The position numbers were made by a program, and so were the translations under genes. A stretch of 64,000 nucleotides of DNA. It comes from Victivallis vadensis (GTDB taxonomy: Bacteria > Verrucomicrobiota > Lentisphaeria > Victivallales > Victivallaceae). Position 1 is the stretch's first letter. Each line of letters begins with the position of its first letter. The stretch is taken from NCBI GenBank assembly GCA_040391785.1, contig JBEBXH010000027.1, forward strand, positions 1,500-65,499, read 5' to 3'. Under the pieces are notes generated by a model. The model did no database searches, was not told where the DNA came from, and saw only the letters and a program-made list of their open reading frames with translations. Positions 1-64,000 of the stretch are shown piece after piece.

Positions 1-2
1 CG

Positions 3-404
3 AATACCTTGGGATACATCACGAATCGGCTTCTATACTGTTGTTGTGAAAATGAAGCGTTTATCTCCAAGGTGCTGATTGAAAATCAGATTGAAGTACC
101 CCATTTGATTCATGTCCGATATGGTGGTGGCTTTGGCGGTGCTTATGCTTCTGGAGAATATTTACTTCACTGCCTATCGACGCTGAAGGTCGAGCTGTTT
201 ATCACCGATCCGCATTTGAATGAGCAGAGCGGAGATAGAAAGGCATTGGAGGCATATCCTAATCTCAATGGGGAACGCCCTTCGCTAAATTTGCTATATA
301 AATTGAGAGGAAAATGCTGGTCGAATCATGGTACTGTTTCATGGTATTTATGTAAGAAAAATAATAATTCACGGAGCGATTTTGAGCAAGCCTTATATCT
401 TTAA
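3..404 (+). CDS. hypothetical protein, 5'-partial (frame is open to the window edge)
   Basis: ORF track 9..404. The first listed codon is TTG and the frame stays open upstream. I recognise no motif. It overlaps the next ORF by 77 nt in another frame. Confidence 0.35.
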   Translation, partial: NTLGYITNRLLYCCCENEAFISKVLIENQIEVPHLIHVRYGGGFGGAYASGEYLLHCLSTLKVELFITDPHLNEQSGDRKALEAYPNLNGERPSLNLLYKLRGKCWSNHGTVSWYLCKKNNNSRSDFEQALYL

Positions 405-1287
405 TAAGAGTGGTACTTGGTTTGATCCGTCAAGCGGAAAGCTCTACGAGTTCACCAAAAGTACCGTTTCCGTTATGGTTGCTTATCCTCAGCCGAAAGC
501 GTGGAAGAAAACGACCAAACGGTATCCGAACTGGACACGGTATCGACCATCATTGCACTGGCTTGACTCCAGACTCAAATATCATTTCGAAAAGCATGGT
601 GGTTATTCCGTGCTGGCGGTCAATGGCGAAGGCTATGACCTATACGATCCGTGGTTAAGGTGGTACTGCACAATTCCAGCAGAGATCCAAGTTCATCTGA
701 ATCTGTTCCGAACGCATAAGTGGCACATGCTGGCTTTTATGGCGTACGGAGGGCAAGCCGCTATTGATCTGGTGGCCGATAACCCTGCCTTAGCTTTTGC
801 CTTGGCATCGAATTGGATTTTTCATAAACCTGCCGTGCAACAGCCAATGCGTGCCGTTCACCGCCATCTACGTGCCAATAAATCACATGCGAGTATCATA
901 GCTTGGCTAGGGTTTTCATATCCGTGGAAAGCAGAGGTGATTTTGAAAAAACTGTCAGCTTCGGAAGTAAATGTTTCAAGATTACTGACCTTACGTGATA
1001 TGATGACTTCAACAGACGTAGTAAATATGCTCATGAAGCTACCTCGCTTGGACGGTGCAGTGATATATTTGTTGAGTCTGAAATCAAAAGGGTATCTTTC
1101 TCAGCGATTCATCAATGATTTCATGGCGATTGAAGGTACTCAACTTAATGAAGAAATCACCACTGCTCTTTCTGATTCCATCAAAATTCACGATGCATAT
1201 AAATTTTATCAGGAGTTTCCACGCATGGACTCGATCAGGCAGTTACTGCAGTACCGCAAGCAATTATCAGAGGAATTTGAACAGTGA
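328..1287 (+). CDS. hypothetical protein (319 aa), start uncertain
   Basis: Long ORF in AT-rich DNA. Its stop overlaps the next gene's start (GTGA at 1284-1287). No recognisable domain and no clear SD before 328. Confidence 0.45.
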   Translation: MVLFHGIYVRKIIIHGAILSKPYIFNKSGTWFDPSSGKLYEFTKSTVSVMVAYPQPKAWKKTTKRYPNWTRYRPSLHWLDSRLKYHFEKHGGYSVLAVNGEGYDLYDPWLRWYCTIPAEIQVHLNLFRTHKWHMLAFMAYGGQAAIDLVADNPALAFALASNWIFHKPAVQQPMRAVHRHLRANKSHASIIAWLGFSYPWKAEVILKKLSASEVNVSRLLTLRDMMTSTDVVNMLMKLPRLDGAVIYLLSLKSKGYLSQRFINDFMAIEGTQLNEEITTALSDSIKIHDAYKFYQEFPRMDSIRQLLQYRKQLSEEFEQ

Positions 1288-2141
1288 AAAACATAAAACG
1301 AATGGCTTTTGCATTTCTGGTATTGCTGAGCTGTGGATGGGATCATGCTCCTCAGTTTACTTCCGCTGAACTGACAACAGCCGAAAAGGAGCTGAACAAT
1401 GCCACAACTCAAGTAGAAATGACTGGTGCCGCTGGTGGTATTGCCGAATGCTCTCGGAATCTGATGCTGGAGGCTCTGGATTATCGGCTGTCTAAATTAT
1501 CAAAAACTGAGCGTAGCCAATTGTTACAGGAACAGTATGACTGGCATTTTTATATGCAACGCAGAAATTCTTATCCAATGGGAAAATTTTCAATGACTCC
1601 AATGTTGGGATATCTACGGGAAGCAAGCCGCCATAAATACCGCTTCGAGGAACTGGCTTGCCCGAATGATACTTATAATGCCTATCAGAAAATCAAAGAT
1701 GCCCCTATCAAGTTCAATAAATCGGCAAAACCATTATTCTGGGGTGAGCTGGATATTCATATTCCAAAAGATAAAAGGAAAACGGACTCCGCTGATCTGG
1801 AAACAGTAGGACAGCTCCTCCCACGATTCTGCCGTATTATCAAAAAAGACACTGATGAATACTGGATCGGGATCATCGTACCGACAAATTACAGCGTTGT
1901 TTCATCGTTCGGACTGGGAACCGAAACCAATCTTTGCATATGGAAGAATGGTCAAAACGTTGCCAATCACATTATCGGTAAAGAAATCACCATCAAGAAA
2001 CTGGAACTGAAAGGCAATATCATTATCATCCGCTACCGCCAAGATGAAAAACAATCGCCCATGATTGCTGAATTCAATCTGACTGCTGAAAATAAAAATG
2101 AGATTCAAATTAACCATTGGACAACGGAAACTAGTGAATAA
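1284..2141 (+). CDS. predicted lipoprotein (285 aa)
   Basis: The N-terminus MKNIKRMAFAFLVLLSCG has a signal peptide plus an LLSC lipobox. The GTG start is coupled to the upstream stop. The region after the signal loosely resembles DUF1311/LprI-like helices (weak). Confidence 0.55.
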   Translation: MKNIKRMAFAFLVLLSCGWDHAPQFTSAELTTAEKELNNATTQVEMTGAAGGIAECSRNLMLEALDYRLSKLSKTERSQLLQEQYDWHFYMQRRNSYPMGKFSMTPMLGYLREASRHKYRFEELACPNDTYNAYQKIKDAPIKFNKSAKPLFWGELDIHIPKDKRKTDSADLETVGQLLPRFCRIIKKDTDEYWIGIIVPTNYSVVSSFGLGTETNLCIWKNGQNVANHIIGKEITIKKLELKGNIIIIRYRQDEKQSPMIAEFNLTAENKNEIQINHWTTETSE

Positions 2142-2184
2142 TAATTAAATAATAATCCTAACCAAACGGAGGGTATTAATTACA

Positions 2185-2661
2185 ATGAGCACAAAAGAAA
2201 CTAAAAACGAAAAGGAACTAAAGCCAATGAACTCAAAAGAACTCAAAGCGAAATTTGAAAAAATTCAAGGACTAATAAATGACTATTATGCCGTCCCTGT
2301 ATTACGCTTTATAGAGCAAGAAGACGAACCTATATTTGAATCTGGAGTGGAACAGCCTCGTCATAACATGTGGAAATCTGATTCTGAGAATTGCATACTT
2401 TACTTTGGACGCAAAACCCCTATTAAAAATGAAGAAGATTGTGATCTGGATGAAGAAATCAAGAAACTGACGAACAATCCAGAATTAGCTGATATCATCG
2501 AAGAACAATATTTTTTTGATGGTAGCATAAATCTTATTTCAAGTGACTGTGGTGGAAAAACCCCAGAAGAAGCATTAGAAAAACTCGAAAAGCTCTGTGA
2601 GTTGCTCAAAAAAGATTACATTCTTATTTCTGAAATTAAGTATAAACTTGGCTGTTTTTGA
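2185..2661 (+). CDS. acidic hypothetical protein (158 aa)
   Basis: ATG is preceded by a GGAGGG SD at about 2168. The product is rich in D/E. The stop TGA lies in a T5 run, followed by an out-of-frame poly-Asp/Glu coding tract. Confidence 0.5.
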   Translation: MSTKETKNEKELKPMNSKELKAKFEKIQGLINDYYAVPVLRFIEQEDEPIFESGVEQPRHNMWKSDSENCILYFGRKTPIKNEEDCDLDEEIKKLTNNPELADIIEEQYFFDGSINLISSDCGGKTPEEALEKLEKLCELLKKDYILISEIKYKLGCF

Positions 2662-2674
2662 CAACGACGATCGG

Positions 2675-2710
2675 GATGATGATGATGATGACGAGGACGA
2701 TGATGAGGAA
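2675..2710 (+). repeat. GAT/GAC/GAG triplet tract; reads as repeated TGA stops in the frame of the upstream ORF
   Basis: Direct reading gives gatgatgatgatgatgacgaggacgatgatgaggaa. In one frame this encodes DDDDDDEDDDEE. Confidence 0.7.
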
Positions 2711-2780
2711 TAAGCAGCTCGAAATTTTCTTTTTGGTTGGTTCTGAATCTCAATTCAGAGATCGGACAAAATCGTAGATA

Positions 2781-2847
2781 TTAAAAAGTGTCTTTTCTGA
2801 GTTCTGCCTCCATCATCAGTATCTGCAGGCATGCTCAGAAAAGACAC
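2781..2847 (-). terminator. probable rho-independent terminator of the recombinase gene (perfect 14-bp inverted repeat)
   Basis: GTGTCTTTTCTGAG (2788-2801) pairs with CTCAGAAAAGACAC (2834-2847). An inner TGCCT/AGGCA pairing extends the stem. On the minus strand a TTTTTAA run follows. Confidence 0.5.
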
Positions 2848-2854
2848 ACGGAGA

Positions 2855-3430
2855 TTATTGATTCAGTAGCTGATGGACTCTGGTTCTGGATATCCCCACC
2901 GCCTTGGCAATTTCCGAAAGACTTTTCCCCTCTTGTCGCAAAGATAAAACTTTGGGAACATCGGCAATCTGAGGACGACCGAGTTTTTGGCCTTTGGCAC
3001 GAACACGGGCAAGTCCGACTTTGGTTCGTTCAGAGATCCGAATCCGCTCTTGTTTTGCCAAGCACGCCATGAGGCTGACGATAGCGTCGGCAAATACCCC
3101 CAATGAAGATATATATTCTTCGGTATAGGAATGCCACTTCACCTTGTAGTTATCGAGGCGAGTCAGGTAATCGAGGGTCTGCCGAGAACCTTCACGGCTA
3201 AAGCGGTCGAGACTCCAAAAGAGCAGAACGTCGAATTTTCTCTGCCTGGCTTTTTGAAAAACACTTTTCAAACCGGTACGTTCCTCTGCCGATTTACCAC
3301 CACTGGCAATATCACTGACAACGTCGATAATCTCCCATCCCTGTCGATCAGCGTACTCACGGAGTTGGCTAATTTGATTCTCGGTAGTCTGGTCTTCGGT
3401 ACTGACTCGGGTATAGATGATGCAACGCAT
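2855..3430 (-). CDS. small serine recombinase (resolvase/invertase family)
   Basis: MRCIIYTRVSTEDQ carries the catalytic Ser motif. The C-terminal HTH reads SLSEIAKAVGISRTRVHQLL. A GGAG SD lies 9 nt before the ATG at 3430. Confidence 0.9.
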   Translation of the reverse strand: MRCIIYTRVSTEDQTTENQISQLREYADRQGWEIIDVVSDIASGGKSAEERTGLKSVFQKARQRKFDVLLFWSLDRFSREGSRQTLDYLTRLDNYKVKWHSYTEEYISSLGVFADAIVSLMACLAKQERIRISERTKVGLARVRAKGQKLGRPQIADVPKVLSLRQEGKSLSEIAKAVGISRTRVHQLLNQ

Positions 3431-3560
3431 GTTTTTATTCTCCAATTTTTGCTGTTAAGAAATGGGTCTCAAAATGTCATCGAAATTGCCGCTTAAAATT
3501 CATCGATTCTCCGCTGTTCAGATTATGGTCGTTTTCTGTACAGCACCATCAAAAAAAATT

Positions 3561-4340
3561 TCACACCCTTCCATTTCGGATATGTTGCTGAAATAAAAAC
3601 GGTACGGACTGCCATTCCGTCAAATCCGAAATATTGAATCTGTAAATTCGCATGGAAGCAAGTTGCAATGACTGCCAACCGCCCATCGTTGCCGTAGCTT
3701 TGATCAGTGGAGCGGCTTCGCTGGAATAAATGATGCAACGGTATACTTTATGGTAAAGGAACGCTATGGGCATATTTCCAACGCCGACATAGATTGAATC
3801 TGGTTCAAGGCGGTTTATCAGCACAAAAGACATTGTACCTTCGAAATCACATAGGCTGTCAGCAAATTGCTCCATATCGAAGCCGCCATCAGATATACAA
3901 CTGTCAGCTAATCGAAATAGTGCCTCACTGTCCACTTGACCAATCCGCTTCCAACCATGCCGGGCAAACAAGGCATTATGGTTCAGGATAGTTCCGTTAT
4001 GAGTACCGACGCAACGATCAGTGATAATCGGATGGTTATTGACTGCGACCGATTCGCTACCGACAGTTCGCCAACGAGTATGACCAAGGGCAGCCGCAGA
4101 ATGATTATTGACCCCATTCATCATCCGTTGATATTCTGGACTCTGCGTGAGGCGGCTGGCCGAAGTCGCATGCTTCAGAACTCGACTACTACTATCTTTA
4201 TTGGAAATATACATGCCGCTGGCATCACGACCACGAGATTCATTATATAATAGAAGCTGAGTGAATACCGAAGTAAGGCTATTCAGCTCTCGCTGAGTTC
4301 GCCGCTTCTGTCCAAAGATTACGCCACATTGACCGCACAT
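3561..4340 (-). CDS. class-II (Ntn) glutamine amidotransferase domain protein
   Basis: N-terminal Met-Cys (MCGQCGVIF) supplies the nucleophile. GHTRWRTVG...NNHP and GTHNGTILN motifs are present. The start lies 1 nt after the stop of the upstream amidoligase gene. Confidence 0.75.
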   Translation of the reverse strand: MCGQCGVIFGQKRRTQRELNSLTSVFTQLLLYNESRGRDASGMYISNKDSSSRVLKHATSASRLTQSPEYQRMMNGVNNHSAAALGHTRWRTVGSESVAVNNHPIITDRCVGTHNGTILNHNALFARHGWKRIGQVDSEALFRLADSCISDGGFDMEQFADSLCDFEGTMSFVLINRLEPDSIYVGVGNMPIAFLYHKVYRCIIYSSEAAPLIKATATMGGWQSLQLASMRIYRFNISDLTEWQSVPFLFQQHIRNGRV

Positions 4341-4341
4341 A

Positions 4342-5238
4342 TCAGGCTACCTTCTTCGGCTTCGGAAGCCCATTCTTATATGAAGCACAGCCTGGCATAT
4401 ATTCCAAAAGGAAATGCCGCATGGTCTTGAACTCATCGCCAATAGCTCCAAGCCTCAGCAGATGAACTCTCATATCATATTTCGCCGTTGACGAATTGAA
4501 ACAACGTTTCTTACTGGCGGCGTACTGAACTTTCTCCGCACGATTGAGCAAGAGTAAGCAGTACTGCAGATAGGATTTTATCCTACCGGCATGAAGCGTC
4601 GATTCAAACCACCTGAACTCAATCGTACCACGATAAAACAACGAATGAAAGTTCACCCCATGATACCGTGAACTATGATAATGCTGGTGTTCTGCGGATT
4701 CGCCATTATACCATAACCGATTCAGATCGGTCAGGGTTTGCGGACGCTTCAAATTAATCTTCTCTATGAAATCCGTTTCCATGGGCTTGGTATACATCTC
4801 CATGCGATTGGAGGATATTTGCAGAGCATGGATAATCAGCGGTTCTTGCTTGTACACGATCTTGGCGAGATTGCCGAGTTGCCTCCCATTTAGGGAAAGA
4901 GCATCCACATGGACATGGATACCGCACGAACTGTTTACACGAGCTCTGCTCTTCCGAACCGCACGGATAACCTGCTGTAAGGTAGCGACATCATTGGGAT
5001 AAGTAAGGATAGGGCTGACGATCTCAGTATTTGCGGCTCCGATGCTCCGATCTCTGACCGCTTTCCAAGTGCGACCGTCAGCACAAGTACAGCTCCAAGC
5101 CTCATATATATCATCTTCATACTGGACATCACCGCCCACCACCTTCTGAATGGCAGAAATAGTGTCTTTTCTTGTCAAATTAATCGTCTCGATTTCAACT
5201 CCGAATCTCATTCCAGCCAATTCCGCTCTCTGATCCAT
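4342..5238 (-). CDS. Amidoligase_2 (glutamine-synthetase-like carboxylate-amine ligase) family protein
   Basis: Motifs seen: FGVEIE, EIVSP, CGIHVHVD, RYHGVNFHSL and GTIEFRWFESTL. I prefer the start at 5238 (GAGG SD); the track ORF extends to a TTG at 5307. Confidence 0.75.
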   Translation of the reverse strand: MDQRAELAGMRFGVEIETINLTRKDTISAIQKVVGGDVQYEDDIYEAWSCTCADGRTWKAVRDRSIGAANTEIVSPILTYPNDVATLQQVIRAVRKSRARVNSSCGIHVHVDALSLNGRQLGNLAKIVYKQEPLIIHALQISSNRMEMYTKPMETDFIEKINLKRPQTLTDLNRLWYNGESAEHQHYHSSRYHGVNFHSLFYRGTIEFRWFESTLHAGRIKSYLQYCLLLLNRAEKVQYAASKKRCFNSSTAKYDMRVHLLRLGAIGDEFKTMRHFLLEYMPGCASYKNGLPKPKKVA

Positions 5239-5562
5239 ATCTGCCTCATAATCATGGTTTTTGTCAATGCCAGACAATATCATCAAAATACGAAAAATCA
5301 AGCACAAAATAGATGTAAATCATTAATAATTAATATGTTGCAAATATTCACTATCGATACTGAAGATAATCTGATCTGGATAGGGGCGAATATCGCCATT
5401 TCGAGTTAAAATCAGGAGATACGCCAATAATCTGGATATAAAGAAAAGACACAATCTCTGAGGGCAGGACGAAGGCAGAATACTGCAGTTTTTACAAATT
5501 CGGAATGTGCCACCTAAAATCTAAAATTTCAATCTTATCCGACATATCAGCAGACGGCAGTG

Positions 5563-5648
5563 AAAAAATTTTCGGAAATTTTGGATTTTTGGGAAATAAC
5601 AATTTGGCTCTCTGTGCCTTTTTATCGATATTTACCGTAGGCTATAAT
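5563..5648 (+). promoter_or_regulatory. phased A/T tracts plus a candidate sigma70 promoter for the RT operon
   Basis: Four AnTnGG tracts lie at 5563-5607 with about 10-nt phasing. TATAAT is at 5643-5648, with a weak -35 (TTTATC) 16-17 nt upstream. Confidence 0.3.
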
Positions 5649-5720
5649 GCTATCTCCTTGTAAATGTTTGTAATAATGATATTTTACCATATCGTAATCA
5701 TTATATGGTGGGACATAAAA

Positions 5721-6911
5721 ATGTTGAAGCAAATATATTCTACTGAAAATTTGGCAAAAGTTATTAGAAAGAAACATATTGTTGCGTGGGAATTATGGAA
5801 TAACAATAGTCAAAAGCGAAAGAAACTAGAAGAATTAGTCTTAGCAATAGCTAATAATAATTATAAATTGAATGAAAACTTGAATTGCCAGATGTTTAAT
5901 GGCAAGCTTGCTTATTTCCCTGCATGCGCAGAAGATTTTTGTGCAATAAAACTTGCAGATTATTTTATCCGTAGAATATATAAGGTACAACAGGCAGATC
6001 GTAGAAAAATCATAAAACAGTTGAAAATTATGCTTACGGATGGGCTTCCTTATGGAATGATTAAATTGGATATATCCGATTTTTACGAGTCTATTGATTT
6101 TGGGAAGATTATTTCGCAAATTCAAGATGAAATGATTATTGGCCATGAAACGATTTTTATTTTACAATCTGTATTGGCGCAAATTGGAGATACAACGGGG
6201 CTTCCACGAGGGTTGGGAATCAGTGCTAGTTTATCTGAGATTTTCATGCGTTCAATAGATCGGGAAATTAGAAAAATTGAGGGAATATTTTTTTACGTTC
6301 GTTATGTAGATGATATCATCATTATTTATGATTGCAAATACGATATAACTTCTTTGATTAGTAATATATTGCATGATAACCATCTGTCGGAGAACGAGGG
6401 AAAAAGAAAAAATATAGTTATTAGCGAAACTCGAAGTAATGAGCATTATTTTGATTATCTTGGCTATAACTTCAAAATACAAGAAGGTAAAAGATCTAAT
6501 GAAATTACGGTGAAAATTGCTGAACGGAAAATAAATAAACAGAAAACACGAATTGCGTCAACTTTTATACATTATTCTAAAACTCATGATTTTTCTATGT
6601 TGAAAAGGCGACTTCGCTTTCTTAGTGGATTAGTTCTACTCAATGATGATGGGCGAGGGCGATTATATGCAGGAAATTCCTATAATTATAGTGAAATATC
6701 TGAGAATACATATTTATCCGAGCTTGATCAATATTTGTACTCAATTTTGTCCGGGAGTGGGCGCTTAGGAAGGAAAATTGAAAGATTATTAACCTCAGGA
6801 CAAAAGAATGAGCTAATGCGTATTTCATTCAGACAGGGCTACAATAAAAAATTTCATTTCTTTTATTCACGCAGTCAAGCGGCAGATATAAAGAAAGCCT
6901 GGGGAAAGTAG
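5721..6911 (+). CDS. reverse transcriptase 1 (compact, 396 aa); DRT3a/UG3-like by architecture
   Basis: RT motif A is KLDISDFYESID. Motif B is GLPRGLGISASLSEIFM. Motif C is YVRYVDDIIIIY (YVDD at 6303-6314). FDYLGYNF follows. A GGTGGG SD precedes the ATG at 5721. Confidence 0.85.
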   Translation: MLKQIYSTENLAKVIRKKHIVAWELWNNNSQKRKKLEELVLAIANNNYKLNENLNCQMFNGKLAYFPACAEDFCAIKLADYFIRRIYKVQQADRRKIIKQLKIMLTDGLPYGMIKLDISDFYESIDFGKIISQIQDEMIIGHETIFILQSVLAQIGDTTGLPRGLGISASLSEIFMRSIDREIRKIEGIFFYVRYVDDIIIIYDCKYDITSLISNILHDNHLSENEGKRKNIVISETRSNEHYFDYLGYNFKIQEGKRSNEITVKIAERKINKQKTRIASTFIHYSKTHDFSMLKRRLRFLSGLVLLNDDGRGRLYAGNSYNYSEISENTYLSELDQYLYSILSGSGRLGRKIERLLTSGQKNELMRISFRQGYNKKFHFFYSRSQAADIKKAWGK

Positions 6912-6912
6912 A

Positions 6913-8859
6913 ATGATAACAATAAATAAAGATGACAAATTTAGAGTATTACTCACTGAAGTTTTACCATATGAAGTTCCTATTTGGCTCTCAAATAATT
7001 GCTTTTATAAGTTATGTTTTTCTGGGCTTATTACTTATCAGTCAGGCGCATTAATAATTAATGGTCAAGGAATTTCATTAAGCGACAACCTGATTCCATT
7101 GGATTATTTCATCGGAAAAGATGATAACAGTTTCAGAAAACTCTCGATCATGCATCCATTGGCTCAATTAAAAGTTGTTGATTTTTATGAGCAATACGGA
7201 GATATTATTCCATATTATTGTCAATGTTCAGAGGCTACTTTACGAGCTCCATTTGCAATAGCAAAAACAATCCGTAATACAGATGATGCTGAAGAAGAAA
7301 AAGAACTCATAGAAGAAGAAGGTGAATTGAGCCCCAAAGACGAAGATCCTCCTTGCAGAACATTTCTTGATACATACTGCAGTTCATATTACACTTATAA
7401 AAAGATTGATTTCTTCTATAAATTTTTTGAATCATACGAATTTCACCGACTTGAAAAAAGATATACTAAATGCTTGCAGGTTGATGTAGCAAAATGTTTT
7501 GATAGCATATATACCCATTCAATTTGCTGGGCTATTAAAGGAAAAGCAACAGCCAAATTAATGGCAGGTAAATTGGAATCATTTGAAGGTAATTTTGATT
7601 ACCTAATGCAAACCACAAATTATCGTGAAACTCATGGCATTTTGATCGGGCCAGAGCTTTCTCGTATATTTGCAGAAATTATTTTTCAGAAAATTGATAA
7701 TGACCTTATAGCTACCCTCTCGCAGAATTCAGTTCGTTGGAGCAATAAAAAAGATTATGAATTTAGGCGGTATGTTGATGACTATATTATATTCTTTAAT
7801 GATGAAAACTGTGTTAGAGACATCATCGCATGTTTAGAAAAATGCTTGATAGAATATAAAATGCATCTGAATGAATCTAAAACCTCATATAGTATGCGTC
7901 CATTCATATCAGAAATTTCAATGTGCAAAATGGAACTTCGTGATTTGATTAAATCGTACTTTGACAGCAAATATGATGAAGAAGGAGAACCTCAAAATAT
8001 CAATAGACCCTCATCTGTTGCTAATAGAATTATCATTCGCATTAAAGCAATCGTTAAAAAGTTTAGCTCTATCTCTTATAAAAGTATTTCTGGTTTTTTA
8101 TTAAATGACTTTACTCGTGGAATTGATCGATTTTTAAAGAAAGCGGCAGAATATGAGACTGATGAACGATGTCTTGTAAACAATTTGCTAATTGATTTGG
8201 ATATCATATTTTTTGTGCATTCAATGGATATTCGAGTCAGGCCGACTGATTTGCTGACTAGAGTTATATTAGGCATATTGCGATCTCCATTATTACAGGA
8301 GGGAAAATGCAAAGCTCCTATTCAGAGAAAGATCTTCGATTCATGTCGTGACATATTCACAATATTAAACGTGCAGAAGAAAAAATGTAATGTTGAAATC
8401 TGTAACGTTCTGTTGATGCTTTCAGCTTTGGAAGAAGATTTTCAATTTACGGAACCATTCTTAATAAAACATTGTGAAATGGACGAGGAAAAACCCATTG
8501 ATTATTTTTTATGGGGGACATTGATGCTCTATATTCGTGATTCACCAAAATATTCATCTTTTAGAATGGTTTTAGAAAAATGCTTAATTCGTTCATTTGA
8601 AACAGGGAAAGATATCTTGAATTCAACGGAACTTTTTATGCTGTTACTGGATTCGTTAGCTTGTCCCTACCTTCCAAAAGAGACGAAACGAAAAATTATA
8701 CGAATTGTAGAAGCTCGTTCAACCTTAGGCTTAAGCCAAGCTAATCAGGATAAATTTATAGCGAGCTGTTCTCGGCACAATTTCTTCTTGGACTGGAAAA
8801 ATGAGGATTGGCTATTTGAAATGGCAAAACGGAAGATGTATATTTTCCCATATGAATAA
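6913..8859 (+). CDS. reverse transcriptase 2 (648 aa, AbiK-like class 1 UG/Abi type with a long helical C-terminal domain); DRT3b/UG8-like by architecture
   Basis: Motifs seen: QVDVAKCFDSIYTHSICW, ETHGILIGPELSRIFAEIIF, FRRYVDDYIIFF (YVDD at 7771-7782) and LNESKT. About 300 aa of helical tail follows. The ATG lies 1 nt after the RT1 stop. Confidence 0.85.
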   Translation: MITINKDDKFRVLLTEVLPYEVPIWLSNNCFYKLCFSGLITYQSGALIINGQGISLSDNLIPLDYFIGKDDNSFRKLSIMHPLAQLKVVDFYEQYGDIIPYYCQCSEATLRAPFAIAKTIRNTDDAEEEKELIEEEGELSPKDEDPPCRTFLDTYCSSYYTYKKIDFFYKFFESYEFHRLEKRYTKCLQVDVAKCFDSIYTHSICWAIKGKATAKLMAGKLESFEGNFDYLMQTTNYRETHGILIGPELSRIFAEIIFQKIDNDLIATLSQNSVRWSNKKDYEFRRYVDDYIIFFNDENCVRDIIACLEKCLIEYKMHLNESKTSYSMRPFISEISMCKMELRDLIKSYFDSKYDEEGEPQNINRPSSVANRIIIRIKAIVKKFSSISYKSISGFLLNDFTRGIDRFLKKAAEYETDERCLVNNLLIDLDIIFFVHSMDIRVRPTDLLTRVILGILRSPLLQEGKCKAPIQRKIFDSCRDIFTILNVQKKKCNVEICNVLLMLSALEEDFQFTEPFLIKHCEMDEEKPIDYFLWGTLMLYIRDSPKYSSFRMVLEKCLIRSFETGKDILNSTELFMLLLDSLACPYLPKETKRKIIRIVEARSTLGLSQANQDKFIASCSRHNFFLDWKNEDWLFEMAKRKMYIFPYE

Positions 8860-9030
8860 ATATTGAGAAGTTTTTGGCGGGCAACAATATTTTTCTCTTT
8901 GGATAAATCGCATTTTTTTAATAAGAATGCATTGTTCTCTGAGATTTCCTCTCTCCTATGAGAATAGATGAGAGTGAGGAGGAAACTCCACACACAAGCG
9001 ATGCTCGCCAAAAGCTTCTCTTTTTTTGTT
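8859..9030 (+). ncRNA. candidate structured non-coding RNA or terminator region downstream of RT2
   Basis: Hairpins lie at 8859-8890, 8910-8930 and 8945-8985. The third is 15 bp, interrupted, with a GAGA tetraloop. A CCACACACAA tract is at 8988-8997. A small hairpin is at 8998-9008 and a T7 run at 9021-9027. Confidence 0.3.
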
Positions 9031-9062
9031 CAGGTATATATTCTATAGATTGCTTTCCTGTT

Positions 9063-9326
9063 TTAAGCAACTTCAAGCCATTGCAATTCAAGAATGATTC
9101 GGATTAGTTTGTCTTTTGTCAATTGCTTCAGGCTTAGAGCAGTATACTTTTTGTTATCCGAGGTTTCTTCTGTAGCGGGAAGGACGTTTATTACCTTTTG
9201 CTTGGATTCCATTGAGATGTGGGGGTAGTGGGAAGTCATGTCGGCGGTGTGGAGCGCCCTACCATTGATTGGATCACGGATATGAGAACGGCTTGGTTTA
9301 TGGTCATGGTGCAGAAGGTGTGGCAT
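9063..9326 (-). pseudogene. possible C-terminal remnant of a tyrosine integrase (very tentative)
   Basis: PHLLHH...ALHTADMTSHYPH loosely parallels the box II pattern PHxLRH...LGHxxxxxTxxYxH with similar spacing. The Arg is replaced and the N-terminal ~300 aa are missing. It lies next to the tRNA 3' end in the same orientation. Confidence 0.25.
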
Positions 9327-9504
9327 GGAATAGATACTATGGGGTTTTAGCTGTCGCCCATGGGCGAAATTTCTTTTTCAGCATGTATGTCTTGAGTTGA
9401 AGGTCGAACATCTCAGCCTCAAAAGTGGTCAGTCTTTTGTATGTCTATTATTTGGTGTTTGAGCTTGAACGGTGGTGGCTGATGGTGTTCGATAGGGATT
9501 TTGG

Positions 9505-9540
9505 AAAAAAGAAAACCAACGGTGTTAAATCGTTGGTTTT
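9505..9540 (-). terminator. rho-independent terminator just downstream of tRNA-Thr (also hairpin-competent on the plus strand)
   Basis: AAAACCAACG (9512-9521) pairs perfectly with CGTTGGTTTT (9531-9540). On the minus strand a TTTTCTTTTTTCC run follows. Confidence 0.6.
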
Positions 9541-9552
9541 GAGCTTATTAAG

Positions 9553-9628
9553 TGGAGCCAATGATCGGAATCGAACCGATGACCTATTCATTACGAGTGA
9601 ATTGCTCTACCGACTGAGCTACATTGGC
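9553..9628 (-). tRNA. tRNA-Thr (anticodon CGT)
   Basis: I folded the cloverleaf by hand. Acceptor is GCCAATG/CATTGGC. D stem is GCTC/GAGC. Anticodon stem is ATTCA/TGAAT with loop CTCGTAA. T arm is ATCGG-TTCGATT-CCGAT. CCA is encoded. Length is 76 nt. Confidence 0.92.
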
Positions 9629-9693
9629 TGATTTCGCTTAATTTAATGACTCTTTTGGAAATTTCAACTTCAAATTCAAGTTTTTTTATCTTT

Positions 9694-11106
9694 TTACCGG
9701 GGAAGAGGGACGTAGCCTGCGGCTTCGATCACGGTTTGGCCCTCTGGGGTGGTCAGAAAGTCGTAGATTCGACGGGCAGGGGAGTCGGCGGGTTCATCGC
9801 GCCGGATGGCCGCATAAATCGGCGCGCGGAGCGGGTAGGTGCCGTCGGCGATGGTCTCATTGGTTGGCTTGACGCCGTTGATCGCCAGGTTTTTCGAGTA
9901 TGGCACCGGGTGAATGTTCTGTTCGTAGTAAAACACCGAAAAGCCGAGCGAGTTGACTCCCAAAGCATCAAAGATGCCTCTCATGGTGAATTCTTTATGG
10001 ACCAACTTCTTATTACATGGCAGTGATCCATTGAAAATCAGATTCCTCATCAGGATGCCAGTACCGGAATTCGGATTCCTGTCAAGCGGGCGAATGGGCT
10101 TGGAGGGGGCTTGATCATCGATATCTTTCCAGGTGAGCCTATCCGGCTGCGCCTGGGTATAGATTCTTTTGATTTGCTCCGGGGTTATGTTTTCGATCGG
10201 GTTCGAGACGTGGACTACGACCACCAGCGCGTCGTAGGCGATGATCTTGGATTCGAGTTTGTCGAGCGATTCGCGGGGAAAAATTGCGCCTTTGCCGGGA
10301 AACGGGGTCGAGAGGTCGAACTTTTCCTCGTAATCCTTTTCCGTCAATGCGGCCACAGCTTCCGGGGAAACGGAGTTGATGACGATCAGATTAGGATTGT
10401 TCAACAATTGCTGATAGGCTGCGCCAGTCTGGCTGTTCGGAGTCAGGGTGTTGCCTGTGTGGAGCAGTGCCCACCGGCGTTTTTGAAGGCTTGTGGCGTC
10501 ATCACTCAGCCCATATCTGATTCCGGGAAGATTATTCTCATATTGGATGAGAATATGGGGAAACAGGCTTGTTTCATCCGTTTTCAAATGTTCTTGCCAA
10601 CTCGGCTTGATCCCGAACATATAACACAGAATAATCATACGCATGGGTAAAGTCGATGTCGCACCATCCAAATCGGGAGTAGCATCGATGGACAAGTCCC
10701 CAAACGGCGGTTTGTCGTAGTTGAACTTGATTTTGGACAAACTGCGGTTCAAGCGGTGGTTTACATGTTCCTGCAGGTCGTGCGCATATAATCGTCCCTC
10801 CAAGGTATTAAGCAGCCAGAAATAAGACATGAACTCGTGCTTGGATGGCTCGTATTGGAAAGATATGGACCCGTTTGGGGATGGCATATATGGCTCATAT
10901 TGATATAGGGTTGACAAATCCTTTTCGAGAATCTCGCAGGAAGCATCGCGATAGCGTTTTTCCCCTTCTCCTGTGAAAGTGAAAGAAAAATCATCTTTGT
11001 CTCTTATTACCAACTGCAGGAGCTGTTTGGCGGAAAGTTTTTCCTCGGCCAGGGCTGAACCGGTTGAGAGAAGAAGCGAAAGCAGAATCAGCACGTAACG
11101 AAACAT
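9694..11106 (-). CDS. secreted protein with a C-terminal PstS-like (PBP_like_2) substrate-binding domain
   Basis: Signal peptide MFRYVLILLSLLLSTGSALA sits after a GGAGG SD. The C-terminal half reads NPNSGTG...LGFSVFYY...ADGTYPLRAPIY, typical of phosphate-binding-protein-like domains. Confidence 0.6.
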   Translation of the reverse strand: MFRYVLILLSLLLSTGSALAEEKLSAKQLLQLVIRDKDDFSFTFTGEGEKRYRDASCEILEKDLSTLYQYEPYMPSPNGSISFQYEPSKHEFMSYFWLLNTLEGRLYAHDLQEHVNHRLNRSLSKIKFNYDKPPFGDLSIDATPDLDGATSTLPMRMIILCYMFGIKPSWQEHLKTDETSLFPHILIQYENNLPGIRYGLSDDATSLQKRRWALLHTGNTLTPNSQTGAAYQQLLNNPNLIVINSVSPEAVAALTEKDYEEKFDLSTPFPGKGAIFPRESLDKLESKIIAYDALVVVVHVSNPIENITPEQIKRIYTQAQPDRLTWKDIDDQAPSKPIRPLDRNPNSGTGILMRNLIFNGSLPCNKKLVHKEFTMRGIFDALGVNSLGFSVFYYEQNIHPVPYSKNLAINGVKPTNETIADGTYPLRAPIYAAIRRDEPADSPARRIYDFLTTPEGQTVIEAAGYVPLPR

Positions 11107-11192
11107 ATGCACCTCCGGTTTATAAAATACATTATCCCGGGGAATGGGGGTTGTCAAAGTTGAAAGTTTCTTTTCCGGCGATAAATTACCGT

Positions 11193-11975
11193 ATGACTAC
11201 TCGATATCTTGGCAGAAATCCTTATCTGGCGACGGTGGTGCACGGCGGGCCCGGCGGCATCGGATCGGCTCACGGGCTGGCACGCGGCCTCTCCGCGTAT
11301 TGCGGTGTGTTGGAGCCGCTGCAGTCGGCTTATTCGGTCGAAGGACAGGTGGAGGAGCTGCGTCAGCAGATTGGTGATTGCGGGAAGCCGTTGATTCTGA
11401 TCGGGCATTCCTGGGGAGCATGGCTGGCGGCGATGGTAGCAGCCAGATATCCGGAACGTATAAAGCAACTGATTCTGATCGGTAGTGGCGCGTTGGACGA
11501 GAAATACCTGCCGCAGCTTGAGGAACGGCGTCTGGCACATCTTGACGCAGCGGAGAAAGAACAGTATTTCGAGGCGATCCGGCACTTACAGGAGGAGGGG
11601 ACCGACAAAGATGCCGGGCTCCGGAAGTTAGGCGAACTGGCGGACAAGGCCGATACCTACAGCCCACTGGATGAAGTGTTCGAAATTGCCACCATTGACG
11701 GTGAGATGTACGCTAAAGTCTGGCCGGAGGCCGCGCAAATGCGCAGGAACGGCGAACTGCTGGCGCTGTTCAAAAAGGTCAAATGCCCGATTACCGTGAT
11801 TCACGGAAACTACGATACAACCCCGCCGGAGGCCGTGACAGAATCGCTGCAGCAGGCCGAGATCAAGTTCACGGCGCACATCCTGGAAAAATGCGGCCAT
11901 ACCCCCTGGCACGAGAAATATGCCAGAGATAAATTCTTCCTGATATTATCCCAAATCGTAAAGGCCGGGGAATGA
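11193..11975 (+). CDS. alpha/beta hydrolase
   Basis: A GHSWG nucleophile elbow follows HGGPGG. The start is placed at the internal ATG, beyond the overlap with the upstream gene. Confidence 0.7.
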   Translation: MTTRYLGRNPYLATVVHGGPGGIGSAHGLARGLSAYCGVLEPLQSAYSVEGQVEELRQQIGDCGKPLILIGHSWGAWLAAMVAARYPERIKQLILIGSGALDEKYLPQLEERRLAHLDAAEKEQYFEAIRHLQEEGTDKDAGLRKLGELADKADTYSPLDEVFEIATIDGEMYAKVWPEAAQMRRNGELLALFKKVKCPITVIHGNYDTTPPEAVTESLQQAEIKFTAHILEKCGHTPWHEKYARDKFFLILSQIVKAGE

Positions 11976-11983
11976 GATTTTTG

Positions 11984-12031
11984 AACACGGAAAGCTTGGT
12001 TGCGGCTCCGCCACGCCAGGTATTCCGTGTT
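11984..12031. terminator. hairpin between convergent genes (9-bp arms, long loop)
   Basis: AACACGGAA (11984-11992) pairs with TTCCGTGTT (12023-12031). T/A runs flank it on both sides. Confidence 0.4.
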
Positions 12032-12040
12032 TAAAAATTT

Positions 12041-14857
12041 TCAGCGTTTGATGGCTTTGTTGTATTCGAAAAGATTTTCGAAGAGATTGACATTGCCGCC
12101 GATATCGCCTGCCAGTACGACCATTCCGTTGCCAAGCGGGCGCGCCATGATGTAGGGCTTTTCCGTTTCGTCGGCAAGTTTCTGACAGGCGAGGTTCACC
12201 CATTTATCGGGGAATGCGGGCTCGAAAACGCCCGACGGGGTGTGCCCGAGCGCCTTTTTCATGTCGTGCGGCGTGGTGGCAAAGCTGTCGGGCGAAATGT
12301 AGGTCGCTTTGCGGACCGGATGCGGCTTTTCAATGAACTTCACCTGAAAGCTCGGATCATCGAACTGTTTTTCCAGTTCATGGACCCAGAAGTAACAGCT
12401 GAAAACCACCACCGCGCCGTTTTTCACCGCCGGAATCAGCTTGTCGCGGTAAAACTCCAGCGGCAGCTTGTTCTGATAGTTTTCGATGACGACCAGCTTG
12501 CTGTCCGTCAAGTCCAGTCCTGCCGCGCCTTCCGGGCCGATGACATTCTGTATCTGCCAGCCGCTCTTCAGGAAGTTGCTTTTGAAACTATCGAAGCGGC
12601 GCCCGTTGGCCAGCCCGGGCGTTGAGAGCCAGGTCAGGCGGTAATCCGGTTTGCCTTTGGTAGTGAAATACAGCGTGGCGCTGCCGCTCATGTCGTGGTA
12701 GGCGGGGAAGGGGTAGCCGCTGGCTTCCGGCTTGCTGTTGCGGATCAGGACGATCTGCCACTGGTCGCCGTCCTTCGGTGTGACTTCGAGCGAAGTGAAG
12801 GGGATGCGGATATTGGTGATCCAGCGGTCGGCTTCGAGAGTCGTTTGAGCTTGCCAGACCGGGTCCCAGTTTTTGTCGTTGCCGAGGGCGTCATAGGTAC
12901 CGCCCGCCGGGTTCGCGGCGAAGTGGCGGTAGGGGAGGCCATCGCCCGGATCGAGGAAGATTTCGATGTTGTCGTCGCTCCAGAGCGCGACGTCGCGCAC
13001 GCCGGAGGTGCCTTTGCGCAGCTTCGCCATGTCGGGTTCGGTACAACTTACCTGAATATGAAGGGCGTCCTTGCTCCAGAAAATCCGGCTCTGGGTGGGG
13101 AGGGGAGTGCCTTTGTTGCTTTTCATCGGCAGGATACCAACCTGGGCGAAGTTCTGCGGATCGTCGGAGAGCTGCGGCAGCGTGGCGCTGGCGGCGTTGT
13201 CGCGGGCCAGCTGATACAGCTTGAGCCACTGGTTGAACAGGGTCTTGTCGAGGGCGACTTCTCCGGAGAACCGGGCATTGTTTTCGCCCTGGACCGCGGC
13301 TTCGGCGGCCTTGAATTTCTCATTGGCCGATTTGATCAACTCGGCATTCAGGAAATGCTTGGCGGTACCCAGGGGCTTGGCGCCGAAATAGCTCAGGTGG
13401 ATTTTCATGCCGTCCCAGGCCGCCGCCATCATCTTGTGGTATTCGAGCATGGAGGCCGCCGCCGGGCCGTAGACGTATTGGCAGTAGTCCGCCAGCAGGG
13501 CATCGATATTTTCGTCCGGATTCCACAGGAGCCTGGCGTAGATGTAGTTGGACAAACGCCAGACCAATTGCGGTATTTCCGCTCGGGGGGCGTTTTTCGG
13601 ATACTGTACGCCCAGTTCGGTTTTCATCCGGACCAGTTTCATGTCGCGAAAAATCTTCATTTCATCGGCCAGCATGTTCCAGAACGGCACATACATGCTG
13701 GGGCTGAACACATCGAATTCATAGCCGTAGATGCCCATCGGGGCCTTGGCCTGCCAGCGCTTCAGTTCCTCCATGGATTTCTGGTTGAAGGCACATTCCG
13801 GGTTGTCGAGTTTATGCACGTAACAACGGTTGTACTGGCAATATTCCACATATTCGAGGCCCTTCACTTCCGTGGCCGGGACCGTACGGTATTCCTGATA
13901 CGCGATACCGGCGAACATGACGTCCGGGCATTTCTTTTTGATTTCCTGAATCAGCTGATAATAGTAATCGTACCAGCGGGAGGAAGGATCGGGATTTTTC
14001 GTGCATTCGGCGCATTCGCAACGGGGAACGATGTCGGCAGGGAAGGCATTTACGAGGTTGAGGCCGCGATCTTTGATCATCTTGACGTGTTTCTCGACCA
14101 TCAGTTTGGTGAAGCCGGGATTCGACCAGCAGCCGGCTTCTCCCTCGGGAACGCGCTTGCCGTTGATCAGAGAGAAGTATTCGGGATGTTCGTCGAAATC
14201 CTTTTTGTTTATGCTGACGGAGTGAAGACCGTCGAGACTGTAGAACCCGGCTTTGTCGCGGATGGCCGGAGTACGCGAACCGCCGTTCAGGAAATTGCGC
14301 GCCAGCCAGATTTCGGTGGGAATGTGATAATGCATACCGCACGGGGTCATTTCCCGGAAACGGAACTCGGGCTTGTAGTTGCGTTTCAGACCGGGCAGGG
14401 TATAGCTGGTTTTCGACGCGATGAACTCGCCGTCATCGCCCGGCCAGAACCAGCGGACGCCGAGCTCATTCTGCAGGAACGAGTATACCGCATAAAGCGC
14501 GCCGCGCGGATTGTTGCCGCACAAATAGAGGTTGCCGTTCAGCGTATAAACCGCCAGTTCCTCAGTATCGCCGGCTTTCAGTTTCAGTCCGGCGGGCAGC
14601 TCGGGAAACGTGGTAAGCGAGGCGATGACGATGGTTTTGCCTTGCGGCGGCTTGGCGCCATCGACGATGGTGAATTCAGCACCGGATATTTTCTTCAATG
14701 CTGCCTGAAGCTCCTCGGCAGCGTATTTTTCCGCTGGGGCAGCCTGCGGAAGGAGCCAGATTTTCCAGTCGGTTTTTCCTTGATCGAATAAGAGATTTTG
14801 TGCCGAAACGGCAGCGCACACCGTCATGACCGCCAGCGCGGTTAATATTGTTTTCAT
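12041..14857 (-). CDS. secreted DUF4838-type glycoside-hydrolase-like protein with a CBM9-like region
   Basis: Signal peptide MKTILTALAVMTVCAAVSAQ. The NPRGALYAVYSFLQNELGVRWFWPG block is typical of DUF4838. The DDNIEIFLDPG...HFAANPAGG block is CBM9-like. Confidence 0.6.
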   Translation of the reverse strand: MKTILTALAVMTVCAAVSAQNLLFDQGKTDWKIWLLPQAAPAEKYAAEELQAALKKISGAEFTIVDGAKPPQGKTIVIASLTTFPELPAGLKLKAGDTEELAVYTLNGNLYLCGNNPRGALYAVYSFLQNELGVRWFWPGDDGEFIASKTSYTLPGLKRNYKPEFRFREMTPCGMHYHIPTEIWLARNFLNGGSRTPAIRDKAGFYSLDGLHSVSINKKDFDEHPEYFSLINGKRVPEGEAGCWSNPGFTKLMVEKHVKMIKDRGLNLVNAFPADIVPRCECAECTKNPDPSSRWYDYYYQLIQEIKKKCPDVMFAGIAYQEYRTVPATEVKGLEYVEYCQYNRCYVHKLDNPECAFNQKSMEELKRWQAKAPMGIYGYEFDVFSPSMYVPFWNMLADEMKIFRDMKLVRMKTELGVQYPKNAPRAEIPQLVWRLSNYIYARLLWNPDENIDALLADYCQYVYGPAAASMLEYHKMMAAAWDGMKIHLSYFGAKPLGTAKHFLNAELIKSANEKFKAAEAAVQGENNARFSGEVALDKTLFNQWLKLYQLARDNAASATLPQLSDDPQNFAQVGILPMKSNKGTPLPTQSRIFWSKDALHIQVSCTEPDMAKLRKGTSGVRDVALWSDDNIEIFLDPGDGLPYRHFAANPAGGTYDALGNDKNWDPVWQAQTTLEADRWITNIRIPFTSLEVTPKDGDQWQIVLIRNSKPEASGYPFPAYHDMSGSATLYFTTKGKPDYRLTWLSTPGLANGRRFDSFKSNFLKSGWQIQNVIGPEGAAGLDLTDSKLVVIENYQNKLPLEFYRDKLIPAVKNGAVVVFSCYFWVHELEKQFDDPSFQVKFIEKPHPVRKATYISPDSFATTPHDMKKALGHTPSGVFEPAFPDKWVNLACQKLADETEKPYIMARPLGNGMVVLAGDIGGNVNLFENLFEYNKAIKR

Positions 14858-14876
14858 GTTTTTTTTCCTGTTTGGG

Positions 14877-15584
14877 TTAATCGTTGAATGAGCACCAGGG
14901 CTCTTTGGTTGAGGCGATTAATTTGGTGTAAAGAACTTGATGGTTCTCGACGTGGCCGTCAACGTGGACGGCGTTGCTGAAGCCATTGTAGAAATAGCGG
15001 CCGCTGGGATCCGTGGTCACCTTGCCGGAATGCCGTCCGTTCATGCAGACCGGGAGCAGCAGATAGCGCCCGGTGTCCGCCTGCTGAGGAGTCATGCTGG
15101 CATCGCTGTTGAAGGAGTCGGCAAGCATAATCATACTGGATGCCGATTTGATATTTGAGGTTTTCATGGTCGACCAGGTTGATCCATAAGAGGCAATTTT
15201 CGCATTGTAACCATAGGACACACCGTTGATGGAAAAGGCATAGGCGCCTGTCTTGGGCATGGCGGGCCACATTTTCGGGCACCAGAAGAGCTGGTCGCGG
15301 ACGTTGGTGTCGCCGCTGGCGATGAAGGTATCGCTTTTGCCAGTGGCGTAGGAGTAAATGGCTTTTACATAAGCGCCCTTGGCAATTACGTTCAGCGGGA
15401 AATAATCATCATAATCAGCATGGTACAACGCAAAAGCACTGCCGAGCTGTTTGAGGTTGCTTTTGCAGTTCGCATCATGAGCCTTATCCCGGGCGGCATT
15501 CAGGGCAGGGAGGAGCATTGCGGCAAGGATGGCTATGATGGCAATGACTACCAGCAGCTCTATAAGTGTGAAATTCTTTTTCAT
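14877..15584 (-). CDS. prepilin-type N-terminal cleavage/methylation domain protein (DUF1559 family)
   Basis: [28 protein letters not shown] at the N-terminus. The C-terminal block is [10 protein letters not shown] (H-X9-DG-like). Confidence 0.85.
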
Positions 15585-15599
15585 AAAATCGCCTCCATT

Positions 15600-16574
15600 T
15601 TAAGTATTTGGTTTTGCACAGGATTCGCGTATGATCAGTTGGGATTTGGTGATATATCGCCGGACGACCGGGGCGGACGGATTTTCGATGCGTTCCAGAA
15701 CCAGCTCGATCAGTGAATCGACGATTTCCCGGTTATGACAGTTGAAGGTCGTCAGCGGCGGCTCGAAATAGGATGACTCCTCAAGATCGTTGTAACCGAT
15801 GATCGAGAGGTCGCGCGGTATCTTGAGGCCGGCCCGGGCCGCAATGGCAATGGCGCTGTAAGCCATGGAATCGTTAAGCATGATTGCCGTGGGACGGTCC
15901 TTCAGGCTCAGGAGGTGCGTCATGAACTCAACTCCGCCCTGCAGGGTCCCGGGAATACTGAGTGACCAGGCGGGGTTTTCCGGCAGGCCGAGCTCGCGGC
16001 GGTATTGCATCAGGCACTCATAGCGGACGTCTTGCTGCACCAGCCCGAATCCGATCCGGGTATGTCCCAGCGAAACCAGGTAATCGATGGCATCATGCGC
16101 ATAGGCTTCTCCATTGAGCTCGATGCAGCTGAAGTCATTGCCTTCGTGATAATAATAGATGACGGTCGGCACGGTTTCCGAATGCAGGCACTCATGGTAA
16201 ACCCACGAGATGATGCCGTCGACATTGTGCTGAAGCGCCGAGTCGTATGCCTTGGGCAATTCTTCATCGCACCGGCAAAAGGAGAACAGGCCCATATAGC
16301 CACGCTTGGCCAGTTCAAACTGCAACCCTGAAACCATGTTGGCATAGAATGAGTTGGCCGGGGTGGGCATGATGATGCCGATCGTGTATTGGCGCTGCGC
16401 CCGCAGGCCGCGCGCGGCCATGTTCGGCCGGTAGTTGTGCTGCCGGGCCAGTTCGCGGATCCGCTCCTGTTTCGGCTTGGCAATACGGCCGTCGCCCTTG
16501 CCGTTCAGGACCAGCGACACCGTGCTTTGCGAAACTTTGGCCAAAACGGCCAGCTCTTCCATTGTTATGCCCAT
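15600..16574 (-). CDS. LacI-family transcriptional regulator
   Basis: N-terminal HTH is MEELAVLAKVSQSTVSLVLNG, followed by a periplasmic-binding-protein-like sugar-binding domain. Confidence 0.9.
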   Translation of the reverse strand: MGITMEELAVLAKVSQSTVSLVLNGKGDGRIAKPKQERIRELARQHNYRPNMAARGLRAQRQYTIGIIMPTPANSFYANMVSGLQFELAKRGYMGLFSFCRCDEELPKAYDSALQHNVDGIISWVYHECLHSETVPTVIYYYHEGNDFSCIELNGEAYAHDAIDYLVSLGHTRIGFGLVQQDVRYECLMQYRRELGLPENPAWSLSIPGTLQGGVEFMTHLLSLKDRPTAIMLNDSMAYSAIAIAARAGLKIPRDLSIIGYNDLEESSYFEPPLTTFNCHNREIVDSLIELVLERIENPSAPVVRRYITKSQLIIRESCAKPNT

Positions 16575-16598
16575 AAATCACCATTTTTTGTCATGGAG

Positions 16599-16622
16599 TA
16601 ATACGTATTACGTCATACGTAT
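16599..16622. promoter_or_regulatory. two CG-centred palindromes; candidate LacI-type operators
   Basis: TAATACGTATTA (16599-16610) is a perfect 12-nt palindrome. ATACGTAT (16615-22) repeats its core. Both lie 25-48 nt upstream of the LacI start. Confidence 0.4.
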
Positions 16623-16724
16623 TATTATATCGTTGCCGAATGGTTTTGTCAATAGGGTTAGAAAAGATTTCAACAAATATTTTTCAGGGAGCAGGACACG
16701 GACTTACACGGACGGGCACGGAAG

Positions 16725-16768
16725 TCTGATTCTCCAATTCAGGCACGAAGTGCCGGCCAATTCCCCAA
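16725..16768 (-). repeat. REP-like post-stop element, same family as 56464-56554
   Basis: The minus strand directly after the glmS TAA reads TTGGGGAATTGGCC-GGCAC-TTC-GTGCC-TGAATTGGAGAATCAGA. Its flanks are nearly identical to AATTGGCC...TGAATTGGAGAATTCAGG at 56514-56554. Confidence 0.6.
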
Positions 16769-18604
16769 TTATTCCACCGTGACGCTTTTCGCGAGGTTAC
16801 GGGGCTGGTCGATTTCGCAGCCGCGTTCGCGCGCTATGTAATAGGAAAAGAGTTGCAGCGCCACCACCGTGACGATCGGGGCGATGTATTGCGAACAGCG
16901 CGGAATCCAGATGACATCGTCTACCATGTCGCCGACTTCGCGGTCGCCGGTCGTGGCAGTGGCGATTACCGGCGAACAGCGGGCACGGCATTCCTGGATG
17001 TTGCCGATCATCTTGTCTTTGCCGGGGAGGTCGTTGGCCAGTGCCAGTACTGGGACTTTGTCCTCGAGCAGGGCGATCGGGCCGTGTTTCAATTCGGCGG
17101 CGTGGTAGCCTTCGGCGTGGATGTAGCTGATTTCCTTGAGCTTGAGCGCGCCCTCCAGCGCCACCGGATAGAGGTAGCCGCGGCCGATGAAGAAGAAGTT
17201 GTCGGCGCGGGCGTATTTCTTCGCCACGGCTTCGATGTGGTCGCGGGTGGCCAGTACTTCATTGACCAGTTGCGGGATTTTTTCGATTTCGGCGATCAGG
17301 TCGAGGGCGGCCTGGTATGACATGCGGCGGTTGCGCCCGAGCAGCATCGCCATCATCAGCAGCACCGAAACCTGACAGGTGAATGCTTTGGTCGAGGCCA
17401 CCCCGATTTCCGGCCCGGCGTGCAGGTAAATACAGCGCTCGGATTCGCGGGCGATGGTTGAGCCGACCACGTTGCAGATGGCCGCGACGATCGCGCCTTT
17501 GTTCGCTGCTTCGCGCACCGCCGCCAGTGTATCGGCGGTTTCGCCGGACTGACTGATTGGTACCACCAGTGTATCGGGCTGGATGATCGGGTTGCGGTAG
17601 CGGAACTCGGCGGCTTGTTCCACGTCCACCGGAATTGCCGCGAGGTCCTCGAAATAATAACGCCCGACCATACCCGCGTGCATGCTGGTGCCGCAGGCGG
17701 CGATCACGATCCGGTGAATTTTAGCGAGTTCATACGGGGAAAGGTTCAAGCCGTTCAGCCGGGCGTTGGCGGAGCGGGGATCAAGACGGCCGCGGATGGT
17801 GTTGGCGAGGGCTTCGGGCTGTTCGCAGATTTCCTTGAGCATGAAATGGTCGAAACCGCTTTTTTCGACGGCGCCGGGTTCCCAGTCGATGTTTGCCACG
17901 TCGCGATTAACGGCCACATTGTCGAGATTGCGGATGTCGACGTCTTCGGCGGTGACGAGGGCGATATCGTGGTCGTTCAGGTAGATCACCTGCCGGGTAA
18001 ACGAGGCGATGGCGGCGGCGTCGCTGGCGACAAACGTTTCGTTTTTGCCGATGCCGATCAGCAGCGGACTGCCGTGGCGGGCCACAATCATGGTGCCGGG
18101 ATGTTCGAACGAGATCACGGCCAGCGCATAAGTCCCCTTGACCTTTTTCAAGACGCTCGCGACCGCGGCGAAGAGATCGCCTTCGTAGCATTCGGCGACC
18201 AGATGGGCCAGAACCTCGCTGTCGGTCTCCGAGGCGAACTTGACGCCCCGGTCCGCCAGGTGCTTTTTCAGTACCTGATAGTTTTCGATGATGCCGTTGT
18301 GGACAATGGCGAAGCGGCCGGCGGCGTCGAGGTGCGGGTGGGCGTTTTCTTCGGACGGGAACCCGTGGGTGGCCCAGCGGGTGTGGGCGATGCCGAGACC
18401 GTTTTTCAGGTTCAAGCCGACTTGCTCGGCGGTTTTCTTTTCGAGATTGGCGACCTTGCCGATATTTTTCACCGTGACCAGGGTTCCCTGATCCAGCAGG
18501 GCCAGCCCCGCCGAATCATAACCCCGGTATTCCAGTTTCTTCAGTCCTTCGAGTAATGTTACCGGTACTTCCCGGCCCCCGACGTATCCAACGATTCCAC
18601 ACAT
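16769..18604 (-). CDS. glmS: glutamine--fructose-6-phosphate aminotransferase
   Basis: MCGIVGYVG N-terminus, two SIS domains and a C-terminal KSVTVE; 611 aa. Confidence 0.97.
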   Translation of the reverse strand: MCGIVGYVGGREVPVTLLEGLKKLEYRGYDSAGLALLDQGTLVTVKNIGKVANLEKKTAEQVGLNLKNGLGIAHTRWATHGFPSEENAHPHLDAAGRFAIVHNGIIENYQVLKKHLADRGVKFASETDSEVLAHLVAECYEGDLFAAVASVLKKVKGTYALAVISFEHPGTMIVARHGSPLLIGIGKNETFVASDAAAIASFTRQVIYLNDHDIALVTAEDVDIRNLDNVAVNRDVANIDWEPGAVEKSGFDHFMLKEICEQPEALANTIRGRLDPRSANARLNGLNLSPYELAKIHRIVIAACGTSMHAGMVGRYYFEDLAAIPVDVEQAAEFRYRNPIIQPDTLVVPISQSGETADTLAAVREAANKGAIVAAICNVVGSTIARESERCIYLHAGPEIGVASTKAFTCQVSVLLMMAMLLGRNRRMSYQAALDLIAEIEKIPQLVNEVLATRDHIEAVAKKYARADNFFFIGRGYLYPVALEGALKLKEISYIHAEGYHAAELKHGPIALLEDKVPVLALANDLPGKDKMIGNIQECRARCSPVIATATTGDREVGDMVDDVIWIPRCSQYIAPIVTVVALQLFSYYIARERGCEIDQPRNLAKSVTVE

Positions 18605-18743
18605 GCTGTATTATCCTCTTTTAATATTATGATTCGGATAATATAACACAAAAATGAAATTTACGCAAATTTACGCAGAATTATTTTTCCATAATCAAAC
18701 AACTTCCAAACAACTTAAATATCAGTTATCCTGCGGTAAATCA

Positions 18744-18771
18744 TTGACAGCCGCAGAAAACCCGTTATAAT
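18744..18771 (+). promoter_or_regulatory. near-consensus sigma70 promoter for the GntR-type regulator, bracketed by a CTGCGG/CCGCAG inverted repeat
   Basis: TTGACA (18744-49), a 16-nt spacer, then TATAAT (18766-71). CTGCGG (18731-36) and CCGCAG (18751-56) flank the -35. Confidence 0.45.
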
Positions 18772-18813
18772 ATAAGCGAAGAGGTCAGACAACTTCGATA
18801 ACCGGTAAACAAG

Positions 18814-19956
18814 ATGAGTATCATATCCTACAACGCCAGCAACAATGTTTACGATGCGCTCGAATCCGAATTGCGCCGCCGGATCGTCAGCGGTGCGTTG
18901 CGGGGAGGACAGAGCCTGTATTCGGAAACCCAGCTGGCCCGGAATTACCGGATCAGCCGCAGCAGTGTCCGGATCGCATTGGGCAACCTCGAGCGGGACG
19001 GTTTGGTGAAACGGGTGCGCGGCAGCGGTACTTTTGTGGTGCCGCCGGAGGAACGGAAGGTCGATGTCCTGTCCCGGCGGACAATCGACAAACAGGTTTT
19101 GTTTCTTTCTTTTTCCTCCTCATATTCCGCAGAGACTTATTTGGAGCACCATATGCATGAAACGATTTGCAACGGATTGTCGCGGATCCTGCAGTCAGGC
19201 GGCTACAGTCTGTTGCTTTCGCATGTGGGGCTGAATGATGAATTATCGATTTCACTGAAAGGCAAAAGTATTGCCGGGATTATTTACAGCGGCCGCCCCA
19301 CTCAGGAATTTCATCACAAATTTTTGAAAGACTATACCTGTGTCGCCCTTGGAGCATATAATCCGGAATTCCGGCATTGTACGGTGGAAGTAGCGCATGT
19401 CGAAGTGAGCCGCCTGGCGGTCGAGTATTTGAAAAAGACCGGCTGCCGGAAAATCGGATTTGTTTCGAACGAATGCGAGGAGTACACACCGAAGAAACGT
19501 TTTCAGGGATTTTTGCAGGCCATGGAAGAACTTGAACTGGAAGTGAATCCAAAGTTTTTGATTCAGTGGCAGCGGCCCCGGCTCAACGGTGAGTTGACCC
19601 TTGAACATGGTATGCCGGATTACCGGGGACACCTGAAGGGGGCGTTTTCGGGCAGGGAGCGCCCGGATGCATTGGTCTGCATTGACGATTGGCGTGCGTT
19701 ATGTACCATGAAGGCATTGGAGAAAATGGGACTGAAAGTACCGCAAGATCTGAGCCTGATCGGCAGTTGTACCGCGATTCACAGCAGACCTGAACGGTTC
19801 ACCAGTGTTTGTGTGCGGACCGAGGAGTCGTATGCACAAGCCGCAAGACTGCTGCTGGATCAATTGGAAAATAAAGATGCGGTAAATAATATAACAATAA
19901 AACTTCATCCGGAGCTGATTATCGGTTACAGTACCGGAAAAAATAAGGAGAAATAA
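18814..19956 (+). CDS. GntR-family HTH regulator with a LacI-type sugar-binding domain
   Basis: The wHTH block reads [39 protein letters not shown]. The C-terminal half is periplasmic-binding-protein-like. Confidence 0.8.
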
Positions 19957-19960
19957 AAAT

Positions 19961-20629
19961 ATGACACACAGAAAATTTACACTCATTGAACTCCTCGTGG
20001 TAATAGCAATTATTGCCATACTTGCAGCCATGTTGCTGCCGGCGCTGGCCAAGGCACGGGAGTCCGCGCGTTCGACAAATTGCATCAACTCGCTGAAACA
20101 GATGTTCCATTATCTCTCCAACTACAGTGACGACAGTGACCTATGGATCATCAAGGATTATGATGACGGACGCAATATTACGGCCAGCTGGAAAAACGGT
20201 TACTGGGGAGCATGGCTGGGATTGAAGGGATACGTTCCCGGGGTTGCTCCCGGCAACAGTTTCAGCAATGCTTTTTCGGATCAGATGATTAAGCGGAATG
20301 TGCTTTGTTGTTCGACCAATATCAGCCGCGGCTCGGGTATCGGATATGACAGTGCGCTCGGCATTCCGTATTACGGTTATGGCTTGAATACCTTTTGGAC
20401 GAACAACAAACTGAACCGGATGAAGGGGACTTTTTCCAATACTCCGTATGTGGCGGAAACCGCACGGTATATTGTTTCGGTGGCCGATGCCGCCAAACTT
20501 ACGTTCAGTCACGGCAAGCGTGGGAACTACCTGTTTTTCGACGGGCATGTGCAGAGCGTGTCTTCTGCCATCGGGCCGGGGGAAGTCGAGTATGAACGTT
20601 GGCAATATGGCCGAAAAAATTGGAACTGA
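19961..20629 (+). CDS. prepilin-type N-terminal cleavage/methylation domain protein (DUF1559 family)
   Basis: [30 protein letters not shown] at the N-terminus. [15 protein letters not shown] at the C-terminus. Confidence 0.85.
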
Positions 20630-20650
20630 ATATAAAAAAGGAAAAATCAT

Positions 20651-23014
20651 ATGAAGGGAAAAATGATCTTCAGCGCAGTATTGGTTCTGACAGGACTCGT
20701 ACAAGGTGCCGACTTGCCGCAGGACAATCCGGTGCTGGACAATGGTAAGGCCCGGGCCTATATCGACAGCAGGCATCTTTCGCTGAGGCTGAAAAACGTC
20801 ACCGCCGCCGGGGCGGAAAAACAGGTAATTGCCAGTGTGTACCCCACTTACTTCGGCTACGGTACCTGGAATCTTTTTCAGCTGAATACCAAAAAGCTGA
20901 TCGAGGACCAGGAGGAACCGGGCTTCAACAAACTCGAAGCGTTTGAGGTGCGGAAGGATGCGTCGGGGAACGTTCGGGAGGTGAGCAACACGGTAGCCAA
21001 TCCTCATTTCAGATGCAAGCGCACTTTTTCCCTGCTGCCCGGACAACCGGTCTTCAAGATGGATCTGGAATGGGTTTCGCTGAAAGATAATTTCGTACAG
21101 AGCTTCGGCATCCAGGCGACTTATGAAAAAGAGTTTTCCAAGCTGGTTTTTGTTCACAATGGCGAACGGAAAGAGATTCCGGCCGGGGGACGTTATGAGG
21201 TCCCATTTTTGAAGTGGAGTTCGCGAACGGATGAGACTGGCCGCAATGGCGCGGTGGTGATGATCGACAACCGGCCGTATGCGGAGCTGACGCAGGGACC
21301 GCTGTTTACTCAGTATGGCGGAGTAAGCTTCCCCGGCAACCAGCACCGGTTGATCGGCAAGGGAGAAACGTTCAGGGCCACCATTTATGTCATACCTTTT
21401 CGCGATGCGGACCCGGTGGAAGTGGCGGCCGCCGCTGAGAAAACCATTTTTGGCGAAGCCGGGAACCCGGAACATGTGTGGACCAACCGCGTGAAGCCGA
21501 CCACCGGCAGAATCCTGAAAAAATCGACGGATGCCGTTTACTGGCGGGCCGGCATCGAGCATGTCCTTTCCGATTCCGAGCTGCCGGATCAGGCGGTAGC
21601 CGCGTGGGAACTTACCGGCGCAGCCAATGAGTCGATTCATGAGCAACTGGTCGTTACCGCAAGCCGCAACCTGCCGGAAATGACGGTTGAGATCGGTGAA
21701 TTCCGCAGCAGTGACGGCGGAGTCATTCCAGCCGGGAATGTCAAGGTTTCTTATCCTAAAGCATTTACCGCGTATTTGCAGACGACGGCCGTGAGCTTCA
21801 GCGGGGAGTGTCCCGACCTGTTGGATACTATCCCGCACCGTGAACTTGCCGCCGGGACGAATTACGCCTGTATATTCAGCCTGAAGATACCGGCGGATAC
21901 GAAAGCGGGAGTTTATAACGGCCATATCACTGTCGCCGGCGAAAAGTTGCCATTAGCCGTGCGCGTTCGTGATTTCCGGCTTCCCGATTACCCGGCGTTC
22001 CGGGCGGATTTCCTGATGTGGGGCGATCAATATACCACCGAGAAAAACCGTCTGCCGCTCGCCGCGTATGAGAAGGATATGCGCTCGTTGCGGATCTCCC
22101 CCGGATTTTCGAGTACCCTGGTTTATGACGCCGACGGCAAGGTGACAGGCAATACGGCCAGCGCCGTGCGCAATGCTGTTCTCAAGGAACACGATACCTC
22201 TTTCCGCATTTACGGCGTATTTGCCCAGCGTAAATTCAGCAAGCAATACAAGATGAGGTCGCCGGAAATGGACCGGGCCATGATCCAATTCGCCGAAGTC
22301 GCCGAAAAAACGTTGAAGGAAGCGGGCGTGATCGACAAACTGCTCTGGCAGCACGGAGACGAAACCCATAATGAAGAACAGTTGAAAACCCAGATTCATT
22401 ATGCGTCGTTGACGAAAGAGACAGCTCCTGCGATTCCGATTTTTACCACGATCAACGGCTGGCACGGCAGGATTCCGGAGCTGGTGAAAGTCTGTGATAT
22501 CATGGCCTTTCACTCGGAAATATACTTCAATTGCGTGAAGGACCGGATGGATCTGGCGGGCAAGGAAGTCTGGCAGTACGACAATGATTATATGCGCGCC
22601 ACGGCGCCATCCGCAGCGGTCCGGGGGATCATGTGGCGTGCATTTCGACAGGGCTTCAAGGGGTATCATCATTGGGGAACTATGTCCTGGCCGAAAAACT
22701 ACACCTTTGAATACAGTTCCAACTACTGCGGAGTGATCTATTATCCGCCCATGCAGGATCAGAAATCGCCGCTGCGCTCCTCACGGTTGTTGAACTTTGC
22801 CGCCGGAGTGGCCGACTACGATTATTTGGTACTGCTGCAGAACGAAATTTCGCGGCTGGAAAATCATCCCGAAGCCGTGGCAGCCGGGAAAGAATTGGAT
22901 GCCATGCTCAACCGTCTTCTTCCGGACCAGTGGAGCCTGAACCCCGGCTACTCCGGTATTCTCGACGGACGCGAGCGAATCGGTGATCTGATCGAGAAAC
23001 TCCGAAAATTGTAG
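20651..23014 (+). CDS. secreted DUF4091/GH123-like protein (family call tentative)
   Basis: Has a signal peptide. The C-terminal block GVIYYPP...SPLRSSRLLNFAAGVADYDYLVLL resembles the DUF4091 signature as I remember it. Confidence 0.5.
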   Translation: MKGKMIFSAVLVLTGLVQGADLPQDNPVLDNGKARAYIDSRHLSLRLKNVTAAGAEKQVIASVYPTYFGYGTWNLFQLNTKKLIEDQEEPGFNKLEAFEVRKDASGNVREVSNTVANPHFRCKRTFSLLPGQPVFKMDLEWVSLKDNFVQSFGIQATYEKEFSKLVFVHNGERKEIPAGGRYEVPFLKWSSRTDETGRNGAVVMIDNRPYAELTQGPLFTQYGGVSFPGNQHRLIGKGETFRATIYVIPFRDADPVEVAAAAEKTIFGEAGNPEHVWTNRVKPTTGRILKKSTDAVYWRAGIEHVLSDSELPDQAVAAWELTGAANESIHEQLVVTASRNLPEMTVEIGEFRSSDGGVIPAGNVKVSYPKAFTAYLQTTAVSFSGECPDLLDTIPHRELAAGTNYACIFSLKIPADTKAGVYNGHITVAGEKLPLAVRVRDFRLPDYPAFRADFLMWGDQYTTEKNRLPLAAYEKDMRSLRISPGFSSTLVYDADGKVTGNTASAVRNAVLKEHDTSFRIYGVFAQRKFSKQYKMRSPEMDRAMIQFAEVAEKTLKEAGVIDKLLWQHGDETHNEEQLKTQIHYASLTKETAPAIPIFTTINGWHGRIPELVKVCDIMAFHSEIYFNCVKDRMDLAGKEVWQYDNDYMRATAPSAAVRGIMWRAFRQGFKGYHHWGTMSWPKNYTFEYSSNYCGVIYYPPMQDQKSPLRSSRLLNFAAGVADYDYLVLLQNEISRLENHPEAVAAGKELDAMLNRLLPDQWSLNPGYSGILDGRERIGDLIEKLRKL

Positions 23015-23782
23015 TTATTTGGCGGACTCGGCTTCGTGGAGCTCTTGGGAGCGGTCGAGGCTCAGATCGGATTTGGCGAAGGCGGAATCCCGCGGCAGGA
23101 TCATGCGGAAATCATAGACTTCGACCAGTTCCAATGAGCCTGTTTTCAGCTCGAAGTCCAGTACATGACCGCCGTGTGTCCGGTCGGCGGTGATGAAGTG
23201 GAGGTGCCAGCCCGGCACGTTGATCCCCTTCACATAAGCGGGCAGGCGGAAGCCGACCAGGTCGCCGGACACTTTTTCAAACTTGAATTCCGGCTGGGTC
23301 CGGGTGACTTCGGCCAGCGGGCGGTACGGCTTCTGCTGCGCCGGCACCGAGCGGGTCCGCATCCAGGTGAATTCGCCCTTGATATGGATCGCCGTCATCG
23401 CATTGGGATTGGAGGCGTGTTTGTCCATGAAATCGAGCAACTGCTTGAACTTGATGTTCAGCGGCAGATCGATGAATTTCTCCGGTTTGAAGTCGACCAC
23501 GGATGCGAACGGGGTGGTCCGGTCGTCGGATGGGCGGTATACTTTGCCGTCGGCGCGGACCTGATAGACCGTGCCGTCAAGCATCAGCATTTCGCCGTCG
23601 AGCTTGTCGATGGTGCCGATGCCGAGGTCGCCGTAGCGCTTCAAGTTGCCGAGGGTTTCCGAGCCGTCGTAAACGCCGGCGAGCAGGGAGTCGATGGTGG
23701 CGATCTGGGTGATGCGGGGCGCGGCAGTGCTGCAGCCAGCCAGAATACAGGCCAATACCGCAAAAAGAATGAACCGTTTCAT
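23015..23782 (-). CDS. budA: alpha-acetolactate decarboxylase (lipoprotein signal)
   Basis: IDSLLAGVYDG...YGDLGIGTIDKLDGEMLMLDG block. The start ATG at 23782 follows an AGGAGA SD. Signal is MKRFILFAVLACILAGC. Confidence 0.85.
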   Translation of the reverse strand: MKRFILFAVLACILAGCSTAAPRITQIATIDSLLAGVYDGSETLGNLKRYGDLGIGTIDKLDGEMLMLDGTVYQVRADGKVYRPSDDRTTPFASVVDFKPEKFIDLPLNIKFKQLLDFMDKHASNPNAMTAIHIKGEFTWMRTRSVPAQQKPYRPLAEVTRTQPEFKFEKVSGDLVGFRLPAYVKGINVPGWHLHFITADRTHGGHVLDFELKTGSLELVEVYDFRMILPRDSAFAKSDLSLDRSQELHEAESAK

Positions 23783-23838
23783 AATATTTCTCCTGTTATA
23801 CAGCAAAAAATACATCGGCAAGCGTATTTTGTCAAACA

Positions 23839-23879
23839 GGAAAAATAATTTACCGGAACCGAACAGTGGTTCCGGTAAA
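23839..23879 (-). terminator. rho-independent terminator of the esterase gene
   Basis: TTTACCGGAACC (23849-60) pairs perfectly with GGTTCCGGTAAA (23868-79). A T-rich run follows on the minus strand. Confidence 0.6.
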
Positions 23880-23896
23880 CATATGGGAATCACGAC

Positions 23897-24862
23897 TCAG
23901 AGCATTTCCAGCATGAATTGATAGGCGCGGTCGGACGACCCCGGCAGGCCCTCGTGGCCGAAGTCGGGGTAAAGCACCACATCTTTTTCGGAGGTGATCT
24001 TGTTGTAGGCCGCGAACTGCGTCGAGGGCGGGCAGACCGTATCCATCAGCCCGGTGAACATCAGCACCTTGGCGCGGATGCGCGGAGTCAGGTGCTGGAC
24101 GTCGATATAACCGAGCTTGGTGAAAATGGCGTCCTCGCGCTCGTGGCGCGGATCGTGCAGCCGGAAGTAATCCTTGATTTCCTGATAAGCATCTTTGGCG
24201 AGATCCATTTCCCACACGCGCCGGTAGTCGCAGAGAAACGGGAAGCTCGGGGCCGCGCGGTTGACTTCCGGCGCCAGCGAGGCGCAGGCCAGTGTCAGTC
24301 CGCCGCCCTGCGAACCGCCGGTGACGCCGACACGGGTGCGGTCCACGCCCGGCATGTCCATGACCAGATAGGTGAGCTGGGCGCAGTCCAGGTAAATATT
24401 GCGGAACACCATGTTCTCCGGTTTGTCGTCGATGCCGCGGACGATGTGCCCCCGGAAGGTCGTGCCATGGATCGAGCCGGCGTCCTCGGAGAGTCCGCCC
24501 TGGCCGCGGCAGTCGAGAAATGCCGTGGTGAAACCGGCTGCCACATAGCCGAGCGTACCGACCCAGTCCCCGGCGTTGCCGCTGTAACCATGAAAAAAGA
24601 CCACGGCCGGGCCCTTGCGGTCCGCCGGATTGCGCGGGCGCAGGACTTTCGCATGAATGCGGGAACCGCCGACGCCGTTGAAGAAGGCGTCGAAACACTC
24701 GGCGAACGGCGCTTGAAACGGCGATTCGCGCAGCTCCAGTTGCGGATCGAGGGCGCGCATTTCCCGCAGAGACTTATCCCAGAATTCATCGAAGTCGGAC
24801 GGACGCGGGTTGATTCCACGGTATTCCTTCAATTTCGCCAGGGGCATGTCAATTAACGGCAT
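23897..24862 (-). CDS. acetyl xylan esterase / cephalosporin-C deacetylase (CE7)
   Basis: MPLIDMPLAKLKEYRG N-terminus with a GGSQGG nucleophile motif. Confidence 0.85.
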   Translation of the reverse strand: MPLIDMPLAKLKEYRGINPRPSDFDEFWDKSLREMRALDPQLELRESPFQAPFAECFDAFFNGVGGSRIHAKVLRPRNPADRKGPAVVFFHGYSGNAGDWVGTLGYVAAGFTTAFLDCRGQGGLSEDAGSIHGTTFRGHIVRGIDDKPENMVFRNIYLDCAQLTYLVMDMPGVDRTRVGVTGGSQGGGLTLACASLAPEVNRAAPSFPFLCDYRRVWEMDLAKDAYQEIKDYFRLHDPRHEREDAIFTKLGYIDVQHLTPRIRAKVLMFTGLMDTVCPPSTQFAAYNKITSEKDVVLYPDFGHEGLPGSSDRAYQFMLEML

Positions 24863-24881
24863 GGTCGTTTTCCTTTTTTGA

Positions 24882-26030
24882 TTATTTAATTTTGCTGCGC
24901 CGGAGCTGGAAAACCCGGGCACAGAATAAGGACATGAAGAGTATCATGAGCGCCGCCACGAAAAAGGTGGTTCCGGCGCTGTTGAATTTCGCCAACTGGC
25001 CGCCCGCAATTGGCCCGAACGTACTGGCGATCCCCACCGTGATTTCGTTCACCGACACATAACGGGAGCTTCGGGTAGGGTGTACCAGCGAGTGAAATAC
25101 CAGATAAAAATAACTGCATCCCGAGAACAGGCCGTACAGTACCGCTCCGATATAAAACACCGGCAACGATGTGCCGAAAGCAAACAGTAACAGCGCCAAA
25201 ACACCGGCGCCGCCGGCCAACAGCATCGGCAACGGACGGTACATCCAGAACTTGCCGCGCAGCAGCGCCAGCGCGATCAACCCCTGGGACAGGCTCACAA
25301 CGGTGAGAATCAACCCCAGTTCTGCTTTGCTGAACTCCAATTGAATACCCTGGAACGGTATCAGACTGCGGACCAGGCTGACCGCCACGGTGCCGCAGCC
25401 GCCGATGACCCAGCCGAGCCAGGCATAATCGGGCATTTTCGAGTAATCGGCTTCATTCTGTGCGGGGGGCGTTTCGCGGCGAAGCACCGGGTGTTTGTGG
25501 TAATAAGTATCGATCAGCCGCACCGAGACCATGACTGCCAAGCCCAGCAGAGCTGTCAGGATGAATGCAGCGTTCCAGCTCAGCAGTCCGAAAGCCAGCG
25601 GCCCGGTTGCCATGCCGAAGCTCCACGAAGCTGTGTAGAGCGCCGTCGAGCGCACCACTCCGGCATTCTGGTCCGGCTCCAGTGTTTTCATGAAAACCTG
25701 GAATGGCGTGCAATACATTGCCGAAGCCACGCCGATCACCCCGATCAGAATGAATTGCGCCGCCACCCCAGGAAAAAACAGAAATCCGAGCGAGCCGAGC
25801 ATGATGCCGCCCGCTCCGGCCATGATCAACATCCCGGCGTTGCGCGACGTGGTGATCCGGCCCATAAACAGTGAGGAAACGCAGTAAACTGAGGCCCATG
25901 TCCATATGGTGGCGGTGACGACTGCGGCACTATACTTGGCCTCCGACAGATGATGAGCCGTGATGAAAAACATTCCGCCGAGAACAAAGTTCACGATCAT
26001 CGGAAACGCGTAGATGATGATGCGCAGCAT
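24882..26030 (-). CDS. MFS transporter
   Basis: About 12 hydrophobic segments; 382 aa. Confidence 0.75.
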   Translation of the reverse strand: MLRIIIYAFPMIVNFVLGGMFFITAHHLSEAKYSAAVVTATIWTWASVYCVSSLFMGRITTSRNAGMLIMAGAGGIMLGSLGFLFFPGVAAQFILIGVIGVASAMYCTPFQVFMKTLEPDQNAGVVRSTALYTASWSFGMATGPLAFGLLSWNAAFILTALLGLAVMVSVRLIDTYYHKHPVLRRETPPAQNEADYSKMPDYAWLGWVIGGCGTVAVSLVRSLIPFQGIQLEFSKAELGLILTVVSLSQGLIALALLRGKFWMYRPLPMLLAGGAGVLALLLFAFGTSLPVFYIGAVLYGLFSGCSYFYLVFHSLVHPTRSSRYVSVNEITVGIASTFGPIAGGQLAKFNSAGTTFFVAALMILFMSLFCARVFQLRRSKIK

Positions 26031-26116
26031 AGAATTTACCTTGATATTTTTTTGTGAGTCATATAAAATACCCTGATAAATCTGAATTGCCAGTATGGAT
26101 TGCGAGATTTCGGCGA

Positions 26117-27019
26117 TTATAATCCGATGAATTGTTCGAGGCGCCGGCGCATGGGGTCGAGATAGGGATCCACCAGCAGCAGATGGCCGCCCTTGCGCAT
26201 GCGGACGATTTCGGTGGTATCGGGCAGCAGCGTGTGGAGCTGTTCGGACTGGCTGAACAGCACATCCGCGTCCCGGTCGCCGTGAAACATCAGGATCGGA
26301 GGCGTGAGGCCCTGGTAGTTATTGACGTTCGCCCCCAGCACGTTGCGGTCGTCGTTCCAGATGCCCTTGCGGAGACGGGCGAAGGGCACGGTATGACGCA
26401 GGACATTCAGCAGGAATTCACGGTCGTAGGGGCAGTCATCCAGGCGCTTGATCTCGGTCGTCAGCACCGGGCCGCGAAGCCGGCTCAGGTTCATCAGCAG
26501 GAAACGGAGCGCCAGATTGGGCCAGCAGGAAACCATGAGCGCGCTCAGGCGCATGGTGAGTGCGGAGTAGAGAATGCGGTTGACGAAACGCTCCCACGTG
26601 CCCTCGCCGAACATGGCGTAGCTGCCGGTCACGGGCGACAGCAGCACCAACTTGGCGGTCAGCTCCGGGTGGTATCGGGCAAATTCCAGCGCCGAAACAC
26701 CGCCGCCGGAAAACCCGATCACTACTGCCGGTTCTTTCAGGTTCAATCCTGCCAGCAACACCGCCAGCAGGTCGCTTTGCTCCTTGAGGCTCCGCCCGGA
26801 TGAAAGCGGCGTCCTGCCATAGCCGGGCCGCGAAAATGTAAGGCGGCGGCAGCGGTCCCCGGTGAGCTGCAACCGATCCAGGAATACGCTCATTTGAAAA
26901 CAGGACCCCGGCGAACCGTGGATGCCGACCAGCAATGGACCGGCATCACCTTCCAGCTGGTACTCGACGGGCCCGGCCGGTGTGTGTGCAATTTGCGAAT
27001 GGCTCCGGGGAGCGGTCAT
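26117..27019 (-). CDS. alpha/beta hydrolase
   Basis: HGSPGS and GFSGGG motifs. The start overlaps the upstream gene's stop (ATGA). Confidence 0.7.
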   Translation of the reverse strand: MTAPRSHSQIAHTPAGPVEYQLEGDAGPLLVGIHGSPGSCFQMSVFLDRLQLTGDRCRRLTFSRPGYGRTPLSSGRSLKEQSDLLAVLLAGLNLKEPAVVIGFSGGGVSALEFARYHPELTAKLVLLSPVTGSYAMFGEGTWERFVNRILYSALTMRLSALMVSCWPNLALRFLLMNLSRLRGPVLTTEIKRLDDCPYDREFLLNVLRHTVPFARLRKGIWNDDRNVLGANVNNYQGLTPPILMFHGDRDADVLFSQSEQLHTLLPDTTEIVRMRKGGHLLLVDPYLDPMRRRLEQFIGL

Positions 27020-28596
27020 GCAAAGTCCTCGGCCGTGGCGTTGGCCAGCGTCCGCTCATTGAGCATTTCGAAGAACGCGCCGTCCGGCTCGTACTGGATC
27101 TGAATGCTCTTGATTTCGACGATCTTCTTTTGGATTTTTTTGCGCAGCCCGGCGGAGAGTTTGAAGGTCTCCTTGACCGTGAGCTCGGGCGAAACTTCGA
27201 CCGTCAGCAGCAGCACATAGCCGGTTTCGTACGGCACGAAAACGATGTTGTGCACAAAGTGAATTTCTTTTTCGGAATCGACGATGTTCGAGACTTTGAC
27301 ATACAATTTTTCGGTGTCTTCATCGAAATTGCCGTAGAAGAACATGGCCTGACGTTCGATTTCCGGGGAGATTTTCTTGAAGCCGCTGGTGATCTTGTCC
27401 AGCAGTTTGCTGACGGTGGATTTTTCCAGTTCGCTTTTCTTGGCGATTTCGTTGGTCGGAACCCCTTTGATCATGTCGTCGACGATGGCAGTGACCTGCT
27501 TCTGGTCGGCTTCCGGCTTGGTCTTGGCGTGGCTGAATAATTCCTTGACGATGCAGCCGCCGAAGAAACGGATCGACTCCAGGTAGCTCTGTTCCGGCAG
27601 GATGCCGATGTAGTTGAACACATGCATCATCTGGTTGAGCGGCAGCGCGCCGCCGACGACCAGGAACTTGGGCTCGCGGACGCCATTCACGCCGTCGCAG
27701 TAAGCCTTTTTGTGGGCGTCGAGCCCCTGATACGCGTACATGTCGTTGCCCTGCTGGTAATTGATGCGGAAAATCGAGGCCACGATCGGGTTATATAGTC
27801 CCTCGACGTCCTGCTGGTCGGCCAGCGGAGAGAGGCCGAACGACAGGGTGTCCACCTGTTCATCGCGGAACGCCGCCATGGCTTCGTTATATATCAGGTC
27901 GAGCGTGCCGTTCGGCGCACAATCGAGCGCCCGGACGAAGTCGGCATAATATCCGGTGACTTTGTTATTGCGATAGATCGGTTCGAAGATGACGAACGCC
28001 ACGATTTTGTCCTCGAGCATACCGCAGAAAAGCCGGGTATCGGGCTCGTATTCGAGCTTCAGCGGGCGGGTCAGCAGACGCAGTTCGGTCTGGTTGATTT
28101 TGCCCTGCAGCCACTCGTCGGACACGGCGGCGATGGCTTTGGCGGTACCCTTGTCCTGCATCGACATTTCGATGACTTTTGCTCCGGCATTGCGGGAGCC
28201 GTTGATCCAGCGGCGGACCTTGGTCATGGCCTTGCCCTCGGCGGAGAAGGTCGGGACCTTCAGGTTGGTTTCCACACCCATGTGATTGGCGTTGAAGCCG
28301 CGGGCGGCGAATTTTTTCGCGACGTCGAGGCTGCACTGGAGCACCACCGGGCTGCGGCGGTCCGTCTTGGCCTGTTTCAGAAATTCATCGATCACTTTTT
28401 CCAGATCGGCGGGGGCGCAGAGCGGATCGCCCAGCGCCACGCGCTCGGCCTTGGTATCCACGTAGGGGATGAACCCCTCTTTGGCCTCGAAATATTTCAT
28501 TTCATCATCGTAAACAGCGGAGTACGCAATCGGGAACGAACCGTATTTTTTCAGGAACTCAACAACTCTTGCTTCAGGCATAATCAATTCCTCCAT
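27016..28596 (-). CDS. DUF2156 (aminoacyl-phosphatidylglycerol-synthase C-terminal-like) domain protein with an extra C-terminal domain; no membrane domain
   Basis: The N-terminal ~300 aa (FLKKYGSFPIAYSAVYDD...ERVALGDP...) resemble the LPG_synthase_C/DUF2156 fold family. No TM segments are visible. Confidence 0.6.
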   Translation of the reverse strand: MEELIMPEARVVEFLKKYGSFPIAYSAVYDDEMKYFEAKEGFIPYVDTKAERVALGDPLCAPADLEKVIDEFLKQAKTDRRSPVVLQCSLDVAKKFAARGFNANHMGVETNLKVPTFSAEGKAMTKVRRWINGSRNAGAKVIEMSMQDKGTAKAIAAVSDEWLQGKINQTELRLLTRPLKLEYEPDTRLFCGMLEDKIVAFVIFEPIYRNNKVTGYYADFVRALDCAPNGTLDLIYNEAMAAFRDEQVDTLSFGLSPLADQQDVEGLYNPIVASIFRINYQQGNDMYAYQGLDAHKKAYCDGVNGVREPKFLVVGGALPLNQMMHVFNYIGILPEQSYLESIRFFGGCIVKELFSHAKTKPEADQKQVTAIVDDMIKGVPTNEIAKKSELEKSTVSKLLDKITSGFKKISPEIERQAMFFYGNFDEDTEKLYVKVSNIVDSEKEIHFVHNIVFVPYETGYVLLLTVEVSPELTVKETFKLSAGLRKKIQKKIVEIKSIQIQYEPDGAFFEMLNERTLANATAEDFA

Positions 28597-28607
28597 ATGG
28601 TATTATA

Positions 28608-29825
28608 TTATTTTCTGCCACTCATTTTCCAGTATTCCACATCGGCGTCCGGGTGCATCTGGGTCAGGCCGAATTCCTGTGCGGTTTCGATGCCCAGTGC
28701 GAGCAGCGAGAGCAGCAGAAATACGACGCCGAGGATGCGGAAACGGAGCGTGTTGGTTTTTTTGAGGATCGCGATCAGGGACGGCAGCAGTCCGAAGAGG
28801 ATTACAATGCCGATGCCGCCCACCACGTCGACTGCCTTCAAAAACACATCCGGCCAGATGATGGCGATCAGGATCGGCGGGGCCAGCGCCAGGACGCGGA
28901 TGACGAGCATTTTCACATTCGGCATCATGCCGCGCAGGAACCCCTGCAGCGCCACTCCGCTGCCGAGAAAGGCGGTGACCACCGTCATCAACGGAAACAC
29001 GGTCGCCGCCACCATAAAGATTTTCGAACCGATGATGCGCCCCATCGGCAGCGTGGCCGGTTCCGCATTCATGTAAGCGCTGGTGACGCTGTTTTCCCCT
29101 TCCAGCGGCAGCACGCAGATGCCGGTCTGCAGCCACACCGAACACATCAGGAAGGCGAGGCCGATGCCGCACATCGCGGCGTAGCGGATTTTCTTTTCGT
29201 TCCATTGCAGCTCGGCGCTGACGACCGGGATGATGTTGTGAAAATAAAACGCGGTCAGAATCAGCGGGATCGCCGCGGGGGCATGATCCCACGAAACATG
29301 GCTCAGGCGCGAAAAATCGGTATGCATTTCGCCGATGACCACCATGACGACGAAAGCCGCGATCACGATCAGCATCAGGAAAATGTTGTATTTCTGAATG
29401 ATGGCGAGCTTCATCACCGCCAGCGAAACCGGGATGACCATCATCACCAGCACTACCCATGCAGGCGAACCGGTCACGCCGAGCAAACTGCCCAGCACCT
29501 TGGCGCCGCCGGTCACGTAAGCGGTCAGCAATCCGTACAGTACCAGCAGATTGGCCGCCACGGCCAGCCATTTGCCGATACGGCCGATGTAGCCCTGATA
29601 CAGCTCCGGGAGTGTATAGTTTTTGCCCGGGTGCGCCGCCGCCTCGCGCAGCAGCACTTCCGCCGAAAACAGCATCAGCGCGCCGTACACGACCATCATT
29701 AGCAGCGACGGCAGCATGCCGCCGAGGCCGAGGCTGGCGGGCAGGGCCAGGATGCCGGCGCCGATCAGGTTTCCGGCGATCAGCCCGACCGCGGCCGGGA
29801 AGGCCCATTTCGGTGATTTATTCAT
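28608..29825 (-). CDS. aromatic amino acid permease family (Mtr/TnaB/TyrP-like)
   Basis: MNKSPKWAFPAAVGLIAGNLIGAGILALP, then 11-12 TM segments. Confidence 0.75.
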   Translation of the reverse strand: MNKSPKWAFPAAVGLIAGNLIGAGILALPASLGLGGMLPSLLMMVVYGALMLFSAEVLLREAAAHPGKNYTLPELYQGYIGRIGKWLAVAANLLVLYGLLTAYVTGGAKVLGSLLGVTGSPAWVVLVMMVIPVSLAVMKLAIIQKYNIFLMLIVIAAFVVMVVIGEMHTDFSRLSHVSWDHAPAAIPLILTAFYFHNIIPVVSAELQWNEKKIRYAAMCGIGLAFLMCSVWLQTGICVLPLEGENSVTSAYMNAEPATLPMGRIIGSKIFMVAATVFPLMTVVTAFLGSGVALQGFLRGMMPNVKMLVIRVLALAPPILIAIIWPDVFLKAVDVVGGIGIVILFGLLPSLIAILKKTNTLRFRILGVVFLLLSLLALGIETAQEFGLTQMHPDADVEYWKMSGRK

Positions 29826-32013
29826 TTTCCGTTCCTTTCTCGGCATTGATGCCGACCGTCAAAATATTGTGTCCGTCCCGGTAACAGTATTCGAGTTTTG
29901 CCGCCAGGGTGCGGGTGATGTGAATGCCCATGCCGCCGATCTGCAGCTCCTCGAACTGCGGTTCCGGGGCCGTCAGCGGATCATACGGTTTGCCGGAATC
30001 CGCGAAGGTCAGGTGAATCCGCTGTTCCGCCGGCAGATAGTCAAACGATATTTCCGCCGTACCGGTGCCCGGGGCGTAGGCGTAATTGGCGATGTTCAGG
30101 AAAATTTCCTCGGCGGCGATCAGCAGATGGGCATTTTCCGGGAGCCCGTATTGGGCGCAGCATTGTTCCAAAAATTGCTGCAATTGAGGAAGATTTTCGG
30201 TGGCGGCGTCAAGCTTCAGGACACGGCCGCGATACTCAAGCGCCAACATGGTGATATCATCGTACTGCGGCGCTTCGCCGGTAAAGGCTTTGAGCTCGCC
30301 GATGACCCGTTCGACCGTCTGCCTGGGCGCAACTTCCGCTCGGTTCAAGATTTTCTGCAGCCGTTCGGTGCCGAATTGCTCCTCGCCGGAGGTCTGGGCC
30401 TCGGTGACGCCGTCGGTGTAGAGAAACAGCCGTTCGCCAGGGGCGAGACGCATCCGCTGGGCGGTGTACTGGACATTCGGCAGCGTGCCGAGCAGGAAAT
30501 CCGGTTCCAGCTTCAGGTATTCGTATTTGCCGCCGGCACGGCGCAGCAGCGGGGGATTGTGCCCGGCGTCGATGCAGGTCAACTCACCCGAGGAGAGCTC
30601 AAGCACGCCATAAAATACGGTGATGAACATCCCGGTGGCATTGTCGCGGCTCAGCATCCGGTTGGCTTCCTCGAATACTTTTTGAGGCGGTATCCCGGCC
30701 ATCGCCAGGCCCTTCAGCCAGGTTTTGCCGGTCATCATGAAGAGCGCGGCCGGAATGCCTTTTTCGGAGACGTCGGCCACCAGAAATGCCAGGTGGTTAT
30801 CGTCGACCATGAAAAAATCGTAGAAGTCGCCGCCGACTTCACGGGCAGGGGACATGGTGGCGTAAATGTCGAAATCATTGCGTTCGGGAAAAGCCGGAAA
30901 CGTCCGCGGCAGCGCCGAGCACTGGATCGCTTCGGCCAGAGCCAACTCATTGTCCAGCCGGCGGGCGGCCTCGGCAATGGCGGTTTTCAGCGCCGTGACG
31001 GTGGCGTTGATGCCGCCGGAGAGCAGGTCGAATTCCTTGCAGTTGTGAACATCGACGATTTCGGAGAGGTCGCCGTCGGTAATCCGCTGCAGCGAGGCGC
31101 AGACTTTGTCGATGCCGGAAAGGACGATTTTGTTCAGCAGGACCGCAATCAGCGCGAAGATCAGGCCGAACAGCACCAGATACACAATGACCAGTACCGA
31201 CTGCGCCAGGTTGCGCCGGTAATAAACCTCATCGTAGGGCAGCAGCCCGATGATCGTGTATTCGCCGTACTGTATGGCGCTGGCAAGATATTCCACGTCC
31301 TCGACCGCCACTGTGAACGGTTCGTCTTTCGGCAGGGGAAGGGGGAAGCCGAGTTTGGGCAGATTCTTTTCCGGCAGTTCCAGCATGCCGTCGCAAATCA
31401 ACTTATTGTCTTTGGCGATCAGGACGCCGCCCTTCAGGCCGATCCGGAATCCCTCGGAAAAATTGCGGATATCGGCAATGGCTTTGGCGGCCAGCAGGTG
31501 CTCGGGCTTGTCGCCGATTACCAGAATGCCGTCGACGTCGAGGCGCTTGACCGCGGCGTACTGGATTTCATGTCCGGACGCATTGGTCACCGGACCGGAA
31601 GCCGGCAGTTGATTCGGCAGTTCCAGATCTTTGTACGAGCGTCTGGCGGTAGTCTCGGGGTAAGCCATAAGAATATTCCATTCCGGATCCAGCGAGTACA
31701 GTTCGTCGACATCCATTTCCTTGCAGAACAGGGCCAGGGCGGCCTTGTCGTTGAGAATACCGGGATTGGATTTGACGGCTTCGGCAAAGAGTTTGGATTT
31801 CAGCAATACGGCTTCGTCGCTGAGCTCGGTGACCCGGTCGACGTTGTGGACGGCATTGCTGAGCTGGGCGGAGGCGTCGGAAAGTTTCAACCGGATCAAA
31901 GCCAGCGACCCCAGCCGCGCATGTCGGGTATTGACCCCGAAGGAGATCGCGAAAGTCAACAGAAAGGCCAGCGCGACTACCGCGAAAATCCATTTCTGAA
32001 AGAGTTTTTTCAT
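29818..32013 (-). CDS. membrane sensor fused to a SpoIIE/PP2C phosphatase and an RsbW-like HATPase domain
   Basis: N-terminal TM sensor. The PP2C block reads REVGGDFYDFFMVDDNHLAFLVADVSEKGIPAALFM. The C-terminal anti-sigma-kinase-like block reads EEIFLNIANYAY...FADSGKPYDPL. Confidence 0.8.
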   Translation of the reverse strand: MKKLFQKWIFAVVALAFLLTFAISFGVNTRHARLGSLALIRLKLSDASAQLSNAVHNVDRVTELSDEAVLLKSKLFAEAVKSNPGILNDKAALALFCKEMDVDELYSLDPEWNILMAYPETTARRSYKDLELPNQLPASGPVTNASGHEIQYAAVKRLDVDGILVIGDKPEHLLAAKAIADIRNFSEGFRIGLKGGVLIAKDNKLICDGMLELPEKNLPKLGFPLPLPKDEPFTVAVEDVEYLASAIQYGEYTIIGLLPYDEVYYRRNLAQSVLVIVYLVLFGLIFALIAVLLNKIVLSGIDKVCASLQRITDGDLSEIVDVHNCKEFDLLSGGINATVTALKTAIAEAARRLDNELALAEAIQCSALPRTFPAFPERNDFDIYATMSPAREVGGDFYDFFMVDDNHLAFLVADVSEKGIPAALFMMTGKTWLKGLAMAGIPPQKVFEEANRMLSRDNATGMFITVFYGVLELSSGELTCIDAGHNPPLLRRAGGKYEYLKLEPDFLLGTLPNVQYTAQRMRLAPGERLFLYTDGVTEAQTSGEEQFGTERLQKILNRAEVAPRQTVERVIGELKAFTGEAPQYDDITMLALEYRGRVLKLDAATENLPQLQQFLEQCCAQYGLPENAHLLIAAEEIFLNIANYAYAPGTGTAEISFDYLPAEQRIHLTFADSGKPYDPLTAPEPQFEELQIGGMGIHITRTLAAKLEYCYRDGHNILTVGINAEKGTENE

Positions 32014-32309
32014 TCTTCGATCTTGAGAAATTTCACCAGACGGGTTATTTCAAAGACTTCCAATACACTTTTGTTGACATGGCGCAGCGTCATCGAACCC
32101 TGCTGCTCCATGGTTTTCTGGGCCTGGACAATGACCCGGACCCCGGCGCTGGCGATATACGGCACCTTGGCGAAGTCCAGATACAACTTTTTGACGTCTT
32201 TCAAAGAGGCCTGTAATTTTTTATCGAGTTCAAGCGCGGCGAGAGCGTCCAGCCGGCCGTCGAGTTCCAGAGTCAAAGTTCCGTTGTCGCGATTTTCCAC
32301 TATTTCCAT
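32010..32309 (-). CDS. STAS-domain anti-sigma-factor antagonist
   Basis: LELDGRLDALAALELDKKL...YIASAGVRVIV. Its stop overlaps the start of the phosphatase gene. Confidence 0.8.
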   Translation of the reverse strand: MEIVENRDNGTLTLELDGRLDALAALELDKKLQASLKDVKKLYLDFAKVPYIASAGVRVIVQAQKTMEQQGSMTLRHVNKSVLEVFEITRLVKFLKIEE

Positions 32310-32416
32310 GGTCCCGTTGCTCCTGTGTGTTGATTTATGATTCTTTAAGATAACATTTTTGTCAAAAACATGCAAACGAAAATTACTGGAGGATTGGCTG
32401 AAATTCAAAAATTTAT

Positions 32417-32485
32417 ATGGACATGATGGACCGCATGGATAACTTTAAATCTGTTCATAAAGTCCATTTGGTCCATCGTGTCCAT
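32417..32485. repeat. imperfect 24-nt inverted repeat built from three ATGGAC units with 9-nt period
   Basis: ATGGACATGATGGACCGCATGGAT (32417-40) faces GTCCATTTGGTCCATCGTGTCCAT (32462-85). 20 of 24 positions are complementary, with a 21-nt spacer. Confidence 0.65.
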
Positions 32486-32501
32486 GCATTGGAGCTGGAC
32501 T

Positions 32502-33554
32502 TTATTCATACTCAAGTTTGAAGTCGCCGTTGGCGGCCTTCATGGTTTGTTTGGCCCACTGGTAAAGCTCGAGGCTGATCATCATATCGCAGTGCGGCAG
32601 GAAACTTTTGCGGTTGCGATCCATGTGGGCCGCGTCGCCGCAGAAAACCGGTTGGTCGGCTTTGACATAGATCTTCGCCCCGCGGGCCGCTGCCGCGCGG
32701 ACGGCCTTTTTGAAGGCTTTGCGCCAGGCGGGGGCCTGCTTGCAGATCATTTCGGGGTGCCGCTTGCCGTCGGCATCGAACGCCTGGATGTGCTCCGGCA
32801 GTTCGGCGGGGTCGAGCTTGAGCTCTTCCCAGTCGCCGGTGACAGACGATTGTTCGCCGCACCAGCCGATGAACCACTTGAAGCGCCAGCTGCGGTTGCC
32901 GCAGGAGTACTCCTTCGGGAAAATATACGGTTTACGGCGAATCGCCACCCCGGCAGTGCTCGCGGCAATGCTGAACTCGGCGGTAACGCCTTCCAGTTCG
33001 GCGGCACCGCTCCAGCGCCACAGGTCGTCGCCGCAGCCGATGGTCAGGCACTTGCCCTGTTCATCCTCGACGATGCAGTAGAGAAATGGTTTGTCGCCGC
33101 TGAAAAATACCGTTTCGGCCGCCGTCAGCTCCTGCCATTTCGGCTCGGGGAAGGGCTGGCCGGATTCCGGGATGTCCGCCACGGCGATCCGGCGCAATTT
33201 TCCGGTGATTTCGAGCGGGTCCACTTCGATGTCGTCATAGGAGGCCCTGCCGCCGATGCCGATGTCGGTCACTACCCGCAGCGAACCGTCGCTGAACTCC
33301 GTGTCGCGGCGGACCAGCGGCTCCACGCCGAACGGAATAACCGTTTCGCTGTGGCAATCCTGTCCGAGGCCGTCGGCGCGGTGGTGCAGCTGCTGTTTTT
33401 TGACAATGCCGTTGCTTTCGGTAAACACGCCGAGCGAGACGCCTTTGATCAGGACCGCCGTGGAGCCCAACTCAAACTTGAACAGGGTATCCGGCGACGG
33501 GTCGAGCTCGACGAACCAGTTATGGCCGTTGATGGTTTTTTCTTCGCCTTCCAT
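32502..33554 (-). CDS. hypothetical protein (350 aa)
   Basis: Long ORF with host-like composition. It is coupled to the nitroreductase gene by a TAATG overlap. No domain recognised. Confidence 0.55.
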   Translation of the reverse strand: MEGEEKTINGHNWFVELDPSPDTLFKFELGSTAVLIKGVSLGVFTESNGIVKKQQLHHRADGLGQDCHSETVIPFGVEPLVRRDTEFSDGSLRVVTDIGIGGRASYDDIEVDPLEITGKLRRIAVADIPESGQPFPEPKWQELTAAETVFFSGDKPFLYCIVEDEQGKCLTIGCGDDLWRWSGAAELEGVTAEFSIAASTAGVAIRRKPYIFPKEYSCGNRSWRFKWFIGWCGEQSSVTGDWEELKLDPAELPEHIQAFDADGKRHPEMICKQAPAWRKAFKKAVRAAAARGAKIYVKADQPVFCGDAAHMDRNRKSFLPHCDMMISLELYQWAKQTMKAANGDFKLEYE

Positions 33555-34060
33555 TACTTCATCACCTCAAAGACATCGCTGAGCTTCTTGCGTTTCAGCG
33601 GCACCGGATCCTTGGCGGCATAGCCGAGCGGCGAGATCGCCATGGTGGTCCACGGCGATTTCACCTGCAGTGCTTCGTTCATGGCGGCCACATTGTAGGC
33701 GCAAATCCAACAAGTACCGAGCCCTTCGGCGGCGGCGGCCAGCACAAAATGCTCCATGGCGATGCCGATATCCATGGCGGCGATGGGGTCGCCCTCAAGG
33801 CGCTTCCAGCAGATTTCATTGTTGCCGAAGGCCACGACGATGGCCGGAGCTTCGGCCAGCCACGGCTGGCTGTAAATTTGGCAGATCCGGTCGCGGAACT
33901 CTTTATTTTCCACCACCAGGAATTTCCAGGGCTGCAGATTGCAGGCGGAAGGCGCGAGGTTCACCGCTTCGCCGATGCGCTGCAGAGCGTCCGCCGGAAC
34001 CGGTTTATCCTGATAGCCGCGGATGCTGCGGCGCTGTTTAATGACATCATAGAATTCCAT
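33554..34060 (-). CDS. nitroreductase family protein
   Basis: MEFYDVIKQRRSIRGY...APSACNLQPW. A GGAGG SD lies 5 nt before the ATG at 34060. Confidence 0.85.
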   Translation of the reverse strand: MEFYDVIKQRRSIRGYQDKPVPADALQRIGEAVNLAPSACNLQPWKFLVVENKEFRDRICQIYSQPWLAEAPAIVVAFGNNEICWKRLEGDPIAAMDIGIAMEHFVLAAAAEGLGTCWICAYNVAAMNEALQVKSPWTTMAISPLGYAAKDPVPLKRKKLSDVFEVMK

Positions 34061-34213
34061 AAATACCTCCATCGTTGATTTGCTATTTAACATACTGGGG
34101 ATATACGGAAATTACAAATAAATTTTTTTTCGTCTTTTGATATTGCGGAATTGCATTTTCGGCGCTATATTGATCATTCATGTTAAAATTATACAACTTA
34201 AGGATATGGAATT

Positions 34214-36148
34214 ATGGCAAAAGGGACCGTTACCCAGAAAATTATTGATGCTCATTTCGTTTCCGGCGACAAGATCACCGGTTCACCGATTTCGATCAGA
34301 ATCGACCAGACGCTGACCCAGGACGCCACCGGCACCATGGCTTACCTCGAACTCGAGGCGATGCGGGTGCCGAAGGTCAAAACCGAGCTCTCCGTCTCTT
34401 ATGTCGACCACAATATGATGCAGAACGGACCGGAAAACCGCAACGACCACATGTATCTGCAGTCGGTCGCCGCGAATAAAGGCGTGCAGTTCTCCGCGCC
34501 CGGCAACGGTATTTGCCATCAGGTACACCTCGAGCGCTTCGGCGTGCCGGGCAAAACACTGCTCGGTTCCGACTCGCACACCCCGACCGGCGGCGGCATC
34601 GGCATGATGGCCATCGGCGCGGGCGGCCTCGACGTGGCGCTGGCCATGGCCGGCAAGCCGTTCCGTCTCGCGTATCCGAAGGTCGTCGGCGTGAAGCTGA
34701 CCGGCGAACTGCAGCCGTGGTGCGCCGCCAAGGATATCATTTTGAAAATGCTCTCGATCCTGACCACCAAGGGCAACGTCGGGTCGATTGTCGAATATTT
34801 CGGCCCGGGCGTCAAATCGCTCTCGGTGCCGCAGCGCGCCACCGTCACCAACATGGGGGCGGAGCTCGGTGTGACCACCTCGATTTTCCCGTCGGATGAC
34901 CGGACGCGCGACTTCCTCGCCGCCCAGAAGCGCGGTGCGCAGTGGGTTGAGCTGGTGGCCGACGCCGATGCCGAGTACGATCAGGTCATCGAAATCGACC
35001 TCGCGCAGATTGTGCCGCTGGCCGCTTGTCCGTCCAGCCCGGACAACATCAAAACCATTGCCGAAATGAAAGGCGGCAAGGTCAATCAGGTCATTATCGG
35101 CTCCTGTACCAACAGCTCGTACCGCGACCTCGCGATGGTGGCGAAAGTTCTGAAGGGCCGTCAGGTCTCGCAGGATGTGACGCTCTCGATCGCCCCCGGC
35201 AGCCGTCAGGTGCTGGAAATGCTGGCGCGCAACGGTATGCTGGCGGACATCATTGCCGCCGGGGCGCGTGTGCTGGAAACCGGCTGCGGGCCGTGCATCG
35301 GGCAGGGTCAGAGCCCGTCTGACGACACCGTGACCCTGCGGACATTTAACCGCAACTTCGCCGGGCGTACCGGCACCAAGGGCGACCAGGCGTATCTGGT
35401 CAGTCCCGAAACCGCCGTGGCCGCCGCGCTGACCGGTGAATTCACTGACCCGCGCAACCTCGGCATCGAATACCCGGAAGTCGCCGAACCGCAGGAATTC
35501 CTGATCAACGACAATCTGGTGTTCGCCCCCTCGGCGAATCCGGTCGAAATCATCCGCAAGCGGACCATTGGCGAGCCGCCGATGAACCAGCCGCTGCCGG
35601 AGAAACTCAACGGCGAAGTCGTGATCAAAGTCGGCGACAAAATCACCACCGACCACATCATGCCCGCCGGTGTTCACCTGAAACTGCGCAGCAATATTCC
35701 GGCTTATTCCAAAGTCGTTTTTGAATGCTTCACCGAGCCCGGCAAGCCGAGCTTCGCCGAGCGTGCCGCCTGCGTGCGCGATGCCGGCGGACACGGCGTG
35801 ATCGTGGCCCGCGACAGCTACGGGCAGGGGTCCTCCCGCGAACACGCGGCGATCTGCCCGATGTACCTGGGCGTGAAAGCCGTCATCGCTCTGGCGATCG
35901 AGCGGATTCACTCGGCCAATTTGATCAACTTCGGGATCGTGCCGCTGACCTTTGTCAATCCGGCCGATTACGACCTGATTAACGAAGGCGACGCCATCGT
36001 CATCGAAAACCTGCCGCAGCAGCTGCAGTCCGGTAACACGGTCAAGGCCAGAATTCCGGGCGGCGTCGAGATTACCCTGAACCACAAGCTCTCCGACGAA
36101 GATCTGCGGATCGTTCTCGCCGGCGGCATGCTCAACTGCGCGGACTGA
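34214..36148 (+). CDS. aconitate hydratase (644-aa form)
   Basis: GSDSHT and GSCTNSS Fe-S ligand motifs, plus a C-terminal swivel domain. Confidence 0.88.
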   Translation: MAKGTVTQKIIDAHFVSGDKITGSPISIRIDQTLTQDATGTMAYLELEAMRVPKVKTELSVSYVDHNMMQNGPENRNDHMYLQSVAANKGVQFSAPGNGICHQVHLERFGVPGKTLLGSDSHTPTGGGIGMMAIGAGGLDVALAMAGKPFRLAYPKVVGVKLTGELQPWCAAKDIILKMLSILTTKGNVGSIVEYFGPGVKSLSVPQRATVTNMGAELGVTTSIFPSDDRTRDFLAAQKRGAQWVELVADADAEYDQVIEIDLAQIVPLAACPSSPDNIKTIAEMKGGKVNQVIIGSCTNSSYRDLAMVAKVLKGRQVSQDVTLSIAPGSRQVLEMLARNGMLADIIAAGARVLETGCGPCIGQGQSPSDDTVTLRTFNRNFAGRTGTKGDQAYLVSPETAVAAALTGEFTDPRNLGIEYPEVAEPQEFLINDNLVFAPSANPVEIIRKRTIGEPPMNQPLPEKLNGEVVIKVGDKITTDHIMPAGVHLKLRSNIPAYSKVVFECFTEPGKPSFAERAACVRDAGGHGVIVARDSYGQGSSREHAAICPMYLGVKAVIALAIERIHSANLINFGIVPLTFVNPADYDLINEGDAIVIENLPQQLQSGNTVKARIPGGVEITLNHKLSDEDLRIVLAGGMLNCAD

Positions 36149-36152
36149 TATT

Positions 36153-36866
36153 ATGAATTTGAAACAAATGATACCGGGGGATTGGCGCCGGGAGCTTGAA
36201 GAAGCGACCAGCGCTCCGTCCTTTGCCGCGCTCGAGGAAAAACTCTCCGAGGAATACGAGGAACAGACCATTTTTCCGATGCAGAAGCACATTTTCAGCG
36301 CGTTGCGGCTGACCCCGTACGCGGACCTGAAGGTGGTGATCCTGGGGCAGGACCCGTATCATGACGATGGACAGGCGCACGGGCTGGCGTTTTCGGTCCG
36401 CCCCGGCGTTAAATATCCGCCGTCACTGAAAAATATTTTCAAAGAGCTGCAGGAAGACCTCGGCTGTGTGCCGCCGGAAAGCGGCTGCCTGGAAACCTGG
36501 GCCGAGCAGGGCGTGTTGCTGCTGAACACCGTGCTCACGGTGCGTGCCCACGAGGCTGCTTCCCACCAGAAAATGGGCTGGGAAGAGTTCACCGACGGGG
36601 TGATCAAGGCCGTGAACCGCCGCGAGAAGCCGGTGATTTTCGTGCTCTGGGGCAAGCCGGCGCAGAAGAAATTGGCGCTGATCGACCAGTCGCGGCACAT
36701 GGTGCTGCAGTCGGCGCATCCGTCGCCGCTCTCCGCCTACACCGGATTTTTCGGCAGCAGGCCGTTTTCCAAGATCAATCAGGAACTGGCGCGCCGCGGC
36801 GAGGAACCGATTTACTGGACCAGCGAAGCCGCGGACGTGATGGGACAGGGAGAGTTCGATTTCTGA
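36153..36866 (+). CDS. ung: uracil-DNA glycosylase
   Basis: GQDPYH, LLLNTVLTV and HPSPLS motifs. Confidence 0.93.
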   Translation: MNLKQMIPGDWRRELEEATSAPSFAALEEKLSEEYEEQTIFPMQKHIFSALRLTPYADLKVVILGQDPYHDDGQAHGLAFSVRPGVKYPPSLKNIFKELQEDLGCVPPESGCLETWAEQGVLLLNTVLTVRAHEAASHQKMGWEEFTDGVIKAVNRREKPVIFVLWGKPAQKKLALIDQSRHMVLQSAHPSPLSAYTGFFGSRPFSKINQELARRGEEPIYWTSEAADVMGQGEFDF

Positions 36867-36868
36867 AC

Positions 36869-37624
36869 ATGAAGATCGCGCTTTGCATCAAACAGGTGCC
36901 CGATACCCGCAGTGTCCGGATGGACGAAGCCACCGGGACCGTGGTGCGCGAAGGCGTGGAACTGATTGTCAATCCGCTCGACCTCTATGCCATCGAACTG
37001 GCGCTGCAGCTCAAGGAACAGCATAACGCCGAAGTCGATGCGTTTACCATGGGGCCGCCGCAGGCCGCCGGGGCGCTGCGCGAGGCGATTGCCATGAGCG
37101 CCGACCGGGGTTTTCTGATTAGCGGGCGCGAGTTCGCCGGTTCCGACACCTGGAGTACCGCTTATGTGCTGGCCGCGGCCATTCGTCAACAGGGCCCTTA
37201 CGACCTTATCATTTGCGGCGAACGCGCCACCGACGGCGACACGGGGCAGGTCGGCCCGGGCATTGCCGCCGCGCTGGATTTGCCGGTGGCCGCTTATGTG
37301 AATCATTTATTGAAACTGGACGCCAAATCCTGCGAATTGACCCGTCTTACCGAGCATGGTAGCGAAAAGCTGCGGATGGCCCTGCCGGGCGTGATCACGG
37401 TGGTCAAAGAGATCGGCGAGCCGCGTTTGCCGACACTGCGCGGCAAATTGCGCGCCAAAACGCAGGAAATTCCAATCTTGAAATTGGATTTGGACCCCAC
37501 GCTGTTGGGCCTGAAAGGTTCGCCGACGCGAGTGGTGAAAATATTTCATCCGCAAATGACCCGTCAGTGCATCAAAGGGGATATCGGACAGGCCGTCGAA
37601 TTCCTTCGCGAGGTGATCTCGTGA
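36869..37624 (+). CDS. etfB: electron transfer flavoprotein beta subunit
   Basis: MKIALCIKQVPD...NPLDLYAIELAL. Confidence 0.9.
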   Translation: MKIALCIKQVPDTRSVRMDEATGTVVREGVELIVNPLDLYAIELALQLKEQHNAEVDAFTMGPPQAAGALREAIAMSADRGFLISGREFAGSDTWSTAYVLAAAIRQQGPYDLIICGERATDGDTGQVGPGIAAALDLPVAAYVNHLLKLDAKSCELTRLTEHGSEKLRMALPGVITVVKEIGEPRLPTLRGKLRAKTQEIPILKLDLDPTLLGLKGSPTRVVKIFHPQMTRQCIKGDIGQAVEFLREVIS

Positions 37625-38613
37625 TCTGGATCTTAGCGGAACAATTCAACGGCCGGATCGAGCGGATTTCGTTCGAGCTGTTGACCCGCGCGAAAAATTT
37701 GAATGCCGGGAACGTCGGCGTTTTGCTGATCGGGCCGCCGCTCGGTGACGACGAGTTGATGCGCCTGATCGCCTGTGGCGTCTCGCGTGTGGTCGCCTAC
37801 GAGAGCCCGCAGATGGCGCATTTCCTGATCGAGCCGCACGTTTATTGCCTTCAGGATTTTGTCAAAGCAAATCATCCGGAAATACTGCTCGCCGGAGCCA
37901 CCGCCTACGGGCGCACGCTGATGCCTTACGCGGCGATGAAGCTGCACACCGGGCTGACCGCCGATTGCACCGAGCTTGCCATTGAGCCGGAGACTGGATT
38001 GTTGCTGCAGACGCGCCCGGCCATTGGCGGCAACATTATGGCCACGATCAAGTGCCCCGCATACCGTCCGCAAATGGCGACGATTCGTCCGCATTCGACC
38101 ACCCCCGCGCAGCCGGAGGCCGGGCGCAACGGCGAGATCGACCGGATCGCCATCGAAGGACTGCCGGAGAGCCGGATGGAAGTACTGGATTTTGAGGCGT
38201 TTACCGATGAATTGAATTTAAATGATGCCGAGCGTGTGGTCGTGGTCGGGCGCGGCATCAAGAAGCCGGAAAACCTGCCGATGGTGTTTGAGCTCGCCAA
38301 AGTGTTGGGCGCGGCGGTGGGAGCCACCCGCGAGGTGGTCGACCGCGGTTGGCTGGATTATCAGCACCAGATTGGGTTGAGCGGCAAAACGATTAACCCG
38401 AAGTTTTATCTGGGGATTGGCGTCTCGGGCGCGATTCAGCATCTTGCCGGCATGCAGAACGCCGGCAAGATCATGGCGGTGAACAAGGACCCCGAAGCGC
38501 AGATTTTCAAAGTGGCGGATTTCGGATTGGTCGGCGATCTTTTTGAAATCGTGCCGGAGCTGACGCGGCAGTTGAAACAGGGAGAGGCGGCATGGCTGAA
38601 TACGGCAAAGTAA
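37621..38613 (+). CDS. etfA: electron transfer flavoprotein alpha subunit
   Basis: The GTG start overlaps the etfB stop (GTGA). The C-terminal FAD-binding block reads YLGIGVSGAIQHLAGM. Confidence 0.9.
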   Translation: MIWILAEQFNGRIERISFELLTRAKNLNAGNVGVLLIGPPLGDDELMRLIACGVSRVVAYESPQMAHFLIEPHVYCLQDFVKANHPEILLAGATAYGRTLMPYAAMKLHTGLTADCTELAIEPETGLLLQTRPAIGGNIMATIKCPAYRPQMATIRPHSTTPAQPEAGRNGEIDRIAIEGLPESRMEVLDFEAFTDELNLNDAERVVVVGRGIKKPENLPMVFELAKVLGAAVGATREVVDRGWLDYQHQIGLSGKTINPKFYLGIGVSGAIQHLAGMQNAGKIMAVNKDPEAQIFKVADFGLVGDLFEIVPELTRQLKQGEAAWLNTAK

Positions 38614-40019
38614 CCCCGGAAATCGTGGCGGAACTGCACGGCATCTGCGGCCCGGAATACGTGATTTACAACGATCCGGAAGCCATGGAAGGTTATTCGC
38701 GCGACGAGTCGCCCGGCAAGAAATACGGCGTTATGCCCGAGGCGGTGGTTCGTCCAACGGACGCGGCGCAGATTGCCGCGATCATGCAGCTGGCGAACCG
38801 AGAACGCATTCCGGTGACGCCGCGCGGGGCGGGCTCCGGGCTCTCCGGCGGCGCGGTGCCGGTGTACGGCGGTATCGTGCTCGCCACCGATCGCATGAAC
38901 CGGATTCTGGAGCTCGACCGGCCGAATATGATGATCGTGGTCGAGCCGGGTGTGATCGCCAATGATATCAATGAATTTCTGCGCGAATACAAGCTGTTTT
39001 ACGCGGGGTATCCGATGAGCCTCGAAACGTGTTTCATCGGCGGCAATATCGCTGAAAACGCGGGCGGCGGCAAGGCAGTCAAGTACGGCGTTACGGCGCG
39101 TTATGTGCTTGGATTGGAAGTGGTCACGCCGACTGGTAAGATCGTCGAATACGGCGGTAAGCTCCTGAAGGATGTGACCGGGTTCAACATGGTGCAATTG
39201 ATGGTCGGTTCCGAGGGGACGCTGGGCGTGGTGACGAAGATCATTTTGAAGCTGCTGCCGCTGCCGGCTTACCAGACCGATCTGCTGTGCTTGTTCGACT
39301 CGCCCGAGCGGGCGATTGCGCTGGTGCCGGAGATCATCACCAACACCGGGATTACACCGACCTCGATCGAATTCATGGACAGCGCCTCGGTGCGGACCTC
39401 GTGCAAGTACTTGAACGAGTCGCTGCCGTACGACAAATGCGGCGCCATGCTGCTGATTACCGTGGACGGCGTCGACCGGGCGGCGGTCGAACGGGATTAC
39501 GAGACGGTCGGGCTGTATTGTCAGGAGAACGGCGCGAGCGAGGTGTATGTGGCGGACAATCCGCTGACCTCCGAGCGCATCTGGAAAATCCGCAAAAATA
39601 TCCCGGACGCCTACAATATTTACTCGACCCGTCAGAGCGGCGAGGATCTGGTGGTGCCGCCCGCCTCGATTCCGTTCGTGCTGAAAAAGCTCTACGGCAT
39701 CGCGGAAAGTTACGGCGTGATCATCCCGTGCTACGGCCACGCCGGGGACGGCAACATTCACGCCCGGATCATCTGCCCGCCCGACTGGAGCAATGAAAAA
39801 TGGCAGCAGATCCTGCCGGAAATCCTGAAGAATGTTTATACCGACATTGCCACCGTCGGCGGCCGGATTTCCGGCGAACACGGCATCGGCTGCAAGCGCA
39901 AGGACTACATGAAATATGTGGTTTCGGAGGAATATCTGGATGTTTTGCGGGCGATCAAGAAGGCTCTGGACCCAAATAATATTCTCAATCCCGGTAAAAT
40001 AATTGATATTTTCTCCTGA
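38592..40019 (+). CDS. FAD-linked oxidase (GlcD / D-lactate dehydrogenase family)
   Basis: FAD_binding_4 block reads RIPVTPRGAGSGLSGGAVP. The C-terminal block reads GGRISGEHGIG. It overlaps the end of etfA. Confidence 0.85.
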   Translation: MAEYGKVTPEIVAELHGICGPEYVIYNDPEAMEGYSRDESPGKKYGVMPEAVVRPTDAAQIAAIMQLANRERIPVTPRGAGSGLSGGAVPVYGGIVLATDRMNRILELDRPNMMIVVEPGVIANDINEFLREYKLFYAGYPMSLETCFIGGNIAENAGGGKAVKYGVTARYVLGLEVVTPTGKIVEYGGKLLKDVTGFNMVQLMVGSEGTLGVVTKIILKLLPLPAYQTDLLCLFDSPERAIALVPEIITNTGITPTSIEFMDSASVRTSCKYLNESLPYDKCGAMLLITVDGVDRAAVERDYETVGLYCQENGASEVYVADNPLTSERIWKIRKNIPDAYNIYSTRQSGEDLVVPPASIPFVLKKLYGIAESYGVIIPCYGHAGDGNIHARIICPPDWSNEKWQQILPEILKNVYTDIATVGGRISGEHGIGCKRKDYMKYVVSEEYLDVLRAIKKALDPNNILNPGKIIDIFS

Positions 40020-40045
40020 TGGCTCTATATTACCTCATTATAGAA

Positions 40046-40149
40046 TTGAAAGTTGAAAATTGAAAATTGAAAATTATTGGGAATCGCAAAGAACGAACTT
40101 TCTGAAGAAGAGTTTCTTTCATTTTCCACTTTCCATTTTCCATTTTCCA
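40046..40149. repeat. two inverted arrays of four heptamers
   Basis: TTGAAAG-TTGAAAA x3 at 40046-40073. TTTTCCA-CTTTCCA-TTTTCCA x2 at 40122-40149. The arms are complementary except for one mismatch per heptad. Confidence 0.75.
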
Positions 40150-40167
40150 TTTTAAAAGGAGCCTCTT

Positions 40168-40446
40168 ATGGAGAAGATATCTTTTGATGGTTTGAGTTTT
40201 GAAACATACACGATTCCGACCACCAACAGTGCCGTATTGATGATCAAAGGCAGCAAGGGATTTCTGGGTTGCCGGTATTTCAATCTCGAGATCGCGGAGC
40301 GCCTTGGCGACGCGGTGGCGGTGGTCTCCGCCAAAAATATCGACACGATGCTGGACGCGGAAGTGCTGGGTGTGAGCCCGAAGGCCGCTGAACTCGGCGT
40401 TACCCCCGGCATGTCCGGCAAAGACGCCCTGAAACGGATGGTGTGA
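40168..40446 (+). CDS. DUF1805 (YunC-like) protein
   Basis: 92 aa. The LMIKGSKGFLGCRYFNLEIAERLGDAVAVV block is typical of DUF1805. Confidence 0.6.
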   Translation: MEKISFDGLSFETYTIPTTNSAVLMIKGSKGFLGCRYFNLEIAERLGDAVAVVSAKNIDTMLDAEVLGVSPKAAELGVTPGMSGKDALKRMV

Positions 40447-40448
40447 AT

Positions 40449-41570
40449 ATGAAAATTGTCATCGACGATAAAATACCTTTCAGCAAAGGCGTGTTCGAAC
40501 CCATGGCGGAGGTGCTTTACCAGCCCGGCGCCGCCATCAATGCCCACAGCGTGGCCGACGCCGACGCGCTGATTACCCGTACCCGGACCAAGTGCAACGC
40601 CGCTTTGCTGACGGGCTCGGCGGTTAAATTTGCCGCCACGGCCACCATCGGCTATGACCACTTCGACACGGATTATCTGGATTCGCACAACATCTGCTGG
40701 ACCAATGCGCCCGGCTGCAATTCGAGCTCAGTGGCGCAATACATCACCTCGGCGCTGCTGAATCTGGCGGTGAAGCACGGTTTCAAGCTGGAGGGCAAGA
40801 CGCTCGGCGTGATCGGCGTGGGCAACGTCGGCAGCAAGGTCGCCAAAGTCGGACAGGCGCTCGGCATGAAGGTATTGCTGAACGACCCGCCGCGGGCCGA
40901 GTGCGAGGGCAAAGCCGGGTTCGTGGGGCTCGATGAGATTCTGGCGCAAGCCGATGTGGTGACCACTCACGTGCCGCTGGAAAAGAGTGGGAAGTATCCG
41001 ACATTTCACATGGCGGGTAAATCGTTTTTCGACCGGATGAAATCCGGCGCGTTTTATATCAACTCCTCGCGCGGCGAGGTTTGCGACGGCAATGCCTTGA
41101 AAACGGTATTGAAATCCGGCAAGCTGGCCGGTTCGGTGCTCGACGTGTGGGAAGAGGAACCGGATATCGACCTCGAACTGCTGGCGCTGGTCGACTACGG
41201 CACGCCGCATATCGCGGGGTATTCGACCGATGGCAAGGCCAACGGCACGGCGATGAGCGTCAACGCGCTGGCGAAGTTCTTCGATCTGCCGCTGGTCGAC
41301 TGGTACCCGAACAATGTGCCGATGCCGCCCGAGCCGAACATCAAGGCAGAGGATACCGGCGATTTTGAACGGGATTTGCTGAAAATAGTCAATGTGTCTT
41401 ATGATATCACCCGGGACAGCGACGGGCTGCGGAAGTCCGTGGAAACGTTTGAGAAACAGCGCGGGGACTACCCGCTGCGCCGCGAATTCCCGGTTTACGT
41501 GGTGCACGGTACGCTCGGCGACAAGCTGCGCGACGCCGTGCTCGGTCTCGGATTCCAATACAGGAAATAA
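40449..41570 (+). CDS. pdxB: 4-phosphoerythronate dehydrogenase
   Basis: MKIVIDDKIPF N-terminus, a GVIGVGNVGS NAD-binding motif, and about 375 aa. Confidence 0.8.
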   Translation: MKIVIDDKIPFSKGVFEPMAEVLYQPGAAINAHSVADADALITRTRTKCNAALLTGSAVKFAATATIGYDHFDTDYLDSHNICWTNAPGCNSSSVAQYITSALLNLAVKHGFKLEGKTLGVIGVGNVGSKVAKVGQALGMKVLLNDPPRAECEGKAGFVGLDEILAQADVVTTHVPLEKSGKYPTFHMAGKSFFDRMKSGAFYINSSRGEVCDGNALKTVLKSGKLAGSVLDVWEEEPDIDLELLALVDYGTPHIAGYSTDGKANGTAMSVNALAKFFDLPLVDWYPNNVPMPPEPNIKAEDTGDFERDLLKIVNVSYDITRDSDGLRKSVETFEKQRGDYPLRREFPVYVVHGTLGDKLRDAVLGLGFQYRK

Positions 41571-41572
41571 TT

Positions 41573-42793
41573 ATGTACAATGCCGTAATCTGCCGTTACC
41601 ATGAAATTGCCACCAAAGGCAACAACCGCAATATGTTCGAAAACCAGCTGGTCGAAAACCTGCGCTATCTGCTGCGCGGTGTGGCGGACCTGAAAATCGC
41701 CAAGGTCCGCGGCCGCATCTGGGTCTCGCGCAAGGATAAACAGGTGTTCACGGGCGATGAGCTCTCCGCCATCAAAAAACAGCTCGGCTATGCGTTCGGA
41801 ATCGAGTCGTTTTCGCCGGTGATTATGGGGCCGAGCAACATCGAGTTCCTGCGCGACACGGTCAAGCATTACGCGGGCGGATTTTTCGAGGCGGCATTTG
41901 CGAAACACGACAAGGTGGCGTTTGCCGTGCGCGCCCGCCGCAGCGACAAGCATTTTCCGATGACCTCCAAGGATATCGAGATCGATATCGCCGAGATCAT
42001 CGATAGCCATTTCAACCGCAACGACGGGCTGTACGTGAACCTGACGGAACCGGAAATCACGGTTTATTGCGAGGTGCGCGACGAATTTTCGTTTGTCTAT
42101 TTCGAACAGGCCAAGGGGCCGGGCGGGCTGCCGGTGGGGAGCAATCCGCCGGTGCTGGCGCTGCTCTCCGGCGGCATTGACTCGCCGGTGGCCTGCAATA
42201 TGCTGATGAAGCGCGGCTGTCGGGTGCATTATGTGACGTTTCACAGCGATCCCTACACGCCGCCCGAGACTTGCGAAAAGGTCCGGAAGATGGCCGATTC
42301 GCTGAACCAGTGGCAGCGCCCGGGCAAGCTTTTTCTCTGTAACCTGGCGGAGATCCAGAAGGCGATTCGCGACAATTGCAACGCGCGCTACCGCACCGTG
42401 TTGTACCGGCGGATGATGTTCCGGATCGCCGAGAAGCTGATGAACCGCTGCGGGGCGAAGGCGCTTGTGACCGGCGAATCGGTGGGGCAGGTGGCCAGCC
42501 AGACGATTGTGAACCTGGGCACGACCAACAGCGCCGTCAGCGCGCTGGTGCTGCGTCCGCTGATCGGCATGGACAAGAGCGAAGCCATCGACATCGCGCG
42601 GCGGATCGGCACGTTTGAGCTTTCCAGCTGGCAGGTGCCGGACAGCTGCACGGTGTTCGCGCCGGACCAGCCCGCCACCTCGGTGCCGCTGGACAAAGCG
42701 CTGTTCGAGGAAGAGCAGCTCGGCGACTACGACGCCATGCTCAACGAAGTCGTGGAAAATTGCGAAGTTTACATAGGAGGAGAAGCCAAATGA
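41573..42793 (+). CDS. thiI: tRNA 4-thiouridine synthase
   Basis: [11 protein letters not shown] (THUMP region) and the PP-loop [11 protein letters not shown]. Confidence 0.9.
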
Positions 42794-43632
42794 AGTACAT
42801 CGGAGCACATGTCAGCAGCAGCGGCGGGGTGGAGAACGCGCCGTTGAACGCGCATAAAATCGGGGCGAATGCATTCGCGTTGTTTACGAAAAATCAGCAG
42901 CAGTGGCATGCTACGCCGCTGGGCGAGGCGAATATCGCGGCATTCAAGGAAAACTGTAAGAAGTTGAATTTCCCGGCGGAGGCGATTCTGCCGCATGACA
43001 GTTATTTGATCAACCTCGGGCAGCCGACCGAAGAAGGACTGGAGAAGTCCCGCAAGGCGTTCAATGACGAGGTAAAGCGTTGTCATCAGTTAGGGTTGAT
43101 TTACCTGAACTTTCATCCGGGCGCGCATTTGAACCAGATCAGCGAGGACGAATGTCTGGCGCGGATCGCGGAGTCGCTGAATATCGCGCATCAGGAAGTG
43201 CCGGAAGTGATCACCGTCATCGAAAACACGGCGGGGCAGGGCTCGAACGTGGGATTTAAATTTGAGCATCTGGCGAAGATCATCGAGCAGGTCAAGGATC
43301 AGAAACGGGTGGCGGTGTGCCTGGATACCTGCCATACGTTTGCGGGCGGTTATGACCTGCGGACCGAGGAAGAATGCGAGGCGACTTTCGCTGAATTCGA
43401 CCGGATCGTCGGTTTCAAGTGGCTCAAAGGGATGCACCTGAACGATGCCAAATCCGATTTTGACAGTCACGTGGACCGCCACAATTCGCTCGGCAAGGGA
43501 AACCTCGGCGAGGCGGTTTTCCGGTATATCATGAAGGATAAGCGTTTCGACGGTATCCCGCTGATTCTGGAGACGATCGAGCCGGAACTGTGGCCGGAAG
43601 AGATCAAGTGGCTCAGGAGTCTGGAGAAATAA
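42790..43632 (+). CDS. nfo: endonuclease IV
   Basis: [13 protein letters not shown]...NFHPGAH...LDTCH. ATGA overlap with thiI. Confidence 0.92.
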
Positions 43633-44999
43633 TGATTGCGGTAATGTCATTTTGCGGACTGTGCGTGCTGCTACTGATGGGGAAGCTGATCCGCACCTAC
43701 GTGCCGCTGTTTCAACGGTTGTACTTGCCGGCCTCGGTGATCGGCGGGGCGCTGGGATTGGTGATTATCAATGTCTGCGGCAGTTGGATTTCCCCGGAAT
43801 GGTTCGCGGCGTGGAACAACCTGCCCGGATTTCTGATCAATATTGTGTTTGCTTCGCTGTTCCTCGGCGTGAAACATTCCAGTAAGGCTGGAATGTGGAA
43901 AATCACCATGCCGCAGGTCTGTTTCGGGCAGATTACTGCCTGGGGGCAATATGTGGTGGGGCTGATCGTGGTGCTGCTTTTCCTGGGGCCGGTGTTCGGT
44001 GTGCCGAGTGTGTTCGGGAACCTGATCGAAATCGGGTTCGAAGGCGGACACGGTACGGTCGGCGGATTGACCAAAATGTTCAAAGATCTGGGGTGGCCGG
44101 AAGGGGTCGACCTGGGCTACACCATGGCGACGACCGGGATGATTTTCGGGATTATCATCGGGATGATCCTGATCAATGTGGCCGCACGGCGCGGCGAGGT
44201 CGATAACATCCGTACTTTCAACGATATGAGCAAACTTGAACAGCGCGGGATCTACCGGCTCCGGCGGCAGCCGCCGGCCGGCAAGCAGACCGTGCATTCC
44301 GATTCGGTGGATTCGCTGGCGCTGCATATCGCGATCATCGGGATTGCGGTGTTGATCGGGTACGAAATGAAGGCGGGGTTGATGCTGCTGAACGGAGTGG
44401 TTCCGGAATCCATTCAGAATACGCATATCCTGACCAGTTTTCCGCTGTTCCCGCTCTGTATGATCGGCGGGCTGATTCTGCAGTTCATGCTGAATAAAAC
44501 CAGGACGCGTGCGCTGGTGGACGCGGGGCAGATGCAGCGTTTGTCCGGGGCGTCGCTGGACTTTCTGGTGGTGTCGGCGGTGGCGACGATCCAAATCAAA
44601 TTTGTCTTGAACTACTGGCTGCCGCTGTTGATCCTGATTCTTTTCGGCGTTGCCTGGAACGTATTTACGGTGCTGTTTCTGGGGAAACGGATTTTCAAGG
44701 AAGCGTGGTTCGAGCGGTCGATTGCCGAGTTCGGGCAGTCGATGGGGGTGACGGCGACCGGACTGCTGCTGCTGCGTACGGTGGACCCGGACAACAAAAC
44801 CTGCGCGGCCTCGGCTTTCGGTTACAAACAATTGTTTCATGAGCCGTTCATGGGCGGGGGCATCTGGACCTCGCTGGCGGTGCCGCTGGTGATTCAAAAG
44901 GGGGGCTGGCCGGTGTTTTTCATCTGCCTGGCATTTCTGATATTCTGGTTTGCGATCTGGCGAATATTTTTTTACATAAAACCGGTGAAAAATGAGTGA
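43632..44999 (+). CDS. gltS: sodium/glutamate symporter family protein
   Basis: Polytopic membrane protein with the IEIGFEGGHGTVGG block. TAATG overlap with nfo. Confidence 0.78.
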   Translation: MIAVMSFCGLCVLLLMGKLIRTYVPLFQRLYLPASVIGGALGLVIINVCGSWISPEWFAAWNNLPGFLINIVFASLFLGVKHSSKAGMWKITMPQVCFGQITAWGQYVVGLIVVLLFLGPVFGVPSVFGNLIEIGFEGGHGTVGGLTKMFKDLGWPEGVDLGYTMATTGMIFGIIIGMILINVAARRGEVDNIRTFNDMSKLEQRGIYRLRRQPPAGKQTVHSDSVDSLALHIAIIGIAVLIGYEMKAGLMLLNGVVPESIQNTHILTSFPLFPLCMIGGLILQFMLNKTRTRALVDAGQMQRLSGASLDFLVVSAVATIQIKFVLNYWLPLLILILFGVAWNVFTVLFLGKRIFKEAWFERSIAEFGQSMGVTATGLLLLRTVDPDNKTCAASAFGYKQLFHEPFMGGGIWTSLAVPLVIQKGGWPVFFICLAFLIFWFAIWRIFFYIKPVKNE

Positions 45000-47571
45000 A
45001 GAAAAGAAAAAACGGATAAACCGCGGCTGTCTGACCCGGATTGCCATTGTGGTAGTAACGGTGGCGGTGGTTCTGCTGCTGCAGAGTCTGCCGGTGTGGC
45101 TGAGCGGTAAACTGCTGCCGGCGCTGGCGGAGTCCGCCGGTATCGCCGGGCTCGAGGCCAATGTCACTTCGCTGGGGCTGACTCAGGCGGAATTGCGCAA
45201 TGCCAAAATCCGAATCGAGGGGAAACGTTCGATCTCAGTTGACTCGATCCGGGTCAACTATTCGCTGCCGTTCTATCCGTTTCAGAAGCAGATCAAGATC
45301 AAAAGCTTGCTGATTACGGGGCTGCGGGTCAATGCCGTGCAGGAAAATGGCGAGTGGTCGATTCCGGGGATTTACCCGGATCTCGTCAAGAATAAAAGTA
45401 CCGCCGAGCCGGCGAAAAGCGATAAAAATGAAAAGACGGAAGGCCTGGTGCATCTGCAGCGGTTGATCCTGAAGGATTGCGAATTCCGGATCCGGTACAA
45501 CGAGGCGCTGTATACGATTCCGGTGTCGCTGAGTCTGAATATGCCGGAGGAGGCGGATAAGCCGTGGCGGGCCCGGGGGGCGATCCAGTTTTCCGGGGAT
45601 AAATTCAATATGAACGGCACATTCAATCGTGACAGCGGCCAGTTTGAGTTCAATCTCAAATCATCGTTACGGCTGGCCAATTACACGAATTTCATGCCGG
45701 AAATGAGACAGAAAAGACTATTCGGCAATGCTTCGTTTCTGGGGAAGGTGACAGGGCAGATTCGTAATACCAATGAACTGCGCGACTTGAAGGCCGAGTT
45801 ATCATTCGACCGCCTGAGCGTCGGTTCGCCTCAGTTCGCGGTCAGCGTTCCCGATGGTAAATTCTTTGTCATTTCGCTGACTCAGGCGGACAAGGATCAT
45901 TTTGACTGGAGCATGAACGGAATCCGGTTGGCGCGCCCGCTGATGTTTGAGCTCACCGAGAGCGGCGGGCAGATCGTCCGGAACGGGGATGAATTGACCC
46001 TTAACGGCAAGATCGGCAGCAGCTTGAAAAAGCAATTATGGATCACTCGCGATTTGCCGTTAAACCACGATTTCGACTTCAAATGGAACTTGAAAGAGCA
46101 GGCAGGAGCATGGAATTATCAACTGGCGGTAACTGAATCCGGATGGGAAAATCTGGTGAATATGACATTCGAAAAAATCGCGGTGAGCAGCAGCGGTACC
46201 ATCGATAAAGGGGGGATCAGCTCCCGGAACCAGGTGGCGGTGACGCCGGATTTGAGCTTGAAAACGGCGGGGAAGTCGATCAAGATTGCGGCCCCGTTGT
46301 TGAATGGCGATGTCGGACTGAAAGACGGCAAGCTTATCGGCAGTGTCAAATTGCACACCGGCGGCATTGCCGCGCCGGAGCTTGAGGCGCATACCGGGGC
46401 GCTGGATATCGTGTTGCCGGTAGATGCCGCGGAGGCGAGCAGCATCAATCTCGCCGGAGCGGAATTCAAGAATTATAAGATTGACCAAATCAAATACGGG
46501 GTTAAACGCACGGAAGATCAGCTGGTATTGGACGGTCAGATTCTGCAGAGCATGCTGCCGCTCGATTGCCGGAATGTCTGCACGGTTTCGCTGAGCCCCG
46601 AGCTGGCGGTGGATGTTCAGTTGAACGTGGCCGCCAAAGATAAGACCGCGCTGATGGAGTTGGATAGCCTGGCCCCGGCCTTGAAGAATATGAAGCTCGG
46701 CGGCGATCTGGGGATTGAGGCGAATTACCGCTGGACGGCGAAGAAGCAGACGGGGGCTTGTACGGTTTATCTGGCGGACGGGCGGCTGGTCAACGATGAG
46801 ATGAAGTTGACGGCGTCCGGGCTGGATTTCAAGGTCGGGCTTCCGGATTTGCCGACGCTGAAAACCGAGGCGCTGCAGCGGCTGAATTGTAAGGAATTGA
46901 AGTTCAAAAACTTTGTGTTTAATAACATCGAAGCCGGGTTTTCGCTGGAGCGCAATATGGTGTTTCTGCTGGAAAGCTTTAGTGTTGATTGGTGCGGCGG
47001 CAGTGTGTTCACCTATTCGCTGCGCCTGGCGCCGGGCGACCGCAATGTCAATGCCACGATCTATTTCGACGGCTTGAACATTTCCCGGGTCATCGGACAG
47101 ACCGGGCTGGCCACGGCCGAGGGCGACGGCACGATTTACGGGCGTTTGCCGATGACGGTGGGGAGTGCCGGTATCCAGCTTCGCCCCGGATTCCTCTATT
47201 CGGCGCCCGGCGAGACCAAAAATATCCGATTCAAGAATCTGGACAATATGCTGGACTCCATACCGCAGGGGAGCGCGCAGTACAATCAGCTGGACCTGGC
47301 GTCCGAGGCGCTGAAAAATTTCAATTACGACTGGTTCAAGGTCGATCTGAGAAGCGAGGGGGACAAGTTGATCCTGGCCTCGCAGTTCAACGGCCGTCCG
47401 GTCGATAAACTGCCGTTCACCTATGACGCGAAAAGCGGCGGACTGGTCCGGGTGGAGGGCGCGCAGGCGACTTTTCAGGGCATTAAGCTGGACCTGAATA
47501 CCAGCGTGCCGTTGAATCAATTATTGCAGTTCAATTCTCAAATACAAAAACTTGCCGGAGGTAAAAAATGA
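44992..47571 (+). CDS. ydbH: YdbH-like AsmA-family protein
   Basis: N-terminal TM segment and 859 aa. The C-terminal block (NFNYDWFKVDL...FNGRPVDKLPFTYD) is YdbH-like. YnbE and YdbL homologues follow. Confidence 0.7.
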   Translation: MSEEKKKRINRGCLTRIAIVVVTVAVVLLLQSLPVWLSGKLLPALAESAGIAGLEANVTSLGLTQAELRNAKIRIEGKRSISVDSIRVNYSLPFYPFQKQIKIKSLLITGLRVNAVQENGEWSIPGIYPDLVKNKSTAEPAKSDKNEKTEGLVHLQRLILKDCEFRIRYNEALYTIPVSLSLNMPEEADKPWRARGAIQFSGDKFNMNGTFNRDSGQFEFNLKSSLRLANYTNFMPEMRQKRLFGNASFLGKVTGQIRNTNELRDLKAELSFDRLSVGSPQFAVSVPDGKFFVISLTQADKDHFDWSMNGIRLARPLMFELTESGGQIVRNGDELTLNGKIGSSLKKQLWITRDLPLNHDFDFKWNLKEQAGAWNYQLAVTESGWENLVNMTFEKIAVSSSGTIDKGGISSRNQVAVTPDLSLKTAGKSIKIAAPLLNGDVGLKDGKLIGSVKLHTGGIAAPELEAHTGALDIVLPVDAAEASSINLAGAEFKNYKIDQIKYGVKRTEDQLVLDGQILQSMLPLDCRNVCTVSLSPELAVDVQLNVAAKDKTALMELDSLAPALKNMKLGGDLGIEANYRWTAKKQTGACTVYLADGRLVNDEMKLTASGLDFKVGLPDLPTLKTEALQRLNCKELKFKNFVFNNIEAGFSLERNMVFLLESFSVDWCGGSVFTYSLRLAPGDRNVNATIYFDGLNISRVIGQTGLATAEGDGTIYGRLPMTVGSAGIQLRPGFLYSAPGETKNIRFKNLDNMLDSIPQGSAQYNQLDLASEALKNFNYDWFKVDLRSEGDKLILASQFNGRPVDKLPFTYDAKSGGLVRVEGAQATFQGIKLDLNTSVPLNQLLQFNSQIQKLAGGKK

Positions 47572-47756
47572 AAAAAGGATTGTTGGTACTGGGGCTTGTC
47601 GCCGCTGCGGCGCTGGCCGGATGCATTAAAACGGAGAGCAAAGTGGAAATCGCCCCCATCGAAGTGAAGCCGGTGCATTTGACCATTGACATCAATGTCA
47701 GGGTGGAAAAGCAGCTGGACGACTTTTTCGGCGATCTGGATAATCAACAACAATAA
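47568..47756 (+). CDS. ynbE: YnbE-family lipoprotein
   Basis: 62 aa. LAGC lipobox and PIEVKPVHLTIDINVRVEKQLD, similar to E. coli YnbE. Confidence 0.75.
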   Translation: MKKGLLVLGLVAAAALAGCIKTESKVEIAPIEVKPVHLTIDINVRVEKQLDDFFGDLDNQQQ

Positions 47757-47777
47757 TAAACAGCAGGAGAAAAGAAA

Positions 47778-48149
47778 ATGTTGAAGAAAATTTTACTGGT
47801 ACTGTGTCTGATTTTGAGTTTCAGCGCTACGGTTTTTGCTGCGGATTCCAATGAGCAGATCAAGGAGCGCATGAAGCAGCGCCTGACCAAGATCAACGAT
47901 TACAAGGACAAAGGCGCGGTGGGCGAAGACAACAAGGGCTATCTGGTAACGAGAGCCAATGACGCCGAGGCCGACAAGATCACCAAGGAAGAAAACGCCG
48001 ACCGCAAAACCGTTTACAACGAAATTGCCAAGAGCACCAAAGCCTCCGTCGACCAGGTCGGACAGCAGCGCGCCGCGAAGATTGCCGAAATCAGCAAAAA
48101 GGGCCATTGGCTGCAGGACAAAACCGGGAAGTGGTACCAGAAACAGTAA
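47778..48149 (+). CDS. ydbL: YdbL-family (DUF1318) periplasmic protein
   Basis: Signal peptide. GAVGEDNKGYL...ENADRKTVYNEIA...GHWLQDKTGKW pattern. Confidence 0.78.
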   Translation: MLKKILLVLCLILSFSATVFAADSNEQIKERMKQRLTKINDYKDKGAVGEDNKGYLVTRANDAEADKITKEENADRKTVYNEIAKSTKASVDQVGQQRAAKIAEISKKGHWLQDKTGKWYQKQ

Positions 48150-48169
48150 TTGTTTAAAGGTAGATATTT

Positions 48170-49420
48170 ATGAACATATCCGAATTCTGCCGCGTTTACC
48201 GGGTGGATGAAGCCTGTGCTCTGGCCATGGGCCGGAACTGGTGGCGCTCGCAGAGCGAAATACCGGCGTCCGGCCCGGAGTTCCTCAAACCTGAAACTCT
48301 GCGCGAGAATTTCCGGCACACCGGCCTGGTGCCGGAGGCGCTCGGCTTGCTGGAAGAGATGAATGCGCGTATCAATGCCGATCCGCAGCTCGTCCAGCTG
48401 GCCTGGCACGCTCACCGCTGTCTGGTGGTTTACGATCAGATCAATTTCCGGGAATGGAGTGATTTCGAGGAACTTTTTGCGGGGAAGGGCGGATTGTTCT
48501 ATTTGCTGATTGCCTGTTCGGTGCCGCCTTTTGTCCGGGCGAAGCTCGGCGAACTCGGCATCCCGGAGGAATATCTGTGCTGCTGTACGCGGATTCGCGG
48601 GTATTACGACACCTATATGAGCGGCTACGGCAAGCCGGGGCTGAATCGCACCCAGCTGCATTGGCTGCGGCATTATATTGACGGCACGGTGTTCCGGGTG
48701 GGGCGCTTCGAGTACATGCTGGCCAAGGCGCATCACTACAATGCGATTGTCTTCCGCCATCGCCGCGACGGCCGGATACAGGCGGTGCCGGGCCCGCTCG
48801 AAAATCTTTTCGACAAAGACGGATATGTGTTGTTTCCCGATGACAAACAGGCTGCGTTCTGCGGTTCGTTTGTCCGGGCGGGGGGAACCGTGATGGCGAT
48901 TCCGTACAACCCGGACGGTGTGGCGGAAAACCGGATCATCGAGCTGCCCGAGAGCGATTGGGAAGTGGTGGTCCGGGCGGATTCGGACGTGCTGGGCGTG
49001 CATATTCCCGAGGGCGGCAAGATGACGCCGGAACTTTGCGGAGAGTCGTTCCGTCTGGCATTCGAATTTTTCGGCAAATACTTCCCGCAGATGGATTTCC
49101 AAGCGATTTTCTGTGCGTCGTGGATTTTTTATCCGTATTACGAGCAGGTGCTGCCGGAGTCGAATCTGGCCAAACTGATGCGCGAACTGTACCTCTTTCC
49201 GCGGCCGTCGAGCGGTCACGACGGGGTCTATTTCATCTTCGGGCGCGAAAAAGGGGATTACATGGAGTACCCGCGCGACAATTCCATGCGGCGGGCCATG
49301 CTGGATGTGCTGCAGAACGGCGGGCGGCTGCGGAGCGGCGGCATGTTTTTCCTGAAAGAGCATTTGCCGCTTTTCGGACAGAGTCCGTACCGGAAGATGC
49401 AAAAAAATATTGAAAATTGA
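48170..49420 (+). CDS. DUF5596 / GNAT-like C-terminal acyltransferase-domain protein (tentative)
   Basis: VLGVHIPEGGKMTPELCGESF...FCASWIFYPYYEQVLPESNL resembles the Acetyltransf_17-type block as I remember it. Confidence 0.45.
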   Translation: MNISEFCRVYRVDEACALAMGRNWWRSQSEIPASGPEFLKPETLRENFRHTGLVPEALGLLEEMNARINADPQLVQLAWHAHRCLVVYDQINFREWSDFEELFAGKGGLFYLLIACSVPPFVRAKLGELGIPEEYLCCCTRIRGYYDTYMSGYGKPGLNRTQLHWLRHYIDGTVFRVGRFEYMLAKAHHYNAIVFRHRRDGRIQAVPGPLENLFDKDGYVLFPDDKQAAFCGSFVRAGGTVMAIPYNPDGVAENRIIELPESDWEVVVRADSDVLGVHIPEGGKMTPELCGESFRLAFEFFGKYFPQMDFQAIFCASWIFYPYYEQVLPESNLAKLMRELYLFPRPSSGHDGVYFIFGREKGDYMEYPRDNSMRRAMLDVLQNGGRLRSGGMFFLKEHLPLFGQSPYRKMQKNIEN

Positions 49421-49459
49421 TAGAATCACTGTATATTTGACTGAATAAAAACAAGGAAA

Positions 49460-50467
49460 ATGATGTCGTTACTGGAGGTTGAAAACCTTTCGCTGGAATT
49501 CTGTTCGGACGGGCAGTGGCTGCCGGTGGTGAGCAATGTTTCGTTCCGGGTGGACAAAGGCGAAATCCTGGCACTGGTCGGCGAGAGCGGCTGCGGCAAA
49601 AGCGTGAGCTGTCTTTCGCTGGCACGGCTGCTGCCGCCCGCGGCGCGCTATGCCTCGGGCAAAGTGACTTTCCGCCACGGCGGCATCGAGGGCGACACGC
49701 TGAGCATGTCGAACCGGGAGCTGCGGAAAATCCGCGGCGGCGGGATCGCCTATATCTTTCAGGAGCCCTCGGCGTCATTGAATCCGGTTTTCCGGATCGG
49801 CGACCAGATCATCGAAGCGCTTGAGCTGCATCGCAGCGATGTAGCGGATTACGGGGCGGAGGCCGTGGCGCTGTTGAAACAGGTCGGCATTCCCGCGCCG
49901 GAAACGCGGCTGCGCAGTTTCCCGCACGAATTGAGCGGCGGTATGCAGCAGCGCGTGATGATCGCCATGGCGCTCGCCGGCAATCCGGCGCTGCTGGTGG
50001 CGGACGAACCGACGACGGCGCTGGATGTGACGATTCAGGCGCAGATTCTTGAACTTCTGAAAAAGCTTCGCGATGAACGCGATATGGCGATTATCCTCGT
50101 TACGCACAACCTCGGGATCGTGGCGGAAATGGCCGACCGGGTGGCGGTGATGTACGCAGGAAATATCGTCGAAACCGCGCCCACCGACGAATTGATCCAT
50201 CATCCGAACCATCCGTACACCCGTGCTTTGCTGGCGGCGGTGCCGAGGCTGAATCATGAGTCCGGGCGCTTGACCACGATTCAAGGGGTGGTGCCGTTGC
50301 CGGCCGATTTCCCGGCGGGGTGCCGCTTCTCGGGGCGTTGCGACGAAGCGGCGCGGCGTTCGGAAGCCTTCCGTGAGCGCTGCCGCTGCTGTATGTCGCC
50401 GGAAACGGAGGTCGCTCCACAGCATTTCAGCCGTTGTTACCTGAATAATCCGGAGGGGGACGCATGA
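49460..50467 (+). CDS. ABC transporter ATP-binding protein (OppD/DppD-like); no permease gene nearby
   Basis: Walker A is GESGCGKS. Signature is LSGGMQQR. Walker B is [12 protein letters not shown]. Confidence 0.85.
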
Positions 50468-51189
50468 AATCCCTGATTCCGCTGATTTTATTTCTGAGCA
50501 CGATCGTGTTGTTGACGGTGGTGCTGACCAATACTCAGACGATCCGCCTGGAAACCACGCGCAGCGGAGAGGCTCCGGAGCGTGATGTCGGCCATTTCAG
50601 CATGGATGCCGGCAGCTCGCTGTTGACTACGGTGGCCGCCCCGAATTCGAAAAAACGGCCGACTCCGGCGGAGCGGCTGTCGCTGGACCATCTGGCGATC
50701 GACGCCACCGCGGCGCTGGTCGATGATGATTTTGAGACGGCCATCAACAATTCCCGGACGCTGCTGATCTTTGACCCGCAGAATTATACGGCGCTGTCGG
50801 TGCTGGGCAAATCGCTGTTTCTGACGGATCGCTTCAAGGATGCCGAGCTGGTTTACCAGCGCCAGGCGGTGTTTTACGCCACGGACCCGATCGTGTTTGC
50901 CAACCTCGGTTACACGCAGGCGCAGCTGGGCAAATATAAACAGGCGGTAGATAGTCTGCAGGAAGCGCTGCGGCTCGATCCGCGCTCCGGAGAGATTCTC
51001 CTGAGCATGGCCGGAATCTGCATCATGGACGGTCAGAAAGAGCGGGCGCTGAACTACCTCCAGATGGCCGGCAACCGCATGGGGCCCCGGTTGCTGGATG
51101 CATTGCAGCAGTCGATATTTGACGATGTCCGCGAGGACCCGGCATTTCACAAGATTGTCCGGACGCTGCAGGAAAAGAAGGACGAATGA
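50464..51189 (+). CDS. TPR-repeat protein with an N-terminal TM anchor
   Basis: TPR-like A/L/Y periodicity (for example ALSVLGKSLFLTDRFKDAELVYQRQ). ATGA overlap with the upstream gene. Confidence 0.6.
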   Translation: MKSLIPLILFLSTIVLLTVVLTNTQTIRLETTRSGEAPERDVGHFSMDAGSSLLTTVAAPNSKKRPTPAERLSLDHLAIDATAALVDDDFETAINNSRTLLIFDPQNYTALSVLGKSLFLTDRFKDAELVYQRQAVFYATDPIVFANLGYTQAQLGKYKQAVDSLQEALRLDPRSGEILLSMAGICIMDGQKERALNYLQMAGNRMGPRLLDALQQSIFDDVREDPAFHKIVRTLQEKKDE

Positions 51190-51190
51190 A

Positions 51191-52987
51191 ATGAGCAAAA
51201 TTAAAGTATTGTCGGAACAGCTGAGCAACCGGATCGCCGCGGGCGAGGTGATTGAGCGTCCCGCCTCGGTAGTCAAGGAACTGGTGGAAAATTCCATCGA
51301 CGCCGGGGCGACCCGGATTTCTGTGACGATCGAGAAGGCCGGGCAGAAATCGATCGTGGTCACCGACAATGGCTCCGGCATGGATGCCGACGATGCCCTG
51401 ATGTGTCTGGAACCCCACGCCACCGGCAAGATTCACAACGAAGGTGATATCGACCATATCATGACCCTCGGGTTTCGGGGAGAGGCGCTGCCGAGCATCG
51501 CTTCGGTGGCGCGTTTCACGCTGCGGACCCGGCTGCACGATGCCGGGGAGGGGACCGAGGTGGTGGTGAACGGCGGCAAGGCCATTCATTCCAAGCCGGC
51601 GGGTTGCGCCCCGGGAACGGAAATTCAGGTGCGCGATCTTTTTTTCAACACTCCGGCCCGCAAGAAATTCATGCGGTCGATCGCTACCGAGGAGCGCCAG
51701 ATTCAGGAGATGATGTATCAACTGGCGCTGCCGTACCCGGAAATCGCCTTTGAGCTGACCATGGATGGGAACCGGGTTTTTAATTCGCCCGGCGCTCCGA
51801 CACTGGATTCGCGGATTACCGCGTTTTTCGGCAAGGCTTTCTGGAACTCGCTACTGCCGGTGAATTTCGTCCGGGAAGACGTGAAGGTCGAGGGATATGT
51901 GGCCATGCACGGTTTCACCCGCAATTCGCGCCGCGAGCAGCGCACGTTCGTCAACGGCCGCGCGGTGGAGGCCGCCGGGCTGTACCGAGGGATCCGCGAG
52001 GGGTACGGCGGCATGGTCGAAGTGGGGCGTTTCCCGCCGGTGATCGTGTTTTTGACCGTCGATCCGTATGAGGTGGATGTGAATGTGCACCCGGCCAAGC
52101 GCGAGGTGCGTTTCCGTCAGGAATATAAACTCGCCGGGCTGATCGCCGAGGCCATTCGCAATGCTTTGCGGCAGTCGCCGGCCCCGACCGTGAACATCGA
52201 TCCCGCGATTTCGTTGCGCTCACTGCTGGAATCGACCGAGATCTCCTATGAAATTTCCGAGCATGAACAGCCGGTCATGGATTTCGCCCGGCCCGAGCCG
52301 CAGGATTATGAATATTCCGTGCCGAAACCCATGGTCCAGAAAACCTGGGAACCGGAGCAGCCGCAGGTGATCGTCAGCGAGGGGCCGAAGGAACCGGTCA
52401 AGGATCCGTTCCTGCCGGGCAGCGGCAAAATCAATCTCCTCGGCTTCCTGGACCGCTCGTATCTGCTGGCCACTTCCGAGAGCGGGCTGCTGGTCATCGA
52501 TCAGCATGCCGCGCACGAACGGGTACTTTTTGAACGTTTTCTGAAGGCGGCGGAGCAGGGGGGCGTGGCCCAGAAACTGTTGCTGCCCATCACGCTGGAG
52601 TTGTCGCGCGCCGAGGCTGCGTACATCGACAAGAACAGTGGCATTTTCGAGAAGCTCGGTTTCGACATTGCCCAGCTCAGCAGCAACACCGTGATGATCA
52701 GTTCGGTGCCCCCGGATATCCGGCAGGAAAATATCGGCGGCATCATCCGCGACATGCTGTCGGAACTGATGGACGATTCGCTGACCGGGCGCAACGAGAT
52801 CGACGTGATTGCGCGCTCCGCCTGCAAGGCCGCGGTCAAGGCCCACGATTACCTGACGCTGGACGAGGCCAAGGGGCTGATCGCTCAAATGGCCTGCTGT
52901 GAACTGCCGTTCTCCTGTCCCCACGGGCGCCCCACGATCATTAATATTTCGATCGCCGAACTGGAAAAACGCTTCGGTCGGCGTTAA
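51191..52987 (+). CDS. mutL: DNA mismatch repair protein MutL
   Basis: [37 protein letters not shown], and C-terminal CPHGRP. Confidence 0.93.
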
Positions 52988-53048
52988 TGCGGTTGAAAAG
53001 TCCGCTCTTTTGAGCTATATTGTTCCGATAACGGAAAGGTTGAAACAC

Positions 53049-53312
53049 ATGAAACGATTTGAAGAACTTTTTGTCGAATTGAAAGCCAAGATCGAGCGCG
53101 GCGACCCGGAATCCGGTACCGTCAAAGAACTGGCCAAAGGCAAGCATTTCATCGGCAAGAAAATTATCGAGGAAGCCGGCGAAGTCTGGATGGCCGCCGA
53201 GTACGAAGGCAAGGAAAAGACCGCAGAGGAAATTTCGCAGCTGCTGTATCACCTTCAGGTCATGATGATTGCCAATGACCTCGAACTTGAAGACGTTTAC
53301 CGCTATTTATAA
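53049..53312 (+). CDS. hisE: phosphoribosyl-ATP pyrophosphatase
   Basis: [13 protein letters not shown]...[13 protein letters not shown]. Confidence 0.85.
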
Positions 53313-53324
53313 GAAGGAATCAAA

Positions 53325-54185
53325 ATGAATAATAATATGCTCAGGATCGCCATCCCCAACAAGGGGGCGCTGTCCGAATCCGCCGTGGATCTGCTCAAGG
53401 AAGCCGGTTATAAATGCTCGCGTTACGGCCGGGAACTGATGGTGACCGACCGGGAAAACCAGATCGAATTTGTGTTTCTGCGTCCGCGCGATATCGCGGT
53501 TTATGTGGGCAACGGGATCATCGAGCTCGGCATCACCGGGCGCGACCTGGTGCTGGACAGCCGGGCAGTGGTCGACGAGGTGCTGGCGCTGAACTTCGGC
53601 AAATCATCGTTCCGCTACGCGGTGCCGAATGCGTCCGACCTGACGCCGGATAAATTCGACGGCTTGCGGATTGCCACGTCATATCCGAACGTCGTTCTGA
53701 GTGACCTGGAAACACGGGGTATGGAAGCCTCGATCGTCCGTCTGGACGGTGCGGTGGAAATTTCGATCAGCCTCGGCGTGGCCGACGTCATCGCCGACGT
53801 GGTCGAATCCGGCGGCACATTGAAGGAAGCCGGTTTGAAGGTCGTCGGCGAGCCGCTGATGAACTCCGAAGCGATTCTGATCGCCCGTAATAAAGAAGTG
53901 GCCGCCAGCCCCGCGGTGCAGACCCTGATCCGCCGCTTAAAAGGCATTCTGGTGGCCCGCACCTGGGCCATGGTCGAATATGACATCCCGCGCGAAAAGC
54001 TGGAGAAGGCCTGCAAGGTCACTCCCGGGATCGAGGCGCCGACCATTGCGCCGCTGAGCAATCCCGACTGGGTGGCCGTCAAGGCCATGGTTAAGCGGTC
54101 GGAGAGCAACCGCATTATGGATGAACTTTATGAGCTGGGCGCGCGGGGCATTATTGTGACCGATCTGCGCTCCTGCCGTTTGTGA
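53325..54185 (+). CDS. hisG: ATP phosphoribosyltransferase (long form)
   Basis: LRIAIPNKGALSE...DIAVYVGNGIIELGITG, plus a C-terminal regulatory domain. Confidence 0.92.
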   Translation: MNNNMLRIAIPNKGALSESAVDLLKEAGYKCSRYGRELMVTDRENQIEFVFLRPRDIAVYVGNGIIELGITGRDLVLDSRAVVDEVLALNFGKSSFRYAVPNASDLTPDKFDGLRIATSYPNVVLSDLETRGMEASIVRLDGAVEISISLGVADVIADVVESGGTLKEAGLKVVGEPLMNSEAILIARNKEVAASPAVQTLIRRLKGILVARTWAMVEYDIPREKLEKACKVTPGIEAPTIAPLSNPDWVAVKAMVKRSESNRIMDELYELGARGIIVTDLRSCRL

Positions 54186-54192
54186 GGTGCGT

Positions 54193-55167
54193 ATGGACCG
54201 GATTATTGAGCGCGCCAGAGAAGTGTTTGATGTGGAAATCGCCGGGCTGCAAGCCCTGCGCGACAATCTGAACGGTGAGTTTATCGAACTGGTCAAGCGC
54301 TGCGAAGCGACATTGGACAAGGGCGGCAAAATCGTTTTCACCGGCATCGGCAAAAGCGGTTATATCGGCAAGAAAATCGCCGCCACCATGTCGAGCATCG
54401 GCTCGCCGGCGGTATTCATGCATCCGGTGGAGGCGCTGCACGGCGACCTCGGCATGCTGCAGAAAGACGACCTGCTGATCGCATTAAGCTACAGCGGCGA
54501 GACCGAGGAACTGCTGGTGATTTTGAATCCGGCCAAGCGCCTCGGCATCGAGATTGTCGCGATTACCGGCAACAGTTCTTCGCGGCTGGCTGAGTTCAGC
54601 AACATGACTGTGAATATGGCGGTGCCGCAGGAGGCGTGTCCCTTTAACCTGGCCCCGACCACGACGACCACCGCGCTGCTGGCGCTGGGCGACGCATTGG
54701 CGATGGTCCTCTTGGAAACCCGCGGTTTCACCAAGGAAAACTACGGCATGCTGCATCCGGGCGGCGCGATCGGCCGGGCCGTCACGACCCGCATCCGCGA
54801 CATTATGCGCAGCGGCGAGCGCCTGGCGCTGGTCCGTCCCGAAGATACCGTCAAAGATACGCTGCTGAAAATCACGGCGTCCCGCAGCGGCGCGGCGATC
54901 ATCGTCGATGACTGCAACCGCCTGCTCGGAATTTTCACCGACGGGGATTTCCGCCGTCATGCCGAGCACGGGCTGGAAGTTCTGGCGCGGCAGGTGGGCG
55001 AAATCATGACCCCGAATCCGGTGCGGGTCCAGGCGGATTCGCTGGCGATCGAAGCACTGAAAATCCTCGAAGAGAAACGCATCAACGCGATCATTGCCGT
55101 CGACTCCGACAATGTGGTGATGGGCCTGGTCGACGTGCAGGATTTGCCTCGCGTCAAACTGATGTAA
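54193..55167 (+). CDS. kdsD: arabinose-5-phosphate isomerase (KpsF/GutQ family; SIS plus two CBS domains)
   Basis: GKIVFTGIGKSGYIGKKIAATMSSIGSPAVFMHPVEALHGDLG. A GTG at 54187 is an alternative start. Confidence 0.85.
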   Translation: MDRIIERAREVFDVEIAGLQALRDNLNGEFIELVKRCEATLDKGGKIVFTGIGKSGYIGKKIAATMSSIGSPAVFMHPVEALHGDLGMLQKDDLLIALSYSGETEELLVILNPAKRLGIEIVAITGNSSSRLAEFSNMTVNMAVPQEACPFNLAPTTTTTALLALGDALAMVLLETRGFTKENYGMLHPGGAIGRAVTTRIRDIMRSGERLALVRPEDTVKDTLLKITASRSGAAIIVDDCNRLLGIFTDGDFRRHAEHGLEVLARQVGEIMTPNPVRVQADSLAIEALKILEEKRINAIIAVDSDNVVMGLVDVQDLPRVKLM

Positions 55168-55237
55168 AAAACTTGACATTTCCGCATTTCAGTGCTACCT
55201 TTCTTTACTGGAAACCCATTAAAGGAGGAGGAATCTT

Positions 55238-56464
55238 ATGTGGAAAAAATGCATCGACATCAATGCTGTTCGTGAAATCAGGGTCCGCAATACCGTATTT
55301 TTCGGGGTAGGGGCCATCGCCAAGATTGATTTCATCGTTGAGAAGCTCAAAGAACGCGGCGTGAAAAACCTCCTGGTGGTTTCCGGCCGCGGCTCCTATA
55401 AATCGACCGGCGCCTGGGATTATGTCTCCGAAGCTCTGAAAAAGCACGGCATCGGCTACGAAATCTACGACAAAGTCACCCCGAATCCCACTGCGGACCA
55501 GGTGGATGAAGCCGTCGCGCTCGGCAAGAAAGTCAATGCGGACGCCGTGATCGGCATCGGCGGCGGCAGCCCGATCGACGCCGGCAAGAGTGCCGCGATC
55601 TTGCTGAAAAATCCGCAGTACAGCGCCCGCGATCTGTATGTTTTCAAATTTGAACCCAAGGAAGCGCTGCCGATCGTGGCGATTAACCTGACGCATGGCA
55701 CCGGCACGGAAGCGAACCGCTTCGCCGTGGTGACGATTCCGGAAACCAACTACAAACCGGCCATTGCCTGCGACTGTATTTATCCGCTGTATTCGATCGA
55801 CGATCCGGCGCTGACCACCGGGCTCTCGCTCAAGCAGACCTGTTATGTGAGCATCGACGCCGTGAATCACGTGGTGGAAGCCTCCACCTCCAAGGTGGTG
55901 AACCCGCTGGCCATTACTTTGGCCCGCCAGACCATCGATATCGTCAACGAATACCTGCCGCGCGTGATGGAGAATCCGAAGGATCTCGAAGCGCGTTATT
56001 TCCTGATGTATGCGGCCATGCTCGGCGGCGTTGCCTTCGACAACTCGCTGCTGCATTACACCCATGCGCTTGAGCATCCGTTGAGCGCGCTGAAACCGGA
56101 ACTGAGTCATGGCCTCGGGCTGGCCATGCTGCTGCCGGCGGTGGTTCAGAACATCTATCCGGTCTCCGGTCATGTGCTTTCCTATATTTTCGAACCGGCG
56201 ATCCCGCATTTCAAGGGTGAACCGGGCGAGGCCCACAAGTTCGCCGTCAAGGTCGAAAAATGGCTGAAGAAAATGGGCGCACCGGAAAAGCTCCGGGATG
56301 ACGGTTTCAAGGAAAGCGATATTGACGGGCTGGTGAACCTGGCCTTTAATACGCCGTCGCTGGAAGCCTTGATCGGCCTGGCACCGACCCAGAGCAGCTG
56401 CGAAGCCGTAGCCGAAATCTACCGCAACTCCCTCTGTCCGATGGACGACGGGAAAGACGATTAA
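55238..56464 (+). CDS. iron-containing alcohol dehydrogenase
   Basis: GIGGGSPIDAGK and HALEHPLS metal-site motifs. A strong AAAGGAGGAGG SD precedes the start. Confidence 0.85.
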   Translation: MWKKCIDINAVREIRVRNTVFFGVGAIAKIDFIVEKLKERGVKNLLVVSGRGSYKSTGAWDYVSEALKKHGIGYEIYDKVTPNPTADQVDEAVALGKKVNADAVIGIGGGSPIDAGKSAAILLKNPQYSARDLYVFKFEPKEALPIVAINLTHGTGTEANRFAVVTIPETNYKPAIACDCIYPLYSIDDPALTTGLSLKQTCYVSIDAVNHVVEASTSKVVNPLAITLARQTIDIVNEYLPRVMENPKDLEARYFLMYAAMLGGVAFDNSLLHYTHALEHPLSALKPELSHGLGLAMLLPAVVQNIYPVSGHVLSYIFEPAIPHFKGEPGEAHKFAVKVEKWLKKMGAPEKLRDDGFKESDIDGLVNLAFNTPSLEALIGLAPTQSSCEAVAEIYRNSLCPMDDGKDD

Positions 56465-56554
56465 ATTGGACGGCGGCGTTGCCGCCTGAATTGGACGCTG
56501 CCTGCGGCAGCTGAATTGGCCGGAGCCGTTGGCTCCTGAATTGGAGAATTCAGG
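56464..56554 (+). repeat. tandem REP-like array: three 25-nt units (conserved linker plus variable perfect hairpin) and a terminal 8-bp hairpin
   Basis: The three units are AATTGGAC-GGCGGC-GTT-GCCGCC-TG, AATTGGAC-GCTGCC-TGC-GGCAGC-TG and AATTGGCC-GGAGCC-GTT-GGCTCC-TG. The terminal hairpin is CCTGAATT-GGAG-AATTCAGG. The array starts at the last base of the ADH stop codon. Confidence 0.75.
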
Positions 56555-56632
56555 AAAGATGGTGTACCGGCCATATTTTTTTCTCGAAAACCAGTGAATA
56601 TTATATTTTTGTAATAAAACTTTTGATTGTGG

Positions 56633-56660
56633 TTGAAGTTTCCGGGGTTGGGGTTATAAT
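56633..56660 (+). promoter_or_regulatory. candidate sigma70 promoter for the DUF1559 gene
   Basis: TTGAAG (56633-38), a 16-nt spacer, then TATAAT (56655-60). Confidence 0.4.
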
Positions 56661-56703
56661 AAATATACAACAAGGGGTAAAATCAATAAATATGGAGAAA
56701 AGA

Positions 56704-57366
56704 ATGAAAAGGGATTTTACTCTCGTCGAACTGCTCGTGGTGATCGTGATTATCGCCATCCTCGCCGGGCTGATGCTGCCGGCTCTTAACAAGGCCCGTA
56801 ATTCGGCCGCCGCTTCCAACTGCCTCAGCAACAACAAGCAGATCGGGCTGTTCATTGCCCAGTATGTGCAGGATTCCGACAACCGGCTGCCGCTGGCCGC
56901 CGACGCGCCGAAGTGGGAAGAAGAAGTAGCCGGCGGATTGCACGGCTGGACGAACAGTTTGCGGATTGCCTGTGACGCCCAGAAAAAGATTTTTCACTGC
57001 ACCAAAGATACGGAGCGGAATTTCTCCTATTCGCTGAACTGTCGCGAGGTGTTTTTGCGCAGCAATAATCAATTCGGCGCATGGCACCAGACGCTGATCG
57101 ACCGGGCGAAAACCGGGGCGTCCAGCATGATTCTGATTGAGGAAACCGGGCGCGATAATGTGGTTTTCAGCAAAGAAGACAGCGATCATGATAACTATAC
57201 TCAGGATTGTGAACCATCCAATGACTTTGACCGCCATGGCGGGGTTGCGGTTCTGTTTATGGATATGCATGCCGAGAAATTGCAGAAATACGACTTCGAT
57301 AAGGTTACTTATTACACGACGGTTTTTAAAAACTGGAACGATATTACGAATGTCTCGCAGTTGTAA
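56704..57366 (+). CDS. prepilin-type N-terminal cleavage/methylation domain protein (DUF1559 family)
   Basis: [35 protein letters not shown] lies 6 nt before the ATG at 56704. C-terminal [14 protein letters not shown]. Confidence 0.85.
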
Positions 57367-57392
57367 TGGGATAAGTGGAGAGGAGGAGCAGG

Positions 57393-58154
57393 ATGGGGCT
57401 TTTCGGTAGTTTTTTCGGCAAAAAGAAAAGCAGTTCGAAAAATGAACATCAGTCGCTGTTTGACGGCGATTATGATATAGACCGGAGTAATTGGAACGAG
57501 GTTTTTTCCGCCTGTTTAGGGGAAATGATGGCGGTTCAAAGCGCCGTCGCGGAGTTGGTGGTAAGGGAACGGGAGTGGAACATGGATTTTGAGCGAGGGG
57601 TGATTTCCTTCGGTCAAGACGAATATCCGCTTCAGTTTATCGGTTCCGAGGCGAACGTATCCAACAGCTGGATGTGGGGTTGGGAGAATATCAATGAATT
57701 CGATGAGCAGATTCTGGAGCTCGCGAACGCCGCCAGGCAAACCGGTGAAGCATGGGGCCTTGAGCCGTTTGCCACGGCGCAATTCGAGCTCACAGAGACT
57801 GTCAATGGCCATCATTTAGCCATTGCCGCCTGCGGTATTTTCAGCGATAATTTGTGTTATTATCGTGGAGAGCATGACGCGGGCGCGGTTTTTGTGGCGT
57901 TCTCGGGGGTGCCGGACGAGGTATTTAACTCTGTCAAGATGCAGGACTTCATCGATATCACCATGTGGTGCATTCAGCAGTTCGAGGTCAACCATATTCT
58001 CTTTGTGGAGGGATTTCTGATCTGGAACGGCACGCCGTATGAGTGGCAGGGCAATACCATAGTCGCGCATTTCGACCAGGATTTGCGGATTGATTTCGAA
58101 CAGGCCGGGGAGGTCTGGCGGATCAGCCAGATTTTCGGCCGCCGCCTCGGATAA
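57393..58154 (+). CDS. hypothetical protein (254 aa)
   Basis: The ATG follows a GGAGGAG SD. Composition is host-like. No confident domain assignment. Confidence 0.55.
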   Translation: MGLFGSFFGKKKSSSKNEHQSLFDGDYDIDRSNWNEVFSACLGEMMAVQSAVAELVVREREWNMDFERGVISFGQDEYPLQFIGSEANVSNSWMWGWENINEFDEQILELANAARQTGEAWGLEPFATAQFELTETVNGHHLAIAACGIFSDNLCYYRGEHDAGAVFVAFSGVPDEVFNSVKMQDFIDITMWCIQQFEVNHILFVEGFLIWNGTPYEWQGNTIVAHFDQDLRIDFEQAGEVWRISQIFGRRLG

Positions 58155-58179
58155 AATAGAGCTTATCAACTAATAAGAG

Positions 58180-58212
58180 AAAAGGCCGGATTTTTGAGGT
58201 CCGGCCTTTTTT
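58180..58212. terminator. bidirectional rho-independent terminator between convergent genes
   Basis: GGCCGGA (58184-90) pairs with TCCGGCC (58200-06). An A-run lies upstream and a T6 run downstream. Confidence 0.75.
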
Positions 58213-58224
58213 GTATCTGCGCAA

Positions 58225-59514
58225 TTATTTCTTGCGGAAAGCTTCGAGCTCGTAAGCCGGGAGCTTCTTGTCGGCAAACACCGGTTTGAACTGGGTGAAG
58301 CGCTGACGGCCATTGATGACCGGGACGCTCGGCCAGTCTTCGCCAACCAGCGGACGGACGTAATTCATGAATTCGTCGGTCACGTCGCTGCCGTCGGCAG
58401 TGAGCCAGTTTTTCGGGAAGAAACGCTCGGAGTTGGCGACTTGTTCCAGCGACACTTTGTCGTAGCGGACCTGATAAATCAGGCCGGGCTCGCGGAGAAG
58501 GGTGGACATGAAGCCGCCCTGGCCCTCGGCAGCCAGCAGCACGGCCTTCTGGCCGCAGCGGTAGGCTTCGTCGAGGTCAACGGTCGAGGCGTAAATCGCC
58601 GTGGCGCGCTGGTCGGTGCCAAAGGCCTGGCCACGGGCGCTGCCGCGGGCATTGATGCCGTGTTTGTTCAGGTAATTGACCAGTGCCTGCTGCACGGTGG
58701 TTTCGCTGGCGCCGAACTGGGCGTGGCCGAAACTGTCCTTGGTGAAACCGAGGTCGCCGACGTCGCAGCCTTCGCTGACGACGACAACCGCGCGGCCGCG
58801 TTCCTTGACCGTGGCATTGATCTTGTCGGCCATCTGTTCCATGGTCAGACCGGCTTCGTAGAGGAAAATCAGCAGCGGGGTTTCGCGTTTCGGATCGGCG
58901 AGGCGGGCGGCGGCCGGGATGAAGCCGATTTTGCGGCCCATGGCCTGCAGGACGAGAACGGGGTCGGCCGGGCTGGAACCGCGGTTTTCTTCTTCGGCGT
59001 TCTGGACGATGTTGGACCAGTAGCGGGCCACGGAGCCGTAGCCGGGGGTGTGGTCGATGAGCTTGAATTCGGCGTCGCCCACGTCATTGTCGATGGTCTT
59101 GGGCACGCCGATGCCGATGCAGTCGAGGCCGCGCTCCTGAGCGAGCTTGGCGACTTTGTTGGCCGTGTCCATGGAGTCATTGCCGCCGTTGTAGAGGAAA
59201 TAACCGATGTTATGAGCCTTGATGACTTCGATGATACGCTCGAAATCTTCCTTTTGATTGGATTTCACCTTGTAGCGGCAGGTACCGATGGCGCCGGCGG
59301 CCGGGGTGTTGCGGAGCAGCGCGATTTCATCTTCGCACTGGCAGGAGAGATCAAGCAGTTCTTCCTTGAGCACGCCTTCGATGCCGTGCCAGCCCGCGTA
59401 GACCGTGCCGATCTTATCGGGAAAGGCCTTGGCCGCGTCGATCACGCCGCGCAGGGAACTGTTGATTACCGGCGAGGGCCCGCCGGACTGGGCAATGAGC
59501 AGATTTTTTTTCAT
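58225..59514 (-). CDS. pfp: pyrophosphate-dependent phosphofructokinase
   Basis: PFK fold. GGNDS stands in place of GGDGS, and GVPKTIDND in place of PGTIDND. These are the residue signatures classically linked to PPi dependence. Confidence 0.8.
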   Translation of the reverse strand: MKKNLLIAQSGGPSPVINSSLRGVIDAAKAFPDKIGTVYAGWHGIEGVLKEELLDLSCQCEDEIALLRNTPAAGAIGTCRYKVKSNQKEDFERIIEVIKAHNIGYFLYNGGNDSMDTANKVAKLAQERGLDCIGIGVPKTIDNDVGDAEFKLIDHTPGYGSVARYWSNIVQNAEEENRGSSPADPVLVLQAMGRKIGFIPAAARLADPKRETPLLIFLYEAGLTMEQMADKINATVKERGRAVVVVSEGCDVGDLGFTKDSFGHAQFGASETTVQQALVNYLNKHGINARGSARGQAFGTDQRATAIYASTVDLDEAYRCGQKAVLLAAEGQGGFMSTLLREPGLIYQVRYDKVSLEQVANSERFFPKNWLTADGSDVTDEFMNYVRPLVGEDWPSVPVINGRQRFTQFKPVFADKKLPAYELEAFRKK

Positions 59515-59526
59515 TCTTCCTCCGTA

Positions 59527-60504
59527 TTAATTATTTGGGAATATTGGCTTTTTCTGTTTACCGCGGATGACCGAGCTGGGGTCCTCGTCCAGTGTCGAGG
59601 TGAGTTCGGTGATGGTGTCGATGGCGTTGTTCAGCTTTTGCAGCGTGACTTTGAGGCTTTCCTCGAGGCTGGCGATCGAGCCGGATGCATTGCGTAGCGC
59701 CCCGGTCGTTTCCGGAATCTTGGAGTTGTGCATGATGGTATTGGACGCATTGCTGAGTTCATCGATCGACTTGATGGTGGAATTGAGGTTGTTGACCAGT
59801 TCATCCATCTTTTCGCGGGTCAGGACTTTGGCGATTTCGCCGGAAGCATTGTCGAGGTTGGTGCTCATGCGTTCGAGCCGCTCGATGCTGCCGCGCAGGT
59901 TGGGGTCGTCCAGCAGCTTTTTCATGGCGAGGAGGCTGTCGCCGATCTTATCGGAAATGCCCTGAAAGTCGACCTTGCTGAGTTTCTCCAGTGAACCGGA
60001 CACCAGTTTGAGGATATCGGTAATCTTGGAGGAGGTGGCCGGCACGAAAAAGACGCCATGATCGAGCCGTTCCGGTTTGATCACAACTCCACCGGGCTCA
60101 TGATAATTCAGTTCGACATAGCGCATACCGGTAATGCCCGCGAATTCAACGGTGGAACGCAGCCCGGACCCGACCTCGCGCTCCATGAATTTGTAGAAAT
60201 TGTGCAAATTATCGAGACTGCGGCTTTTTTGACTGGCGAAAGCCCGGAGATCCACCGACATGTCGACCCGGATCATTTTATCCTCGACCTGAAGCGCCAG
60301 CCCGGTGACGCTGCCGACTGGCACGCCCTTGTACTTGACGGCGGCTCCCACGTTCAGCCCCTGGACGGATTCCTGCATGTAGGATACCAACTTGCCCTTG
60401 GTGACAAAGGCGTCGCGCATGCCCAGGAGTGCAATGCAGACAATCAGCAGCAACACACCGGCCAGGACAAACAATCCGAGCCTGAATTTATTCACATCAG
60501 CCAT
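59527..60504 (-). CDS. mlaD: MlaD/MCE-domain protein
   Basis: N-terminal TM segment, then the MCE block GLNVGAAVKYKGVPVGSV and a coiled-coil tail. Confidence 0.8.
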   Translation of the reverse strand: MADVNKFRLGLFVLAGVLLLIVCIALLGMRDAFVTKGKLVSYMQESVQGLNVGAAVKYKGVPVGSVTGLALQVEDKMIRVDMSVDLRAFASQKSRSLDNLHNFYKFMEREVGSGLRSTVEFAGITGMRYVELNYHEPGGVVIKPERLDHGVFFVPATSSKITDILKLVSGSLEKLSKVDFQGISDKIGDSLLAMKKLLDDPNLRGSIERLERMSTNLDNASGEIAKVLTREKMDELVNNLNSTIKSIDELSNASNTIMHNSKIPETTGALRNASGSIASLEESLKVTLQKLNNAIDTITELTSTLDEDPSSVIRGKQKKPIFPNN

Positions 60505-60524
60505 ATATCATAATCTCCAATAAG

Positions 60525-61283
60525 TTATTCTGCACATTTCAACCCGGCGCGGGTCAGGAACTCGCGAACCCAGGGGTTTGGGGAGTCCTTTTTCAAATCC
60601 CGGACGGGGCCGTCGGCAACGATGGTTTTTTCGTTGCGGTCAAGCATAATCACGCGGTCAGTCACCGCGAAAATACTGTCGAGCTCGTGAGTCACGATGA
60701 CGATGGTCGTGCCGAGGCGGTCGCGCAAACTGAGGATCAAGCGGTCGAGTTCGGCGGAGGTGATCGGGTCGAGCCCGGCCGAGGGTTCGTCGAAAAAGAG
60801 TAGCGTGGGGTCGAGCGCCATGGCGCGGGCCAGCCCGGCGCGCTTGCGCATGCCGCCGCTGAGCTCGGACGGCATCAAATCGGCGGAACCGGCGAGGTCG
60901 ACCATGGCGAGTTTTTCTTCGATCACGGCCTTGATTTCGGCGGGCGTCTTGCTGGTGTATTCCTGCAGCGGGAGCGCGATGTTTTCGCCGATGGTCATCG
61001 AGCCGAACAGTGCGCCACCCTGATAGGTGACGCCGAATTTCCGCATCAGCACGCGCTTCGCTTCTTCCTCGGCCTTGACGATGCTCTCGCCGAAAATGAG
61101 GATGTCGCCGGCAAAGGGCTGGTAGAGGCCGATCATGTGCTTCAACAGCGTACTTTTGCCGCAGCCGGAACCGCCAAGGATTCCGAAAATCTCCGCCGGT
61201 TTGACCTCGAAACTTAAATTCTGCTGTACGACTTTGGTGCCGTAGCCGATCGTCAGGTCTTTTACTTCAATGACATTTTTCAT
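60525..61283 (-). CDS. mlaF: MlaF-like ABC ATP-binding protein
   Basis: Walker A GGSGCGKST, signature LSGGMRKR, and FFDEPSAGLDP. Confidence 0.88.
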   Translation of the reverse strand: MKNVIEVKDLTIGYGTKVVQQNLSFEVKPAEIFGILGGSGCGKSTLLKHMIGLYQPFAGDILIFGESIVKAEEEAKRVLMRKFGVTYQGGALFGSMTIGENIALPLQEYTSKTPAEIKAVIEEKLAMVDLAGSADLMPSELSGGMRKRAGLARAMALDPTLLFFDEPSAGLDPITSAELDRLILSLRDRLGTTIVIVTHELDSIFAVTDRVIMLDRNEKTIVADGPVRDLKKDSPNPWVREFLTRAGLKCAE

Positions 61284-61286
61284 ATT

Positions 61287-62105
61287 TTAATACCCCAACA
61301 GATAACATAATATCGTCATAATTGCGTCGGCGATCACGATAATGAAAATCGAGGTGACCACCGACGACGTCGTAGCACGTCCAACCCCCTGTGCATCGGT
61401 GCTGGACTGGAAACCACGGATGCAGCCCACCAGCGTGATGATGAATGCAAACACAATACTCTTGATCAATCCGATACTAAACGTGGAGATCTTCAACACT
61501 TCTATGGTACGTGAAAAATACGCCACCGACGGAATCCCCATCAGCCCGGTGCCGACAACGAAGCCGCCGAAAATCCCGCAGACATTTCCAAACACCGTCA
61601 GGGTCGGAATCGCGATCAGCATCGCCAGCAGTTTCGGCAGCACCAGGAAACGGACCGGCTCGATGCCCATGGTTTCGAGCGCGCTGATTTCTTCGTCGAC
61701 TTTCATGGTGCCGATTTCAGCGGCGAAGGCGGAACCGGCGCGGCCGGTGGCGATCATGGCAACCATCAGCGGCCCCATCTCTTTCAAAATGACAAAACCG
61801 ACCATATCGGCAATAAAGAGTTCACCACCATAGGTTCTCAGGATCACCGCTCCCTGGAACGCCATGATCAGGCCCATCAGGAGGCAGATCAGCGTGACGA
61901 TCGGCAGCGCCTGACTGCCGCAGAGGTCCATGTAATAAAAGATATCGTTCCAGCGGATTTTGTACTTACATTTCAGCGTTTTCCATGAAACCGACGTCAC
62001 GTCGCCGAGAAATGAAACCATGTCGTACATGTCTGCCTGATACTTCAGGTAGCGTTCGCCGACCAGTTCGATATAGCTGCGGATTTTAGACTTCACTTCA
62101 CTCAT
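61287..62105 (-). CDS. mlaE: MlaE-like ABC permease
   Basis: MlaE family block reads GPLMVAMIATGRAGSAFAAEIGTMKVDEEISALETMG. Confidence 0.88.
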   Translation of the reverse strand: MSEVKSKIRSYIELVGERYLKYQADMYDMVSFLGDVTSVSWKTLKCKYKIRWNDIFYYMDLCGSQALPIVTLICLLMGLIMAFQGAVILRTYGGELFIADMVGFVILKEMGPLMVAMIATGRAGSAFAAEIGTMKVDEEISALETMGIEPVRFLVLPKLLAMLIAIPTLTVFGNVCGIFGGFVVGTGLMGIPSVAYFSRTIEVLKISTFSIGLIKSIVFAFIITLVGCIRGFQSSTDAQGVGRATTSSVVTSIFIIVIADAIMTILCYLLGY

Positions 62106-62167
62106 GCCGATTAATGTATCACAAAAAACCGATTTTTAAATCCCCAAAAGTGTTTTTCGTGCAAATA

Positions 62168-62659
62168 TCAGAACCAGGCGTCGCGAATCAGCCTGGCGGT
62201 ACACTCCAGGGCCTCGGGCACGACCCGGGTGTCGCCGATCACCGGCATGAAGTTGCAGTCGCCGTTCCAGCGCGGTACGATGTGGAGGTGGATGTGATCC
62301 GCCACCCCTGCGCCCGCCGCGAGCCCGAGGTTGAACCCCACGTTGTAGCCTGCCGGGCACATGACTTTGTCCAGCACTTCCTTGGCGCGGATGCAGAGGT
62401 CCATGACTTCGAGCCGTTCCTCCGCGGTGAGCCCGGAAATATCGCCGAGATGACGATATGGTACGACCAGCAGGTGTCCCGAGTTATAGGGATAGCGGTT
62501 CAGGATCACAAAAGCGGCCTTGCCGCGATGGACGATCAGCGCTTCCTCGGGAATGTTTTCGACCGGGGTTTCCAGCCCGCACATGAAACAGCGTTTTTCC
62601 TTTTCGCCGCGGATAAATGAAATCCGCCACGGCGCCCACAGTGGCCTGTCCTGGCTCAT
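62168..62659 (-). CDS. HIT-family hydrolase
   Basis: Histidine triad HIHLHIVPRW. The start is placed at MSQDRPLWAPW (ATG at 62659). Confidence 0.88.
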   Translation of the reverse strand: MSQDRPLWAPWRISFIRGEKEKRCFMCGLETPVENIPEEALIVHRGKAAFVILNRYPYNSGHLLVVPYRHLGDISGLTAEERLEVMDLCIRAKEVLDKVMCPAGYNVGFNLGLAAGAGVADHIHLHIVPRWNGDCNFMPVIGDTRVVPEALECTARLIRDAWF

Positions 62660-62718
62660 AGATCGATCCCTCCTGAAAAATACGTTAAAAATTCCATAAA
62701 AGCGCTTGAAAATCGGGT

Positions 62719-62758
62719 CAAGCCATGTATATTTTATCTTTCTAATATATATGGCTTG
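62719..62758. promoter_or_regulatory. 14-nt inverted repeat overlapping a candidate rpmE promoter or leader
   Basis: CAAGCCATGTATAT (62719-32) faces ATATATATGGCTTG (62745-58); 13 of 14 positions are complementary. TTGAAA with a 16-nt spacer to TATATT lies just upstream and overlaps it. Confidence 0.35.
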
Positions 62759-62789
62759 AAATAAAATAACAATAAAAGGTTTGGTAAAA

Positions 62790-63008
62790 ATGAAAAAAGA
62801 TATCCATCCGAAATATGGCGCAGCCAAAGTGATCTGTGCTTGTGGCGAAGTCTGGGAACTCAACTCCACCCGTCCGGAATTCCGCGTCGGTATCTGCGCC
62901 AAGTGCCATCCGTTCTTCACCGGCAAACAGAAATTCGTGGACACCGCCGGTCGTGTCGAGCGTTTCCGCCAACGTTACGGCGATGTCGGCAACAAAGCCG
63001 GCAAGTAA
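62790..63008 (+). CDS. rpmE: 50S ribosomal protein L31 (Zn-ribbon form)
   Basis: MKKDIHPKY...CACG...[13 protein letters not shown]. Confidence 0.93.
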
Positions 63009-63020
63009 CATTTTGCATTC

Positions 63021-63055
63021 AAACCTGCCTGTATTACTGCAAGCAGGTTTTTTTG
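63021..63055 (+). terminator. rho-independent terminator after rpmE
   Basis: AAACCTGC...GCAGGTTT stem followed by a T7 run. Confidence 0.75.
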
Positions 63056-63065
63056 TGTCCGGAAT

Positions 63066-64000
63066 ATGAATTTATCCGATATTGAACACTATATTGAAAA
63101 ACTCCGCGCACGTGCCGCCGAGCTGGAAAACAAGCTCAACGACCCGTCGATCTACAGTCGCAGCGCGGAGTGCCGCCAGGTTTCGCGTGAACACCAGAAG
63201 CTGACCAATCTCTTCAAAACCTACGAGCGCTATCACCATGCCCAGACCGAGCTGGCCGACAACCGCGAAATGTTGAAAGCAGAAGAAGATACCGAGCTCA
63301 AGCAGATGATCGAAAATGACATCGAATCCCTTGAAAAGGAACTCGAACAACTCGAAGGCGAGATCAAGCTGGCGCTGCTGCCGCCGGACCCGAACGAGTC
63401 GCGCAATGTCATCATCGAAATGCATCCTGCGGCGGGCGGCGAAGAAGCGGCGCTTTTTGCCGGTGAACTCTACCGCGCATACCTCAAATTTGCCGACAGC
63501 AAGGGCTGGAAAGTGGAAAATCTCGACCTCGCGATGAGCGAGCTCGGCGGACTGAAAAATGCCGCGTTTTCGCTCGATGGCGACGATGTTTATGCGTTGA
63601 TGCGCTTCGAGTCCGGTGTTCACCGCGTACAGCGCGTGCCGACCACCGAGTCCGGAGGCCGCATCCACACCTCGACCATTACCGTGGCCGTGCTGGCCGA
63701 AGCCGAAGAGGTCGAACTCGAAATCAAGCCGGAAGATCTGCGTTTCGATGTATTCCGTTCGTCCGGCCCCGGCGGCCAGTGCGTAAATACCACCGACTCA
63801 GCGGTGCGCGTAACCCATATTCCCACCGGGTTCTCCGTCGCCAGCCAGCAGGAAAAATCCCAGCACCGCAACAAGGAAATCGCTTTGCGGATTCTGCGTG
63901 CAAGATTGTTGGAGAAACTCCAGCAGGAAGAACTGGCCAAGCAGGCCGCCGACAAGCGTGCCCAGGTCGGTACCGGTGATCGCAGCGAGCGCATCCGTAC
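63066..64000 (+). CDS. prfA: peptide chain release factor 1, 3'-partial (runs off the window; absent from the ORF track because it has no stop)
   Basis: My own translation gives MNLSDIEHYIEKL...RVQRVPTTESGGRIHTS (the RF1-type P-x-T context)...SGPGGQCVNTTDSAVRVTHIPTG (GGQ). Confidence 0.93.
   Translation, partial: MNLSDIEHYIEKLRARAAELENKLNDPSIYSRSAECRQVSREHQKLTNLFKTYERYHHAQTELADNREMLKAEEDTELKQMIENDIESLEKELEQLEGEIKLALLPPDPNESRNVIIEMHPAAGGEEAALFAGELYRAYLKFADSKGWKVENLDLAMSELGGLKNAAFSLDGDDVYALMRFESGVHRVQRVPTTESGGRIHTSTITVAVLAEAEEVELEIKPEDLRFDVFRSSGPGGQCVNTTDSAVRVTHIPTGFSVASQQEKSQHRNKEIALRILRARLLEKLQQEELAKQAADKRAQVGTGDRSERIR

Follow-up and report, generated by a model that had tools for sequence, protein, structure and literature searches.

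The locus and its genes

The window (the whole 64,000-nt stretch of DNA analysed here) contains two reverse transcriptase (RT) genes on the same strand, drt3a and drt3b, followed by a structured noncoding RNA (ncRNA) and, beyond it, a tRNA gene (Table 1). When the sequence was re-read, the two ORFs that the earlier note had called RT1 and RT2 were found where it had placed them, one nucleotide apart (stop codon TAG at 6909–6911, an a at 6912 and ATG at 6913–6915), and all the motifs that it had quoted were present in the translations, including the YVDD palm motif of RT1 and that of RT2 (residues 287–290, nt 7771–7782). The drt3a frame is open from 5664, 5721 being the start that gives 396 aa; this start is supported by the Drt3a profiles, which align from residue 1, and among the genes called in the public collection is one whose 396-aa product is identical. 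The drt3a ATG is preceded by a Shine–Dalgarno-like motif (GGTGG), and a GGGGA motif lies upstream of the drt3b start; together with the one-base gap this would fit coupled translation. The region has no excess of promoter-like sites (24, where 19.8 +/- 4 were expected), and the candidate promoter in Table 1 is therefore to be taken as a suggestion, not as evidence.

Table 1. Features of the locus and its tRNA-side flank (positions in the window)
Feature	Position	Strand	Basis or remarks
Candidate sigma-70-like promoter, TTTACA-18-TAAAAT	5491..5520	+	About 200 nt upstream of drt3a; consensus scan, 10/12 matches
drt3a (UG3, class 2 UG reverse transcriptase, 396 aa)	5721..6911	+	YVDD at aa 195-198 (nt 6303-6314)
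drt3b (UG8, class 1 UG reverse transcriptase, 648 aa; alpha-repeat domain and C-terminal tail)	6913..8859	+	
DRT3 ncRNA, 156 nt	8865..9020	+	Fold, covariance model, same architecture in related loci
Closing helix P1 of ncRNA, 19 bp	8865-8883 paired with 9002-9020	+	MFE fold
Three internal stem-loops of ncRNA	8894-8944, 8947-8977, 8978-8989	+	MFE fold
Putative template for Drt3a, 5'-ACACAC-3'	8990..8995	+	Sequence; unpaired in MFE fold
Seven-T run directly 3' of P1	9021..9027	+	Possible transcript end
tRNA-Thr(CGT)	9553..9628	-	ARAGORN; Rfam tRNA, 75.5 bits; context, outside the system

Assignment of the two reverse transcriptases

To which families do these proteins belong? The earlier note had proposed a DRT3-like antiphage module, and had named beforehand the comparison on which this should turn, that of UG3 and UG8 profiles with group II intron, retron, DGR and AbiA models. 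With PADLOC and NCBIfam profiles, RT1 matched Drt3a/UG3 better than any of those other models. It scored 342 bits against the NCBIfam Drt3a equivalog NF041747 (cut-off 200; residues 1–394 of 396) and E 2e-109 against PADLOC PDLC02174 (Drt3a), whereas UG17, the second best, reached 105 bits, the group II intron model 62 bits and the retron model 45 bits. It also matched PDB 9z6y_A ('Drt3a reverse transcriptase protein'; E 3e-38, residues 44–394), the YVDD of which aligned with that of Drt3a here; the catalytic YxDD motif is intact.

RT2 likewise fell with Drt3b/UG8, ahead of UG30 (151 bits) and AbiK (about 110 bits): it scored 577 bits against the Drt3b equivalog NF041748 (cut-off 350; residues 11–641) and E 3e-182 against PDLC02176 (Drt3b; residues 2–647). 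The match thus runs the length of the protein and takes in the alpha-repeat domain. Among solved structures it matched 9z6y_H ('Drt3b'; E 9e-75, residues 2–641) and, in two aligned stretches by phmmer, 26cz_A (E 7e-88), which is a SUMO-tagged RT with a numbering offset of 108. In the latter alignment E21, R75, D191, F196 and R251 fall on E. coli E22, R71, D182, F187 and R241. Across 33 homologues there is no variation at these five positions, at VDD 288–290 or at Y647; the first residue of YVDD, Y287, is kept here but does not belong to that invariant set. The protein ends in ...IFPYE, so that Y647 is the penultimate residue of 648, as the priming tyrosine of E. coli Drt3b (Y666 of 667) is of that protein (PMC13174585). 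By position and conservation Y647 is the counterpart of Y666, and it is on these that the equivalence rests, because the tail lies beyond the end of the pairwise PDB alignment. The Drt3b residues experimentally defined for priming and protein-templating of poly(dC-dA) are all present (E21, R75, R251, YVDD 287–290 and Y647). This degree of retention is accompanied by considerable divergence: Drt3b of this locus is about 40% identical to proteobacterial homologues, and no other full-length Drt3b in the collection searched exceeds 53% identity to the Lentisphaerota lineage.

A downstream ncRNA with an ACACAC template

The earlier note, in describing the DRT3 architecture, had included an ncRNA but had given no position for it. 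Such an RNA is indeed present, immediately downstream of drt3b. Its minimum free energy (MFE) fold has a value of –64.5 kcal/mol (z = –6.8 against shuffles), and the ACACAC element lies inside P1, immediately 3' of the last internal hairpin and 6 nt 5' of the 3' strand of P1. When 18 full-length downstream regions were aligned with MAFFT (A2), RNAalifold found no consensus; a narrow seed (A3) was then taken and iterated. The ncRNA of the window escaped the model R1, built from nine short gammaproteobacterial ncRNAs, but was detected by the broader models R2 and R3. For R3, which was made from 20 other DRT3 loci with the window left out, the sole match in the 64 kb was at 8870–9015 (18.5 bits, E 0.01, a modest score), or with filters off at 8866–9019 (20.4 bits, E 2e-4, also modest). 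In the R3 alignment two-sided changes occur in all 22 of 22 pairs, and 91.6% of cells are paired, against 35–51% when the partners are slid. Rfam returned only the tRNA and no family for the ncRNA, whether in E-value mode on 4800–10000 or in gathering mode on the whole window. The ncRNA is kept in a relative (L083), in which the last hairpin shows a compensatory A-U to G-C change and homology ends at 9026.

Conservation of the three-part architecture

That the RT pair should be conserved as neighbours in relatives had also been named in advance as a test. Of 80 related loci, 78 encode Drt3a directly upstream of Drt3b in the same orientation, and the other two are cut by contig ends. In 77 of the 80 the sense strand carries ACACAC no more than 190 nt from the drt3b stop codon (GTGTGT in two), and the combination of ACACAC and a hairpin on its immediate 5' side is close to universal in all sampled Drt3b clades, including clades in which published covariance models found few ncRNAs. 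Because of this near-universality, the existence of DRT3 subtypes with different repeat outputs is argued against, a point better supported than the reading on gating or assembly considered below.

Genomic context

The GlmS of the window is nearest to Victivallaceae/Lentisphaerota, in keeping with the PVC-type genome suspected earlier, and the host is, on sequence grounds, Victivallaceae-like. The suggestion of a low-GC island at a tRNA gene was borne out in its essentials: the cassette adjoins the 3' end of tRNA-Thr(CGT), which faces it, and is of low GC, but the values are 0.32–0.35 (not 25–30%) for the cassette and about 0.51–0.60 (not a uniform 60%) for the host flank. The tRNA gene is presumably the site of island integration. 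Two relatives (L083 and L085) have the same cassette, and after it just a 3' portion of tRNA-Thr(CGT). The island extends to the left edge of the window, and a second copy of the tRNA 3' end in direct orientation, as would mark its far border, was not found inside the window. A search for contigs encoding the Drt3b of the window returned none, and the set of species-representative genomes does not include that of the window.

Several neighbours were considered and set aside. An 87-aa ORF (9063–9326, minus strand) had no Pfam support as a remnant of a tyrosine integrase, and the amidoligase, GATase and resolvase genes, for which there were no PADLOC matches, showed no co-occurrence with DRT3 in the 80 loci that would make them parts of the system. 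Two unrelated resolvase matches were the only co-occurrence of such neighbours in those loci.

Identity of the system and alternative readings

With both proteins above curated cut-offs and matching solved DRT3 structures, it is very probable that the locus is a complete DRT3 system, comprising drt3a, drt3b and a cis-encoded downstream ncRNA, and that it works as E. coli DRT3 does. It is thus a new copy of DRT3 and not a new system, since it is an intact copy of a known antiphage system; the fallback of a new two-RT system, kept in reserve by the earlier note, does not apply to a pair that is placed in Drt3a and Drt3b.

DRT3 has been solved mechanistically and structurally (PMC13174585; PDB 9z6y, 26cz). 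The E. coli mechanism, including ACACAC as an experimentally shown template, is described in PMC13174585, and a DRT3 mechanism also in Deng et al. (2026), as summed up in the review PMC13314766. Following this model, Drt3a would bind the ncRNA and repeatedly copy the unpaired ACACAC loop to give poly(dT-dG). Drt3b would act without a nucleic-acid template, with the penultimate Y647 as primer, while E21 and R251, with stacking by R75, would enforce alternating addition of dA and dC to yield protein-linked poly(dC-dA). The two products would anneal into repetitive dsDNA that is normally held low by host recombination nucleases, and inhibition of those nucleases by a phage would let the dsDNA accumulate and bring about abortive infection. 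For this host we infer the poly(dT-dG)/poly(dC-dA) products, the trigger and the defence phenotype by analogy.

How far might the locus depart from this expectation? That the RTs belong to another class (group II intron, retron, DGR, AbiA/AbiK or another UG group) is scarcely credible. Weak secondary profile matches to group II intron RT, retron RT, AbiK, Drt4 and UG30 do point that way, but they are 3–8 times lower in bits than those to Drt3a/Drt3b, below cut-off and confined to the palm region (for group II RT, 62 and 47 bits with a cut-off of 300; for retron St85, 45 and 22 bits with a cut-off of 235). RVT_1 was the only Pfam match in both proteins, and, as the earlier note had already stated, there was neither a maturase or endonuclease domain in them nor a TR/VR-like long repeat pair within 1–12500; Rfam found no group II intron or retron RNA families, either in 4800–10000 or in the whole window. 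A DRT3 by descent that is non-functional in this host, carried along by the island after recent transfer or while decaying, is improbable, if less so. In the closest relatives (L083–L085, 80% nt identity) drt3b is split into ORFs of 397 and 255 aa, in 24 contigs, so cassettes of this lineage can decay; moreover, the GC of the cassette (0.33) is far from the 0.55–0.60 of the host, and the consensus scan yielded no statistically supported promoter. Against this, in the window both ORFs are intact and of full length relative to the profiles, the catalytic, priming and templating residues are all kept, as are the template and helices of the ncRNA, and the spacing of the genes and the GGGGA motif fit coupled translation.

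The remaining alternatives accept an active DRT3. One, that the product is made but accumulation of dsDNA in this Lentisphaerota host is controlled by a sensor or nuclease other than RecBCD/Gam, is highly improbable: the RecBCD/phage Gam trigger logic has been defined in E. coli only (PMC13174585), according to the review PMC13314766 neither the trigger nor the downstream effect has been resolved, and Drt3b is distant from its proteobacterial homologues, but the locus suggests no extra component, its amidoligase, GATase and resolvase genes not being associated with DRT3 in the 80 loci. A broader version, in which this divergent Lentisphaerota lineage with its long-form ncRNA and extra stem-loops makes the same poly(GT/AC) dsDNA but with gating other than by RecBCD, or with a different assembly around the larger ncRNA, is unlikely, though less so than the alternatives above. 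We retain a complete DRT3 of the E. coli kind as the preferred reading. With it, a family whose study has been confined to E. coli gains an intact example from the PVC superphylum, in a Victivallaceae-like host. All the experimentally defined determinants (the priming Tyr, the Glu/Arg nucleotide gates and ACACAC) persist although the proteins are about 40% identical, which supports the view that protein-templated poly(dC-dA) synthesis is general. As a divergent homologue the locus may serve comparative biochemistry; by itself it opens no new question.

Comparison with known systems

The locus shares with E. coli DRT3 (EcoDRT3; Gao et al., 2020; Wang et al., 2026, preprint PMC13174585; PDB 26cz) the gene order drt3a, drt3b, ncRNA, a Drt3b made up of an RT-like domain, an alpha-repeat domain and a C-terminal tail with a penultimate Tyr, equivalents of E22, R71, R241 and YVDD, and an ACACAC in an unpaired loop adjoining a stem-loop. 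It differs in that the proteins are divergent (Drt3b has 667 aa in E. coli and 648 aa here) and in its host, Lentisphaerota rather than Enterobacteria. It differs too from the short gammaproteobacterial ncRNAs, the model trained on which missed the ncRNA of the window, in having an interior of three stem-loops within 156 nt. Both proteins match chains of the Drt3a–Drt3b–ncRNA 6:6:6 complex (PDB 9z6y/9z6z; Deng et al., 2026, cited in PMC13314766), although the first 40 or so residues of Drt3a here do not align.

The closest full locus among species-representative genomes is that of a Victivallales MAG (L027, CAXXKX010000001.1), with Drt3b 42% and Drt3a 41% identical. Its ncRNA likewise has a P1-enclosed (AC)n template, but with a longer run (ACACACACAC), and about 1.3 kb downstream lies tRNA-Gln, a different tRNA from the tRNA-Thr of the window; the locus is only distantly related in sequence. 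DRT10/UG17 and DRT9 are class 2 UG RTs that carry out ncRNA-templated tandem-repeat synthesis as single-RT systems, with other templates and effectors. They have in common with the present locus the logic of a short loop template adjoining a stem-loop; RT1 nevertheless scores 3.5 times higher to Drt3a than to UG17.

Two reverse transcriptase genes of the DRT3 type

An earlier note on this DNA had described two same-strand ORFs, one nucleotide apart and each with a YVDD motif, and this was borne out by the sequence and by the translations, in which all the other RT motifs that it quoted were also found. At the junction, a single 'a' (6912) separates the stop codon of RT1, the drt3a product (TAG, 6909–6911), from the start codon of RT2, the drt3b product (ATG, 6913–6915); the latter is preceded, at a distance of about 8 nt, by a GGGGA motif. 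The YVDD motifs lie at residue 195 of RT1 (nt 6303–6314) and residue 287 of RT2 (aa 287–290; nt 7771–7782). The 5721 start of RT1 is supported because Drt3a profiles align from residue 1 in profile searches, and because the identical 396-aa product is a called gene in a public protein collection.

Features of the island and its DRT3 cassette
Feature	Position	Strand	Basis or remark
Three consecutive ORFs (319, 285, 158 aa)	328–2661	+	no Pfam or PADLOC match
Small serine recombinase gene	2855–3445	-	Pfam
Class-II GATase-like gene	3561–4340	-	GATase_6, E 8e-13
Amidoligase_2 gene	4342–5307	-	PF12224, E 2e-55
RT1 ORF	5664..6911 (relevant ATG 5721; 396 aa)	+	ORF scan of window
RT2 ORF	6913..8859 (648 aa)	+	ORF scan of window
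ncRNA closing helix P1	8865–8883 with 9002–9020	+	19 bp, fold
Three ncRNA internal stem-loops	8894–8944, 8947–8977, 8978–8989	+	fold
ACACAC, unpaired	8990–8995	+	between last hairpin and P1 3' strand
T7 run	9021–9027	+	after P1
tRNA-Thr(CGT)	9553–9628	-	sole tRNA in window

Could the pair belong to some other class of retroelement? RT1 matches the NCBIfam Drt3a equivalog NF041747 over residues 1–394 (342 bits, cut-off 200), has Drt3a as its top PADLOC match (E 2e-109) and hits the solved structure 9z6y_A 'Drt3a' (E 3e-38); the next families are UG17 (105 bits), group II intron RT (62 bits) and retron RT (45 bits). For RT2, the corresponding matches are to the Drt3b equivalog NF041748 (577 bits, cut-off 350), to PADLOC Drt3b (E 3e-182, residues 2–647) and to the structures 26cz_A (a SUMO-fused RT; E 7e-88) and 9z6y_H 'Drt3b' (E 9e-75), followed by UG30 (151 bits), Drt4 (about 148 bits) and AbiK (about 110 bits). 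Pfam finds RVT_1 alone in each. Profiles and solved structures thus place the proteins in Drt3a and Drt3b, and for neither is a model of AbiA, DGR, retron or group II intron RTs the best match, so that the DRT3 (UG3/UG8) placement suggested earlier stands. Another retroelement class is rejected: it is ruled out by the profile scores, and the partner RNAs and repeats are absent. The two genes are also neighbours elsewhere, as had been expected: 80 loci encoding Drt3b relatives were drawn from species-representative genomes, and in 78 of them drt3b directly follows the end of a Drt3a-like ORF on its own strand, the remaining two being cut by contig ends.

In E. coli DRT3, the priming residue of Drt3b is Y666, at the penultimate position (Wang et al., 2026; PMC13174585), and E22 and R241, with stacking by R71, bring about poly(dC-dA) synthesis without a nucleic-acid template (PMC13174585). 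At the key E. coli positions RT2 has E21, R75, D191, F196 and R251 (aligned to 26cz_A with phmmer, allowing for a tag offset of 108), and its C-terminus reads ...IFPYE, Y647 of 648 being penultimate. All of these, together with V288, D289 and D290, are invariant across 33 aligned Drt3b homologues (38–52% identity).

The ncRNA and its counterparts

An ncRNA, counted by the earlier note among the parts of the architecture but given no position there, was found directly after the drt3b stop codon. The fold of 8860–9040 has an MFE of -64.5 kcal/mol (z = -6.8 against dinucleotide shuffles), and no Rfam family was found for the RNA. Its counterpart in L083, a close metagenomic relative, is about 85% identical; in the last hairpin a G-C pair replaces A-U, and a deletion of 18 nt is restricted to one stem-loop tip. 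The last part of drt3b contains a promoter-like TTGAAA-17-TATATT (8816–8844, +; consensus match only). Transcription from it would begin close to the drt3b stop codon and shortly ahead of the ncRNA; the region shows no enrichment of such sites.

In nine short gammaproteobacterial ncRNAs, RNAalifold found P1 and the hairpin beside the template, and with them compensatory changes. The covariance model built from this seed (R1) proved too narrow to detect the window ncRNA; once it had been enlarged twice, each time with other loci only, the resulting model (R3) gave a single match in the whole window (8870–9015, 18.5 bits, E 0.01; with filters off, 8866–9019, 20.4 bits, E 2e-4). In the model alignment, which was fitted to the structure so that its pairing figures are biased towards it, two-sided changes occur in 22 of 22 pairs, and 91.6% of cells are paired, against 35–51% with slid partners.

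At 77 of the 80 loci, ACACAC occurs on the sense strand no more than 190 nt after the drt3b stop (GTGTGT at two); the exceptions are CACACA (L074), a distal ACACAC at +366 (L029) and a truncated gene. MFE folds of nearer relatives again place the template in a junction, enclosed by a 12–32-bp helix that begins 1–13 nt past the stop and is unrelated in sequence from locus to locus. A small hairpin always precedes the template in the 80-locus set. In a long form, the template lies at +60 to +190 and the enclosing P1 begins right after the stop; in a short form (29 loci) it lies at +24 to +52, and no consistent enclosing helix was found. This pattern suggests at least two ncRNA architectures with a single repeat output.

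The island and its host

The contrast in GC between island and host is real, though smaller than first estimated: 0.32–0.35 for the cassette and about 0.51–0.60 for the chromosomal part of the window, with 0.33–0.47 left of tRNA-Thr as far as the window edge. GlmS is 80% identical to a Victivallaceae MAG protein, all named matches being from Lentisphaerota, and these matches mark the host as Victivallaceae-like (Lentisphaerota, PVC). In the relative L081 (GCA_040394635.1), whose GlmS is 98% identical, synteny covers 12045–18687 and 23015–23858, and there is no counterpart to 1–12044. Also absent from it are 4.3 kb between glmS and the acetolactate decarboxylase gene (18688–23014), encoding a GntR-type/periplasmic-binding regulator, an N-methyl (prepilin-like) protein and a GH123 glycoside hydrolase, which looks like ordinary variable carbohydrate-utilisation content.

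Three metagenomic relatives (L083–L085) share the cassette at 80% nucleotide identity, at least from 6414 to 9026 and exactly through the ncRNA; 53 nt later they resume with 9426–9593, ending in the 3' ~45 nt of tRNA-Thr and lacking its 5' half. Integration targeted to tRNA genes leaves a partial 3' tRNA copy, and such a trace beside the same cassette supports the earlier view of an island at a tRNA. This fragment is att-like and adjoins the cassette in the relatives; a search for a second att copy inside the window found none. The relatives (L083:2651–2704) lack the stretch of about 400 nt that in the window separates the ncRNA from the tRNA-proximal segment (9027–9425) and includes an 87-aa ORF (9063–9326, -) without a family match.

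PADLOC matched none of the neighbouring island genes left of the tRNA, and their co-occurrence with DRT3 was not found at the 80 other loci, apart from two unrelated resolvase matches. The three leftmost ORFs may be carried as cargo by the same mobile element. The amidoligase and GATase genes (3561–5307, -) are divergent from drt3a within the same low-GC island, and such pairing is reportedly known from mobile elements (Iyer et al., 2009). The motif (T)AGTGTCTTTTCT has six matches at up to two mismatches, all inside the island (1842–5454), against 0.66 expected in the whole window. The matches form two inverted pairs, one just downstream of the serine recombinase gene (2786–2798, +/2837–2849, -) and one bracketing the start of the amidoligase gene at its 5' end (5160–5172, +/5442–5454, -), and could be recombinase or regulator sites.

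Likely mode of action

In E. coli, the ncRNA encoded downstream has a 5'-ACACAC-3' loop from which Drt3a synthesises poly(dT-dG), and the dsDNA product of the system accumulates when phage inhibit RecBCD, leading to abortive infection (PMC13174585); the Drt3a:Drt3b:ncRNA assembly is 6:6:6 according to the summary of Deng et al. (2026) in PMC13314766. The parts, residues, RNA and architecture of DRT3 are all present in the window, and the locus most likely works by this published mechanism. Drt3a with the ncRNA would make poly(dT-dG), Tyr-primed Drt3b would make poly(dC-dA), and the two would anneal to dsDNA within the assembly; in this host, phage inhibition of RecBCD would be the predicted trigger, with dsDNA build-up and abortive infection as the outcome.

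Two unlikely alternatives are that the product is unchanged and its gating by the host different, and that the cassette is decaying or silent. Decay is suggested by the close relatives, in which drt3b is split into overlapping ORFs of 397 and 255 aa (L083:553–2507, L084 and L085), probably by a real frameshift, because the split is seen on 24 contigs; these relatives keep the ncRNA with its ACACAC. The window copy, in contrast, proved intact by each of the tests applied to it. The evidence thus supports a further example of the known, recently solved DRT3 system, in the form of a divergent homologue from the PVC phylum in which every experimentally defined determinant has been kept.

What the first reader, a model, noticed from the sequence alone, without database searches (positions are those of the whole stretch)
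8859..9062. Structured non-coding stretch after RT2: multi-hairpin region with a GNRA-capped 15-bp stem followed by a CACACACA tract
Seen: about 200 nt after the RT2 stop contain no credible ORF. They can fold into several hairpins.
- AATATTG/CAATATT at 8859-8890.
- GCATT/AATGC at 8910-8930.
- A long interrupted hairpin at 8945-8985, TTTCCTC-TCTC-CTAT[GAGA]ATAG-at-GAGA-gtgag-GAGGAAA, giving 7+4+4 bp with a GAGA tetraloop.
A CCACACACAA tract follows at 8988-8997. Then comes a small hairpin GCGA-TGC-TCGC (8998-9008) and a T7 run (9021-9027).
Established knowledge: DRT3 was described with an associated structured ncRNA. I do not reliably remember on which side of the genes it lies. Other DRT families (DRT2, DRT9) use adjacent ncRNAs as template or scaffold.
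Inference: this could be the cognate ncRNA, with the simple CA repeat as a candidate templating segment. Alternatively it is only the operon terminator.
Basis: partly seen in the sequence, partly recalled or inferred. Interest (0 to 1): 0.6.

Follow-up and report, generated by a model that had tools for sequence, protein, structure and literature searches.

The report
DRT3 template RNA after drt3b
The roughly 165 bases after the second reverse-transcriptase gene encode the non-coding RNA of a DRT3 anti-phage system, and its exposed ACACAC tract is the template for repeat DNA; this kind of RNA is already published, so this is a correct call on a new, divergent example.

Summary
Window 5664-6911 and 6913-8859 encode Drt3a and Drt3b (PADLOC E 2.5e-109 and 2.7e-182).

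The stretch 8865-9027 folds far better than shuffles (z = -7.5). It forms a 19-bp long-range closing helix P1 (8865-8883 / 9002-9020), three internal hairpins, a single-stranded ACACACAA (8990-8997) and a U7 run.

- **Motif conservation:** 77 of 80 other Drt3b loci carry ACACAC within 260 nt after the stop on the coding strand, against 2 of 80 on the other strand.
- **Covariation:** in 12 loci, all 18 modelled P1 pairs show compensatory changes.
- **Model search:** a covariance model built without the window finds 8862-9031 at E = 7.6e-14. This is its only hit in the window and in the 6.16-Mb genome.

Published work had already located this ncRNA downstream of UG8/Drt3b with an exposed 'CACACA' motif (Mestre 2022). 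Work in E. coli (2026) showed that ACACAC templates poly(dTdG) synthesis by Drt3a.

Verdict: new member of a known kind, modest interest.

The parts
5664..6911 (+). drt3a (UG3, class 2 RT), the enzyme expected to bind the ncRNA and copy its template. The true start may be the internal ATG at 5721.
   Evidence: PADLOC Drt3a E 2.5e-109. Pfam RVT_1. PDB 9z6y_A 'Drt3a reverse transcriptase protein' E 4.6e-38, with YVDD present in the alignment.
6913..8859 (+). drt3b (UG8, class 1 RT), the protein-primed, protein-templated poly(dCdA) polymerase in the E. coli system.
   Evidence: PADLOC Drt3b E 2.7e-182. PDB 26cz_A and 9z6y_H 'Drt3b' E 7e-88 and 9e-75. E21, R75, D191, R251, V288-D289-D290 and Y647 are invariant in a 32-sequence alignment. 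They align with E. coli E22, R71, D182, R241, YVDD and priming Y666.
8865..8883 (+). P1 5' strand (GAGAAGUUUUUGGCGGGCA). It starts 6 nt after the drt3b stop codon and is the likely 5' region of the ncRNA.
   Evidence: It pairs with 9002-9020 in the minimum-free-energy fold. All 18 modelled P1 pairs show compensatory changes in 12 other loci. Cognate versus non-cognate duplex test p = 1.4e-16.
8884..8893 (+). Single-stranded A/U-rich junction (ACAAUAUUUU), conserved in sequence within this clade.
   Evidence: AACAAUAUUUU-like sequence follows the P1 5' strand in L098, L104, L105 and L106. It forms conserved consensus positions in model R2.
8894..8944 (+).
   Evidence: Minimum-free-energy fold. 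The two lower helices are kept in L098, while the apical extension is absent there. Helices 2 and 3 of A5 are 93-97% paired with compensatory changes.
8947..8977 (+). P3 hairpin: 8947-8953/8970-8977 and 8956-8959/8964-8967, with loop GAGA.
   Evidence: Minimum-free-energy fold. All pairs are kept in L098, with C-G to U-G at 8953/8970. The loop differs (AUUU) in L098. Few other loci align here.
8978..8989 (+). P4: GGAG-GAAA-CUCC hairpin ending exactly at the template. It is the likely 5' template-boundary element, equivalent to the published 'stem-loop 4 adjacent to the template'.
   Evidence: Minimum-free-energy fold. A-U becomes G-C at 8980/8987 in L098. A hairpin of at least 4 bp ends 0-1 nt before ACACAC in 32/64 non-redundant loci, against 21.5% of random places (p = 5e-7). 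GNRA loops make up 8/19 tetraloops, against 3.9% in the control. [quoted passage not shown]
8990..8997 (+). ACACACAA: single-stranded template for poly(dTdG) synthesis by Drt3a.
   Evidence: Unpaired in the minimum-free-energy fold. ACACAC occurs within 260 nt after the stop on the coding strand in 77/80 loci. Controls: 2/80 on the other strand, 1/80 and 11/80 in two coding-sequence stretches, and 1/72 further downstream. The function was shown in E. coli, not here (PMC13174585).
8998..9001 (+). Linker GCGA between the template and the P1 3' strand. With U9002 it reads GCGAU, which contains the widely shared GAU.
   Evidence: ACACAC followed by GAU, GAA or CAA and then the P1 3' strand in most loci.
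9002..9020 (+). P1 3' strand (UGCUCGCCAAAAGCUUCUC).
9021..9027 (+). U7 run directly after P1: the likely intrinsic termination signal and 3' end of the ncRNA.
   Evidence: The U-run directly follows the P1 3' strand in L098, L104, L105, L106, L034-L037 and L095. The simple terminator scan does not report it, because the 'loop' is 118 nt.

Best explanation
[quoted passage not shown] It is encoded immediately 3' of drt3b.

The RNA folds into a four-helix structure:
- a 19-bp closing helix P1;
- two internal stem-loops, P2 and P3;
- a short GAAA-capped hairpin P4 that abuts a single-stranded ACACACAA.

Inferred mechanism, by homology with the E. coli system:
1. Drt3a binds this RNA and repeatedly copies ACACAC into tandem poly(dTdG). 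P4 acts as the 5' template boundary, and the repeat gives the microhomology needed for re-alignment.
2. Drt3b primes on its penultimate tyrosine (Y647 here). It makes the complementary poly(dCdA) without a nucleic-acid template, using E21 and R251.
3. The strands anneal to poly(GT/AC) duplex DNA.
4. Host RecBCD normally removes this DNA. It accumulates when phage inhibits RecBCD, and the result is abortive infection.

P1 followed by U7 probably also terminates transcription of the operon, which would define the RNA's 3' end.

Shown here: gene identities, structure, conservation, covariation and uniqueness. Inferred: expression, binding, templating and the defence outcome.
For: - **Gene identity.** Drt3a and Drt3b identified. 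All published key Drt3b residues are present.
- **Fold.** z = -7.5, with ACACACAA unpaired.
- **Motif.** ACACAC on the coding strand within 260 nt after the stop in 77/80 loci, against 2/80 on the other strand.
- **P1 pairing.** Cognate duplex energy -18.9 against -10.5 kcal/mol for non-cognate pairs, p = 1.4e-16. The cognate strand is the best partner in 27/63 loci.
- **Covariation.** Alignment of 12 loci from Verrucomicrobiota, Bacteroidota, Desulfobacterota, a Victivallales MAG and others: 93.4% of cells paired against 39-45% when slid, 0/500 shuffles as good, 34 of 42 pairs with changes on both sides, P1 18/18.
- **Independent model.** Model R2, built without the window or its closest relative, scores window 8862-9031 at 84.2 bits, E = 7.6e-14. 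This is the only hit in the 64-kb window and in the 6.16-Mb genome.
- **Same layout in E. coli.** The experimentally defined E. coli ncRNA (161 nt, starting 15 nt after drt3b) has a closing helix, with ACACAC 4 nt before its 3' strand.
- **Literature.** PMC9226505, PMC13174585, PMC13314766.
- **Host.** The host encodes RecC and a RecB-like protein.
Against: - No expression or end-mapping data.
- The clade model does not detect the E. coli ncRNA (best score at the E. coli locus 12.5 bits, at an unrelated place). The link to the experimentally studied RNA therefore rests on position, topology and the motif, not on alignable sequence.
- Rfam 15 has no family for it, and the published covariance model was not available.
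- Alignment A5 was fitted to a structure derived from the window, which inflates pair counts. The duplex test is free of this bias.
- The function of this particular locus in a Victivallales-type host is untested.
Confidence: 0.9

Rival explanations
1. The stretch is only the intrinsic terminator and 3' UTR of the drt3a-drt3b operon. It has no separate RNA function, and the CA tract is incidental.
For: A U7 run directly follows a strong helix. No expression data are available. No match to any Rfam family.
Against: - A terminator needs no 118-nt multi-hairpin insert.
- It does not explain ACACAC in 77/80 loci on one strand only, always a few nt 5' of the helix's 3' strand.
- It does not explain internal helices that also covary.
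- E. coli carries the same layout plus a separate terminator hairpin. There the RNA is required for defence and for DNA synthesis (PMC13174585).
Confidence: 0.04
2. It is a genuine DRT3-type ncRNA gene but part of an inactive or decaying locus on an old island, so it no longer functions.
For: - The island is low-GC, and the flank towards tRNA-Thr has no detectable integrase.
- The nearest relatives (87% identical Drt3b) carry drt3b split into two frames.
Against: - In the window both RT genes are intact, full-length and 1 nt apart, with all catalytic, priming and templating residues present.
- The ncRNA gets one of the two highest scores with the family model.
- P1 is perfectly paired.
Confidence: 0.05
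3. The functional product lies on the minus strand: a small protein from the ORFs 8745-9011 or 8918-9091, or an antisense RNA.
For: Minus-strand ORFs of 88 and 57 aa overlap the region. The antisense strand also scores with the window-derived model R1 (37 bits), as expected for a long helix.
Against: - The motif is strand-specific (77/80 against 2/80).
- The model built from other loci (R2) hits only the plus strand.
- The closest relative has indels of 1, 1, 19 and 2 nt in this stretch. These would break those reading frames.
Confidence: 0.01

Closest known systems
DRT3 (UG3 + UG8) associated ncRNA, as defined in E. coli ECOR12 (Wang, Yoneyama et al. 2026, PMC13174585; Deng et al. 2026 as reported in PMC13314766; predicted family-wide by Mestre et al. 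2022, PMC9226505)
   Same: - Encoded in cis directly after drt3b on the same strand (start +6 nt here, +15 nt in E. coli).
- About 160 nt long.
- A closing helix encloses several stem-loops.
- Single-stranded ACACAC lies a few nt 5' of the closing helix's 3' strand.
- A stem-loop abuts the 5' side of the template.
- The two partner RTs carry all the published functional residues.
   Different: - No alignable sequence outside ACACAC, and my clade model does not find the E. coli RNA.
- P1 is 19 bp here against about 10 bp in E. coli.
- Here the U-run follows P1 directly, whereas E. coli has a separate GC-rich terminator hairpin after P1.
- The template is followed by AA in this clade (ACACACAA).
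- The host is a Victivallales-type (PVC group) bacterium rather than Enterobacteriaceae.
DRT10 (UG17) and DRT9 (UG28) ncRNAs
   Same: Class 2 UG RTs that copy a short, confined template in a loop of a structured ncRNA into tandem-repeat or homopolymer DNA, in a telomerase-like way (PMC12632851, PMC12489045). The window's Drt3a has UG17 as its next-best PADLOC family.
   Different: These are single-RT systems with different templates and products. Their ncRNA lies on the other side of the RT gene, at least in DRT9/UG28 (PMC9226505). They have no second, protein-templated RT.
Telomerase RNA
   Same: A short repeat template flanked 5' by a helix that limits copying (template boundary element). 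Repeat addition proceeds by re-alignment.
   Different: This is an analogy of mechanism only. There is no sequence or structural homology, and the product is free or protein-linked repeat DNA rather than chromosome ends.

Membership tests
DRT3 system (Drt3a + Drt3b + ncRNA) | Adjacent, co-oriented UG3 (Drt3a) and UG8 (Drt3b) reverse-transcriptase genes | tested here: met
   PADLOC E 2.5e-109 and 2.7e-182. The genes are 1 nt apart on the + strand. PDB Drt3a and Drt3b chains matched.
DRT3 system (Drt3a + Drt3b + ncRNA) | Drt3b residues for catalysis (YVDD), base selection (E22, R241, R71 in E. coli numbering) and protein priming (Y666) | tested here: met
   E21, R75, R251, Y287-V288-D289-D290 and Y647 are present. 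The columns of E21, R75, R251, V288, D289, D290 and Y647 are invariant in 32 homologues, and the residues align to the E. coli ones.
DRT3-associated ncRNA | Non-coding stretch directly downstream of drt3b on the same strand | tested here: met
   P1 starts 6 nt after the stop. No ORF with a family match lies there.
DRT3-associated ncRNA | Conserved 5'-ACACAC-3' motif exposed in a single-stranded region | tested here: met
   8990-8995 is unpaired in the minimum-free-energy and centroid folds. The motif is present in 77/80 homologous loci.
DRT3-associated ncRNA | Conserved secondary structure supported by covariation | tested here: met
   P1 has 18/18 pairs with compensatory changes. R2 hit E = 7.6e-14.
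DRT3-associated ncRNA | Match to the published DRT3 ncRNA covariance model, or alignability with the E. coli ncRNA | tested here: inconclusive
   The published model is not available and Rfam 15 has no such family. My clade model does not detect the E. coli RNA. The topology is the same. Mestre et al. also needed 20 separate subgroups (PMC9226505).
DRT3-associated ncRNA | Expressed as a discrete stable RNA that associates with the RTs | not testable with these tools
DRT3-associated ncRNA | Templates poly(dTdG) synthesis by Drt3a and is required for defence | not testable with these tools
   Needs biochemistry or a phage assay. Shown only for E. coli DRT3 (PMC13174585).

The most novel reading that the evidence does not exclude
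This clade includes the Victivallales-type window, Verrucomicrobiota and Bacteroidota. Its members may form a distinct structural subtype of the DRT3 ncRNA. In this subtype the long closing helix P1 would itself be the intrinsic terminator, so the RNA would be released by termination rather than by processing. The conserved AA (or A-run) 3' of ACACAC would set the entry or initiation register for Drt3a. This could bear on how Drt3a starts DNA synthesis, which remains unresolved in the E. coli work.
Probability: 0.25. Interest if true: 0.4.

Novelty: new member of a known kind. Interest (0 to 1): 0.3.

Why it matters
It confirms that a tool-less reading of raw sequence located the RNA component and the template of a DRT3 system. 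It also gives exact boundaries and a helix map for a divergent example in a gut-type Victivallales genome, far from the Enterobacteriaceae where the system was studied.

Three points are of practical use:
- RefSeq leaves the E. coli DRT3 ncRNA unannotated, and Rfam 15 has no family for this RNA.
- A clade-specific covariance model now recovers 20 loci across several phyla.
- The comparison shows which features are universal (closing helix, template-adjacent hairpin, ACACAC, short linker) and which vary (internal stem-loops, terminator arrangement). This helps in designing minimal or re-programmed templates.

It does not change the current understanding of DRT3.

Tried and rejected
- **Rfam scan.** The 4000-11000 scan at E <= 10 gave only the tRNA and chance matches.
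- **Single-protein locus scan.** A scan of genome contigs with the window's Drt3b alone found no relative. An alignment query was needed.
- **Plain MAFFT alignment.** Aligning six flanks mis-aligned the P1 3' strands and was not used for structure.
- **Clade model on E. coli.** Model R2 run on the E. coli DRT3 locus with filters off gave no hit at the ncRNA, so no single model unifies the subtypes.
- **Promoter scan.** It gives a 10/12 sigma-70-like site at 8816-8844, just upstream of P1. The number of such sites in the region is no higher than in shuffles (25 against 19.2 +/- 4.7), and its -10 hexamer lies in the conserved C-terminal codons. I do not claim an own promoter.
- **Terminator scan.** It does not report P1+U7 because of its loop limit.
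- **Decayed integrase.** The idea that 9063-9377(-) is a decayed integrase got no Pfam support, even at E <= 10.
Both were rejected as parts of the main fold because they overlap P1 strands. Hairpin 1 also gains a mismatch in the closest relative.
It could not be excluded as an alternative conformer.
Full report
**1. What is there.**

Two co-oriented genes precede the finding: 5664-6911 and 6913-8859. They are Drt3a (PADLOC E 2.5e-109) and Drt3b (E 2.7e-182). Both have an RVT_1 domain. They match the solved DRT3 chains 9z6y_A (Drt3a, E 4.6e-38), and 9z6y_H and 26cz_A (Drt3b, E 9e-75 and 7e-88).

The window's Drt3b keeps the residues that the E. coli work identifies as functional:
- E21 and R251 correspond to E. 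coli E22 and R241, which select dATP and dCTP.
- R75 corresponds to R71.
- YVDD lies at 287-290.
- The penultimate Y647 corresponds to the priming Y666.

All of these sit in conserved alignment positions. The columns of E21, R75, R251, V288, D289, D290 and Y647 are invariant in my 32-sequence alignment. The locus is therefore an apparently intact DRT3 system.

**2. The observation.**

RNA 8855-9040 folds at -66.4 kcal/mol against -37.5 +/- 3.9 for shuffles, z = -7.5.

It consists of:
- P1, a 19-bp long-range helix, 8865-8883 with 9002-9020;
- an A/U-rich junction;
- P4, a 4-bp GAAA-capped hairpin, 8978-8989;
- unpaired ACACACAA, 8990-8997;
- a 4-nt linker;
- the P1 3' strand, then U7 (9021-9027).

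**3. Related loci.**

The window's Drt3b is divergent. Its best full-length relative is 53% identical. An alignment-based scan returned 80 Drt3b loci from many phyla, and exact look-ups gave closer metagenomic relatives.

*The motif.* ACACAC occurs within 260 nt after the stop on the coding strand in 77 of 80 loci. Controls:
- 2 of 80 on the other strand of the same stretch;
- 1 of 80 and 11 of 80 in two coding stretches;
- 1 of 72 further downstream.

I attribute the 11/80 to codons of the conserved YTHS motif; I did not test this.

*The layout.* In nearly all loci it is the same. A strand starting at or just after the stop codon pairs with a strand that begins 0-10 nt after the AC tract.

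*An alignment-free test.* I tested this with the 35 nt around the stop against the 32 nt after the template, in 63 non-redundant loci:
- Cognate duplexes average -18.9 kcal/mol and non-cognate ones -10.5 (Mann-Whitney p = 1.4e-16).
- The cognate strand is the single best partner in 27 of 63 cases.

P1 sequences are unrelated between lineages. Examples are GAGAAGUUUUUGGCG, AGAGAUAACGGCGGGU, GGGAUAGCUGGUCC and AUGUCGCCUGCCUCC. This is covariation in the plain sense.

**4. Covariance models.**

A model built from the window plus its 87%-identity relative (R1) found 13 further loci. Each hit was on the + strand, directly after drt3b.

Twelve of these, without the window or its relative, were aligned as A5. 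On A5:
- 93.4% of cells are standard pairs, against 39-45% with the partner slid by 1-3 columns.
- 0 of 500 shuffles reach the observed values.
- 34 of 42 pairs change on both sides.
- All 18 P1 pairs do so.

The alignment is fitted to a structure derived from the window, which favours it. The test does not share this bias.

Model R2, built from A5, scores window 8862-9031 (+) at 84.2 bits, E = 7.6e-14. This is the only hit in the 64-kb window and in the whole 6.16-Mb genome, which also has a single Drt3b. R2 recovers 20 of the flanks at E < 0.1. The others belong to different subtypes, for example a short-P1 class with ACACAC only 23-50 nt after the stop.

**5. The individual hairpins.**

I compared the window with its closest relative.
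- P1 keeps pairing through U-G to U-A and G-C to A-U changes.
- The two lower P2 helices are unchanged. The P2 tip (8907-8925 in the alignment) is simply absent in the relative, as expected for an apical extension.
- The P3 register of the minimum-free-energy fold is fully kept.
- P4 shows a compensatory A-U to G-C change (8980/8987).

Across the family, a hairpin of at least 4 bp ends 0-1 nt before ACACAC in 32 of 64 non-redundant loci, against 21.5% of random places (p = 5e-7). GNRA loops cap 8 of 19 such tetraloop hairpins, against 3.9% in the control. A GNRA-capped stem is therefore a real feature.

**6. Comparison with what is known.**

- Mestre et al. 2022 (PMC9226505) retrieved the 300 nt downstream of UG8 because that region was already known to encode an ncRNA essential for DRT3. 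They found group-specific structures and a globally conserved, exposed 'CACACA'-like motif at a variable distance from the RT.
- Wang, Yoneyama et al. 2026 (PMC13174585) worked on E. coli ECOR12 DRT3. They showed that the ncRNA is encoded downstream of DRT3b and that its 5'-ACACAC-3' loop templates poly(dTdG) synthesis by DRT3a. They also found evidence that read-through into the adjacent stem-loop 4 truncates the products.
- The same paper shows that DRT3b makes protein-primed, protein-templated poly(dCdA), and that the strands form dsDNA. RecBCD restrains this DNA, and phage Gam unleashes it.
- Deng et al. 2026, as reported in PMC13314766 and PMC13213688, describe a 6:6:6 Drt3a:Drt3b:ncRNA complex.

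I fetched the published 161-nt E. coli ncRNA. I located it 15 nt after drt3b in 13 complete E. coli genomes, where it is unannotated, and folded it. It has a roughly 10-bp closing helix, with ACACAC 4 nt before its 3' strand. A long stem-loop ends next to the template, and a separate terminator hairpin follows.

The window's RNA has the same topology but no alignable sequence, and R2 does not detect the E. coli RNA. That agrees with the published need for many subgroup models.

The host genome encodes RecC (271.9 bits) and a neighbouring RecB-like ORF. The RecBCD-based control described for E. coli is therefore at least possible here.

**7. Mechanism and rivals.**

*Best explanation (0.9).* This is the DRT3 ncRNA. 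ACACACAA is the Drt3a template, P4 is the template boundary, and P1, P2 and P3 form the protein-binding scaffold. P1 plus U7 doubles as the terminator that sets the 3' end.

Gene identities, structure, conservation, covariation and uniqueness are shown here. Expression, binding, templating and defence are inferred by homology.

*Rivals.*
- 'Only a terminator' (0.04) does not explain the strand-specific motif, the insert or the internal covariation.
- 'An inactive relic' (0.05) is not suggested by anything in the window itself. However, the nearest relatives carry a frame-split drt3b.
- A minus-strand product (0.01) is contradicted by the strand bias and by indels in the relative.

**8. Context.**

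The DRT3 operon has 33-36% G+C and lies in a block of 33-47% G+C. DNA beyond 11 kb has 54-60% G+C. The low-GC block ends next to tRNA-Thr(CGU) at 9553-9628 (-). It also carries a serine recombinase and a GATase/Amidoligase_2 pair. This looks like a horizontally acquired island.

The genome is in the same family as a MAG labelled Victivallales (L001 = L044).

**9. Verdict.**

The thing is a new, divergent member of a kind that is already described and, since 2026, mechanistically understood. Interest is modest.

Earlier first-reader notes on the same window agree on the two-RT operon and the island junction. They did not change my reading.

Noticed in passing
window 1-9630: A low-GC block (33-47% G+C, against 54-60% beyond 11 kb) ends at tRNA-Thr(CGU) 9553-9628(-). 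It holds a serine recombinase (2855-3445, -), a GATase_6 + Amidoligase_2 pair (3561-5307, -), four unknown ORFs and the DRT3 operon. It is a likely acquired island. The left end may lie beyond the window.
   Followed up: partly
window 9063-9377 (-): The 104-codon open frame between the ncRNA and the tRNA has a faint HxxxH / ..Y.H look of a tyrosine-recombinase C-terminus. It gives no Pfam integrase match even at E <= 10, so a decayed integrase is not supported.
   Followed up: yes
L098-L103 (metagenome contigs), drt3b at about 553-2507: The closest relatives (87% identical Drt3b) were found on 24 contigs from several samples. In the six loci read, drt3b is split into overlapping ORFs of 397 and 255-256 aa in different frames, while the downstream ncRNA is intact. 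This is either a fixed frameshift (pseudogene) or something that needs a frameshift to be read.
   Followed up: no
L001 120-1130 (same family as the window's genome; Victivallales MAG): That genome's DRT3 operon also lies next to a tRNA gene. The tRNA is followed by about five tandem repeats of roughly 160 nt, each ending in a copy of the tRNA 3' end. It looks like a stack of attachment-site remnants from serial integrations.
   Followed up: no
L108 (E. coli NZ_CP019271.1 720122-728282): The experimentally studied type of DRT3 sits in a P4-like satellite (integrase, psu, ogr/delta, Icd-like). Its 161-nt ncRNA is not annotated in RefSeq, and in one record it falls under an over-extended drt3b feature.
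   Followed up: partly
window 8816-8844 (+): A sigma-70-like site (TTGAAA-17-TATATT, 10/12) lies just upstream of the ncRNA start. Its -10 hexamer is formed by the conserved C-terminal codons (M-Y-I-F) of Drt3b, which recur in relatives. It could be an internal promoter for the ncRNA, but the scan is no better than chance overall.
   Followed up: no
L054-L097 subset (for example L066, L070, L077, L088): A second ncRNA subtype has ACACAC only 23-50 nt after the stop. It has a short 5-7-bp closing helix (for example AUGCGC / UGCGCA) and a GGCUG-NNNN-CAGCC hairpin at the template. Further structure appears to follow downstream of the template rather than precede it.
   Followed up: no
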